Shown here in pieces: positions 1 through 64,000 of a stretch of 64,000 nucleotides of DNA. Made by a program: the position numbers and the translations under genes. Below the pieces are notes generated by a model. It had not been told where the DNA came from, searched no databases, and saw only the letters and a list, made by a program, of their open reading frames with translations. The stretch covers positions 310,001 through 374,000 of the forward strand of contig JAYWIR010000060.1 of assembly GCA_036172245.1 (NCBI GenBank). Reading direction: 5' to 3'. Every line of letters starts with the position of its first letter. Within the stretch, counting starts at the first letter, position 1. The stretch comes from Raillietiella orientalis. Lineage: Eukaryota.

Positions 1-99
1 CCCCCGGGGAGGGAACGGCAGAACGTCCTCCGGTTCCCAGCGCAGCGGGAACACGCGAGTGCCCTCGCGCTCAGGGCAGGGACCGCGAGTTCCGCGGGG

Positions 100-500
100 G
101 TGATCTCGAGCAGGAGTGATCCCCACCCCTTCGCCCGGAAGAAAGGAGCGGGGGCGGCGTCCATCAACGCGCGCACGTCTTGCAGCAACCAGCCCGTCGG
201 TTGGCTGCAGTCGCCGGTTGCCCCGAGGGCAGACTGTGCTTCGACGAGGGGAGAGACGGCCACCCTGGTTTGCTGAGTTTAGTCCCGTGGAAGGCCTCCG
301 GGAGGCTGACGTGGGCGTGCCCGCTGCGGAAGCAGTACTGTTGGGCGCGCACGGCTTCCGGTTCGCGAGAGCCCGGCGGACGCGTCAGCGGAGGCGCGGA
401 GGTTCGCGAACGCCCCGGCAGGGTGAAGTGCGTCGCCGAACGGCCTCACGGAAGGCACCGTCGCCGCCGCCGAGGTTGGCTCGCGGAGGAACGAATTGGG
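100..500 (+). mobile_element. Decayed tyrosine recombinase (YR) C-terminal fragment of a DIRS/Ngaro-like retrotransposon
   Basis: The frame of ORF 116..961 reads LREADVGV...LGAHGFRFARA, with HGFR at 350-361, resembling the YR H-x-x-R box (LxxAG...AHSFR). A frameshifted GRHRR follows, resembling RHYxR. Boundaries approximate. Confidence 0.4.
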
Positions 501-699
501 GAGCCACACCGACCCCCCGAAAGAGGCACTGGAAACGCAGTCGCCTAGGAGACACGCGCCGGAGGTCGCTCCCGCCTGGGAGGAACGGCAGTTGGCGCTC
601 TTTTTGGTCTGAAGAAAGCGAACTCCACCGCTCTTTGGCTCCGTCCCCGAAATGTGCTCCTAGTGCGAGATGGTCAGACAGCAGCGACACGGCGGAGCG

Positions 700-2188
700 G
701 AGCTGCCAGTCCACCTCTCGGCGGGCCCTTGCTCCCGGGAAGGACTCCGGACTCCTGGCTGCGATCAGTCAACGGAGGCATCCGGGTTGCGCCTGCGCCG
801 ACCAGCGGGGAGAGCTCGAAACCCGCGCGGCGGCACCACCACCACCCCTTTCGTCCCCAGCTGGACGTCTGACCCGCAAGGGGTCGCCTGCCTTCACGAG
901 TCGCCGAGACCCGCGCGCCGCTGCCGCTGCCCTGGGCAGAGAGGACGACGAGCTCCACTGATCGGGGAACGTGGGCTGCTCCCTTCGGTGCCCGCGAGTC
1001 CTGGCGCGTGTCAGCGACGACGCCTCGGATTCCTCGTGGGGAGCTCCCCCTTCGCTCCAGCATTTCCCCCCCTTTTTTTTTTTTTGAAAATGCGCGTTCG
1101 CGCTGCATTCCCCCCGCGGAAGGACGCGAGGTCGTGCGACCTTCTGCGGACCGAGTGGAAGACCTGGAGGGATCGGAAAGTTTCGCGCAGCTGCTGCGCA
1201 GTCGGCTCGCGCTGGCCCACCCTCGGGGTTCCGGCTGCGAGTAGCCTACCCCGCGCCAGTGTCGACCTAAAGCGGCGCAGTTCGCTTCGCCCTCCTTCAT
1301 CTTCGCGCGCACGCCTTTCCATCTTCTTCCGTAGCTCTTCGCCGGAATCCAATTTGAATGTTTTGTCGCGTGACCTTTTCAGTGGCGCATCAGTTTTCAC
1401 TGCCTGCAGGAAGCGTTTCGTCCACGAGCAGAGTCCCTCCACTCGCGCCGCATTCCACACGTTGGCGGCCGCCGTAAGGCGAAAGCACCACAAGGTCTTC
1501 GCGCGCGTCTTGCCTCCCGCCTTCGTCCGCGACGCTCGCGAGACCTCGGTGTGGCGTCCCTCCCCCAACTCTTAGCCATCATGCTGCTGCACCGGGACTT
1601 CGAACCGGAGGCCTTCCTTGCCTTCCTGTTTTCTCTTCTACCTTTTCCTCCGTCCTCTTCGGTGGATTCGCAAGCTGAGACGGCGGAAGCCATTCTCGTG
1701 GGTATGACAGCCGTGAGTTCCTTGGTGCCTCCCTCCCTCCCTCCGCCTTTCGCGCCCCAAAAGAAGTGACGCCTCGCACGTACACCGAAGCCCCTCATCC
1801 GCAGCTTCCCGAGTTTCCCAGGGTTTCTCCTTCCAGATGCAGTGATAGCTCGGCGCTCGTCACGAGTGCCGGAACGAATCACCGTCGAGTACTGAGGCGC
1901 CGCTGTGTTTCCATCTTCCCTTTGCAGCACGTCATCTCGTTCCCGTAGTCGGTGGTTGCCATTCCTGCTCAGATGCTCCCCGCGTCCGAGGAGGGGCGGG
2001 ACGCATAAATTTCGAAGTTCTTTCTCTCTGCCTTCCGCAAGTGGAGTGCCGGCGTCGTCATCTGACCATCATGTCACTCGTGCAAGATGGCTGCCGCGGC
2101 CGTCTTCTCGGAAGCTCCACTCACTCTCGCGCAGAGCAGCTTCGGTAACTCCGCTTCCGTTTCGTGCGTTCGCCCTTCCCGCAAAAGA

Positions 2189-2220
<32 letters not shown>

Positions 2221-3950
2221 GGCGTGGTCACCGCGTTTCCGGCGGCGAGAAATGCCATCCGCCTCCCCGAGCCTGCCACGCCGCTGCGACATCTGCAAGC
2301 CGCCGGCCAAACTAGCCGAGCTTCCCAGCAGCGCTCGCCTTTCTTTGTGTGTACGTGAGTTTCATTTTTTGTACGTGTAGCTGCAGGTACGGAGGCTGCG
2401 ACGCGTGGATGCATCTCCGGTTGGCGCTCGCATGAACACGGGAGAGGGTCTTCTTGCAGCGGCACACGGGCAGTTCCGTGGCGCCGATGGATCCGACGCC
2501 TCGGAAGGTGGCAGCCCAACCTCACGCACTACTAGAAGAGCCTGCGCTCGAATCCTCGGTCGGAGTCTCGGAGCGTCCGTTGGTTGGAGTGTACAGCCGG
2601 TGGCTCCTCCGCGTGCGAGTGCGTCGCCGTGGACGTGCACAATCCGTTGATTCCTGCCCGCGCCTCGTGACGGAATCGGCTCGCCCAAGCGCACTTGCAC
2701 GACCTTGGCCAAAAAAGAGGGAGAAGCGGAACACGCTCTGCAGCAGCGGATTTCAGTCCCTTCCCGGCCCGTAGCATTCCACGGTTTCCTCCTCCTCGGT
2801 GGATGAAACGCACGCCAGCCCCGGTGCGGCGACGACTGGAGATCGACGTCTCCTGTCAGCTTGAACGCCTGCGGGAAAACTGCAAACACAGCACATGTAA
2901 AGAACACGTGTGTTCTCACAGGAAAGTTCCCAAGCAGTTCCTTTCCGCAAACGCGGCGTGCTTGTACACGCGCCTTGTACGCGCGTATCCCCTGAACTCG
3001 CGGCGGCTCACAATTCCGCATACCGATCCGTTCCGACCGGGAAGACCGCGCCGCTGACCCGCGGGATCGCCTTTCAAAAGGGAGCAGCAAGCCGACTCCG
3101 CGGACGTTCCTCACGCGGACGTGAAACGAGCCCGGCCCCTGTGGACGTGGGGATGCGCCGCAAGGACCTGGGGAGGAATCCGTCCGTCTCGCTGCACCTC
3201 GAGCACCGCTTATCTCGAGAATCGCCCCTCGGGATTCGAAAGGAGGAACGGATCCCCGGTTCGGGTCCCGGAGCGTCGACCGAAACCCGGGAGCCACCCC
3301 CGGCCGCGAAACCGTGCATGCACTCCCGGGACCTTTTCTCCCAGCCCTCCCTCTCCCCAGTCCCTGCGCGCCCACGGAGGGCGCCGCGAAAACCGGGCCT
3401 TCCCACCCACGATTGCCAAGTTCTCCCTCCACGTCCGGCGCTTGGGGAAGCCCATCCTAGCGGCTGAGAACATTTCGTCCCGCCGAGCGGGAATCCTCGC
3501 TGTTTGGAAATCGCTGGCCGCCAAAGTTTGCGCGCCCTCCAAGGCTGCAAAGAAAACGATCCTCCACTGTGGATGTTTTGGCCAGCAGTCTGAAATGGAA
3601 ATCCGTATGTTTTACCCACCCCTGTTGCCACCTGGGCGGACGTGGAGTCACACGAACAAATTGCTGTGGATAAAGATGGTCGAGGAAAGCGACTTCCCTG
3701 CCATCAAAATATTTTGAACGGTTTGAATTGGGGGCTGTGGGGCGGCGGCAACTCATATGAATATTTAATTGCAGTCTGGCGGTGCAGTGCACTCTCCCTG
3801 CCAACGTATCGAACAGCGTACAAATCGCACGTGATCAGCAATTCATCGTCAGGTTGCACTTCATTTTTGCACTTTTGAATAGGAAGATCAAACGGCATCA
3901 CGTGCGCGGGACGTGTGCTGTGGTACAGTGGGGATCTGAGGATTCCTTTT
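700..3950 (-). mobile_element. Decayed DIRS-like retrotransposon (RT, RNase H, YR remnants)
   Basis: Motifs occur in element order on the minus strand. RT-like: GREVAFLDHL and YGFPFQTAGQNIHSGGSFSLQPWRAR (about 3700-3530). RNase H-like: LQSSPHRGWRAF and RIVHVHGDALA (about 2850-2600). YR N-terminal-like: KRFLQAVKTDAPLKR (about 1420-1375). Frameshifted throughout. Confidence 0.5.
2189..2220. repeat. Compound microsatellite (CT)9(CG)7
   Basis: Read directly from the sequence. Confidence 0.95.
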
Positions 3951-4599
3951 TGGAAAAGCGCGGGTTTTTTCGAAGGCCATCTGGAGGCATCCCATCAAGT
4001 TCTGCTGGCAACACTGCTCCCCCATCGCTCGTTCCATGAAATGCGTAGACGTCGCCGTCAGGTCGGAGATGCTATTGCCCCAGGTACATGCAGCGCTTCA
4101 TTGCGTACGTACGGATTGTGTACATTCAGGTGTCACGGTAGGTTTGAACACCCACCGGTGAGGGTGGATGCCTGCCTATCGATCTGCGGGGGGGATTCCA
4201 CGAATCGAACCCAATCTTCCTCTGTTTTGGGGAGGGTGGGGAGAGGTTTCGCGAGCGTCACGGATGGGTTCCCTCATTAACGCAGGTTAATGCGTAAGTG
4301 GGGGATGCCCACAGATTTGTAGAAACAGCAAGGGGCCTCGAGGTGCCGCCGTCGAACGCGCAGGGTTGCCATTCCGTGAGCCTCGGTCGCGGTTCCGGCG
4401 TCGCAAAATGCGGGCAGGAGAGCATCCTCGCGCGGCAGGGGGCACACGGCAGCGGAAGGGTCGCCCCTCCCGAATCATATAATGAGCCCGCGCCCGCACA
4501 ACTGCGCCCCGCTTCCTCGCCGAGGAGTCGCTCGCGCCGTGAGTCAGCGAGGCCACGGAGGATCTCTGCTGCCCCGAGCGGGATCAAGGTCTCTTCTCC

Positions 4600-7500
4600 T
4601 CGCGCCCGGAAGAAGGTCGAATCACCTTGGGGACGTGGGGGGAAAGGGCAGCGAGAGATGCGCTGAAGATGCACTCCTGGATCCGGGGGTCGGTCGCCTC
4701 GCCGAGGTGACGAGGAAGGATGCGGTGGAGCGAGGAGAGGAGGTGGCGAGGAGGACGGAAGGCTTCGGCGCCCGGGGCGACGCTTCTCCTCCCCCTCCGG
4801 AACGAAGGCCGGAAGCGAAGAGGTGGGTCGCTCCCGATCTGCTTCCCCGCGTTGGATTCCGCCGCGGCAGTCCGGTTGGGGTGGGTCGAGCTGCGAGCCG
4901 GCGGCAGCCCCCGCGCCAACCGGCTTGTCTCCAGCGATGCCGCGTTCCAGAATTTTCTCTCAGTGTCGCTGTCCCCCTCCCCCTTCCAATTACTGGTTGA
5001 CAATTATCCGCGCGAATCGATGCCCTCGAGCGAATCCCGTCGCAGGAAACTCCGGAGGCTTTTCGCGATCCAGCCGATCCGAAAGGAAGCTGCTGTTCCC
5101 CTGGCAACCCTCCCCATCTCGTTTAACTCTGCGTGAGTCCCCCCTCTCGCATCAGAGCGACGCCCCCCGAAGCTCTGCGTCCGGCTTCGTGCTCCCCCGC
5201 CTGCTCCGCAGCGCCGCTCTGCCGCCGAACTCTGGCGCCGCAGTCGGGAGTGCCCCCGCCACGGGAGCGGGGACGAGGCGATCCAGGGGCAACCCTGGTC
5301 GCCCTTCCCCTTTCGACACGGGAAGGGATCGCGTGGGAGCAGTAGAAGTGGCGACGGGCAGCGAGCTTTGACCCCTGCCGGTTTGCCCCTGCGGCTGCAG
5401 GGATGCCCCCCGTCTCCGTGGCACACGACGACCAGCCTCTTCCGGCAGGACCTCGGGTCTCAGGAAAAAAAAAAAAACAGGTTGCCGGACAGCGCATCAT
5501 CTCGGAAGGCCCTTCTTCGCCGGACCGAGTTCCTCGGTGTTGCAACGGAGGGGTCCCCCGCGACGGCGATGGTCAGCTCTTCCTCTTCCCCTCCACAAGT
5601 GGCAGCATCCGGCGCTACCGCTGCGTCGGGTGCTCCCGTGCGGCGCGCATGCCGGCTCCATCTTTTCCAGGTGGCGCAGGGGCATCTCCCCCCCCCCCCC
5701 CAAAGGGAGGAATCCCCTTCGCGGAACACCTTCGCGCCGCGGATCACGGCGGGATGGACCCGCGCGAGACTTCGGGTGCCGCCGCTTCCTCGCGTGTCTA
5801 TTTTTAGAACGGGCGCCTCGGCATGCCCGGGGGGAGATCATTCTCGAGGGAACGTGGATCTGGAGGGAACGCAAATCCCCGGAATGAGAGCAGCCGAGGA
5901 GGCAGCTGGCGGAGTCGGCGCGGGTCGCTCTAGGAGTCCTCGATGCCCGGAGGGCGCGGTGCTGACCACCCTGGCAGACGAGCGAGTCCGCTTGAAGGTC
6001 TGCCGTGGCATCCGTGACAGCCGGAGGGGAGCTCATCCGCCCCGGCGCGGGCCGGGACACTGAAGACCACGCTGAAACGCGCTGATCCCGGCCTCACTGA
6101 AGGGCGTCTGGGGCGACCGGGGGGGCGCCTCACCCTCGTTGCTACGTCGTCCCTCTCCTCCCACAACACCCCTGATCCCTTCAGGGATCGGCCCCTGAAT
6201 TGGACGAATTCTATATTCGGGATTCCCATCGCTCCGTAAATATAAATGCTTATAATTCGATATTTATGTATTCGTTGGAAGTGTATTTATACATAATATA
6301 TGATAAACATATAGATGTATTTTTATGAATTTCACTATTTACAGTAATAATGTATATTAATGCATATTATTAATTATACCAGTAAATGATGTTAAAACAG
6401 ATTTGCATCCTTATCTATATGCAAATATGTATGTCAATATGCATAAAAGGCGTATCTATATATCAGCACGCATATTAATACACATAATAAACAGATTCGC
6501 TTATTTTTATAAACATTGTAATATATATTTTCTATATAATAAGCATGTTATAATAGCGTGTAATAAATACCTACAAATACATACGTAAAATAATACTGCT
6601 GTTAATAATATGTACGTTAATAAGTATGAATAAATACGCATGTTAAAGCAAATTTGTATATAAATATGTACCCCATGCATACGTAAAGATATACATCGGT
6701 ATACTTAAAAGGCACATATCCTTACTTTCCATGACGCTGACATGGCATTCAAATGAATCCACATGTCACTTTATGTAAGTCTTATAAGAGGCGCATCACG
6801 CATTTATTTTTCAGCTCGTTCGGGATTTCGGTGGGCGCTTGCGCCCTTGAACTCGCTGCTGTTTCGCGAGGGCGTTCCGCGGGTCGCATCTGGCGTCAGG
6901 CGAGGCTCCGCGAGCTCCCGGGGAGTGGCGGCACCGCACGGGTCCCGTCCAGGGAGCTCCGGGCGCCTTTCCATGCAGGCGGCGTCGAGGGTGGCAACCC
7001 TGCTCCGTGGCCGCGTGCAGGAAGGGACTCTGACCCGATGGACACCGGTGCTCCCCTCTCTTGAGCACCGCGTGGTCCGCTTCGTGCAGGGGACTTCTGA
7101 CCCCATCCCGGAGGTCTCGGCGCCACCGCGAGGACCTCAGAAGGCGGGGTGACCGTCCGCGCCTCTCGCGGCCAACAGGGAAGGTGGTGGATGGAGCCTC
7201 CGCGGGAGTGCCGAGGGCCGCAAGAGTGTGCGAGGGCGGGAGCCGCTGGCTCCGCAGGGACGGTCACCTCGGCAACGGTCTGACTCGTGCTCGAAGGCGG
7301 CAGGAAGCCGCCCCTCCGCAAGCCGGAAACCCAAGAAGCGGGCCCGAGGGGCTCCCAGGGGACCAGGGAAGAGGAAACGCCCAATGGCAGATCGCTACCG
7401 TGGCAAGGTCCACGGTGATCTGCTGCGCGCTGCGGGGCTGGCGGAAAGGGAACGGCAGCGCCAGAGGACCCGTCGGAAGGGCGGGAGCTCGCATCGCGGG

Positions 7501-8400
7501 CTCTGGGCATCTCCGGAAGATGGGCTCCGAGCCCGGCCGGCCGCGCCACCTGGAGCCGGGCGGGGGTGTGGTCCCGGGCGCCTGCGCAAAGAGAGCCTAC
7601 GCGACGGGGCGAGGGCAGGACGGCGAGGGAGCAGCCGCAGCACCGAAGGACTACGGGCTGACGTGGGAAGCCCGTCGCCCCCGCTGCGGCGCCTCCGGAG
7701 AGGGCTGAACTGCACCTGCGCGGTCTTCCGTGACGCCACCGGCCTGTCCCCTCCCGCCCAGACCCCAGCAGTCCTCCTCCTGCCCCCCACCCCACCCGCG
7801 CGCGCCCTCCATCGTAATCGTCCGCCGCCCCTGCGGTCGGTAGCCCGAAGAGAGGAGTGTCCTCTTCCCGCCTCGCGCGAGCGGGGAGAGATGGGCGCAC
7901 GTTGCCGGCGGCTGCCACCGCCATTTCTTTCGCACGCGCGCGGCGTTTGCGTACTCTCTGCGTTGCGCCCCACGGCCCCATTGGTTCCCGCGCTCACGCG
8001 GGAGTACCTGCTCGTGCGTGCGACGACGAACCGGCTCTGCTACCCGCGGCGAAGGGCCGCGCGATTCCTCTCGAACGGTCGGTTTCTCCCCACCCCTTTT
8101 CCCGTCCTTCTCGTCCCTCATTTTTTCCCCCCTTTCGGACGTTCCTGCCGGCACCGGAAGACCTCCACATCGGACCGTCCCTTCGGTGGAAGAGCCTTCT
8201 CCCCCGGGAGCTTTCCCCGTCCCTTCCGCTCCGAGGGCGCGGGACCCCCGAGAGCGCGCACCGTCCCTGAGCCCTTCGCTCCCCCTGTCGTCGTCGCGGC
8301 GCGCGTGGGGCTCAGGGGAAGACGGCGAGCCGGCGCGGAGAGGCGTTGCCGGGGCCTGCAAGCCGGCGCGAGAGCGGAAGGAGAGCGGCTCCCGAACGCC
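4600..8400 (+). mobile_element. Decayed Ngaro/DIRS-like retrotransposon (RT?, RNase H, YR), interrupted by an AT-rich block
   Basis: RNase H-like IFRTGAS (TDAS equivalent at 5809-5820) and EGAVLTTLADE. YR-like GRLRKE, PLVPALTREYLLVR, RPFRSEGA (8218-8241, HSFRxGGA equivalent) and GRRRAGAERRCR (8317-8352, GRWxSDAxxRY equivalent), in the correct order within ORF 7228..8712. The RT part is weak. Confidence 0.55.
6236..6814. other. Sharply bounded AT-rich island in GC-rich DNA (intron-like or inserted element)
   Basis: Abrupt compositional change. The block begins GTAAAT and ends TTTATTTTTCAG. Confidence 0.6.
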
Positions 8401-10102
8401 ATTCCGGAGCCTGGAGGGAATCCTCTCTGGATCGGGCGTCTGCGGGACCAACAAGTTGAGGCGACACGTGCAGCGCTTATCGCCGCAAAAGTATGTGCGC
8501 TACAAAGTCCGCAGCGGGACGAAGAGAAGCTCAGAGTTCAGCCTGGAACGGCCTTCCCTGTTTGCTTCCAAATCCTGGGTTTCCCGGAAACGAATGAAAG
8601 ACAACAACAACAACAAAAAAAAAAAAAAAAAAAAACAGAGTCTCTGCTCTGCCGAGCGCCTGCCTCCCCTGGGCAAGAAGCCACGCACGGCGCGGGCAAC
8701 CGAGAGCGCTAGGAGTGCAGAGCGAATCAGCTGGAAAAGAAAATTCCAGGCGTTTGCAGCCCGGAGATCGAGTGCGATGCACCAACGACAGGAGTCAGCT
8801 TCCTGGCTCTCCTACTGCCGTGTCCTGAAACGGCCCCCCCACGCTGCTGCCATCGCGTCCGTTCCGAGGCACCCGTCGGCTGGGTCGCTCATGAGGGAGC
8901 GAGAGGAGTGGTCAGCGAGTTGGAGTTGGCTCGATCGCCCTGCGGGTCGCTCACTCCCCTGGGAGCTGGCCCCCTCTCCACGAAGACGCCTCCTGAGACT
9001 TCTCATTCAAGCAAGGTGGTCTCGGGAATGGCAGCCAAGTGAGCTCCGGTGACCTCCGAGAACAACGAAGTGCACGCTTCTTCGCACGCGATTTCCCGCC
9101 GATCGTTCTAAACAGGGATGAGTGAAGAGCGACGGCGTTGGGAACATCTTCTTCCCTGCAGGCAATAAACGCTGTTTGTACAGCAGCATATTGTAATCCA
9201 ATGAAGAAGCGTTACAGATGTAACGAGCACCTTCCATGTTCTGCAGCCCTAAAATGAGGATTCTCGTTGAGTGAAGGAAATCCACCACGTGTACTCCGGT
9301 TTGGGTGCAGGGAAACGCTTCGTGTTTTCCTGATCTTGCGAACGATCCGCTTCGGATCGCCTTGCGCCTCCATACGCCTATGTGTGCGCATTTATGTATG
9401 TAAAAACAACAACAGCGACATACGGTTTGCAATAGAAAGGACGAAATGTATGTATATATTGGTAGTTTTTTTTTTTTTCATTCTTTTTTTCCTTTTCTTT
9501 GCGAAGCCACGTGTCCGTTTCTACCCGTACACGAGCTCGCTGTGTAAATACACTCCAATTATACAGTCGGTCGCTTGGCAACAATGCTGCTCGCGCGGCG
9601 TCCCCCGGAACAGCGCGGCCGCCGCTCCGCGATGGCGGTCCGCAGGCTGCGAAACGCATCGCGCGCGATCTGCGCACTTTCCATCGCTGCGAGGTGCTTT
9701 CTTTGCTGCCTCTTTCCCGCTTCCCCCCTTCGAGGAGTCCCTTTCCTCCCTCTCTCAAGGAGGCGCGCGTAAGGCGTTCCCTTGCAATCGTGGCAGTGGG
9801 TCTGCGGCGCGCGCGCCTGTCTGCAACCCGCGTACATCCCGGAGCGTGCGAGCGGACGTATCTTGGCAACGGGGGGATGTCGATACCACGCGCACTAGCG
9901 CGCCGCCTCTCTGAGTGCCGAGGCAGAGATGTTCGCCGAGGACACGCGTTATTTGGGGCAAAGGTTATTTCCGTGCCGGGAAAATAGTGCATGGGACGGG
10001 AGGAGCAGTAGGTGGGCGCCGCCGAGGCCCCTTCGGGGCGCGGGCGTACGCAGAAGAGCTCGCGGGGGAGAGGGCAGGAGGAGGAACGCGGTGGCGGCGG
10101 TG

Positions 10103-10146
10103 GCACGCACGCACGCACGTACGCACGCACGTACGCACGCACGCAC
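10103..10146. repeat. Tetranucleotide repeat (GCAC/GTAC)11 upstream of the ACSL start
   Basis: Read directly: 9 GCAC units and 2 GTAC units. Confidence 0.95.
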
Positions 10147-10736
10147 TCTACGGTTCTCGCCGCAGTGACTTCCCCGCGGGCCGGTTCTTCCGCGCGCGCG
10201 GTTCGCCCCAGCATCTGTTCCCCCGGCGAGGGAACTCTTATAGTGCCGCGCGTCTCCTCCGAGGACCCCACAAGTCCGTCACCTCCGCGCGCAGATCCTC
10301 TGCACCTCGCCGTGACGTCGTTCCCTCGCAGCAGCGGGCGAAGACTCGAAAGTGAAGTGAAGTGCGCATCGGAACAGCCGCCTCCAACCGTCTCGCCTTC
10401 CGTCCCCCATTTTTTTTCCGTTGCCTCTTTTTTTTTTATACAGACATATATGTATATATATATATAATTTCTCCCTCCTTCCCCCGTTCGCCTCTCCCTC
10501 TCTCTCGCGCGCGCTTTTTTTTTTTCCCCCCCGTTTCCCCTCACCGTCTTCTCCAATCGCTTATCGCCGCATTTCGACAGTGCCCTGTGCTTGGGATTCT
10601 TAGGTGAGGACCAGCGAAGAGGAAATGACCCAGTGATCCCCCGCCATCGCCCTCCTCCCCCTCCCCCCCTTTTTTTTGGTTTGCTTGCTTTTCTGACTTC
10701 TCCCTTTCCTCCCTCCAGCACTCGCGAGTGTTCGCG

Positions 10737-13700
10737 ATGGCGCGGCAAGTCGTAGCGTCCGTGGTGGCGGGACTGCTCACCCTGTGGCTGTGGACGTACG
10801 GGATCCTCACACTCCCGCTCTACTTTCTGCTGCAGAACCTCCTCCAGGAGAGGCGCTTGCCCAAGAGAAAGGTGAGTCTCCTGTTGCTGCTCCTCCGCCT
10901 CTTCCCATCCACAACTCTCCATTTTGCCTCCGGTCGCTCCGCCGCCTGCGAAGCTCGCCGACCCCCTTCGCCACCACCAACGCGCGCGTCGCTCCGGACG
11001 GTGGCTCGTCGCCGGTAAGCGCGGAGGGGGTGGTTAACTGCGCCGCGGCTAGGGGCGCGCGCCTGGTGCTCACCATCCCACCCACCTCCTTCTGCCGCCG
11101 TCCCCGGAGGGCTTCCACCCCGTCCTCCCCGCGGTGGCGGCACGTGACCTGGCTACCGCCTTCCGCCGCCGTCCTCCCCACCCCCATCCCCATTCCCCCT
11201 TGGACGGGGGGGGGGCGCTCGCGCGCGAGCGGCGACTAACCACCACTTTTTCCCGCCTCACTGGCAGCGCCGGAGCCCCGCGTGACCTTCTGGAGCATGG
11301 AGAGGGCAAGTCAAGGGGGAATTCTGGCAACGGAAAGTGACCGTGAAGAGGCGAGGCGGCGGCCGCAACGTGGGTGACTTTCGCTTTCGTGCGTCTGCGC
11401 GCCCGTGTCCTTTTTTTTTCTTTTTTCTTTTTTTTTCTATCGCCCACCCTCCCTCTTCCACCCTCGCGAGCGTTCCTTCGATCCCCCCCCTCCACTGCAT
11501 TTTTTTTTCCCTTGCGCGCTCTTGCGGCACAGCCCGGTCGGCACGGCCTTAACGGGGGAAGCCGCGCACGCGGAGGGGAGCACCCGCCGAGCCGCGGAAG
11601 GCCCAGGGCGGCGCTCCACAGTGGAGGAGACCCGCGGGGCGTCTCGAAAGGGGGAGCGTCCGCAGGAGCTCCCCACCGCGGGACCGCTTGCTCCGACGGA
11701 ACTCGCGGAGATGACCTTTCCTCCACCCTCCTCGGGAGTGGGTTCCCCGCGCCCCGGTCCTCCCTTTGCGATACACCCCCGTGGCGCTGGAGGAGAAGAC
11801 CCGGGACTGCCGGAAACACTCCGCCCCTTCGCCAAGGAAGTCACGTGGTCGCCGCCGCCCGGATCCGGGAAGACCTCCGACCCACTGCGGCCATCCGCTC
11901 CTGGGACTGTCTCTTTTTGCCTCCGCTCCCTCAAGCACCCCCCCCGCCGGTCCTGCTTTTGTCAGGCCGTCGCCCAGGCACACCAGGAAAAGACTCCGGT
12001 CGTCCCTTACGGCGAATTTCACTTCCGCCCCCTCCTCTTCCATTTCTCCTCCTCGTCCTCCCTTCCTATTCGTCCTCTCCTAGTCTGTTTCTTCCTCCGT
12101 TCCTCTTCTACTCTCTTCTCTTCTTCCTCCTCTTTTCCTCTTCCACTCCTCGTCTTCCTCCCTTCCTCATGCTATCTTCTCTCTCCACTCTTCCTCCCAT
12201 CCTCTCGAGAACGCTGCTCGCCTGTAGGTAACCATCTGTCCTCTTCCCCAGATCAACATAGTCTCCAGGGGAAGCAAGGAGATCGTCTGGGAGTGCGAAT
12301 CCTCCCCTTCGGAGCTGCGCAAGATCGTCTCGCGGGAAAATCTGCAGACATACAATGACGTGAGCAGAAGAGCGCACGCGTTCCCCCTGCATGCCCTTCC
12401 CCGGGTCCATCGCAAGGCGAAGGGTTCGCCGGTCATATGCGGCTTCTCAGCACCTTCCTCACCCGTCCATGGTCTCCAGGAAACTGAGGAAAGGGGGGTC
12501 GTCCCCCCTCCTTCTTGGTCCCCCGTACAAAGGGAGCAAGTCATATCCCCTCGACCGGTGGACCCTCCTCCCGCTCGGACCCTCCCCGGCAGCCGCAGTT
12601 CCACTTCACCCCCCCTCAGACGTGCTGCTCAGCTCCTCCCGCTTACCCCGGGGCCCGTTCCAGGTCGTGAATTACTTCCGCAGGCGGGACGTGGACTGGC
12701 CACTCCTGGGCACGCGGCTGGTGCTCGCAGAGGAGGAGGAGAGACAGAGCAATGGGAAGATCTTCAAGAAGGTAGCGAGAGGGGCGCGGCGCGGGAGTTG
12801 ACCCGGACTTGGCCCCTTGTAGTGCGTTCTCGGAGAGTACACTTGGCTGGGACTGCGGGACGCCCTCAAGCAGGTAGATGACCTGACCGTGGGGCTCCGG
12901 GATCTGGGACTGGGGCCGGGGGACCGCATGGCCATCTTCTCGGAGACTCGGGCAGAGTGGCTGCTGACCACCCTTGCGGCGTTCACCGGGAGAGTGACAG
13001 GTTGGAGGAGGAGTCGCGTCGCCGGTACCCCGTTTTCTTTTGCAGTAGTCACCTTGTACTCCACCCTGGCCAGCGACGCCGTGGCCTGCGCCATCAACGA
13101 GACGGAGGTCAGCTGTGTGGTGACCTCTGCCTCCCTGCTGCCGAAGCTCCTGCAGCTGCGGACGAAGATCCCGCTGGTCACCACGGTGATCTGTTTCGAA
13201 GACAGCTTGCGCAAGCTGACGGCAGACGAGAAGTCTCCCGACCCGTCCCTGCGCGTCCTCGCCTACGAGGACGTCCTTCGCGCCGGCGGCTCCCGGCAGG
13301 CGTCGCCACCGGCACCTCCCGCCTCCCCCGACGACGTGGCCATCATCATGTACACAAGCGGGTCCACAGGCGCCCCCAAGGGGGTGCAGATCACCCATGG
13401 GAACTTGATGGCATCGGTGACCTCCTTCCAGGACATTCTGTCCTCGGAAGGTGAAGTCTACATCGGCTACCTGCCGCTGGCGCACATCCTCGAGCTGTCC
13501 GCTGAGCTTTTCTGCTTCTTCAAGGGGACGGCCATCGGCTACTCGAGCGCGCAGACGCTCATGTACGGCGCCGCCCGCCTGAAAAAGGGTGTGCCCGGGG
13601 ATATCAACGTGCTCAATCCAACGGTGATGGCCTCCGTGCCGCTCATCCTGGATCGCATCTACAAAGATGTCGCCCGGGACCTGCGCTCACGCGGCCCGCT

Positions 13701-14700
13701 GACCGAAGCCATGTTCCACGCCGCCCTCGTCTACAAGAGCCAGTGGCTGCGCATGGGTTTCGGCACGCCCCTTCTCGACGCCCTCATCTTCAGCAAAATC
13801 AGGGCCACCCTGGGCAGCAGGATCCACCTCATCATCTGCGGGGGCGCAGCGCTGTCCGGGGAGGTGGAGGATTTCGTGCGCTGTGCCTTCTGCCCAGTGC
13901 TCCAGGGTTACGGCCTGACCGAGGTCACAGCAGCGGGCACCTGCATGACCCCAGACGAGCCCGAGCTGAACGTCGTCGGCTTCCCCGTAGAGGGCTGCAG
14001 GATCAAGCTCATCAACTGGGAGGAGGGCAACTATCGCGTGTCCGACCTGCCCAACCCCCGGGGCGAGATTGCCATCGGCAGCCCGACGGTCACTGTCGGC
14101 TACTTCCGCAACCCGGAGCTGACCGCCGAGTCCTTCGTGGAGGAAGGGGGTCTCAAGTGGTTCCTCACTGGAGACGTGGGTGAGATGCGCCCCAACGGCC
14201 AGCTGGCCATCATCGACCGCAAGAAGGACCTGGTCAAGCTCGTGCACGGAGAGTACATATCCCTGGGCAGAATCGAGACCGAGCTGTCCAAGTCACCCTA
14301 CGTGACCGGCATCTGCGTATGCGCGCTCCCGCACAGCGACCACACGGTGGCGCTGGTGGCGCCGGCGGTGCCCGCTCTTAAGGACCTAGCCACGCGCCTG
14401 GGAAAGCAGACCACGAACCTGGAGAAGCTGTGTGACGACGAAGACGTCAAGGCGGAGGTCATGAGGGACCTGCAGGACCTAGGCAGAAAGGGTGAGCCCC
14501 TCTCCTTCTCCCCCCCCCCCACCCATCTAGTCCCTTCTGCAGCTCTCCTGGCGAAGGTCGAGATGCCTCAGAAGATCACCATCTGCCACGAGAAGTGGAC
14601 GACGGAGAGCGGACTGGTGACCGCCGCGCTGAAGCTGAGGAGGAAGAACATAATCGAAAAATACAAGGAGGACATTGAGAGGATGTACCGCGGCGGTTGA
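10737..14700 (+). CDS. Acsl: Long-chain-fatty-acid--CoA ligase, ACSL3/4-like (about 710 aa, 6 exons)
   Basis: Exons 10737-10871, 12252-12359, 12664-12771, 12823-13000, 13046-14491 and 14543-14700. All introns are GT-AG and the joined length is 2133 nt. N-terminal hydrophobic anchor, LGTR...EEERQSNGKIFKK, AMP-binding IMYTSGSTGAPKG, YLPLAHILEL, QGYGLTE, WFLTGDVG, IIDRKKDLVKL, GLVTAALKLRR. Confidence 0.95.
12022..12205 (+). repeat. Polypyrimidine (CT-rich) low-complexity tract in ACSL intron 1
   Basis: About 180 nt almost entirely C/T, ending about 45 nt before the exon 2 acceptor. Confidence 0.85.
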
Positions 14701-14831
14701 AACCGCGGGCCGCACCCCCAGGCGGCCGACTGTTGTCGATTGGCTCCTCCGCCCCTCGTCGCCCGCGGCTAGCCCCGAGCTGCGGATCGACTCACCAGTC
14801 AGAAGAGACGCGAGCGAGAGCTTCCACGAGG

Positions 14832-14837
14832 AATAAA
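14832..14837 (+). promoter_or_regulatory. Candidate polyadenylation signal of ACSL
   Basis: AATAAA about 130 nt after the stop codon. A second candidate lies at 15430-15435. Confidence 0.4.
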
Positions 14838-16849
14838 AAAGAGAGGAAAAAAAAAAGGGAGTTATCCGATAACGGATCCGCTACGTGCGTAGTCTCTTCC
14901 GCGAGCCGTCCTTTCGGAGGCAGGCTACACGCACCCACCGCGTGTCGCATGCTCGACGCGTGCTGCGACGCACGCGCCGAAGGAGCGGCGCGTGCGCGCG
15001 AAGGCGTAGAGCAGGCCCGTGACGACATCACATCAGCAGGAGGAGAGAGTTCCGTAGAGAAAACCGTTGGCGGCTTGGCGTCACGTGATCGGTCGCGAGT
15101 CCAGCCCGGAAGGAACGGGAGACCGACGACACTTGCCCCACCAACCTCGCCAGGTTCCCGATTCTTCTGCGTTCCGTGCTGCTGCGGAGGCTCGTAGCTT
15201 TCCGCGGAGTATTGTGCTAGGGGGAGAAGGGCGAGGGTACACAGGGGGGAGGGGAGGGAAAGGGGGGGGTACAGAGGCCAGATTTGCAAATCGACGAATC
15301 GACGGAGTAGCAGTTCATCCTGATCCTTCCAGCGGTAGGAAGCCATTTTTCTTATCGCGTGACCGTTCGAACAAGCCACCTGCCCCGTGGTGCGTGGAAA
15401 CGCCCTCTGGGGATCCTTCGTGATTCCCGAATAAAGCCTGGAGTGGCCCGGAGAACCCCTGCGTTTCCCTTCTCTTCTCCCCCGCCCCCTCTCCCGTGTT
15501 CATCTCCCACACCCTAAGAATCGCTTTCCGTCTCGGAAAGACATCCTTGAATGCGGGATGCGAAAGGAAGCTCGGAGGTCTGCTGTCATGGCGTTTGACC
15601 CGTGTCCGTGAGCTCAACGCGACAGAACTATCGCCTCGGCATCTCTGAGGAAAAGGAAACGACCAGGATGTGATGATGCATAGGGATGAGGTGGACAGCC
15701 ATACCCTGGAAGCCGTTACGTTCAAAGGCATGGATGTGAGTATCCGGGAAAGTCTGCGGTTTCACTTCCCTGAGGCTCTTCACTGCTGTTTGATGGAAGG
15801 AGGAGGTGGAAAGAGGAGAGGCCAACCTGAGTTGCAACAGGACATCTCCAAGCTGCCCCCTCTCTAGCTTCTAGTTGCGCTGTTATTTTTAGTAAGCACT
15901 AAGGCTTGCTTTGTTTTTGTTTTTTTCATGTTCTTCAGTATCCTATTTTTGAAGGAGGCATGTTGGATGCTTCCATCATCTAAGAACTAGGTATCCTGAT
16001 CGATGAATGCAAATTTGCTACCTTTTTGCAATCACAATTTCGAATCGCAATCCGTAATCCTATTACCGTCGAGTACTTACGATCCTCATTTTCGGAGCAA
16101 ACAGTAAAGGACTCCTAAGCACAGGAGGACCAAGAGAAGGAGAGGAGAAAAAGAGAAAAAGGAAGAGAGACCAGCAGTAATTCGATGGAGAAGAAACTTT
16201 CCCCCCATCACGGATGGAGATTTCGTGATCGTGCAGTGATTGAAACATTACTCTTAGTGCGACAGTGTAAGTGTGGTTTGCTCGAACAAAGAGTAGCAGC
16301 AAAGAGGTGCAACACTTTTCCGTATGCTTTTTTTGATTATTATTTTACTTTTGCGAATCCCATTACTCTTCCAAATCGCAATCTCAATCTTAAGTACCGT
16401 CTTTCGTCTTTGGTTATTGATCCCATTATTCAGAATGCGTTGGGAGACTGCTTATACAGTGAAGAAAGCTGTTTCCCTTAAGTAATCGACAAGTTGTCCA
16501 GGTAGCAAGCAAACTGTTTATGCAGTCATTTTGGATTTTAACTATTAAAAATAATTTACAGAAAAACTTATTCCAATCCAATCGATTTCCATTTTTCCAC
16601 CCCTCCCCCCCCCACTGACCAATTTGCAGATGCATTTTTATTCAAGTTATCTACTAGCAGCTTCTTTTTCTCACTTGGCTCTTCTATGCAGTCTCTTCCA
16701 AGCGTTGTTTTTCACTGTAGATTTCGAAGCCACTGTGAGTCGTGTTTTTCTCCTCTTTCATAAAGCAGAAATGATTGCAGATTTTGCCTCCTCTTTCTCT
16801 GAGGTTTAATTAGCTTGAACACGAATCTTCTTGATGCGCGCATCATTTT

Positions 16850-17900
16850 CCACCTTACCGACCTTGGAAAGTTGGAAATCATTTGAGGTAATTTCCAACC
16901 TCGTTAATTGATCGGAGATTTTTTTTTTTTTTTTTTTTTTTACGTGCAATCACGGTCGCAGTATTTTTTATTTTTTTTTTCCAATTTCCGGAAACACTGA
17001 CGTCGTGATCTCCAGGAATGGCATTCTTTAGTACGTCACCTGTCAAGGAGAGTGCAGCTGGAGTGATTACGGTGGCAAAAAATAAAAAGTAATAAACAAA
17101 GGAATCACAAGATTCGTTTTCAAGATATAAAAGCACGGGAACAGCTGCCAGATCCATCTAAAACGGTTTTCTTTGGAATCAAAAAGTCCCAACGGAGAAA
17201 ATTTCGTGGGATTACTGCCAGTGGATAGGCACACATCCATTAACGCTTCCCTTCGATTCAGGCTTACCAACCTCACCTGACTTTTTTCTTCTTCTTCGGA
17301 ATGAGTCGGAAGCGCTGTCTGTAGAAATATGCTTCGGAATGCCCAAGAGGGAAAGCTTTAGTGGTGGTTTGGTCCTCCTCTGATTTTCCATAAGAAAAAG
17401 AAAGGAAGAAAGACACGGAACGTTTCGAGTGTGCTTTTGCCGTCCCTTGGGTGCACGGCGGAAGGGTGCTGCCGCTACTTCTGCTCGCAGGAACTTCATT
17501 TTCGAAGTAACGACAAGCAACGATTTGGCAAGTAGAATCACCTCGGAAGGGAACTCGCAAGTCCCTCGGTTCCCGTGCCTGCGAGAACGAGTCTGGACGT
17601 CGGCAGGGGCCGGAATCTGCGCCAGGTGGTCCAGGATGTCAGAATCGCGACTCGGCGCGGCGTTCCGATGTGGTCGCGGAAAGTTCTCGAGCTGCCGTTC
17701 CCATTTTGCCCCCTCTCTTTCTCTCTCCGTGCTTTCCAATTTTTGCATCTTCATTTCACGTTCAGCAGTACAGTTTGTCCCACGCCGGCCGAAACCGCGT
17801 GCGGGGTGGCTGAATATCAGCGTGAAAGGCTGTGCGTTAGCAGAATGCATTGCAGCTTCCCTAATCTGGAATACCTGGAATTCCGATGTGCGCGTTCGGT
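16850..17900 (-). mobile_element. Decayed DIRS-like YR remnant
   Basis: Minus-strand ILDHLAQ, PFRRAPKGRQKHTR and YILKTNLVIPLFITF (YLxRT...LFIxF-like) occur in YR order. Confidence 0.35.
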
Positions 17901-18330
17901 AAATCCAACAGGGATCGTAATGCAGAGGAACGAATGTTTGTGTGTAAGAGGATGCATGGCACAACTGCAGGCTTCAAGTGTTGACAGTAACATGTGATTT
18001 TAGCATCCATCACCATAATTCAGTGTAACCGTATCCATTAAATGTAGACATAACAAGTAAATTTTTTTTTCCCCCAATTCTGTTATGTAACCATTGTCAT
18101 GAAGATTGTGTGCAATTTTGTTTGCTTTGGGTATGGTCATTCATGCACTTGGTTCATTGACAGCTGTGTAGATCCATCCATGAAATGATTATTGTGTTGG
18201 CAAGTTACCTTGGAGTACCCCAAATTCTCTATGCATAGACATAAATTCCTGAACTAGTGCAGGCGGAAGAGTTATAGAAAAATTTGATGCATTGTTTCTG
18301 AGGCAGTGGAAGCTGTAACTATAGTGTGCA

Positions 18331-20952
18331 ATGGAGGAATCCTATTCTCTGGAGGATTTACAAAGAGAAATTGCTCGGTTGACAAGTGAATTGGATTTGG
18401 CAAGTAGTGAAAAGATACAGTCAGCACAGCTAGGTTTGGTGTTGCTGGAAGAAAAGGAGCAGTTGCAGCATAAAAATGAATTGTTGGAAAGCATGTACGA
18501 AAATACGAAGCATGAACTACAGTTAACCCGAGAGGTAAAAATCATAGTAGGGAGGTGTAACACTTCATGTTATGCAACTAGGCATTGGCCAAGTTTCAGA
18601 CCATCCATAAAGTAAGCTCGAAAAGTGGAATCGAGCAAGAAGAATCTCTGCTTTCTGAATCACAAGCAAGGGAAAGTTCTTTGACAACAGTAATTTATGA
18701 TTTGGAATATGATCTCAAATGGGTAAGGTATTATATTTTGCAGTTACGTTGCAATATGGAGTACTTTCCAGACAAAACAAGAATTGGAGAGGGTAACAGC
18801 AGAAAAAGAAAAGTATCAGAAGGAATTTTTGGAATTAGAAAATTATAAAGAGCACAATGAATCGGAAAAAAAGAAACTCAGAACAGATCTCAAAGAAACC
18901 AAAAGCATGGAATCCTGCTTATTGTCTGATATAGCTGAGCTGGAGGAAGAAAACATTATGCTTCAGAAGCAGATTTTGGCTTTGAAGTGAGTGTTTTTGT
19001 TGTTCTAAGGAACTTATTCCTCTTAGATCTGCACAGGTGGAATTTGAAGCCTCTAAACATGAACTAAAATATTTACAAGAAGAACAAGAAGTGATGCAGC
19101 AGCAACTGCAAGATATGCAGAATTTGAAAGCAATTGCTGAACGGCATGTGTCAGAGGCTCTGGAAGCCCTGCAACTAGAACGGGAAGCCAAATTTGCTTT
19201 GAAAAAAGAGTTGGATCGGAAAGTTAGTTCTGTGGCATTATACAATCTCAACTCTTTGACTCTGAAGAACCTAAAGATATGTGGTGAGCATTGCATCAAA
19301 GTTTTACTGGCATGTGCGCTTTCCAGATTTAGGTGATAGCGAGACAGAGGAGTTGCCAATATTAAAGCAACTGGAAGATGATATTGCCAGTAGCACTACT
19401 CAGTCAGAATACTCACAGATTGGCGATCTTTTTAGTGAGATCCACTTGAATGAAATTAAGAAACTGGAGCAGCAGCTGGCCAAGGTTAGCTGGATTGATC
19501 ATTGGTTGCTGACATTCATTCAGCATTGGTCAGCTGGAGGAAGACAAGATGTCACTTTCAAATTGTTTGAAAGATTGCCAGGAACAGTTGGAGCAGAAGG
19601 AGCTGTTTTTGTCCCAGCATCAGTCATGTTTGATACGTGCAGCAGCACAAGTTGAATATATGCAGAATCTGTGTCAGGTGGGAATGAAGTGGTAGCACAT
19701 TTCTTCAGACCATCCGTAGGGTGGAAAATCTGAAGCTCTTCCGCAAGCTTGTCAAGAACTCAAGGAGCTGCTGTTGAAAAATGTATTGCTTGATGACACT
19801 TCTGATTCAGACCTACTGGCTCAGTTGAAGACTGATCTTGTCAGTCTTAAAAGTCAAGTATGTAATGATTGAACATAGCCACGATTTCATCGTATAATAG
19901 CTGCATGCCAGTGAAACGAACGCAGAACGGTTGCAAAAGAGAATTGAACTCATGACAAAAGTTGAGAAAGACAGTCATAAGGATCTCACTAACATGCAGA
20001 AAGATTTACTGCATCTAACAGAAGAAGTAGCCCAAATGTATCATCATGTCTGCACTGCAAATGGCGTCACACCTAGCTGGGTGGTGCTGCAGCACTTTCA
20101 CAAGGAGGGTCATCAGGATGCCAAGAATGTGGATGCAGATCACAAAGCTGTGGTTCCAACAAATGATAGTAGTGCTTTCCTTGACACTAGTGTGGAGCAG
20201 GCAGCTGAGATTTCTAATTCTGCACCTCAGTTGGAGCTAGAAGAACCCACAGGAGATCCAAAGCAACTTCAGAAGCATGTAGATACCTTAAGAGATCAGA
20301 TCAATTGCTTGAGACGTGCAGTGGAACGCAATTTAAATTGTGGTACAATATTGTAGTCTGTCTATGGCAACTGATTCATGTGTTGTTTCAGGTATGATAG
20401 TAACCGGTGAAAGTGATCTTTCTGAACTCCAAAGTGCTCTGGTGAAGTCCCAGGCTAGTCTATCTGTGAAACGTGAACAGATAATGATGCTCCGTGCTGT
20501 TCTCAAGGAAAACAGGAAGACAGCAGAGATGGCCCTCCATAATTTGAGGCTGAAATATGAGAAGGAAAAAAGAATGGTATCCGAAACTATGACTAAACTT
20601 CGAAGTGAAGTACGCACACTTCAAGAGGATGCAGCCACTTTCTCAAGTAAAGATATTGTGTTACTTTTGTTTTGTCATTGAAACTATAGGTCTGCGTGCA
20701 ATGTTCGCTGCCCGGTGTGAGGAATATGTCATGCAACTGGATGAACAACAGCATCTTCTGCAAGCAGCTGAAGATGAAAAGCGAACTCTCAATTCCCTCT
20801 TGCGCATGGCAATTCAACAAAAATTACTGTTATCTCAAAGATTGGAAGAACAGGAGATATGCAGAGGAAGCACACGCCACAGCAGCTGCAGAGGCAAAGG
20901 GGCAAATCTCCGGTCTTCGCAGTATCGTTCCTTCAATAGACAGGATTATTAA
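18331..20952 (+). CDS. BicD: Protein Bicaudal D (dynein cargo adaptor; about 738 aa, 10 exons)
   Basis: Exons 18331-18534, 18582-18722, 18772-18986, 19027-19283, 19327-19484, 19534-19677, 19720-19857, 19901-20342, 20392-20646 and 20690-20952, total 2217 nt. Coiled-coil protein with SSEKIQSAQLGLVLLEEK, ELEEENIMLQKQ, QVEFE, DLFSEIHLNE, MYHHVC and the hallmark LQEDAATFSSLRAMFAARCEEY...AAEDEKRTLNSLLRMAIQQKL. Confidence 0.96.
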
Positions 20953-20997
20953 TAGGAATACATCTGCAAATTTTTTTTTTTTTTTCTCCTTCCGCTA

Positions 20998-21003
20998 TTT
21001 ATT
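20998..21003 (-). promoter_or_regulatory. Candidate polyadenylation signal of ABAT
   Basis: TTTATT on the + strand is AATAAA on the - strand, about 27 nt past the ABAT stop. Confidence 0.5.
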
Positions 21004-21029
21004 ACGTATCTATTTAATTTTAATTTCGT

Positions 21030-23145
21030 CTACCATTCCAAGAAAATAGATTCCAAAGTATCCAGGAATATGGCTGCTTGCTTGCTGCAGAAAATGAGAG
21101 CTGGCCTCAGACGTACGCTGCAAACACCACACCCTCCAGCCAGAATACCTACCATTACAAACTACGTAACATTACAGACTATCTTTCACAGTTTACCTTT
21201 ATTGCGCAGTTTGCTTAAAAGCTTGTCTCGATGGCCACTGGAGGGGCAATCAAATGAACATAAAGTGCCTTGACCTCTTGATGAATGCATATGCTGTGGA
21301 AAACGTTTCTCCAGCTGATATAGCCCTGATAACAGACACTTCCCAGCATCCTGTACCACTTCCAGCAGATTATGATTCTGTATTGCTTGCAGTGTACAGT
21401 CTAACAAAAGTACTTTGGAAGGATCACCCATCCATGTGTTGAAAATGCGGAATGGTTGGGTGACTCTTTTAACAAGAAACTCAGTAACTTTGGACCATGT
21501 CTACTGACCTGTGCTGACGTTTTAAATAGAATCCTCCTGTCAGTAGTTTCTTACCAAATGTTACAACATCTGGTGACTCTGGTAAATCAAAGTGCTCATG
21601 ACACCAAAAACGACCTGTGTGTCCTCCTCCGGTCTGTACTTCATCTACAATGAAGCTCACATTATGCTGCATGATACAGCCAAGTTAATGGGCACACATG
21701 TCTTTGATTTCCTACTGTTCGACATATAGCCTGCAATTTCTGAAAAAAGGAAGCAGATGCATGCCGATCACCACCTTCACACTGGATGGGTTCCACAATC
21801 AAACCGATCACAGGATGACCTTGACTTTTTCCTTCATAAATCTGTTCCTCTACTACAGAGAGGCAATTTTGATCTTCTTTTTCATTTTCTTGCAGATGTT
21901 CCTGGAGAGGATACTGATATTGGGGGAAGCGAGCAATAGGCCAAGGAAATGCTGGCACATCCAGTTTGTGAATTGGTTTGGAATGGGTACAGCTGAGAGC
22001 AGCCAATGTTCTCCCATGGAAAGATCCTTTGAAAAATTTATGTTACAAATTTACATCCCTTATTCTCCTAGTTTTACCTTCAAAAGATAGGAAACTGACA
22101 TGGTTAGGTGATCCAGGTAACTGGTTCACCATGCAACTCTGCAACTCCTCTTCCGACCACCCTCTGTCACCTCGTTCTCTGTTGGCATAACTAATAGAAA
22201 TAAGTTTCAGTGCATTTTCATTGGCGCAGCTTCCACATGCCATGGTTACTACTTGATCAATACTTCTTGGTGCAATCTACCACAAATTACTTAAAATTAT
22301 TGTATCATTTTTTGAAAACAACTGCAACCAAATGAATTCACACCTTCAGCAAAGTTTCTTTTAGTTTTAATGGCCATTTCATGCTAGGAAACATTCCCAA
22401 TGCAGGACGATTAATTACAGCTTCCTAGGGTTTAGAACAACAGAATTAATAAATAGGCACTTGTGTGTGCCAGAGACGCAACAGATATGCAGGAACTACA
22501 GAAGTATGAATAATGAAAATCAACCATTCACAAAAGAAAGAAATACATCCAAAAACACGTTCATTAAATATAAGTAGTAACAAACATGCAAAACAAATAA
22601 ATGCAGTGAAAACTATATGGTAGTGTTTAATTCAAACATACCAACACAACTTAAAATACAGAACATGCTTCTGCAGTTGTACTTGAGTCACTACACTTGC
22701 ACAACAACACTTGCAGTACTTGCACAAAACTTACTATCATTTCCTGACTTTGTGCACATGTTAATAAAGCAGAATGATTGTAACCCAAGGGGAGAGAAGA
22801 GATCTGCATAAAAACATCCAGTAAAACATTACCATCTGCATCCACCAAGTAATTGCCTTTGGACTTCTCATAATCTCCAAATAACTGGACAGCATCACAC
22901 TCCTAAAATACAATTTACCAGTAGATCAAAATATGGATGATGGTTCTTCGTACTTGTATGGATGACAGTTCTTTGTACAACTTGCGAGTCTTAGGACCTG
23001 GTACTTCCGTAACAAGCTTCGGATTCGTGTAACTGGTGGAAGAAACTGCTCTTGATGTTATTCTGATCCAGTCAAAAGGTTGAATACGGACTAGAACACA
23101 TGTTGTGACAATCAAAACGCTCTAACAAATTGTACGATGAAACAT
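21030..23145 (-). CDS. ABAT: 4-aminobutyrate aminotransferase (GABA-T), mitochondrial (about 486 aa, 9 exons)
   Basis: Minus-strand exons 23145-23127, 23090-22954, 22902-22735, 22424-22344, 22276-22078, 22026-21716, 21666-21509, 21465-21197 and 21148-21030, total 1461 nt. Motifs: TEVPGPK, KSKGNYLVDADGNVLLD, NRPALG, MACGSCANENA, GSFHGRT, VEPIQCEGGD, DEVQTGGG, the PLP-lysine region TFGKK, and RIFNTWMGDP. The first 19-nt exon is the least certain part. Confidence 0.95.
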
Positions 23146-26100
23146 TTACTGGAATAATATGGCAGAATTCATGGGCGGCAATTCAGAGATGCTCACAAAA
23201 TCAGTGCTTTTCAAATAATTAAGAGACATCTGAATCCCACCTAACCTTTTTCAGCTTGCCGCCCAGAAAGCAGCTGCAAAGACTTGCGTGGTATCATCAC
23301 CCCGGAATTTCAGCACGCTATCGAATTATTCTATTCCACTCTGTATCTTCCCAGTTTGTTCTCCGTATCATCCGTTTTATGGGAATGAAAATTTTGTCCG
23401 ATTCCCGGCAACATGAAGCGATCGATTGTCAACACCGTGCACCTTCCAGACGAACCAGACTTATCAGAATGCCTCCCTGTCCATTCGGCTCCCACAAAAA
23501 AGTCACGCCCAGGGGACTCGGGAGCTGGCCACTGCATCTCGAAGTTATCTTATCTCGAAAACACTGCTGCTGTGCCACCCCGTCCTTGACACAAAAGATG
23601 GTCACACCAAGGTCAACTTGGGCCACTGGCATTAGAAAAGGGACAAACCATGCACGACCGGGAGAGGAAGACACCGGGAAGGAGCGCGCCCGATTGAGGG
23701 TTGGGAAAAAGTCTCCACGAGGGAAGAAACCCCGGGGGAGAGGTGACGCGGCAACAAGAAATTCCACAGAACGGGCAGGGCTCTGAGGATTTGGAAGGGG
23801 ACGGCCCGAAGTGAAATTTCGGGCTTCACGTATTTATGTGCAGTGCAACAGCTTCCTTAGTCTCATAAAAAAAACGAAAATTTCTTATTTTATATAGTTG
23901 GTTTTGTTAAAGCCGATTAACATTCGCATGTCGAGTTGAATGAACTTTTTAAAAGGTTTTCACTTTGAACGGTGATGCCGTGATGGGAAAATACGTCACA
24001 CATCCACCTGGGAGCAGCTTCATTTCGTTTTTACTTTCATTCACGACTCAACCCGTTGATTCATCTGCTCCTTGCAGCTCCCAAAGGACCGGGAGATGAA
24101 GCGCGCTTTGGACCGCGACCGCTTCATAGGCGACACAGTCAGTTTTACTGTTCTTATTTACAGTTACATAATAGGTCACAGGGGGGGGGGGGAGGTTCTG
24201 GACATCCTTCCGCAGTTCCTCCTCTGCTCATCTGGGGATTTATGCAATTCGTGCACGCCCTTCATAATTTCGAAATCTGAATTTCTCTTGGAATATACAT
24301 GACACTCTGAAACAAAAGTTAATAAATAAGCACTCTCGAAATATGCGTCATTATTTGTAGAACTCTTGCGATTTATCTTCGAAATGTTCTGCATCTCAGC
24401 AAATTCTCATCAAATGGTGTTGTGGGTCTTGTTCTGGATTATCTTGGGTTTATCTTGCCATGCCTCGTGTGTACCTTTCCTACAACTGACTAGTGTCCGG
24501 AAAACAAAGATAAAAAGGAACTGTTGAGAACTCTGAATCAAAGTTTCATATTACTAAGTTTTAACATCACATTGCTTGAAGTGGATTACTCCTCCTGGAT
24601 TCTTCATAGTTTTTAAATTGATTAAATACATTACTTCCCAACTGTTTTGTTTTGCTTTTTAGACATTGATTGATAGAATTGTTAGTATGGAAATGCCATT
24701 CTGCAATTTAATGAGCGTCACTAATTGGAACATACCGGAAATTAAGAAAGAGAGTAGTAGCACTCAATGCTTTAATCACGCATCAAAAGAAATCAATACG
24801 ATTAATCACTTTTCAACTCTGGAACATCCGTGTTATTCAATACAAAACCACAATTGATTCCGAATCTCCCTTTTTTTTTCATATTCGACATAACATGATA
24901 CCATAGAGAAGGGAAAAGGTTACCGCGAGCTGCTACAAAAAGTAATCCTGATTTAATGTGAAATGTTGTGATTTACTTTCAATTCATTTTAATCATTTGT
25001 TATTTTGATTTTCATTCTTTTTATCTGCCTGGATTCTTTTTCAGTAAACAATAATGCTCACAGTTAGATACCTAGGCTACCTTTTCGAACACATAGATGC
25101 ATACTCCTACATTACTTCAAAGAGAGCTCAGAGTTTGGAAGTGCATGTTTCTTCTGAAGAGAAAAGTCTTTTCTGTTGAGTGATTCGTCGCACCCTACAC
25201 TTGAGGAGATAATTTGAGTGCATCCAACGGCTAGAGACATCGATGAAGCCAAATATAGTTATTAGCAATGAAAATAATGATTATTTCAAAGAAGAAAACA
25301 TCGACGTATGTTCGTCGTATGTATGTCCTCATAACATACTTGTTTTTAATGCTTAAACTGCACAGGAGAATGAATCTGGAATTATTCCAAGGAGTTTGTA
25401 GAAGAGTTTTGAAACTGCTCTAAATAGGGCTACTATTTTCACAATTTATAAAACGTTGATGTGCCCTGCATTGTAAACACTTTTGTTGGTCTGATGTTCC
25501 TTTTGAGAATCAGAAAATGATTAATCATTGTTTCCTATTTCTGCAACCGAGGTCACAAGTGAGTTTATGTAATGGATTTTATGTGACAGAAATATGATTT
25601 TATTTTTTCTTGAAGCACTGCGTATGTAGTTGTGTAGGAGAGAAGAAAACAGTTTTTTCTATGCGCATACTACCTTATTTCGTTAACTCTATATAACAAG
25701 CAGTACTGATTTCATCCTAAGAACGACCAGGTAGAGAGTAGTAACACATGTATGACATCACTTTTTCATTTCTTTTAAATGTACTCAATGAAGAACAGGC
25801 AAACGTCAGAGAAAAAAAAAGTACATTACAATTTTTTTGCACTGATAAGGAATTTCATTAGGATGACACCCAACATTATATCAGTTTAGCACAGATATAG
25901 GACACAAGCTTCCTCAGATGGCCTATGCTTTCATGTGTTGTGGTTCTCACAAAATACGGTCATTCCTGTTGACAGCGCTTTAAGTAATCTCCGTCATAAG
26001 CGTGTTCTGCATGCTTTTTTATAAACTTGAAATGATTGGAATTTCATTTTAGTTAGTAAGTGTGGGAGCTGATGCAAATGCGACAGTGTATCAACAAGTG

Positions 26101-27759
26101 CACATGCCATCATGAGCAGTGAATCCTCAATTTCTGCGTCTCCGTATGAAGATGTCAACCACTCAATCCCAAAGGAATTTTGCAAGAAGATAATGCGTTA
26201 TCAAGACGTCGTGAAACAAAAGCACTGGTGTGATCCGTTTGAGCAATGAGCCGGATCCAGGGCTTGGGAGACCTTGAGCATCCGGATCGAGCCTAACGCC
26301 ACAAAATTGGCTCGACCCGAGCATGCCACGAAAACTGCAGACGGTTTCCCTCATCATCCACAGGGGCGCCTTCACGGGTGCCAATTCCCATGCACTTCAC
26401 GAAGGGGGGGTGCAGGCAAGAAGTTCAGAGGTTGCATCAGCACCTTGAGTGCGCGTCTCATGGCACGCTGCTGAAAACCACCATTTTAGAAGCAAGGAAG
26501 CATGTTTCCACTTTGTCGTTTGCCGAAGTAGGAACGCTCGGAGTAAGAACACGGAAAAACGCGGCAAAAACGCATATTCTGCCCGAGAGAACCGGCAGCT
26601 GAAGGTCCGAGACTCCATGGCCTCGTGACCGAGTCTTGTCCTTCTGAGAGCCGGGTGAGGTGCACCTCGGACGATGGTGCGGTGGAACCGTTCTCGCTAA
26701 GCACTGTACTGCATCTCCTCGAAGCTACAGGGAACCTCATTGCATTAGGAATTTCCTGGAAAACGGATTTGGTCAAAACATTCATTATGGAAACTTATTG
26801 GGCTTTTCTTGGATGGCTGTGGACATACATGAATGATCCAGCATACAAAAGAGCTTGCATATAAGACATGCTTTTGTGCTACCTTTAGTAGTTCTTTTAT
26901 GTATTTTTCCTCGGCTTCTCCTTTAAACTCAGCACTTTGCTAAATAAAAAAACTGACTGGAGGTTGCTTCCAGCGTCTCACTGAAAATGCTCAATTATAT
27001 CGCCTCATTTTTGCAACTGTATAGTCAGTGGTTTTATTTTTTTTTTTGCTTTGCACTTGTACTGCTTTTGTTTGTTTTGTTCAAAACACTATTCAGGGAT
27101 ACTTTGCTCTCTATGTACACACTGCTCGTTGTGTGCTTCATGTTACTTACAAGATCCATAATTTTTTCCTACGCTGCAGACATAAAATATGCAGCACGAA
27201 CATCCGTGTTTGCTAGACAAGACATTTCAGTTTCAAGGTGATGTATTTGCATTCATTAATTTGTCTGTTTTTATCTGGAGTTGCACGTCACTAAATACAA
27301 TTACAATGGCTAATCAAATGCTCTAAATAAACTGCACGTACGCTGCATTCCTGAAAGAAGGATTTGATATGCAGAGGAGGAGGAAGATGATAAAAAATAT
27401 TTTGCTTCAGTAAATGGTTTACCTTTGGGAGGGGGGTAAGGGGGTATGTAGCTGATGTCATGAGAAACGCAGCAAGTGAAGAAAAAAAAAAAAATTAGAA
27501 AAGCAGTGAATGAAAATGCATGTTGGGAGTTGTGGGAATCCCTAAATTGACATTCCGTCGAACGTGTCGCGGACTCCCCCAAAGGCCGAGCAAAGCAGAA
27601 AAGAGAAGGAGCTGAACACAAATTAAATCATGGCACGAACCGGTGCACACGTAAATCCAAAACAGCAATTCAAACCAAACCTGCAGGAGCAAAGGCAGGA
27701 GGGGGGGAGGATCGGAAGTTCCGTATCCCGGAAATGCAGTGGGTGAAACTGTAATGGAA

Positions 27760-28250
27760 AACGAGACAAAACTGGAGTGGGGAGTCCATCGAGCCCGTTG
27801 GAGTCGAGGTCATCCGGGACGGACCTGCAGACCCACGATCGACAGGAGGCCGGAGGCAGGAGTGTGGGACTTTAGGGCCGGAGGGATTCACCTGGGAGGA
27901 GGAGGAGGAGGAGGTTCGGGGCGCTTGCAGAGAGCCCCACCGCAAGGGACGATCCCGGATCACCCTGGGACCGCCCCTTGCCACTCCCTTTCGAATTTTC
28001 CTCGGCGGTGGTTGAGGATTTTTGTTTTTTTTTTTGCCACGCCGCATCGGCATTCCGTTCCCTGCTGTGCTCACAATTTCGTTACCACTCGTTCATCTCC
28101 GTGCCACATCTTATCTTGTTCCAGGCCCAAGTGCCCGTCACTTCCTGGTGGATTCCTAATCGGACAAGTGTGAAAAAAGGGGCACGGAAACGAACGAGCA
28201 GCATATTAATTGATCCTTTTTGCTCTGTCCTTGATTTGATCCGGGCTGTG
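27760..28250 (+). mobile_element. Decayed DIRS-like reverse transcriptase fragment upstream of PAK
   Basis: Frameshifted SIEP, GRTCRPTIDRR (GxxRPIIDLR-like), DFRAGGI and QFRYHSF in RT order. Confidence 0.4.
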
Positions 28251-28835
28251 AATGGTGTGAGTTCATTCAGTTCTTGTCGACCACACCGGTTGTGAAAGTG
28301 TTGTGCGTTGCTTCAGCAAAGTCTTTGCGAATGTTTTTTTTTTTCTCCTTCTTCTTCTCCTTCCCCCCACCCCTCCTCCTCCCATCGTTCAGTTAAATCA
28401 CTGAATAACGTAACCGAAATGGAAGTGAACAGAAAACGAAGCCTTTCTTCAGAGTAGAATCGAAAATCTGCATCTCGTGCATGCTGAAGACCGTCCTGAA
28501 TTCCCAGTTGTGCGTTTGGCACTTATTGTGAATTTTCACAGTATTATTGTACGAATGTTAAGTATGTCTTGATTGTTTTCCATCCCAAGTGGATCTTGAG
28601 AGAAATCCAATGAAGTTGGCATTTTTTTTCTCTTCCTAAAGCGTGATTGTATTTTATTGACTAATTATTCTTTTATGTTGGATTACAACTAAAGTAATGT
28701 TACTTGTTTTCTTCTATTGAAAAGCTTGCAGTGCATACTGAAAACAAATGAAACCAAGTGACAGAGACTCAATTGTTATCCATAAAAAATGAATGGCAAT
28801 ATGCATTCAAAGAAGGACTTGAAGTATATGTGATA

Positions 28836-32384
<3,549 letters not shown>

Positions 32385-32493
32385 CTCTGTGATACTAGCC
32401 AGTCGCCTAAGTGCCAAGGTCCCAAGTGACAATTTAGTCTGCGCTTTAGGAATTCAAAGTTCAAAGCTGTGACTGTCATTTGGATATGCATTG

Positions 32494-32499
32494 AATAAA
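32494..32499 (+). promoter_or_regulatory. Candidate polyadenylation signal of Pak
   Basis: AATAAA about 110 nt after the stop codon, followed by T-rich sequence. Confidence 0.6.
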
Positions 32500-33299
32500 T
32501 ATTTACTTTTGTCACTTTTTTAATTCTTCCGTTTCTTTCCAAGTGGAAAAGATTTCTGCAGTTACTTGCATTGCGTCAGTGCTCTGAATTTTCCTAACAT
32601 TTCAATTCAAGTTTCTAGTTAGGGTTTGCCACCCAGCAACTGGGATGGTAGAAGACTGCTGGCGAATCGAGGTGCCAATAGTTTCTGGTTCTCCATCTGT
32701 TTGACACGGAAGTTGGGTGCACATCAGCCTTTTGATTCAGTGCATGTGTTCTAAATTGCCTTTTGGTTTATCCAGGACTATAAGCAACATGAATTGATCC
32801 AAGTGTGATCCTCACAGCCTTCCGATGGTATTCAATCAAACGTAACTGTAACAAAATGCCAGTTTTCCCCCGTTTCCACCATTGTGTTTCTCAACTTGCT
32901 GATCTCTTTGTATTGTACTACTTTGCGTTCCTACCGATGTGGCAGCCACATGTGTAATGAGTACCTTTTTCTTTTTTTTTCCAAGCCTGCGCCATTATTT
33001 TGCTTTTCCTCTGCCGGTTCTGCCGGTCGAGAACTCATCCTTGCTCACTTTGGGGCACAGCCCGACCTGCTGAACCGCAGTTTGCAGCAGCGTCAAAAAG
33101 CATCACCTGCAGCTGCAATCGAGCAACAGATGAGACCCCTTGCGTGTGGAAAATGAAGTTTCGCGCCGTTATGCGGATGATGCGCGCGGAAAAGGGCGTT
33201 TCCATCATCCCATACCCCTTCGATGGTTGCCGTGCGCCGGCACCAGTGGCCGATGCGCCGCGATTCATACCACGCGACCACGTGTGAGCCGCCCGGTCG

Positions 33300-34600
33300 C
33301 AGATCGCCGGTGTTGGCCACGGCTGAGCCGCGTTTTCAAGTCCGACGTGAAAATGGCGCATTGGAGGGAATCCTGGCCGAAGCACTGCATCACACAACGT
33401 CAAAGTCCCAGGTCGACCGTGACGCACGCCTTCATTTACAGATCGCGTGACGCGAAACTTACGGCGGCTGGGAATTTCACTTTGTGGCGGCGAAGAATAG
33501 GTGACCTGGCACCACCACCACCACCTCCCCGGATCGTCCTTAGCCAGCGGCTCATCGCAGAAGAACCGGCGTCCGTTCCTCGCGGACCCACCGGCGGGCG
33601 TTGAGGCTGCCGGAACGGGCGGCGGTGGTGCTCGCGTGTGTGGCTCGAAGGTTTCGCGACCTCGTTCCTGTGGCCTTGGCTTCGGGGTCGCTCCGTCCTT
33701 TGCTGCGAATCGTGTCCGAGGAGCACGCTTTCCAGGAAGACGGGCGGCCATCTCCTACCCAAGCAAAGAGGCTCGGCACGATTGCCAGCGTCTCACCACA
33801 CGAAATCGAAGACGCAATAAACAGAGAGCCCTCCTTTCCATTCGCACGGCGTCCACGCAGAGAGCCCCAGTGCGCAGTAGCCGTGTAGTAAGCCCAGCGT
33901 TGGTTGCGAGCGAAGAATGCACATGGATTTTCCTTGCAAGGATGATGGTGATTTTTTAAAAAAATAATCGGCCGCGTGGCGCCAGTTGTTACTCGGAACG
34001 GATGCTGGTCCATGGACCGAACGGTTGCTCTTCTTGCCTGCTGGTCGCGCTGTTGCTTGCGTGCCGCGAGGATGCTTCTGGCAACAGGGACCCGTTGATT
34101 CTTGCATTTGATTTCCGAGTTTTCATTACCCAGTCCCGGCAACGGCAGCAAGCAACAGTTTGTTCTCCGTTGGGGGCTTCCCCCCCTCTCCTTCCCTTCT
34201 TCCTGTGCGTGTTGATGCGTGTACACGACAAGCACTTCAGTGTGGGTTCTCCGCGTCGACTTGTTATACTAATCGAACTGTGTCCATAAACAGTGTTTCT
34301 ACTTGGCACTCTGTGTGTGTGTATATATATATACACATTTTCCCATCTTCTTCTATTTGTTTTTTGCTCTATGCACTTTGAATGCCAGCAACTTTTTCAT
34401 GCGGATCGTGTTCCAATTTCTTATACCAGAGAGTGCGGCACTGCTGTTGTTGAGTGTTCATTTGTAGTTTCCGCGTCCTCCCGGAAGGTACCGAAAGTCT
34501 GCTCATTTCTGTCTCCTGATTTCCGAAACGGATGCAGATCCCCGCGATTCTCAGCAGATTCAATCGCTCAAAGGGTTCGTTTGTTTCATTTTCAACGCGA
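33300..34600 (+). mobile_element. Decayed DIRS-like YR remnant
   Basis: AHWRESWPKHCITQRQSP, NRVRGARFPGR and LLSIRTASTQRA (LLALxTAxR-like) occur in YR order across frames. The 3' boundary is uncertain. Confidence 0.35.
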
Positions 34601-35309
34601 CGGTAGCTGCGAGCAACGGGATGAAAAGTAATTCTGTCCAGTTCCTTATTGAGGAAGTGACCTTTCTTTCTCCAGGGATGTTTCAGGCAGCGGACGCCGT
34701 GACCGTCGCCTGCGGCCTTCACATCGAAGTGCTCCCTGGAAGAGGAAAAAAAAAAAAAAAAACAGGAAAAGATGGGGAAACGTGGTACTGGTGCCGAAAA
34801 AATAACAAAAAAAAATAAAGTTGCAGGCATGCGGATCGGATTTCCTGAGCCCATTTTTCGTCCAAGGGGAAAAGGTGTTTCCTAATGGGAGGGGTGATCC
34901 CTACACTGCATAACCCGGATGTGTACGAGTGAAGCAGTGAGCTTGGGAATGATTTCGTCGTATGAGCTGCCTTTGCCCTCCAGAGGGGGACGCTGACCAC
35001 AAAATCCGGGCAGACCTTAGCCAGTGGACGAGTGAAGAAACGATTTTCCCACCGAATTTTGCGACGACTCACTCGCCTCCCAGGCTGTTTGCGCGTGCAT
35101 TTCCTGTTTTGAGTAAATTGCGGCGACACGGGATCCTCGGGTGATTCAAAATTTGCTATGAGAACGTTTCCTTGGAACCATTGTGTTTGTTCCGTTGGTA
35201 ACAAAGTTCGGTCCCGTCTTGGACAGCTGTCAGATGCATTCCATGGCCATTGTGGCATTCACATGGTAGGGTTTCCGAGCACAAAGCCGAAATGTTTATG
35301 TACAGCGTA

Positions 35310-36341
35310 TTATTTTAATAGGTTAGAAGCTAATAGGCAGTGGAGGTAGTAAGTGTTGAGTGTTTTCAGGAGATGCTTCCAGTAGTTGGCATCAAAGGGA
35401 ACTCTGTGCACTGCCGTTCCCACGTGCGTGTAGACCACTGTATCACACCAGAGGGCTCCGGTCACTGCCATCTGCCCTTGGATCTGCGTGTAAGTCCTGT
35501 GTTTCTTCCTCACGGACAGGAGCTTTCCGTCCGAGTTCACTTCCATGGGGAAGTGCGTCTGGGAAGCCGCCACGAAGGGATCGCAGTATCTCGCAGAATA
35601 GGGACACTTGATCTCCACGATCCCGTAAGGGATCAGTCCCTCGTAAAAGTCGAAGATTTTCCCGTCCGGCTTGGCTCCCAGCCATGGGTAAGCGGAGGAG
35701 ACGACGAACTCGCAAGGTTTCACCACCAAGCGGTGCCCATGCTGGTGCATGTACTCCTGGTAGATTTCCTTGGCCGTGTCTTCGTAGCGAAGGCCGTAAG
35801 CGGCGGAGCAAGCGGTCTTGAGCGTCGCGTTCGCCTTCTGCGGCTTCTTCCGCGAGTCTCTCGACGCGTACATTTTGTCAACGATTCTTTTGACATCCAG
35901 GTTCGTCTTCTTCACGATCGACGTGATGTCGTGGAACCTGGAGGCACCGATGGGTTTCGGCTTCTTCCGTCGCGTGCTCTCTCGAAGAAGAGGAAGGTCC
36001 TCCTCGGCGTCTTCACCAACAAGTTCTTGCTCCTCTTCCTGCTGGCGTTCCGGTCCGCGCGGCTTGCCAACGTCGGCTCTCGCGGAAACCAGAACCTCAG
36101 TGTACCAAGGGAACTTTGGAAAGCCATGGAATTCGTGAAAGTAGTTTTTTCTATGGGGTTCCAAGTCCTGGCCTGTGTTTATGTACACGCGGTAGTGCTT
36201 CCTTTGGGGCGCAAACGAGTCCTTCCACTTGCAAGCACCGCAGTCCTCGGAAAACAGAAGACGCGCTATGGATTTTCCGAGCAGGCTGTGTTTTCCGGAG
36301 ATTGCGTTCATCTTCTCGCTGCCCAGAGCATAGACGGACAT
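35310..36341 (-). CDS. YqaJ-like viral recombinase / lambda-exonuclease family PD-(D/E)xK nuclease, intronless (343 aa)
   Basis: Uninterrupted ATG-to-TAA ORF with an in-frame stop two codons before the ATG. Motifs: GASRF, YGLRYEDTA, PWLGAKPDG (PDG at 35669-35661), IVEIKCPY (EIK at 35615-35607) and YTQIQGQMAVTGALWCDTVVYT. Confidence 0.9.
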   Translation of the reverse strand: MSVYALGSEKMNAISGKHSLLGKSIARLLFSEDCGACKWKDSFAPQRKHYRVYINTGQDLEPHRKNYFHEFHGFPKFPWYTEVLVSARADVGKPRGPERQQEEEQELVGEDAEEDLPLLRESTRRKKPKPIGASRFHDITSIVKKTNLDVKRIVDKMYASRDSRKKPQKANATLKTACSAAYGLRYEDTAKEIYQEYMHQHGHRLVVKPCEFVVSSAYPWLGAKPDGKIFDFYEGLIPYGIVEIKCPYSARYCDPFVAASQTHFPMEVNSDGKLLSVRKKHRTYTQIQGQMAVTGALWCDTVVYTHVGTAVHRVPFDANYWKHLLKTLNTYYLHCLLASNLLK

Positions 36342-36649
36342 CCGTTACCATGGCTTCTGGCATATTCTTAGCGCCGAGCCTCAGTCCTTAAGAACGTGCT
36401 TCGTTCCTGCTTTCCTCTTCGGCTATCATGTTGCTGTTCGCGACAATTTCATTTCCTTTCTCAAGTAAAGCAAAAATTTAGCCAAATTGCAGGAATATGG
36501 AAGGATGGATGGGAAGCAGCAGCACCTCGCTTGTCGTTTTGACAGACAAAAATTAAAGAAAAAACACTCTTCAGAAATGCCCCACGAACAAAAAATGCAA
36601 GCAAGAAAATAAAGATGCCAACTTCTGGGACGTGCCTGTGACAGAGCTA

Positions 36650-39600
36650 GAAATCCCTACTCCTACAGTCTACTCTATGGGGGGCACAATGCGTTCTAAT
36701 GCGGTTTTGCACATTCCAGAACTTGATGTTGGAACTTCGAGCCGGACGTTTTCGAGCTCTTTAACGGTTGAGGTCCAAAGAAGAGATTGGAATCAGCTCG
36801 GAGCATCGAAAGGGCACTGAGTTAAGGAAAAGACCTCTGAAACTTCAATTTCCACTTGGTTTTACGAGTACTCCATTCTAAGGATCAATGAAGATATGTT
36901 TCTGCTTCCTTTTTTTTTTTTTTTTTGTAGAAACGGGTGCCTTCTGATGGCTGGAATTTCTCGCTCCGTAGGCACCTTGCCTAAGAATCTCAGACACAGT
37001 CAGATAGACACAGTGTCAGTTCTTGTTAAGTTTCACTTAGATACCTTTGGTAAAAGAACTGGGGAACGGATAACCAAGGAAGGGCACACAGTAAGGTGCC
37101 TTTTGCAGTGCTGCAGAACTCGGTGTTCCGAATCCCCTGGAAAGCATTCGCGGCCAAAAAATACAAACGTATTTATGAGCTGCTGCTCTGAAGCTGAGAG
37201 TGGATTCCGTTTCAGGTACCAGTTAGGGGTTGGTTTTTTGGAATCCAACCTGGTAAAGTGCACCTTTCATGTGGAAGCTCTACGGGGAGGGACCATCCTC
37301 GAATGCGACAACCAGCGCTGGCTGCTTCTCTCGGACAAACTTTGCTCATAGGGATGCTGGGCTGCTTCCAGAAGAACTTGCCAATTTCCGCGGAAGCCCA
37401 TCGAGCACAACGGAATAAATCGAGTGCTCCCTCGTGTCTGGCACCGGAGCTTCCAATCGCTGTGGTGTCCGATGAACACTTGCGGGGGACTCCCTGTTTC
37501 AGACATGGCTGCAGCGCGAAACTGTCCCCTAACTTTGGAAAACAGAGTCGCGATGCAGCTCCATCCTTTCACCGGTGCTTTCTTCTTTTCAAACAGCATC
37601 CGAAATCGGAGGTCTTTGCCACTTCACTCGCGGAACCGGAAGTTAACGCTGCTTTCGACATGGAACCTAAAGATTCCTCTCACTTGCATTTTCATCGTCA
37701 CCCGTGAGTTATTCTTCGAATTCTTTGAGTATACCACCTTAATCATCGAGGGAACGGTAACCGTTTCCATGGTTTCGTTTTCTTCCACAGGAGACGTGGA
37801 AATGCATGCCGAGGTCACAACCAAACGGCAGCTTGGAAAAAGCTGCCAAAGTTTCGTTTCCGTGTGAACGGCATGGGGGGGCGGATGTCCGAGGCGTCGT
37901 CCCAAGCACCACTTCCGTTCAGGCTGCTTCCTGTTGGCAGGTTCACCTCCGCCGACGGCACCTGGAGAATCCTAGTCTCAGTGTCCAAATCCACCCCCCA
38001 CCGATCCAACGGCGGCGGTTCTCCTTGTGGTTGTACAGCGCACGCTCGTCTTTTGTCTTCACGGGAGACCCATCCTTCCAGCTTTGGCGAAGATGAGGAA
38101 ATTCTCTCCGGAGGAAACCATCCGGAAGGACGGAAGTGGAGGACGACCATACGAGACCCTCGGCCTTAGGGCGTGTTTGACTCGGAAGACACGGAATGAC
38201 AACTGCCAGGCTTCCACGATTCACCGCAACGCATTCGAAGAACTGAAGATGCCTTCCCGAAATTGAGTATTTCAAGAAGCAGCCCGTGGTTTGATGCGAA
38301 TGGCACATCTCAACGGAGATCTGGATCGCATTCTGGAAGCTTCAAACCAGAACAGTCGCTCATTCCGATTCCCAGGCTCGTTGCAATTAGCAAGAAAGGG
38401 GAAACGAAATGCCAAGCAGGCAAGGAAGAGAAAGTCGGATGCGGAGACGACAGCGACATGCTGGAGTGCCAGCTACAACGCGTGTGTCGGTGGTCATGTT
38501 GCCCAGTTTCGAAGAATAAAAAGGGCCAACCAAACCATCCGTAGCAAGCGCTTGAAAGGAGCAGCCCTGATCCGGGTGGAGGGAAAACGGGCGAGCAGCC
38601 CTCGGGGCAAGAGTTATGGCTGGAACGAACGTGGAGTGCGCGAGAGGCAAGCAACGCCTCTGCTGGCTCATTGCCTCTTGGGTCAGTGAGTGCCAACAGT
38701 GGCGATCACGGTCCTAGCCAGGCAGTGCCCGAGGCAACACGCGCATGGGAATGGGATGCCCACGAGCATCCGGGAATTCCTTCAAAGGGCATTCCAGGGT
38801 GCAAACGGTCACACGCACGCACAAAGACGCCTAAAGGAGTGCATTGCGATTTGGTTGATTTTTTGCACGGTTCCTACGCAAACGCGTGGGCGAATTTCCG
38901 GAACCCCACGCGCTGCGGAATGAGCCCTCGCAAACGTCTGGATTGCTCTCTCTGTGGTGCTACACCGGTAGGCAGGAAGTACATCAGCGTTGGTCTGAAT
39001 GACATCGCCACCGCTTCCGGTTTCTTAATTTTCCTCCATTCTGTGGGGACATGGTGCCTTAGGCATAACACGGGACTGACCGCAGGATCCTGGCTCTACA
39101 GCAGAATTTTGACTCGGTTTGGTCGTCTCCGAGACGACTCGGAATTTCGAACGCCGAAGCATCGGCAAAAATTCTCGGGTGAGTTCCAGATTGTGGAACT
39201 TTTGTTTATAGATTGTTTCCCATCAGCAGACAAACTCGACGTCCATCTCCAAGAATGCGTGATGCTATTCATCTGTGATTCGAAGATTGCCCGGGTCGGC
39301 GGCCGTGTGGCCATAGCTGCCGCGCGCGTCGCCTGGCGTTGGCGGGTTCGCTTTGCAGGATGGCCTGTTCGGGTGCGGCTACACTGGCGGAAGCCGGAAA
39401 CCCCCGGACGCCCCCCCACGCCATCGACTGGCCGGGCTTGGAAGTTAACTCTCCGGGGTCCTTCCAGGAATCGAGCGAGCTCCTTCAGGGTTCCCTTGCG
39501 GTTGTGCAAATAGAGTCGTTCCTCCCCCCCCCCCTTCAAGGGAGGATGACCCTCCATTGCGTACCATGGAGTTGGTTGATTGATAGCCCCCTCGGGTGGT

Positions 39601-39990
39601 CACCTTTCCAGGGTGCAAGAAGCGCGCTGTTCCCTTTGGGGTTCCTCTCTTCAGAGGGGAAAAGAAGGGGCTGGTGGAGTCCCTCCGGAGAGAATAAGGA
39701 AGAGCCGGGAAAGCGGAGGAGGACTCCTTCCTCCAGAGCCTTCCTGGATTCATAGTGATCCCTTCAGGGTATTCCCTAACTTTGAGGGTCCACGTGAGCC
39801 CTCGGGTGGTGCCGACAGTGTGAGGCGGGCGGATCTTCACCACTTGATGTACCAAAAAGAAACGAAACCCGAGAAACAAGCAAACAAAGGCCAGAAGGAA
39901 AGCAGCGGGAACGGGAGGAGAACCCGTTCCCGCTGCTTTAGGGAGCTACACCTTTCTTCACACCCAATCTAAGACGGGATTTCCACTTGT
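36650..39990 (-). mobile_element. Decayed, near full-length DIRS-like retrotransposon (gag/pol junction, RT, RNase H, YR)
   Basis: In order on the minus strand: RPVDGVGGRP (PVGGRL-like), ADGKQSI, HHVPTEWRK, LPTGVAPQR and GFRKFAH (RT); FASNHGL, HLQFFECVAV and VWSSSTSVL (RNase H); VCPSLVI, LTRTDTV and KTSGSKF (YR). Shares nucleotide repeat blocks with other copies. Confidence 0.55.
39290..39990 (-). repeat. Dispersed repeat copy A (homologous to 43440-44225, 50780-51010 and inverted 52860-53060)
   Basis: Shared blocks: GGCGGCCGTGTGGC; TTGGAAGTTRAC.CT....GT.CCTTCCAGG; GAGCCTTCCTGG.TTCAT; GAAGGAAAGCAGCG..AACGGGAGGAGAACCCG. Confidence 0.9.
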
Positions 39991-41021
39991 CCGTGCTTCA
40001 GGCCAGAAGAGGGAACGCCCGCCAGCGTTTTTGCACAGAGGCCAACGTTCCGACCCGGTCACGCACACTGCTGCGTTGGGCGACACCTGAAGGCGCCTGG
40101 ACGGGGTCCGGATGGCAATCAGGCCTGGTGGTCCTTGAAGTGGTGCTTGCACGGAACCTGCTCTTCGGTGAGGTCACTGGAGAATCCGCTGCAGTGCACA
40201 CGGAACCGCGTTCCCTGACGATGGCCGCAAGAGCTGCCCACTCAAACGCGGCCGTGTGCCAACCTGCGTGTCGGTAGTCCCGACGGGAACGATCGAAGCC
40301 GGAAGTGAAGCGCCTTCGATCTCTCGAAACGCCCCGAAGGATGCTCTTTGTGCCGCAGCAAAGTTGTCCTGACCTCCGAAGACTGTCCCTCAGCAGAGAC
40401 TGATGGCGCCATCTTCTTTCGCTGCCTCTGAACGGAGCGAGGAAAATCTTCAGTTTGGCGAGCAGCGTGTGTTTTGTACATCGAAATGCAGAGCGGGGAG
40501 GGGAGGGGGGGAGGAACGAGAAACTTACGTCATAATCTATCGGCACGAAATATGAAGCAAAGGAAGAAAAACATTTTGGCTTTTATTTTCTAAATATTTT
40601 AGATTTGCGAATGCAAAACCTGCAACTTCTTCGCTGCCTTGATCACATTTATTTGCTGCCAACTGGAATGGAAGAAGAGGAGTATGCTGCTGCAATTAAG
40701 GAGAAGGCCACAGGAGAAAATGGAGGATATATATATATATATATATATATGCATACAACTATGCACACCCACATGCACATATTTTGTAGCATATTGTGAA
40801 AGGATGTGATAAGGGATTTTCGAAGTGAAAGTGCAGCTCCATTCGCGGGGTTACAGAATCAGCTTCCGTGTGATGGGTCTTTAGAAATCATCAGCTATAA
40901 TGCTCCCATCGCAGAGTGATGCGCACTGCTTGATGATCGCGGAACAACCACATCAACGATGAGATCCTAAGAGGTTACGGGCGGCGGAGACGGAAGGCGT
41001 CACAAAGATCTACGAAACCGT

Positions 41022-41053
<32 letters not shown>
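41022..41053. repeat. Compound (AC)n(AG)n microsatellite
   Basis: Read directly from the sequence. Confidence 0.9.
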
Positions 41054-41499
41054 GGAAAACTGCTGTTGTTAGGCAGCAGAATCGCTTAGAGCAGACGATG
41101 AACGAGACGAGTCGATTCACTGAATGAAATCATCTCCGGAGAAATAAAGTAATAACTCGCTCCGGGCTCAATCATGTAGACTTCCACCCTCTTTCCCCTG
41201 AGCGGCAAAACTTATTGCAGTTTCCTTTCCATATTTCACCTTTCGATTGTGAGGAAGTAATTACCCTTCATCTTCTGGAGGGATGAACTTCACGAGTCTC
41301 CTTCTTCCCTGCATCAAGTGTGAAACGTCCAGGTACTCGGAATGGCCGCACGCGCGGTCAGAGTAAGAGTGATGAAGGGGGTGACCCGGTGCAAACAAAT
41401 TACAGCAAGAATCACGTGCTGCCCGCACACGACCGGCGCCCTTTAAAAGCACTGGACGTGCGAAAGCTACCAACTAATGGGGAAGCCCTCCACGGGTTT

Positions 41500-44225
41500 C
41501 CATTCGGCTGGGTACACGGGAGAAGATGCAGATGAAAGCGCTGTTTCCCGGAAATCACAGGCCCCGACCGTCCTTCGTTCGAGCCCAGCTCCATGGACGC
41601 ACGATGGGCAAAGGATGCACTCTGATGGATGGGAACCTCGTGCAAGAAGCCAGGGGTGGTACCGGAGAGCTTCAGGTGATGCACACGCGTGTGGTGCACG
41701 AGGTGGTCTGGAATTCCCAGACGGGTTCCCGAAAGTGCGTCTCCGTTCCCATAGGGATTTCGGAGAGACAGAGCGGAGGCATCGTGGAAAAGGAGGCAGA
41801 GGTGGTGAAACGAAAGGGAAAGAAAGGGAAGCGATCGAAACGACAGTCCGGAGAGCTCTGCCTCTGTGTCTCAAAGATGCAAAGAAGAGACGAGAAGGAC
41901 GTCGGAAAAGTTGTGGGAGCCGCTAACGCACGGCGTCCGCTCGCGAAGGAAGGAAGTGCTCTGGTCAAGTGTTCGGTTTGGGCAGAGGTTTTACCCTTTT
42001 CAAAAGACTGTGCTCGGAATTCTCACATGTAGACGTTTACATTCGCAGAGTTTTTTTGTTGTTGTTGAGAAGCATCCCACTTTTCTACTAGGTTCCTAGG
42101 AAGAGTCGGGCTCTCCTTGGAAACCCGCGTCGGTGAGGATGGTTTCCCTCAGTGACCACCCTTCCACAGGAAGGGACAGGAGGGGCAGAGGCGCACGTCT
42201 AGAGGAGATGGACGATCCACTTTGAGAGCCCTCTCTCCCGTTCGGAACTTTTCGACGAAGGGCTTCGAACGGGAGAGAGGGCAGAAGGATAAGAGCGCAC
42301 GAGACTGCCTGCGTGCCTTTCCAGAGTCGAAGCCACCTACTTGGCCACCGTCCGCGTAGAAATCGGGGAAGGAGAGGGGGGACCGAGTGAGACATGGGGC
42401 GGTGTCGGTCGGCCGCTCCCACGGAAAGCTCTCGGGGCCCGCGCAACGGGAGAAGCTGACCGGGAGAACCTTCGAGCGGTGCCCTACGTCTATCCGAACC
42501 TGCGAAATCGCGGAGGATGGCACGAGCCGCTCTCCCCCGAAGTCCACGTGACGCGATCGGTTAATTTGTGCCGGGAGGTAATCCGCGCGAGGAACTCAAT
42601 CTCCCGTGAGCCACGCAGGGGGAGTGGAGTTCGAGTGGAGGGGGGGATCCACAGCAGGGCCGTGAGGAGGGAAATCGATAGCCGAGACAACGATCTAATC
42701 AACACGGACAAGAAAGGAGACACTTGGAATCCTCCTTTTTCCATCGCTGAGAGATATGGACGTAATTTAGGCAGCGTGGTGTCCGACATGGAAAAAAAAG
42801 GAGGGGGAAAGGGAAGGCCTGTCCCGACTACAAGTGGCTGCGTGGATGGGGGGGCGTGTTCCCACGTGTACGTCTTCGGCTTCCACTCTTCCTTCAGACG
42901 TCTTTCCGGGTCGATTGGCTTGCGAGCCAGCGCCAGGAGTGCGGGTCGGCTGCCAGCTTTTGTTTTTCGTGGAGGGGGAGGACGACGGGAGGAACGCCTT
43001 CGAGGACGTGCTCCAGCTCGTTCCGATCCGGGGGACCGACCGGAGGGAAGGGATTTCGTATTGCGGAGCTGGAGAGAGGGCTTTTAAGGGTTGGACGTGC
43101 CGCGCGGAAGAGCCTTGTGGGCGTAGCTGCAGGTGTCAGTGGGACGCGACGGTGCCACACCTTTCGCTGAAAGCGGGCAGTGGACACGAATGAGGCCACA
43201 AGTCCTCGAGCCGTACCTTTCGCGCGCGGTGCTTGGCCGTCGGCTCAGCATCGCCCATGCATCCGTATCTCGTCAGGGGGTCCTGCTCTTGGCCGCCATC
43301 CACCTGAACGGCCTTCAGCTGAGTGGCAAGCAGGCCGGACCTTCTGCAGCGCTGCCGCATTCACGGGAACTCACGGAGGCGCCAGTGCCCTCTGAGGTGG
43401 CGAGCAACGCTTGTCTTCTCCATGGATGCAGACTTCAGGCCCGCGTTGGCGGCCGTGTGGCTGCGGTGTCCACACGTCTCATCGAGCATTGCAGGTTCGA
43501 ACCCCGAGAACATGGGATGCGTGGGGGGATTTCGAATCTCCCCCTCAGGGTGACACCGGTTGACCTGAAGGCTTCGGGTGAGGCAGCAATGTTGGAAGCC
43601 GGAAACCACCGGTGGATGCCCCCGTTGGCTGGCCAGGATTGGAAGTTGACTCTCCAGTGTCCTTCCAGGAATTCAGGGAGCCGGTTCCTTTCTGGATTCC
43701 GCCTCCTGTTGGGGAAATGGAGCCGTTCCATGGAGACGGTTGATACCACCCTCGGGGGATTGTCTTTCAAAAGCGCACTGCTCCCTTCGGAGAGTTCCTC
43801 AGAGAAAATGGGAAGAGTTTCTCCAGGGTTCTCTTCAGAGGAACAACAGGGAGCGGTTCCGTTGCGGGTTCCCTACAGAGAAGAAACAAGAAGTGGCCTC
43901 TTCTCCGGGGGGTTCCTCAGGAGAGAATGAGAAGAGGTTCCCTTCGGAGATAACCAAGGGCGGCATTTCCCTCCCGAGTCAGAGGAAGGAACTACTTCCT
44001 CTGGAGCCTTCCTGGGTTCATGTGGTGGTCCCCCCTCCCGGGGTATCCCCTATCTTGAAGAGTTACACGTACACTCGGGTGACGCTGACTTCAAGAGCTT
44101 CACGAGCCCCCTCTGAGAAGGCGAACGGCTCTTCGGCACTCCTTGAGAACCAAAAAAAATAAAAGATAAAAGCTGGAAGGAAAGCAGCGAAAACGGGAGG
44201 AGAACCCGAAAGGATTTCCATCATC
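41500..44225 (-). mobile_element. Decayed DIRS-like retrotransposon (gag/pol junction and RT), including repeat copy B at 43440-44225
   Basis: Clear nucleotide similarity to 39290-39990. Minus-strand RT-like VLPLHEKQKL, GGFQVSPFLSVLI (YLDD region) and REIEFLA. The lower boundary is a guess. Confidence 0.55.
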
Positions 44226-45249
44226 CAGTTAATCAACTAGCTCCGCTTCGATGTCCCGGCTCCCGAAGGAAACTTAAATTGTGGGAAAAAACAACTTCCC
44301 AGCGCCAGCCCAACGCATTTCGTTGGGCAGTAAGAGGCGCATCCGGTCGTCGGGCGCGAAACGTCGGGGGAAAGTGCGAGGGGTTCGGGGAAGAACCGGG
44401 AATCGGGCACTTGGGGTTTCGCGAAGCGGAGGTGGAAGCGCGCAGCTGTTTCCCGCTCCGTGCTCGGCGCAACCTCTCCCGGTTCTCAGCGGGGGTCGAT
44501 CGGTTTCCGCACTGACGAGGGCCCGCCTGGGAACGAACCCGCTACTCACCTTCGAACGGCTGCGGAGCCACCTGCGTCCTACCTTCCCTTCCCTTTCACG
44601 ACGAGGCTCCTCGGAAAAGTCTCGCGCCCTTCTTGGAACCCCCGCGTCGGTGCGGACGACCTCTTCTAGGGGCCTCCCTTGCAAGGAGCCAACACATGGG
44701 GTGGGGTGGGAGGGCGGACACGCAGATTCGGCCGCGGTGGACCTCCCCGAGCGGCCGCGACAGCGCGCAAGCACGTGATGAAAGAAGGCCTTCCGTTCCC
44801 TTCGGTTTCCATGGGAGACGGTGGGAAGAGCGGAAAGGGAGGCCCCAATTGCGCGCATCGAACTCTGGTGGATCGTTGGAAGCGCGGAGGCGCGTTTTCT
44901 GCACCGAGATGTGATGCAAAATTTTTTTAGATTTAATTCACTTGAGGAGAAGAAGAAGAGGAGGAGGAGGAGGAAAAACCCGATCGATCTAAAACTGAGG
45001 AGTTCGTGGGCTAATGAGGTTCGCTTCGGAAATCCCCTTCTACGACCCCCATCCCACGTTTCACGAGTTCAGTCGCGGAGTGAAGAGGGAAGCACAGGAC
45101 ATGGGGACGACGATTCTCGCATCCCTTTCGTTCGGTCCCCTTCCGACCCACCCCTAGCGCGGACGGCTCGCGGCCGCCCCTGCCGGGAAGGGGAAAAGAA
45201 GATCCGGAATCGAATTCTGTATCGATGGGTGGTGAAGAAGGTGGGGACT

Positions 45250-48200
45250 TCGTAGAGCGCCGAACGAGGTGCACGCCGTCTTCCCCGCGGGAGGGAGACA
45301 CCCCTCACGAGTTACCCTCGGGTGCTCTTCGGATCCTGCAGGCGAACAGGAGGCTGGGGACGAGGAGCGAAGGCCAGGAAAACGGACAACGCGCCACCCC
45401 TTCCGATCCTTGCACCCCCTTCCCCTTCCTGTCGGTCTGTCTCGAAGAGGATGAGGACTGGCACGCCCGGATGCGCGTGCAGGACCTTTTTCTCCCCCGG
45501 CCCGGCCCGGATCACGCCCACGTGTGCGCTATGCAGGGAGAAAATGCATTCGCTGCTGTCTGAGACGCGGTCGCCATCGGTCTTTCGAGATCCGTGGCCT
45601 TGGCCGGCCCATCCACCGTAGGTTCGGGTATTGGCGCACGAGCCTGTTTAACTTCAGCTGCCACAGCCGTTGGCGCTCCTACAGGCAGCTGGTTCTTGTG
45701 GTGGTACATCCATCCCAACAGTCTCTCCCGACGTCCCCCTATTCTGGGACCGCGGGGTCCATTTTCTTGTTCACCATGAAACTGCTCTCTGGGATGACCC
45801 ACCCGCCCACGAGCAGCTCCCTCCGCGACGCGCACGGGACGGCGGCAGGTCATCCTCGATGGACCCTGCCGGCGGGAGCATCCTGGCAATGTGGGCCTCT
45901 CCCTCGACGTGCCCTCGGGAGCGCTTTCGAGGAAACCCCGGAGGATGAATCCTCAAGGGAGGAGAAGGAAAGCGGGAAGGAGGGCGGCAAACAGAAGGGC
46001 CGCAGGGTTGCTAGCATCCCTTGGCTGGCGAGAACGATCTCCCCACGAGGGCGCCACCACTGGCTGTTACCATTCCTGTGATTCCATTTGCGCTTCGATC
46101 CCAGCTGACTCTGCGCCACGCGATGAGGCGGTCTCCATGGCGACGTGCTCTGCTATGCATCGCTTCCGCGACCGTGGTCCCTCCGTCACCGGCGCCCGCG
46201 TTGCGGTCGTGGCGCCACCAGCCTGCAAAGGGATTGTCCGACGCCTTCGGATTCGAGAACCGGGAGGGAGGACGCCAGGACCGGAGGTTTCCTTGGCAGT
46301 GTTGCTGAGATTCCTCCCGCTGTCTCCCAAGGGGCAGGTCCCCCCCCTCTCACCGCGAAGAGAAGAGCCGCCGCCAGCATGACCTCGGGGCTCCGTGATG
46401 CGCTACCGGGAACGCGGAAACCCTCGAAGGGTGTCCCTGCTGGCTCGCGGCAGAGGAGATCCGGTGGAGGAACTCTGGAGAGGACACCGCTGCAGCCGGC
46501 GGGGCAGAGGCGGTGCGACTTCTCCCTACCTGCCTTCCGCGACTGGTGGCGGCGCCGTTGCTACCTGCGTGCTGGCAGCGCGGTGGCAGTCCACCGCCTG
46601 CACTGCCCTGGGTGCCACCAAGTGGGCACTCTGGCAAATGGACTCGGTGCTGCTGGATGGACGGAAAAGAACCGAAGGGCATCTGCGGCTTCCGGACCAA
46701 GGAGTGAATCCAACCTTCCGCCAAGAGCAGACGGGTGGATCCAACCCTTCGGGCTCCTCGGAAAGGACCCACCCAGCAGCCGGGTCCATCCCAGTGGGCT
46801 CATAAGAAAAGCAGCGCACTCCCCACCTCTTCCTCCCCCCTTCCTCTTACTCCCTTCCGCATTCTCTCCTCCCTTCCACCCCCACTCTTGCTCGTCCTCT
46901 TGTCACCGCAAGTCCTCCTGCGGAAGGGGCGGAAGGGAGGGCGAGGGGCGCAAGCGGGGAGGCTGACGGCGTTGCTAGGGTCCGAGCTTCGTTTCTGTGG
47001 CTGTTTCGGGAGGTCTCGGGATGCTGTCAGGGTAGTGGGCAAGCGGAAATGATGCGGGGAGACCCCCCTAGCCCACGGAGCACCCGTGCGTTCTCGGTCG
47101 CAGGGAACGCCTTGAATGCCGTGTCCCGCGTGAAAGATGTCTTCCAAGAAACGCCCTCTTACGCAGGAGGGTCCCAAAGGAAGAAAAAAGGGTGAGAAGA
47201 AAGAAGAAAGAAGGTGCAGACGAACGGCGCACGCGTGCCCCACCTGCCGGCGGCGGCGGTCATCGCTGGCGGGGCGGCTGCGCCAACCTCGCGGTGGGCA
47301 TGCCAAGCGGCGACGGTCAAGAGCGCTTCCACCTCTCGTCGCGGTGCCCACGGCCCCTCCCCCTCGCCGCCCGCGGGCGACACCCAGACGAGGGGCCTCT
47401 GGCAGGGAAGGGCACCGCCGCCGCTCCTCGGCGGCTTGCTGGTCGGAGGGTGTTCGCGCGTGATCCCGGTCCACTTCCGTCGGGAAGGGCCGTCAGCTCC
47501 GGAAGGAGGCGACGGAGGAGTCCGCTGACCCCTTGTCCGGTTCCCACGAGCTCCATCCGGGCGCTCCCGGGAAGCCGCGCATCGCGCCCCGCCCGCCGGC
47601 AGATCCATCATCCGGGAGGGCTTCCGGCGTGACGGATTCTGCTGTTGCCGGGCGATGCGGAGGTTGCCGATCCCTGGAGCAGGCAGGGAGGAAGGCACGG
47701 GATCAGGGGAAGAATCGGGAGAGTCGCCTGGGGAGTAACGAAGGGCTGTGTGCCCTACCCTGCCCCGGGGACGTCGCCACGACCGCTTTCCGAACCCTCC
47801 GCGGGATTCTCCCCTGCGGACCCTGGGAAGGCTACCCCGAGTAGCTCCCCAGAAAGGGCGCCAAAAGGCGGCCGCACCTCCGGGGATCACCCCTGCGGTC
47901 TCTAGACACTGGTGGCGGGAGTCTCCCTCCCCATCGCCAGGCGCCTGCAGGGGCGATCCCCAGACGGATGTCCGGGGGTGGAGACGGAGACGCAGGAGAA
48001 AGCAAAATGGCGTCACCGTCCTTGAGGGGGCGCCAGCTGGACTTCCCTAGGGACTGTGAGGGAGGGGACCCGGAGAGGGAAGGCGGGAAGGAGAAGGGAA
48101 TCCAATCATCCCGACGGCGCGCACGCCGGCATGGGAACGGATGACAGCAGGAAGAAGAGGGGGAGGGAGGAGCCAATTAGCGCGCAAGAAAGGGAAGGAC

Positions 48201-49150
48201 GGGAGCAGGGGATCTTCTCCCTCCTCCCCACCCCCTCCCTTCCCTCCTGGACAAGTTTCCCACGCCGCCCGGTAGAGGCGCTCGCGTGGCCGATCACCCC
48301 CGCAGCGCCGGCGGAGGACAGCCGAGCCTCCGGGTGACTTCTCCAGCGGAGTTCTCCCCAGAGGGGACGCACACGGAGGGCGGCTGACCTGGCGCTTCTG
48401 CGGGTGCTCTGAAGAAGCCGTCCGGTCTCGAGCTTTTCCCGGTGGAACATCTCGAAGACACCGCCGCCGCCCCGGGCGCGCGGAGGTGGTCGACCACCTC
48501 CCCGCAGCCGCCGTTCGTGGTCGGGAAACGTCTGGAGCGAGGCGCCTGCAGCGGCGGCGTTTCGTTTGCAGCAGAGGTGCGGGGGGGGAATGCGAGTGAA
48601 GGACGCGATCTCGACGGTGGCGCCTCTGCCGCGCAATGGACCGCTGAACGGGGACGGACAAAAAGGGGCCGAGCAAGGGCAACTTTTTTTCCCGACGGCC
48701 CGCCCTACCGTGACTCCCCTTGTCCAGAGGGTGCTGCACGTCCGGGAGCACACAGAAGAGCTTCGACCTCAGGCTGTCAGGGCGCCCACGAGTGCTCTCG
48801 CCGTTGCCGCAGGAGTTGCTCAGGGTCAGCAGGGAGACCTCGCCCGCTGCTACCGCTCATCTTACGTCCTGCGGTCCCTGGATGCCCAAGGGGCACTCGA
48901 CCCGGATCCCCTTCTCTTCGGACGGGATGCTCCTGGAGGTCACCCGCTTCCGGCGTTTCACTAGCTCGGGGAAGTCTGAGGCTCGCCTCCGCCCGGAGAC
49001 CCAGCGGGGAGCAGCAGGGGTCGTGGGCGGCGGCGGTCCAGCTGCCCCGCCCCTCAGGTCGCCAGAAGCTCCCGGTATCAAGCGGCGTGGACGTGCGACC
49101 CCCACAGGCTCTGTGGAACTGCGTGCGACGCCATGGTTTTGGGGGAGGGA
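45250..49150 (+). mobile_element. Decayed DIRS1-like retrotransposon (RT, RNase H, YR)
   Basis: RT-like QENGQRATPSD, SYRQLVLVVVHPSQQ...GSIFLFTMKLLSGMTHPP and SLDV. RNase H-like TLANGLGA. YR-like PCP...VLHVREHTEELR, VSRET/LARCYR (one frameshift) and an intact GHSTR box (HSTR at 48894-48905). Confidence 0.6.
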
Positions 49151-50779
49151 AGGGGGGCGACTCTCGAGCATCCAGCCGCAGGGTTGCCATATCCATCCTT
49201 GACTCCGCGCGTGCCAGGCCGCCGCGGATGGGGGAAGGGTCAGCGTCCCTGCCCGTCCTGCGGCAGCGACCTCAGGAGGTACCCCCCCTCAAGGTGGGTC
49301 ACAGCCGGAGGGCGGGCGGATCTCTGGCGGTTCCTTCATCGAGGCGCCGCTTCCAGCGGTGGGCGGCTATCGCGGAGCTCCTCCGCGGTTCGCACATACA
49401 CCCCTTTCCCCGTACGAGGACCCCCAGTCGCCCGCGGTGCTGTCGGGCGGTCTCTCCCCTCCTCTAGGGTGGCAGGGGCGCCGCATTGCCGCACTACGGA
49501 TCTCCCACGCAACCTACTCGGGCGTGCCATTGGCGAAGAGGGGGCAGACCCGGACCATGTCGCCTGCTAGTGCGGTGCGCTGCCTTCCGGCCCTTCTGGG
49601 GACGCTTCGTCCGGGCCTCTCAAGTCCCGGTGGACTACACGCGCCGCCCCTTCGTGCATGCCACCGGCACGGCGCCATACGCTCCGTCACCCACTCCATG
49701 GGGGTCCCTAGCTAAAGGGCGCCACCCCAGAGGCACCGCCCGCAGGTCTCCTTCTACGTCCCTCCTCTCCTTCCGCTTCCTCAAGGCGGACCTTCCCCTA
49801 GGGCGTCATGACGTCGCCTGACCTCGAAAGCACCCGGGTCGGAGGACGCGCTCCTCTTGGAGCACCCCACTCTTCGCCAGTTCACAGGGAGACTCACCCG
49901 AGGCTCCGGGCTGCTGCGTGAGGGACCCCCAGCTCCGCAGACCCGAGTCCGGCGGCGCGGGCCGGTCGTCTCCCGGACAGGCCGACGCTTCCGGCGCCAC
50001 CTGGCTGCGAGAGGGCCGCCCCGCAGAGGGGCGTCAGGGGGGCTGGAAAGCGGACCGGGTCTCTGGGTGGAGGGGGAGGTCGTGTCTTCCCCTTCTCCCC
50101 GGCCTGTCCCCCCTGCGTCGTCGCGCGAGGCGTCCCTTTGAAGGTCCTTCCACGGCCACGCGACCCGCGGGCGGAGTTCTGCCCGACTTCCAAGTCGGCC
50201 GGTTCTTCGTCCCTGCCGGCGGCGCTTCCTGGAGCGCAGAGGGAGGGGGGGCAATCCACGGCGCGCGGGACCTGCTGCCCCCTCCCTGCGCTGATTTCTC
50301 CAGGGCTTTCCCACGTCCGCGCCCCCACGTGGTCCATTACCTATCGTCCAGGCTTCCTCCTCTCCGTCTCCACTCGCCCCCTTCCCCCCCTCAGAAGATG
50401 AAATTTCTCTCTCCCTCCCCCGGATTTCGCCCTCCGCTGGCCTTGCTCTCGTGCGCCTTCCCTGCTGATTGGATGCATGCGAGCGGAACTGGGAGGGGAG
50501 GGATGTGACGGCGAGCTGCGAATGCCTCCCGGGCGGGTGACGGGGAAAGGGAGAGGGGGCAAAGGGGGGCAGGAATCTTCTTTTTTCCGGATGCGACACG
50601 GTCCCCCGTATCCTTCCACGGGCAGGGAACCAAGGCTGCGTGGGGAACTGCCGTTCGCGACTCGGTGGCTCCGCGCGGTTGCGCTCGCGCATCGCGGGTT
50701 CGAATCTTGCCCGGGCGAGGGAAGGGAGCATCCTGGAGAACAGGAGAGGAGTGCATCGCTCGGGTTTCGAGTTTTCCTC

Positions 50780-51010
50780 CTCTTCTGCGCTGGATGGCAC
50801 CGGTTGACTCCAGTTGGCTTCAAGTGCGGCACCGTTGGAGGCTGAGAACCCCCGGATGCTTACCCCCGTCGACTGGCCTCCGGGATTGGAAGTTGACACT
50901 CTGGAGTCCTTCCAGGGATGCCCTCGGGGCGCCCCTCTGGTGGTGAAAAGGAAACCTGCTGATACCCCCTAGGGGTACTGCCTGTCTACAGCGCGCTGCT
51001 CCCTTCGGGC
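50780..51010 (-). repeat. Dispersed repeat copy C (short DIRS gag/pol-junction fragment)
   Basis: GTCGACTGGCCTCCGGGATTGGAAGTTGACACTCTGGAGTCCTTCCAGG and TGATACCCCCT...AGCGCGCTGCTCCCTTCGG match copies A and B. Confidence 0.85.
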
Positions 51011-52859
51011 AGCCCCAAGAACGGAGGGATCCGCCTGGGTGAAGATGCACCTTCCTGTGGCTTGCTCTTACACCTGTCCGTATGGCAGTCAGCAGGCTCG
51101 GGGTTCGCGTCTTCATCGTTGCCATGGCGGCGGGGCGCGCGGGACCCCGTGCAGTTGTGAGCGCGAAGGTGCGTCGGGAACGATCTGTCGGGGTCTTCCG
51201 GATGGGGTCTCCATAGCATCCACGGGATGAACTTTTCCGGCGGCGCGCTGCCCCTGGAGTCGCCGCGGGTCATTCCTGTGAGTTTTCCGCGCATCCTGGA
51301 TTCGAGGGGCTTCTCTGCTCAGCCCGGCAGCTCACCGCCGAAGAGTCGATCGACATTGGAGGTCCCTCGTTCGCGAGGGCAGCGGCTCCGCCCCTGAGAC
51401 GCTCGAGCCGTTTCCAAGGAGACTTGCTCGCGTGTGGAACGCGCTCAGCCTGGCGCGGAGCGGCTGCACTCTTTGCCCGCGGCAGGTGGGGGATTCCAGC
51501 CCTGTTGGTTTTGCCCGGCCGGGAGTTCACCAACTGGTCATCGAAGGTCATCCCCACAACCTCATTTTAGGTGGGGCTGACCCTCGGGCGAGCGGGGCAT
51601 TTCAAGCGGAGGTGTGCTGGCGGAACACCAGGTGTTCTCATCTTCCTGTGGGTCGGCAAGAGGTGCGCCCGGGCCGAACGCACACGCTCGATGCCTCGAC
51701 CGCGGACTGGGAACGCCATCCGTCCCGCGATGGCGCAGTCCACGTGGATCGACGCGGCGGCGGCATGCAGAGCGGATTTCCGAGCACCGTCCTGTGTCAT
51801 CCCTCCCGGAGGCCCGGAAACACCGCAGGGGGAAGGAGGGTGGGAAGGAAGGGAATTCGCGAATTTCCCCGCAGTCCCTCCTTTGAGAGGTTGCCTCCAG
51901 CCAGCCCGTCCTCCCTTGACCTCCTGCATTAGGTCTCGAGCTCTCTGAAGATCTCAAGTTGCTTCCCGGGTCACCGAGGAACCCAATTTCCAGGTTTCTC
52001 CCGGTGCTGCCGGACCGACTCCTTCAGTCGGGAGGCATTGAGTGGAAAAGGCTCTCTGCTCCGCAGCGCCAGGCCGGTGCTTCTTGGCCCTGCAGTCCCC
52101 ACCCTCACCCTTGAGTGGGCGAGTCGAGTCGGACGAGCCACATCAAGACGGCGGACTGGGGGGGAGTGCAGGGTGGGACCGGGAGAGAGATGCTGACCAA
52201 CGCAGGATGTGCTCTCTGTGAGCCAAGCCTCCCTGCGCTGCAGTTGTAATCCCCTGTCCAGCAGTCGGTTCCCGCGACCGTAGAGGGCGGGCGTCCTCAG
52301 AGGTGCGTCTGATTTTCCGGTCGGCTGGAGGTCCGTCTATCTTCCCGCAAACTCCCCACGTCATCGTCGGGCATGAAGACCTCGCTGGTGGCGACGCCCC
52401 CGCAAGAACTTTTCTGGACCGCCGCAGGTTGCCTGTCCCCGACCGCTCGCGGATGGCGCCTCGGGGCGAGAACGCTCGACCCCGGTGGCTCCAGCAGTTG
52501 CCTGTTGCAGGGTAGTCAGGCAGATTGGAAAGATCGGGACACCTTCTGGTGCGGTCTGCCCCGCGGCGCTCGGAAGCCATTCCGCGGAGTGCCGACCGAT
52601 TGCCGGCGCTGCGAACGAATGACCCGACCCGCTCCTGCCTTCTTCGACGTCCGGATCGCCTGGCAGCGGGCTGCGCTCGGCAGGAGTCCAGTCCTCCCTG
52701 AGCCCGTCCTCCGCCAAGAGGGGAACGCCGCATCTGGAACGCTGGGTGCTGCTTTGGTTAGCAGTCGATGCCAAGATGACCTCACCGGAAATAGGCTGGG
52801 CCCAGACCCACTGGCTTTCCCGAGTGCCCCTCTTGAATTCCAGAGAGGGAACAGCTCGC

Positions 52860-55800
52860 CTTCCTCTCCCGGGTTTACTTTTTTTTTTGGTTTCCAAGGG
52901 TTGCTGAAGAACACTCAGCCTCCTCGGGAGGACGAGGTTCTTCTTGACCACGCTTCACCCAAAGGGTGCATGTCAGCTCTTCAAAGGTTAGGTGGCGACC
53001 CTGCAGGGTGAGCACCCCAGGAATCCAGGAAGAGGGGGAATGGGTCCTCTCTCGCGCTTGAGAAGGGACCCCTTCCTGACCTTCTCCGGAGGGACTCTCG
53101 GGGGAGGCCACTCTGAGTTTATTGTCCGGAGGGCACCCTTGTTGCTCTCTCTGAAGACAACCCCGAAGGGTCGCTTCTCAGTTTCCCCCAAAGGGCCGCT
53201 CTTCGAAGGGAGAAGACCGCGGCCACCAATGCGGGCGCCTCCTAGATTTCCCGGCACCTCCCGGAGTGGCAGCGGCGGATTCCGAGGGCGCGTGCGCACG
53301 TTCCTGGGTCGACGTCTACCCCAGAGGCGCCGCTCAGGGGACCGTGCGACGCCCCAGGACTCTAGCGTGGTCCCTATTCTAGGTCGGCAAGTAGGTCGTC
53401 GCCGCGAACCGGGAACGATTCCTATCCCGAGGACTGCCTGCCCCAGCCTACGGAGGGAGGAGGGCCGTGTTGAGGCATGGAGGCCCCGTCCGCCCGACCC
53501 CCCCGCTTTCTCCTCGCCGCTCGAACCGGATCCGAGAGGAACTGTCACCCCACAGGGCAGCATGCGCTTCCAACCGGGGCTGCGTTGAGCCCACCGGGAT
53601 TCCACGGAGGGCACCTCGCGTGGTGTCGTCCCGGAGGAGCTTCCTGCAGGATCGGCGAGGGCCAGGCCAGACACGCCCCACGGTCCGATTCTTTGCGTCC
53701 TGGACTCAGGGTGAGGTCCTGTTCGGAGGACATCGCTGTCAATGGGCTGCCCCTGCACTCTCCGAGGCAGTCGGTGAGGGCGCCCCTCCTGCGACCATAG
53801 GTCTCTCTCGCCGGATACCATCCGAACCGCGGGGAGGCGCCATCTTCGGGTACTCCTAGCATCCGAACACGGATGCCAGAGGCTGGGCCCCATCGGGTGA
53901 TCCTCTCCGTGTCCAAGGGAACAATAGCTACGGCCCCCCTCGTGGTGGGGAGCACAGCCTCCTCCGCGCTCTCGGGGGGTACGACTAGTCCACCGTCGCC
54001 GTGCCCTTCGGCGAGAGCGACTCTACGCAGCTCGCCGTGGATGCGTTTGCAAAACACCACTCAACGGGTGACAGCAAGGGGGAACACGTCTCCAGAGAGA
54101 CGCGGCGCGACGCCGCCCATCGCTGCTGGATGGTCCATCCCGACACAGCTGCTGCGCGCGTCCAAAGTTCCCTCGCTCCGAGGACCTTGTGGGGTTTTCC
54201 GTGACCTGGGATGGGTCCGCCTCGAGTGGTCCAACTGAACGCGACCTCGGAGGATACGTGGTCGAGCAATCCATCCTTCCGCTGGCCCCTCTGCCCTCTC
54301 TCTGTTCTCCCTTTGATGCCCACAGTAGCTGAGGGGTGAGTCGGTTAGAGACGGCCGTTTTTCCCGGATCGCTCCCTCGCCGGGGTCAGCACATTGCCGG
54401 CAGCTTCCGCCGAGGGCATCCAGGAGGAGCCACCTTCAGCTCCCTGCCTTCCCTCCCCGCTTTCTCCCGTCTGGAACGTACGATGGGGAGCCTCTTTGGC
54501 CGTCTGGAATGGCGCTTACGGGGTGGACAGGCCTTCACGCTCGTTCCGGGAGGTTCGCCAGGAGAAAGCTCCCGCGGTTGCCAGGCAGCCTGGACCGGCG
54601 GCACGCTAGAATCCCCTCCGTCAGAGAGGGGTGGACGTCACATGCGTGAGCCCGTTGAGAGTGGAGCGGCACTCCCGGAAGCAAAAGAAGACGCGCCCTT
54701 CGATTCGGACACATCCGCCCGCTGACGCCAGCGCTGCTCCGGCAACGGTCCGGCCGCGCGCGACTCTTGGCGGGTTGTTGGTTGTTCTCTTCGCTTCGGG
54801 CCCGTTCCGAGCGACACACCGCCCCCAGGACGAGCCCTCTGCCTTTCTCGATCACCCCCATACCCTTCTGTTGGGGGAGACAGTGGGAAGGTGGGGGGGG
54901 GGGGAAGATGAGTCCTTTCGCTGGCGAACCTCCTGCTTGCCCCCCCCCCCCCCGTGGATGGGAGCTCGTCGACAGAGCAGATGCCCAGGGTTGGTACCTG
55001 TCCAACCTCCTCCCTCCTCGACCTGCCTTTTACCCATGACTTCCGGCGCTGCCGCGCGGCCCTGAAGAGTCCCTCCCGGCTCCTGGACTTCCGAGTTCGC
55101 CGGGCATGGGGTGCATTCCGGCAGGCTCCGAGAGGCAGCAGTGCTGGGTCGAGGCCCTCAGGGGCTTCGCGGGACTGCTCCCAGGAGAAAGGGGAAGGAA
55201 AACTTGGAGATCTGGCCGTTTTCACTGACCACTGAGCTGACCACCTCACTGATGTGCTAGGGGGGGGGGATCGTCCTCTCCGGAGACGAGAATGACCATT
55301 GAGCTTCTGAGGCGCACTAAGGGGAAGTGGGAACCTGCCGCAGGGGGCGCTCCGGTTCTTCGGCTCCCCTTGGAGGGCCTTCCCCCCCCTTCCCCCGCAG
55401 GCAGTCGCCGCTAGGACGGAGGAAGGGCGCGCCATCCCTCGGAGCCTCTTGCGGAGGACAGCGAAGCGGTCCCAGGCGCGGGGGGGTTCTTCGGACGACT
55501 CCGGGCAGGCTGATTCAGCTACCTACCTTGCTGTGTCCCCCCAGCCCTTTTGTTTCCCTCCCACGGCGCGAAATTTTCGGTTTCCGGAACAAACAAACGG
55601 TCTGGGGCGATCCTTCATGACACCAACCCTTCCCTGATCCGCTACCGGGCGAGGTGGAAGGGAAGCCTCCCTCCCTTAGTCGGCACTCGTCGCGGACCCC
55701 ATTTGCTCTCAAGGGATTCATTCGCCGAATTCCGTGTGTTTATTCGGGGCAAGCGGGGACTGACAGGATCGCCGATTCCCGATAGTCCTGGGGCTCCTCC

Positions 55801-57150
55801 CGGGAGCCAGGGACCTCGCGGCTCTGCAGCAACAAAAAGCCGCAGGTGGCACGGACAGTAGTCAAGGAGAGCTTCCTGAGACCTCCTCTACTGAGGAGGC
55901 GGGCGATTCTTCAATCCCCCTTAGGACCAGAAGAGGGGAATTCCGGCTGGCATTCCGTCGGAATTAGCAGCATCTTCAGCGCTCGCGGCCCCGGAGGGTT
56001 CCCATCCCACTGCAGGGGGCAGCGGCAGCAGCAGCAGCAGCTGGACGTTCTCGAATGGGCTTGCGCCGTGGGAGATGAGTGACGCAGCACCCCTCGTCCC
56101 GAAGAGCGGGATTGTCTCAATCGACAAGGCTTCGGGCACGCGGGTCTTCGGGACTGCGCCAACGCGGGCTCCTCTTCCCACGAAGGAGCGCGCCAAGCGC
56201 AGATGGCGCCAGTGCCTCGTGTCCACGCCGCAGATGCTGGCACGCGGTCCGGAAGGCTACTCGCTCGCTTCTCCGAGCGCCTGGGTGGACTCCAAAACGC
56301 ACTGGGAATGCTGGACGAAGAGTGGGCGGAGTCGGCCCCATAGAACTAACGGGCTGACCCGTTTCGGGCGCCCATTCGAGGCGGAAGGCCGTGGAAGCGG
56401 GTAGGAGAACAGGGAAGGACGTGCGAGATGGAGCGCACCAAGGTGCATCTCGGTCAGCAAACTGATTTCGGATCTCCCACCTCTACTCCACCATCGAGAG
56501 ACACCTGGGACCGGCACGTCCCCCACGAGGAGAAGATTCCGCCTCGACATGCGCAGAATCCTGCGAGCCTACAGGTGGGGACCGCACGCCCCGGAGGAAT
56601 GTTCGGTTGCATGACACGAACGGAAAAGACCACCCAGGCCGCCAAATTCGATCCCAAGGTGTTCTTCGTAATGGTGGAGGTGCGAAACGTCGGACGAAGA
56701 GAGGCGTCGGCCTAAAAGGCTCGGCGGTGTGCTGCCGTTGCCCTAGAAAGAAAGAAAGGCAAAAGAAGAAACGCCTCAAGGTAACCTGGCGACAGTGTTC
56801 GTGACCAAGCGAACCTCTTCAACCGCGGCCAGGATCTCTTTCTGCGTGGAGCCAACTCGACTTTGGTGAGGTGTCCTCCGATGGAGCCGCAGAACCGAAA
56901 TTCTGGAGCTGCTGGAGAAGACAACGCCCAGCAGGGCAAGGAGCGCTGCTGCCACCTCCTGCAGCATCAGTCGCAGCGCTGCAAACTCTGCATCCCGGCG
57001 ATCGTCCAGAAGGAAAGCAGTCCAGTGGCAGAGGGGGAGACGTGGCATCCTACTCCCCGGTCCGCCCGGTCGGACACCCCGATGGAGAGGATTCTCTGAA
57101 GACCATGCTTGGGCTCGGCAACCGGCACTTTCGGAACATCTGAGCCAGGA
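52860..57150 (+). mobile_element. Decayed near full-length DIRS-like retrotransposon, starting with inverted repeat copy D
   Basis: 52860-53060 aligns by eye with the reverse complement of 43990-44170. Then RT-like VLRHGG, PPGFHG, FGGHRCQWAA (53722-53751) and GAIFGY; RNase H-like LAVDAF and QHIAG; YR-like VFVTKR and TPSRARSAAATS...KAVQW. Confidence 0.55.
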
Positions 57151-57207
57151 AACCAATTCGTTCTGCGCTGCTAGTTCGCAAACGATCCTCTCGCAAGGCG
57201 ACCTCAC

Positions 57208-57648
57208 GGTGAGGCTAGGTCGGGTTAGGCAGGACAAGTTGGGTTGGATACAATAGGTAGTGGGTGGAATAGTAGGACAAGTCATGGGTTGATTGTGTAG
57301 TATAGGTAGTGGATAGTTTGGGTAGGTGAGGTAGAATAAATAATGGGTTGGTTGGGTAGTATAGATAGTGGATAGGTTGGATGTAATAGGTAGTGGATGA
57401 TCAGGTTAGTTTAGGTAAGATAGTAATGGGTTGATTGGGTGGGATAGGTAGTGATTAGGTTAGCGTAAGTTAGGAAGGATGGGTAGGACAGGTCGTGTGT
57501 TGGTTGGATAGAATAGGTAGTGGGTAGGATGAGCAGGACAGGTAGTGGGTAGTCAGGTTAGGTTAGGTAAGATAGTATTGGATAGGTTGGATAGAATAGT
57601 TTGTGGGTAGGTCAGGTTATGTAGGGTAGGTGGCGAATAGGTTAGGGT
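57208..57648 (+). repeat. G/T-rich, C-depleted degenerate minisatellite with TTAGG/TAGG units
   Basis: A GGTTGGAT..AATAG.T.GTGG unit recurs near 57242, 57375, 57502 and 57585. There are several TTAGG, including tandem GGTTAGGTTAGG near 57556, and very few C on the + strand. Confidence 0.9.
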
Positions 57649-57749
57649 GCTGCTGCCTTCCGGCACTTGCTGATGTGGGCGGCAGCACCTGCAGGGTTTG
57701 CTGTCGCCTGTTCACTTCAGCAGTCGTGCCGCAGGTCGCAGCGCCGTTC

Positions 57750-60050
57750 CTCCTCGAATACTCCCTCCGCCTCGTCTATGCTTTCGCGATCCGTTTTTTC
57801 CCCTTTCCCTCTGTCACGGATGGTTTCCGAAGCAACGCGCTTTGCTTTCCTGAGAATCACAACAAGGCCACCGGTGGCCCCTGTGCTCGGATGCCCGGAC
57901 GGAGGGCGGTGCGAAGGTTGCCGTACGGGGGAAGCTGTAGAGGCTAAAGGCCACTCGCCGCGCGAAGCAGCCCGCTTCTGGTCCTTGCCGTCCGGGAGGA
58001 CGTGAACGAGAATCTCCGCTTCCGATGCGCCTGCGGACTCCCCTGCAGTCCGCGGGCGCCATCGTTAGGTACTTTCGATACTTCGGACGCCGCCCTGCAG
58101 CGGATCTCAAAGCTGCGAGGTTACGACTCTGCTGCTGCATTTCCGCATCTCCCCGCGACCTCTGCCCTAGCCGACCTGCGGTGGCTTTGGTCTCCCTGAC
58201 CGCAAGATCACACCAGCGCCACGAGCACCGACTCCTGGTGGCTGGAGGCAGTGCGAACGCGGGCCGAGTTGACGAACCCCACGGGTGGAGTCGCGAAACA
58301 CCGGAAGGACCGCGAAGTCGGAACCGCTGGTCCACATGTCAGCCACCCCCTCTGCCGCAGCAGAGCACTCCGCTTTCGGGATCCATGGCACCTGCCTGCC
58401 GTGGGAGTGGGAAGTTCCCTGCGAGATCCCGGGCAGCAGGATCTCCATGTGATTCTGGACCGCGCATCAGCTCCCTGAGGCCGCAATGACCTTGACTCCT
58501 GTCAGAAGACTTGTTCTCTGGGTGAACTCTTTCAGTATCCCAACGGAAGAGCTGGAGAGACACCCCCGGTGACCTCGAAGGAGCTCATCCTTCCCCCTCA
58601 GGTGGAGGCAGTCGGCGCTGCGGATGCTGCGTATTGGACACTCCCTTCCAACATCACTCCCACTGGACGAGAGGGAGCGTTAGCGTCAGCTGAGCCAAAT
58701 GCGAGAAGGAAGAGATCCCCGTCTGCTTTCCACCTGGTTGCGCCAGGACTTTGATTCCAAAAAGGAACGAACCATCCAAGAACGAAGTTCCCACACAGAT
58801 GGAAAGGAAGTTCTAAGGGAAGGCTCCCGACATGCAGGTCGGTCACAGCGAAGGTCCGAAACGGAAAGGAGAGGACCACAAATAGATACATAAAAAATAC
58901 AAAAAAAGGTATCAAGGGGGAGTTAGGGGACAGGGGTCTTCGGAATCGGCCGTTCCATCCTTTCAGAACCGGCGTTGCATGCCGGAGATCTCCGCCTTCA
59001 CGTCTTCTTTGACATGAGACCACCCAGCAGTCGTCCTCGTGTTGGCGGATGCAATCCTGGTGAGCTCTTGGGACCGCTCGCGAATTAAACAGGTGGAGGT
59101 CCGTGACGGTGGCGCGAATGAAACTGATCATTGCGGTGACCCTATCTAGAGAGAGGCCACGTATAAAGAAGCGGCGGATGACGTCGATGGCGGTGTCCCC
59201 TGGCACAGGAGCGCTGAAGGCAGCCTCCGCCACAGTCCTTGGAGGGATCCACAGTCAAAAAGCAGGTATGGAAGAGATTTCGCTGCTCCGCACCTTCTCC
59301 AGTTCGGGGAGGTAGCTTCCTCGGAAACGAGCTGGGCACGCTGGCTGCAATGGGAGCCCTAATGCACCAGCAGAAGCACGTTCTGCTTCCATGGAACGGG
59401 AAACACAGAAGTGTCCACGCACTGGAGGGAGACGCGATAAGTTCTTCGGGGGACACACTCAAGAGTTTGCTCCACTGAAGCTGTCCCTCTGCACAGCCAC
59501 GAGGAGTGGCAGCGTTTGTCAGCTGGCTTGTCTCAGCAGCCCAAGGGTCTGGTCTCTCCTGCGGTCGTGCAGGCTACCTCCCTCCCCGCCGGTAGGCAAC
59601 TGCCATCGCTTGCCCTTAGGGCAGACAGCTCTGAGGCAAGGGATGTGGCGGCCAGGCGAGTCCACTTGTCCTGGTCCTGAAACACATCCTGTGCCCCCCC
59701 GAAGAACTTGTGGTCCCCTCTCCGCCTTCTCGTGACGTGTCCTGCCCCGAGCTCATTGCGAGAGCGTTCCTCCCTTCTCCAGGGGACAACCTGGAAGGCA
59801 GATTGGGGAACCTCTTTTTATGTCTGGTCGTCAGTTGCCGCTATCACAGCGCCGTGCTGTCCAGGAGGAGCCTCTGCCTGCAGGAACGACGCCCAGCGGA
59901 CGGCACGACGGAGAGTGTCGCCCCTCTCTTCGCCGTCCGGTTCGAGGTGGAATCACTCGCCCGGTCAACAAGAGGAGCGGGCCGCATCCTGCAAAGGATG
60001 GCAGGGGACCGCACATCTAGGGGCGCGGTTTTTTCCCTTTCCTGTCACCC
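57750..60050 (-). mobile_element. Decayed DIRS1-like retrotransposon 3' half (methyltransferase-like motif and YR)
   Basis: On the minus strand: SAWTLLCFPF (W...YAFPP-like), VIRRFFIRGLSLDRVTAMISFIR, PVLKGWNGRFRRP, LFLLAFGSA (FLLALASA-like) and GSSTRPA (HSTR-like), in YR order. Confidence 0.55.
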
Positions 60051-60202
60051 CCATTGTAACCAGACTGTCAATGTAATTCCTCCTTCCGCAACCACTTCCT
60101 GATGTTGTGGACTTCCTTGGCGCCCCACTTCCGATCCCTACGGATGGCGCCGGACTTGGTGAGACCCACATTCCCAGAGACTCCTGTCTGTTTGTTCGTC
60201 TG

Positions 60203-60923
60203 TTTTTTTTTTTTTTTTTAAAGAAAAAGAATAAACGTCCCGGGGTAACCGGGCGGCAGTGTTCTGTTGCGGAGTACGGCGGGGGCACACACGGGTTCCA
60301 CCCTTGCCCAGTCACCGAGAGGTGGCGGTCGCTCTCGACCAGCCGAACGCCGCGCGCCTTAAGCGCCTCCGGGTGGCGACAATTGGTCCAGGCGTCCAAC
60401 GCCGGTTCCCCCTACCCCCATCCTCCTGCCTTTCCGAGAGGCGTGTTGCTTCGCCCTCGTGAGCGCGCGCCAAGTCTCCGCGACAAGCTGCGCCGCTAGC
60501 AGGACGAGGAAAGGCAAGCGGCGCAGCTGGCTTCCTGCTCCCCTCCGGCGTCTCCTTCCTGCGATCCTCGCCTCGTCGGAGGGACTCCGGACAGGACGCG
60601 GAAGGGGTTCCGAGGGGAACACAGGGCTGCGCTGGAGGGGCGGCCCCGGCGAAACCCAAGGCCAAGGGAGAGCGGTCGCGAGAGCGTCCGCTTCGACGGA
60701 AGAGGTTAGTCGGATCCGACCGGTCATCACGCTGTCCCGCCAGCCTCTTCCTGCGCGCACGGGGAGCGCCCTCGACGCGCTCACAGCCTCCTACCACGAG
60801 ATGGCGTATTTGCAGAGAGTCAAAGCTTGGTGGAGTGCACAGTCCCGTCGAATCCCGTCTATCCATCTTTTTTTTTTTTGTTAATAAAAAAAAATAAAAA
60901 ATAAACGCTCCGGGGCAACCGGG
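60203..60923 (+). repeat. Pair of short direct repeats (T-run, A-rich run, ATAAACGYYCCGGGGYAACCGGG) at 60203-60253 and 60868-60923
   Basis: The 23-nt cores at 60231-60253 and 60901-60923 match at 20 of 23 positions. Each is preceded by a T-run and then an A-rich run. Confidence 0.85.
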
Positions 60924-60949
60924 TGAGAATCTTCCTGACCAGAGGCTTT

Positions 60950-63750
60950 ACCACGGTCCTCGAAAGAGGAAAATTTGCTTGCAGCACCACCGGGACGTGC
61001 AGCGGGGGTGCTGGCTGCCCACGGAAACGCCTCCCCAAAGCCTCCAGCTGCCTATTTCATTCCGCAGGCCCTACCGGAAGATAGTCCCCGGGAGGATGGG
61101 AGCCTTGGGCAAAGGAGATGCACAGGCTGCCCTTCGTCCCCGAGCTCAACCAAGCGCCGCCAACGCGCAGGGAGGCACCGCGGCAGCCGACTGGATCGCA
61201 GAGCGCCAGCGAGGAAGGAAGGGGCCAAAGGGGCAGGAGCTTGCAGGTTGAGTTTGCGACGAAGGTGAATGACTGAAAGGTAGGACCTCTTCCCCCCTTT
61301 CTTCGGTCGCCACGGCGACTCCCTCCGTAACCGACCATGCCCCAGTTTGCTCGCATCGAAGACCCTGGGCGCCTCTCCCCCTGTCTGGACTGACAGTCAT
61401 CTGCGGAGAGGCCAGGGCAGGGCTTGTTGAGTGCCTCTCGCAGAGGGCAGGACTCCCGACTTTGACGTGCCGAGGGCGACTTCCCTCCCGCCTGCGGCCT
61501 CCCCAGTCGAGGCTCTGAGCGCGCATCGATAGGGACGCACGTCCCGGTGGCCAGCCGTCTGGGCCGAGCATTCGCGGGTCCACAGGGTGGGATACGCGCC
61601 GTTCCACACCTGATTTCGGATGCGGGGGTCCATAGATCTCCCGTCGCTCCCTCTTTGGGATACTTCCGTGCCTCCGTGGTATTGGCGGGAGCCGCAGTCA
61701 CGCGAACGGGAGCTCCACGTTGTCGACCAGTTTACCGTGGGGAGGACGCCCACGCTTGACCGACGCAATCAGTAGACAATCGAATCGCTCGCCGCCTACT
61801 CTCAAGGGGCAGGCGGGTAGCTGCCGGGGCGCATCGGAGGCGGCCCTCGTGCTCGCTTCCGGCTGCCTCCCGAAACCAGTGGAAGCCGCCGCCGGGTCAG
61901 GTTGTTCCGGGTTCGACGATAGTGGAGGCAGCTGCAGGTGGATGCTGGCTCCGGATGCGCGGAGGTGGACCCAGCCGGCAACGCAGGACCTCTGGGTGGG
62001 AGGCTGGTCGGCTCGCTGCTCCCTGTGGTGCGCCTTTGCATGGTCCCCTGGGCGTCCGCTGCGCCCTCCAGCCCTGAGAGGCGCCAGAAGGCAGGACGAG
62101 GAGAACGTGGTCGGCGGGACCATCGGCAGGACGGGAACGGGGAAAAGGAGGGACGTCGAGGGCGCGCAGCTTCTGCTGAGCGCTCAAGGGGCGGGGAAGA
62201 CGGGAACCGCGTGGCTGTCGTGGACGAAGGTCCCGCGGGAAAGCTTCCAGGCCAGCCGAAAGGCGAGAGGCCGACGCCCACTCGCCGCAGCGACCCCGTC
62301 GGCCAGCCCAGATGCGATGGGTGTCCCTGCTTCGACCTCACCCCGGCGGCCGGGCGCAGAGATGGGTCGAGTGAGCTGCGGGACGAGCAGGAGGGGAGAG
62401 GCCGAGGTAAACCCCGCCGGCAGCGGGACGGAGGGGCAGGCGGGTGGGGTCTTCCAGAGAAAGACGCCAAGACCAGCCCTTCAGCGGGAGCCGTCCGGGT
62501 CTCGCGACTGCCTCTCCAAAAGGCCGCGAGGCGAGGATCCCCGCGGGCTGCTTCCCTATCGCGACCGAGTTTTCCCGCATCCCGGCAACGGGACCCGCAA
62601 TTCTCGGGAACGGCGCCAAGGCCAGCTCCCTACCTCCCGGGTGCTCCACTGCGACCGGCTCGTTTCCGGGGCTGCCGGCGGTTCTGGGCGCTCCCGAAGA
62701 GGTGGGGCAGCGTCGAGCGAAACATCCCGGAGGTCACGTGCGAATCCGTGAGGGAGCGTGGAAGGGCTTCACGCTCCGCGGCGAAGGAAGGAGGAGGGCG
62801 GGACGGTGGTGGATCATCCTGCAATGAGCGCAACGGCTCGGCAGAGTCGCATCTTCTTCCCAGTAGACCATTCTCCATCCGCTCTCTCAAAGCTCCAGGA
62901 AGGCCCGCAGGTCAAAGCTCTGAGCCGTGGGGGACCGCTTTGGCAGAGGGACGGTCGCTGCAGAGGAGGCGCGCCTCCGTGGCGAGGACGGCGCCCCATC
63001 CCGGCCCGAGTGACGTCCGCGCTTCCGTCCTGCTTTCTGCGGACGCTCACGAGCCACAGTCCCGGCTGCCGCTCCAGCATCCTGCTCCCGGCTTCTTGAC
63101 CGGACCGACCGGCGAGCAGTGATTGGGCTCGCGTCCCCGGTCGAAGTCGATTGGCTGTTCACCAGAGGTGTTGGGAGGGTGTCGTCCTCGCGCGCGAGCT
63201 CCAGGTCCTCTTATCTTCAGGAGGAAGAGGAGAGGCGCCCCGCGTTCTGCTGTCTTCCGAGTTCGCCTGGGGAAAGGAAGGGAATACCTCACCGCCCCCA
63301 TGCCAGAGGAAATCCTGCTCAGGGACGAGCAGCAACCGACCCTGAGGATGGCTCAAAAACGGACGGGATCTCCCGAGTAGGAGCGATCCGTCCGGCTGGG
63401 TGGGTGGAGGAGAAGGGGAGGGTTTCCCCGGTCGAGCGGGTGCTGGAGCGGAGCCAATGTCTCCGTCGGCAAGGATGCTGGAAGCGGTGGAAAAGATCGC
63501 TTTGGAGCAATACCGGAAGTTGCACGCATGGAGGGGGTTGCGTACGAGCGACCCCTGCGAGCTGCAGTTCGCTCCCTCTTAGGTCGCAGGGGGTCAGGGA
63601 GGGGAGGAAAGGGCGTTGGGCGCACACACCCTCGCCGCTCCCGCCGCGCCTTCCAGGAAAGGATTTCCCCAGTCGGTTCCCTGTGCGACAGGGGGCGCAG
63701 AGCCGTCGCCTCGATTTCCCGGCTGATGGTAACTTGCACTCGCGCCGTGG
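60950..63750 (+). mobile_element. Decayed DIRS-like retrotransposon (RT, RNase H, probable YR)
   Basis: RT-like VP/REDGSL, ELNQ, a frameshifted LP-rich stretch with VATATP, and TGT CTG GAC t GAC (YLDD equivalent, 61382-61394). RNase H-like DN...AAYSQGAGG and ENVVGGTIGR. The YR part is weak. Confidence 0.5.
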
Positions 63751-64000
63751 TGCCGCCGGCAGGAGCAGACTCCGCTGACCTCTCCCTCGGAGGCGAGGTC
63801 TTAGGTTAGTCTTAGGTATTAGGTTAGCGCGGCCTCTGCCTCCGATCGACGCATGCAGGTCGCATCGACACGTCCGAGTGCGCCTTTCCTTCGCACTCTG
63901 GGATGCAGCTGGCGCGCGACTCATCTCCCCTTTTCACCTCGGTCCTGCTACCTTACTCCGTGACCTTCGGGGCTTTTCCTGTTCCCTTTGGGCAGCGGCC

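Follow-up and report, generated by a model that had tools for sequence, protein, structure and literature searches.

The ORF described here is a genuine YqaJ nuclease gene, probably from the lineage of the second ORF (ORF2) of ISL2EU transposons and present as a solitary, 5'-shortened copy without a transposase. It lies in a stretch of 64,000 nucleotides that was analysed as a whole and is referred to below as the window. As described in passages of PMC4482050 and PMC9179366, the ISL2EU elements of animals have a two-gene layout, consisting of a THAP-HTH-DDE transposase and a YqaJ exonuclease; what the second ORF does has yet to be established, as stated in PMC4482050. In the case of the window ORF, an ISL2EU ORF2 copy would have lost its SAP/SWIM N-terminal part, leaving the linker and the nuclease, and the THAP-HTH-DDE transposase gene would no longer lie beside it. 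Such an ORF would be unable to mobilise itself. Its product might work in trans on other ISL2EU copies in the genome, be of use to the host, or have no role at all.

Table 1. Position of the ORF, of its motifs and of neighbouring features in the window
Feature	Position	Strand	Remarks
YqaJ-type nuclease ORF	35310..36341	-	ATG to TAA, 343 aa; lambda-exonuclease/YqaJ type, probable ISL2EU ORF2 lineage
Nuclease core	35325..35963	-	aa 127-339 by family HMM; Pfam YqaJ part nt 35454-35960
Catalytic span	35607..35783	-	E187 35781-35783, D226 35664-35666, E243 35613-35615, K245 35607-35609
Q286-I-Q288-G-Q290 motif	35472..35486	-	family-conserved columns
Degenerate N-terminal motif	35934..35984	-	aa 120-136; family pattern E..T..Q.....W...R..R.TAS.F
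Linker motif F74-P-K-F-P-W79	36105..36122	-	long relatives: FPRFP, YPKFP, FPAFP
Antisense stop-free frame	35337..36368	+	344 codons, codon-aligned; no Pfam match
p21-activated kinase (PAK) host gene	30214..32372	+	convergent with ORF; stop-to-stop 2.9 kb
Acyl-CoA ligase host ORF	12823-14697	+	625 codons, no intron, GC3-rich
Downstream flank	32373..35309	.	site of the convergent transposase in relatives; no family signal, no periodicity
Upstream flank	36342..39600	.	expected SAP/SWIM half or claimed tyrosine recombinase; no family signal

Coding signal and predicted nuclease fold

The preliminary description had reported a clean, intronless ORF of 343 codons, and this ATG-to-TAA frame was found as announced, with an in-frame TAA two codons 5' of the ATG. 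When the window was searched with a family HMM, the ORF frame scored E 3.9e-71 and the rest of the window gave no score below E 0.19. The GC content of its three codon positions is 0.54, 0.39 and 0.70, against 0.50-0.53 GC in the flanks. The ORF is one of only three sites of strong 3-base periodicity in the 64 kb; this coding-type periodicity spans the whole frame, the N-terminal 160 codons included, and ends at the ORF borders, the flanks being devoid of coding periodicity. Both the family HMM score and the periodicity place the ORF above chance. The opposite strand is also open over a similar length because the sense ORF contains no TTA, CTA or TCA codons except in its last 8 codons. This antisense frame was rejected as a gene, its openness being a consequence of the codons used on the sense strand. 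Scanning the window for Rfam families and tRNAs gave no matches.

The absence of introns had been set against the host genes, every one of which was said to have many. This holds for the PAK gene, which contains at least four short introns (about 256, 56, 40 and 49 nt), but not for the acyl-CoA ligase, whose 625 codons are uninterrupted. Because this neighbouring host gene is both intronless and GC3-rich, the lack of introns in the ORF is no mark of a foreign origin.

The assignment to the YqaJ family was borne out by Pfam, PF09588 matching aa 128-296 with E 4e-13 and 50.3 bits, above its curated cut-off of 22. All catalytic motifs previously read from the ORF (E, PD, EIK and QxQxQ) sit at family-conserved columns, as G183/E187, P225-D226, E243-I-K245 and Q286-x-Q288-x-Q290. 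In 150 sequences K245 is invariant and E187, D226 and E243 are conserved in at least 90%, and the ORF matches all four; D226, E243, K245, Q286, Q288 and Q290 occupy invariant or nearly invariant columns. Over the conserved columns of the core the ORF shows 5 mismatches out of 29, its relatives having 3.0 on average and 7 at most. Taken in 10-residue blocks, the AF2 model (mean pLDDT 79.2, pTM 0.76) had pLDDT values of 86-98 for most of aa 171-340 and lower ones (64-96) over aa 121-170. Foldseek searches with this model returned LHK-Exo (3syy, E 1.3e-7) as the top match, followed by lambda exonuclease, with E values from 1e-7 to 1e-5; the matches to 3syy, 3sm4 and 1avq had a probability of 1.00 and target TM-scores of 0.49-0.65. 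Comparison of the family profile with structures gave E 1.3e-27 for 3syy and E 3.5e-12 for 1avq. Taken together, motifs and model identify the ORF as coding for a nuclease of the PD-(D/E)XK group with the lambda-exonuclease/YqaJ fold, and its metal-binding and catalytic residues are intact. Lambda exonuclease (Red-alpha; PDB 1avq, 3slp) and the Laribacter enzyme LHK-Exo (3syy) have the same fold, the catalytic Asp/Glu-x-Lys and the Gln motif, but their identity to the ORF protein is only 16-19% in structural alignment and the latter has about 125 additional N-terminal residues. If expressed, the protein would be expected from its sequence and fold to act as a Mg2+-dependent 5'->3' exonuclease on double-stranded DNA ends.

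Relatives, partner gene and element ends

With a cut-off of E<=1e-3 the family comprised 4444 cluster representatives, of which 972 remained at E<=1e-10. The best identity to the ORF among 1.84 billion representatives was 43-46%; the nearest clusters were eukaryotic, Cnidaria, Arthropoda and Chordata being the commonest sources, and the long relatives had the architecture SAP, SWIM, linker and YqaJ. The 80 best metagenome loci showed 29-44% identity to the ORF. Using a local transposase HMM, we detected a convergent THAP-HTH-DDE_Tnp_4 transposase gene downstream in 61 of these 80 loci, a count that is true partly by construction because 17 of these loci had served to build the HMM. Among the 49 loci whose downstream flank extended for 1500 nt or more, 46 had the convergent partner. 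When 45 loci were scanned with Pfam as an independent count, the ORF facing the nuclease gene showed DDE_Tnp_4, THAP or HTH_Tnp_4 in 38. In all 61 loci with a partner, the two genes were arranged tail-to-tail with the transposase directly downstream, at a distance of about 70-1500 nt. A pattern scan of metagenome contigs for nearer relatives gave 86 matches, none of which was confirmed.

The two-ORF layout published for ISL2EU is therefore common to the closest environmental relatives of the ORF, which are ISL2EU second ORFs, in line with the earlier remark that YqaJ domains of animals occur as accessory ORFs of such elements. The window ORF belongs to the same protein family as ORF2 of ISL2EU (PIF/Harbinger-like 'PHIS' superfamily) and is collinear with it over the linker and everything C-terminal to it. 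Unlike ISL2EU, the window ORF has no transposase in reach and no SAP/SWIM N-terminal half. The observation in the preliminary description that no partner transposase was visible proved accurate: Pfam gave no DDE or THAP match between 31 and 42.5 kb, and the best match of the lineage transposase HMM on the window had an E value of 0.85 and did not lie near the ORF.

No credible inverted repeats bracketing the ORF were found, and neither the 'GG...' TIRs nor the AT target duplication of ISL2EU was recognised at it. The ORF thus carries no recognised direct mark of insertion, which weighs against its being an orphan ISL2EU copy. Comparison of the window with itself by BLAST revealed 7 short repeat pairs, none of which brackets the ORF. 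An inverted A17/T17 pair (34746-34762 / 36910-36926), the sole one around the ORF, was considered as TIRs and rejected, as it is of low complexity and the likeness stops after GGAA; with six runs of at least 15 nt in the 64 kb, about one such close pair is expected by our estimate. No second significant copy of the ORF was present in the 64 kb. A candidate YqaJ relic at 43087-43272 on the minus strand (GLIRVHCPLSAKG) was also rejected, having tblastn E values of 0.006-0.014 in a small database and HMM E values of 2.9 and 0.25.

The shortened 5' part and a possible host function

When compared with an HMM of the full ORF2 (595 positions), the ORF covered only positions 399-587 (E 3e-54). Of the ORF2 protein of about 590 aa, about the C-terminal 55%, comprising the linker and the nuclease, has a collinear counterpart in the window ORF, and no remnant of SAP or SWIM was found in the ORF or in the upstream flank by Pfam and profile searches. 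Residues 1-135 searched alone gave no significant match (best E 2.0). However, the FPKFPW motif, which lies in a block with pLDDT 91 in the AF2 model (aa 71-80), and the stretch Y-R-V-Y-I-N (aa 50-55) show that this N-terminal extension matches the middle part of ORF2 in collinear order.

The N-terminal motif of the nuclease is degenerate. An in-frame deletion of 9 residues, which sets the ORF apart from ISL2EU, takes out Q and W; R is changed to P and T to G, one family Arg is replaced by Lys, and A-S-.-F and one T alone survive. The ORF therefore mismatches 6 of 10 conserved columns, whereas 31 relatives of full coverage mismatch 1.3 on average, and 5-7 mismatches are otherwise reached only by truncated fragments. 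In lambda exonuclease this motif helps to hold the 5' phosphate, and its Arg, which aligns with the family Arg replaced by Lys in the ORF protein, has a 5'-phosphate-binding role. The Trp of the W...R...TAS motif is likewise missing from the ORF protein, unlike the lambda exonuclease/LHK-Exo family. The predicted nuclease would thus have an altered end-binding pocket.

These features can also be read in terms of a host function, one of the options of the preliminary description: the host would have captured an ISL2EU exonuclease and trimmed it to linker and nuclease, and purifying selection would keep it as a single-copy enzyme processing DNA ends near PAK. We regard such a domestication as unlikely, although several observations point to it. 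The frame is intact with coding periodicity throughout, the conservation of the core falls inside the range of the relatives, and the loss of 9 residues from the N-terminal motif preserves the reading frame. No trace of the partner gene or of the N-terminal half is left beside a nuclease that is itself untouched, the composition resembles that of the intronless, GC3-rich acyl-CoA ligase gene and not that of the flanks, and the 64 kb contain no second significant copy. Indeed, an open frame of 343 codons with only 5 mismatches in 29 core columns, beside partner-free DNA, fits purifying selection at least as well as it fits a decaying orphan. On the other hand, there is no known orthologue: the closest of the 1.84 billion representatives has 46% identity, and the metagenome scan produced nothing close. 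The loss of residues from the end-binding motif suggests relaxed constraint, and a recent deletion or rearrangement of the partner would leave a young neutral ORF of identical appearance. That the host discarded the transposase and the DNA-binding SAP/SWIM half and retained, for its own use, a single-copy DNA-end nuclease whose 5'-end pocket is remodelled (conserved Trp lost, 9 residues deleted) and which lies tail-to-tail with PAK is a doubtful proposal. PIF/Harbinger transposases and their Myb partners are known cases of domestication; the full-text matches listed contained no account of the ISL2EU nuclease partner having been domesticated.

The ORF may alternatively belong to a separate, non-mobile YqaJ lineage, given that its identity to ISL2EU-linked relatives is only 29-44%. 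The collinearity with ORF2 and the layout of the relatives described above lead us to retain the solitary ISL2EU copy as the preferred reading.

Possible hidden transposase or viral origin, and flanking DNA

An autonomous ISL2EU member, whose transposase is too divergent or too distant for recognition, would account for the ORF through the two-gene layout of its relatives. Two weak tblastn matches to the DDE region at 7322-7669 on the minus strand (E 0.18 and 0.32) could be taken for such a gene; they lie 28 kb away, in a place where Pfam is blank, whereas the partner is directly downstream and convergent in 61 of 61 partnered relatives. The equivalent stretch of the window (32.4-35.3 kb, plus strand) had no match to Pfam or to the lineage HMM, and ORF2 itself is truncated, making a hidden transposase very improbable.

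Still less credible is an endogenous viral element carrying the alkaline exonuclease of a herpes-like or giant DNA virus. Viral alkaline exonucleases (PF01771; KSHV SOX, EBV BGLF5) belong to the same superfamily, the family profile matches KSHV SOX and EBV BGLF5 with E values from 9e-7 to 3e-5, and PF01771 is matched by 97 of the 150 aligned family sequences; in a passage of PMC7826175, YqaJ and herpes exonuclease domains are placed under endogenous viral elements. However, the ORF itself does not match PF01771 at E<=1, and no further viral gene was detectable within 11 kb. Relatives on viral contigs (50 loci, with 25-36% identity across a portion of the core) are more distant than the transposon-linked ones. 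They were too distant to be used as a guide, the best being dense small contigs and giant-virus bins.

The preliminary description had also placed the ORF between two DIRS-like tyrosine recombinase (YR) remnants and had offered, besides a domesticated nuclease and a recent insertion, the option that it is the cargo of an undescribed YR retroelement with an exonuclease. Neither the remnants nor the cargo option found support in the flanks. Pfam searches of 127 stop-to-stop frames of at least 50 aa on both strands of 31000-42500 gave no match to Phage_integrase, RVT, RNase H, DDE or THAP at E<=0.1, and in 32400-35320 and 36330-39700 the 71 frames with lengths of 28-49 aa matched no family at E<=0.05, so that none of the 198 flank frames yielded a recombinase. 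A regular expression for a YR motif had no match in any frame, and DIRS-type terminal repeats, either inverted or split direct, were not found around the ORF. Nothing in common with DIRS/Ngaro retroelements was found, signals of YR, RT, RNase H and methyltransferase as well as terminal repeats all being absent. Phage_integrase was likewise absent from all 149 closest proteins, and a Pfam scan of 45 relative loci gave none either. Among the 15 best full-text matches listed, the sole co-mention of YqaJ, YR and retrotransposon was in a preprint on Polinton-like viruses, which, judging by its listing, does not seem to describe an element joining a YR retroelement to YqaJ. The unaided reading of the flanks is the sole support for a DIRS-like YR retroelement with its other genes dead; Pfam is of limited sensitivity to eukaryotic YRs and heavy frameshifting lowers detection further, so that a very decayed YR could escape, but a nuclease that is the cargo or neighbour of such an element appears extremely unlikely.

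The outcome is thus partly corrective: the proposed element combining a tyrosine recombinase and an exonuclease is unsupported, and the gene can be assigned, with fair probability, to the lineage of the ISL2EU second ORF. Genes with YqaJ domains form a common multigene family linked to transposable elements in invertebrate genomes, and are routinely filed with transposon or viral domains in genome papers such as PMC10225492, PMC7826175 and PMC13289751; as it stands, the ORF is therefore of little significance. If selection on it were shown, this intact copy free of a transposase would be a place to ask what the nuclease does alone.

The ORF encodes an exonuclease-type fold with its catalytic residues

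The nuclease ORF matches the Pfam YqaJ profile (PF09588) over residues 128-296 with an E-value of 4e-13 and a score of 50.3 bits (curated cut-off, 22 bits), in agreement with the preliminary description, which had called it a YqaJ nuclease. Matches to PHROGs were weak and fell on two phage exonuclease families. In an alignment of 150 sequences, the family-conserved columns are occupied in the ORF by G183/E187, P225-D226, E243-I-K245 and Q286-x-Q288-x-Q290, the K245 column being invariant; the catalytic motifs named earlier (E, PD, EIK and QxQxQ) are thus borne out. An AlphaFold2 model computed from this alignment had a mean pLDDT of 79.2. Residues 1-48 are disordered (pLDDT below 50), and most 10-residue blocks of residues 171-340 reach 86-98. 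The nearest structures retrieved with this model by Foldseek were Laribacter LHK-Exo (3syy, E 1.3e-7) and lambda exonuclease, and the family profile matched both by sequence (3syy, E 1.3e-27; 1avq, E 3.5e-12).

The GC content of the three codon positions is 0.54, 0.39 and 0.70, that of the flanks 0.50-0.53. When the whole window was scanned in 300-nt blocks, strong three-base periodicity appeared at three places only, namely the nuclease ORF, the acyl-CoA ligase (ACSL) ORF and an exon of the p21-activated kinase (PAK) gene. The periodicity ends at the borders of the nuclease ORF, which looks coding in its own right. The long antisense frame opposite it has no Pfam match, and is open because the sense ORF uses no TTA, CTA or TCA codon before its last eight codons. 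All four TTA/CTA codons of the ORF lie within these eight, so that its C-terminal tail, LLASNLLK, differs in composition from the remainder.

Features located in the window
Feature	Coordinates	Strand	Remarks
ACSL3/4-like long-chain acyl-CoA ligase gene	12823-14697	+	single unbroken 625-codon frame; Pfam AMP-binding, E 1.9e-70
PAK exons	30325-30420, 30677-31384, 31441-31821, 31862-32065, 32115-32372	+	located by tblastn
Inverted pair of 17-nt A/T runs	34746-34762 / 36910-36926		nearly symmetric, 550-570 nt past either end of the nuclease ORF
YqaJ nuclease ORF	35310-36341	-	ATG to TAA, 343 codons
Antisense stop-free frame	35337-36368	+	344 codons, exactly opposite the nuclease ORF and codon-aligned with it
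Stop-free frame	38545-39510	+	322 codons; no Pfam match, no codon periodicity
Dispersed repeat of ~150 nt	39368-39522, 43573-43729, 50792-50919		three copies, 74-83% alike
Possible second relic	43087-43272	-	short frame reading ...CGLIRVHCPLSAKGVAP..., resembling the fGLlEvKCPys box of the nuclease family
Tandem-like local repeat	57242-57619		

Most relatives share the ISL2EU layout

An exhaustive HMMER search with the ORF retrieved 4444 cluster representatives at E<=1e-3 (972 at E<=1e-10). The closest are 43-46% identical to the ORF, and most matches span only residues ~165-337. Longer relatives consist of SAP, SWIM, a linker and YqaJ, some with a C-terminal PHD finger, and one of them is a fusion with a Mutator-like transposase. 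No Phage_integrase domain was present in the 149 closest proteins.

The genomic context of the relatives was decisive for assigning the lineage. The best 80 loci in metagenome contigs showed 29-44% identity to the ORF. Among those of at least 4 kb, 45 of 49 were scanned with Pfam (138 ORFs of at least 160 aa), four near-duplicates being left out. In 38 of these 45 loci, DDE_Tnp_4, usually together with HTH_Tnp_4 and THAP, was present on the ORF that faces the YqaJ gene at its 3' end. A tyrosine recombinase was found in none of the loci, whereas RVT_1 (at a distance of 4.5 kb) and a zinc domain of retroviral-type integrases were each seen once. A local transposase HMM, trained on 17 of the best 80 loci and then run on all 80, detected a transposase directly downstream in 61, convergent in every case. 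Of the 49 loci whose downstream flank reached 1500 nt or more, 46 had a partner; among the three without one, L118 is a frameshifted copy of an L123-type element, which another locus carries in complete form.

Near-identical complete copies, in which a 594-aa ORF2 faces a 519-aa THAP-HTH-DDE transposase ~300 nt away, were also seen in these contigs; complete or decayed copies occupy L086, L087, L090, L091 and L092, and L123, L126 and the transposase-less L118. This two-gene layout is that of ISL2EU, whose published definition combines a DDE/HTH/THAP transposase with a second ORF bearing a YqaJ exonuclease domain (PMC4482050, PMC9179366). By this definition ISL2EU elements measure ~4.8 kb in total, have TIRs beginning with GG and are confined to animals (PMC4482050, PMC9179366). 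ORF2, the second gene (~590 aa), is the closest known kind to the window ORF.

The surroundings of the ORF lack detectable partner genes

The preliminary description had placed the ORF between two dead tyrosine-recombinase (YR), DIRS-like elements, of which we found no detectable trace. None of 127 stop-to-stop frames of at least 50 aa (31000-42500, both strands) matched Phage_integrase, RVT_1, RNase H, methyltransferase, DDE or THAP in Pfam at E<=0.1, and beyond the nuclease ORF and the kinase exons of PAK only scattered sub-threshold matches appeared. Likewise, 71 frames of 28-49 aa within 3 kb on each side had no Pfam match at E<=0.05, and a regular expression for a YR box matched nowhere in any frame of the window. 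No terminal or inverted repeats enclose the ORF apart from the 17-nt A/T runs, which are of low complexity. These were rejected as element ends: their likeness stops at GGAA inward, and the pairing is probably a chance one since six runs of at least 15 nt occur in the window. Nothing positive supports a YR beside the ORF, and one decayed past Pfam's reach could still lie there.

That no partner transposase is visible holds. When the window was searched in all six frames, the best match of the transposase HMM (E 0.85) was not near the ORF, and tblastn with 17 transposases gave nothing below E 0.07. At 7322-7669 (-), 28 kb from the ORF, two ISL2EU transposase DDE regions match weakly (tblastn E 0.18 and 0.32; 24-25% identity over ~110 aa), and the overlapping 365-aa frame has no Pfam match. 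The 322-codon frame is long for chance at its GC (p about 0.1, a rough estimate), yet looks non-coding. The short frame resembling the nuclease box was not significant as a YqaJ relic (HMM E 0.25 to 2.9); it may be a very old one.

The left-hand neighbour is a true PAK gene: its kinase domain shares ~90% identity with Pak of crustaceans and mites and closely resembles that of human PAK1/3. It has introns of ~256, 56, 40 and 49 nt by tblastn and is situated in an AT-rich, CpG-depleted block (CpG observed/expected 0.27, GC3 0.34-0.41). The ACSL ORF (GC3 0.84, CpG observed/expected 0.86) is 80% identical to one unnamed assembly protein but only 41-47% to all named animal ACSLs, and so represents a highly divergent host gene, apparently without introns. 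The earlier statement that every host gene has many introns therefore suits PAK but not ACSL, and because ACSL is both intronless and GC3-rich, these two properties alone do not mark an ORF of the R. orientalis genome as foreign.

Base composition is sharply split, with 36-47% GC at 16000-32500 (the PAK block) and 58-69% in most of 1-16 kb and 42-64 kb. Outside the ACSL ORF, these two GC-rich regions show no sustained coding periodicity, lone 300-nt blocks reaching a periodicity range of 0.25-0.26, and no Pfam match in frames of at least 110-120 aa. Such GC-rich non-coding DNA adjoining an AT-rich, CpG-depleted gene is unusual. The dispersed repeat may be SINE- or MITE-like.

A probable shortened ORF2 and its possible fates

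A full-length ORF2 HMM (595 positions, 17 sequences) matched the window ORF with an E-value of 3e-54, at positions 399-587 only (residues 132-339). It revealed no SAP/SWIM remnant upstream, and the first 135 residues alone showed no significant similarity. Compared with full-length relatives, the N-terminal part is nevertheless collinear with the central portion of ORF2 (Y-R-V-Y-I-N for F-D-V-Y-I-N; F-P-K-F-P-W, with pLDDT 91, for F-P-R-F-P-L). The HMM match and this collinearity indicate that the window copy represents roughly the C-terminal 55% of ORF2.

The N-terminal motif (E..T..Q.....W...R..R.TAS.F in the family) carries a 9-residue in-frame deletion removing Q and W, as well as R->P and T->G changes. 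Six of its ten conserved columns are mismatched, against a mean of 1.3 in 31 full-coverage relatives; only truncated fragments come near this count. The Arg of W-H-K-L-R in lambda exonuclease, which presumably binds the 5' phosphate, aligns with a Lys. In the nuclease core, 5 of 29 conserved columns are mismatched, within the range of the relatives (mean 3.0, maximum 7). If made, the protein would be predicted to have an altered end pocket and to degrade duplex ends as a Mg2+-dependent 5'->3' exonuclease.

The ORF thus belongs to the ORF2 protein family, but the window copy is not an autonomous ISL2EU, since both the transposase and a full-length ORF2 are missing and no element ends were recognised. 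It is best explained as an ISL2EU-type exonuclease gene that has been orphaned and shortened at its 5' end, with neither transposase nor tyrosine recombinase beside it, and would be unable to transpose on its own. The role of ORF2 in transposition is described as not known (PMC4482050); one may speculate that it could resect ends at excision or donor-site repair.

Such an orphan could be a young neutral remnant, recently separated and not maintained. Its neighbours could have disappeared in one recent deletion or rearrangement, the end-binding motif has lost conserved residues, and no orthologue was found among the HMMER cluster representatives or in the metagenome contigs searched. Selection is suggested by the 343-codon frame, intact though no trace is left of either the partner gene or the N-terminal half, by the in-frame nature of the 9-residue deletion, and by strong codon periodicity throughout. 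By a rough estimate, an open frame of this length is unlikely to persist beyond a few percent of neutral divergence without selection. We consider it improbable that the host has domesticated the accessory nuclease of an ISL2EU element. Genome papers already treat invertebrate YqaJ-domain genes as a multigene family related to transposable elements or viruses (PMC10225492, PMC7826175, PMC13289751); domestication, if true, would be of moderate interest.
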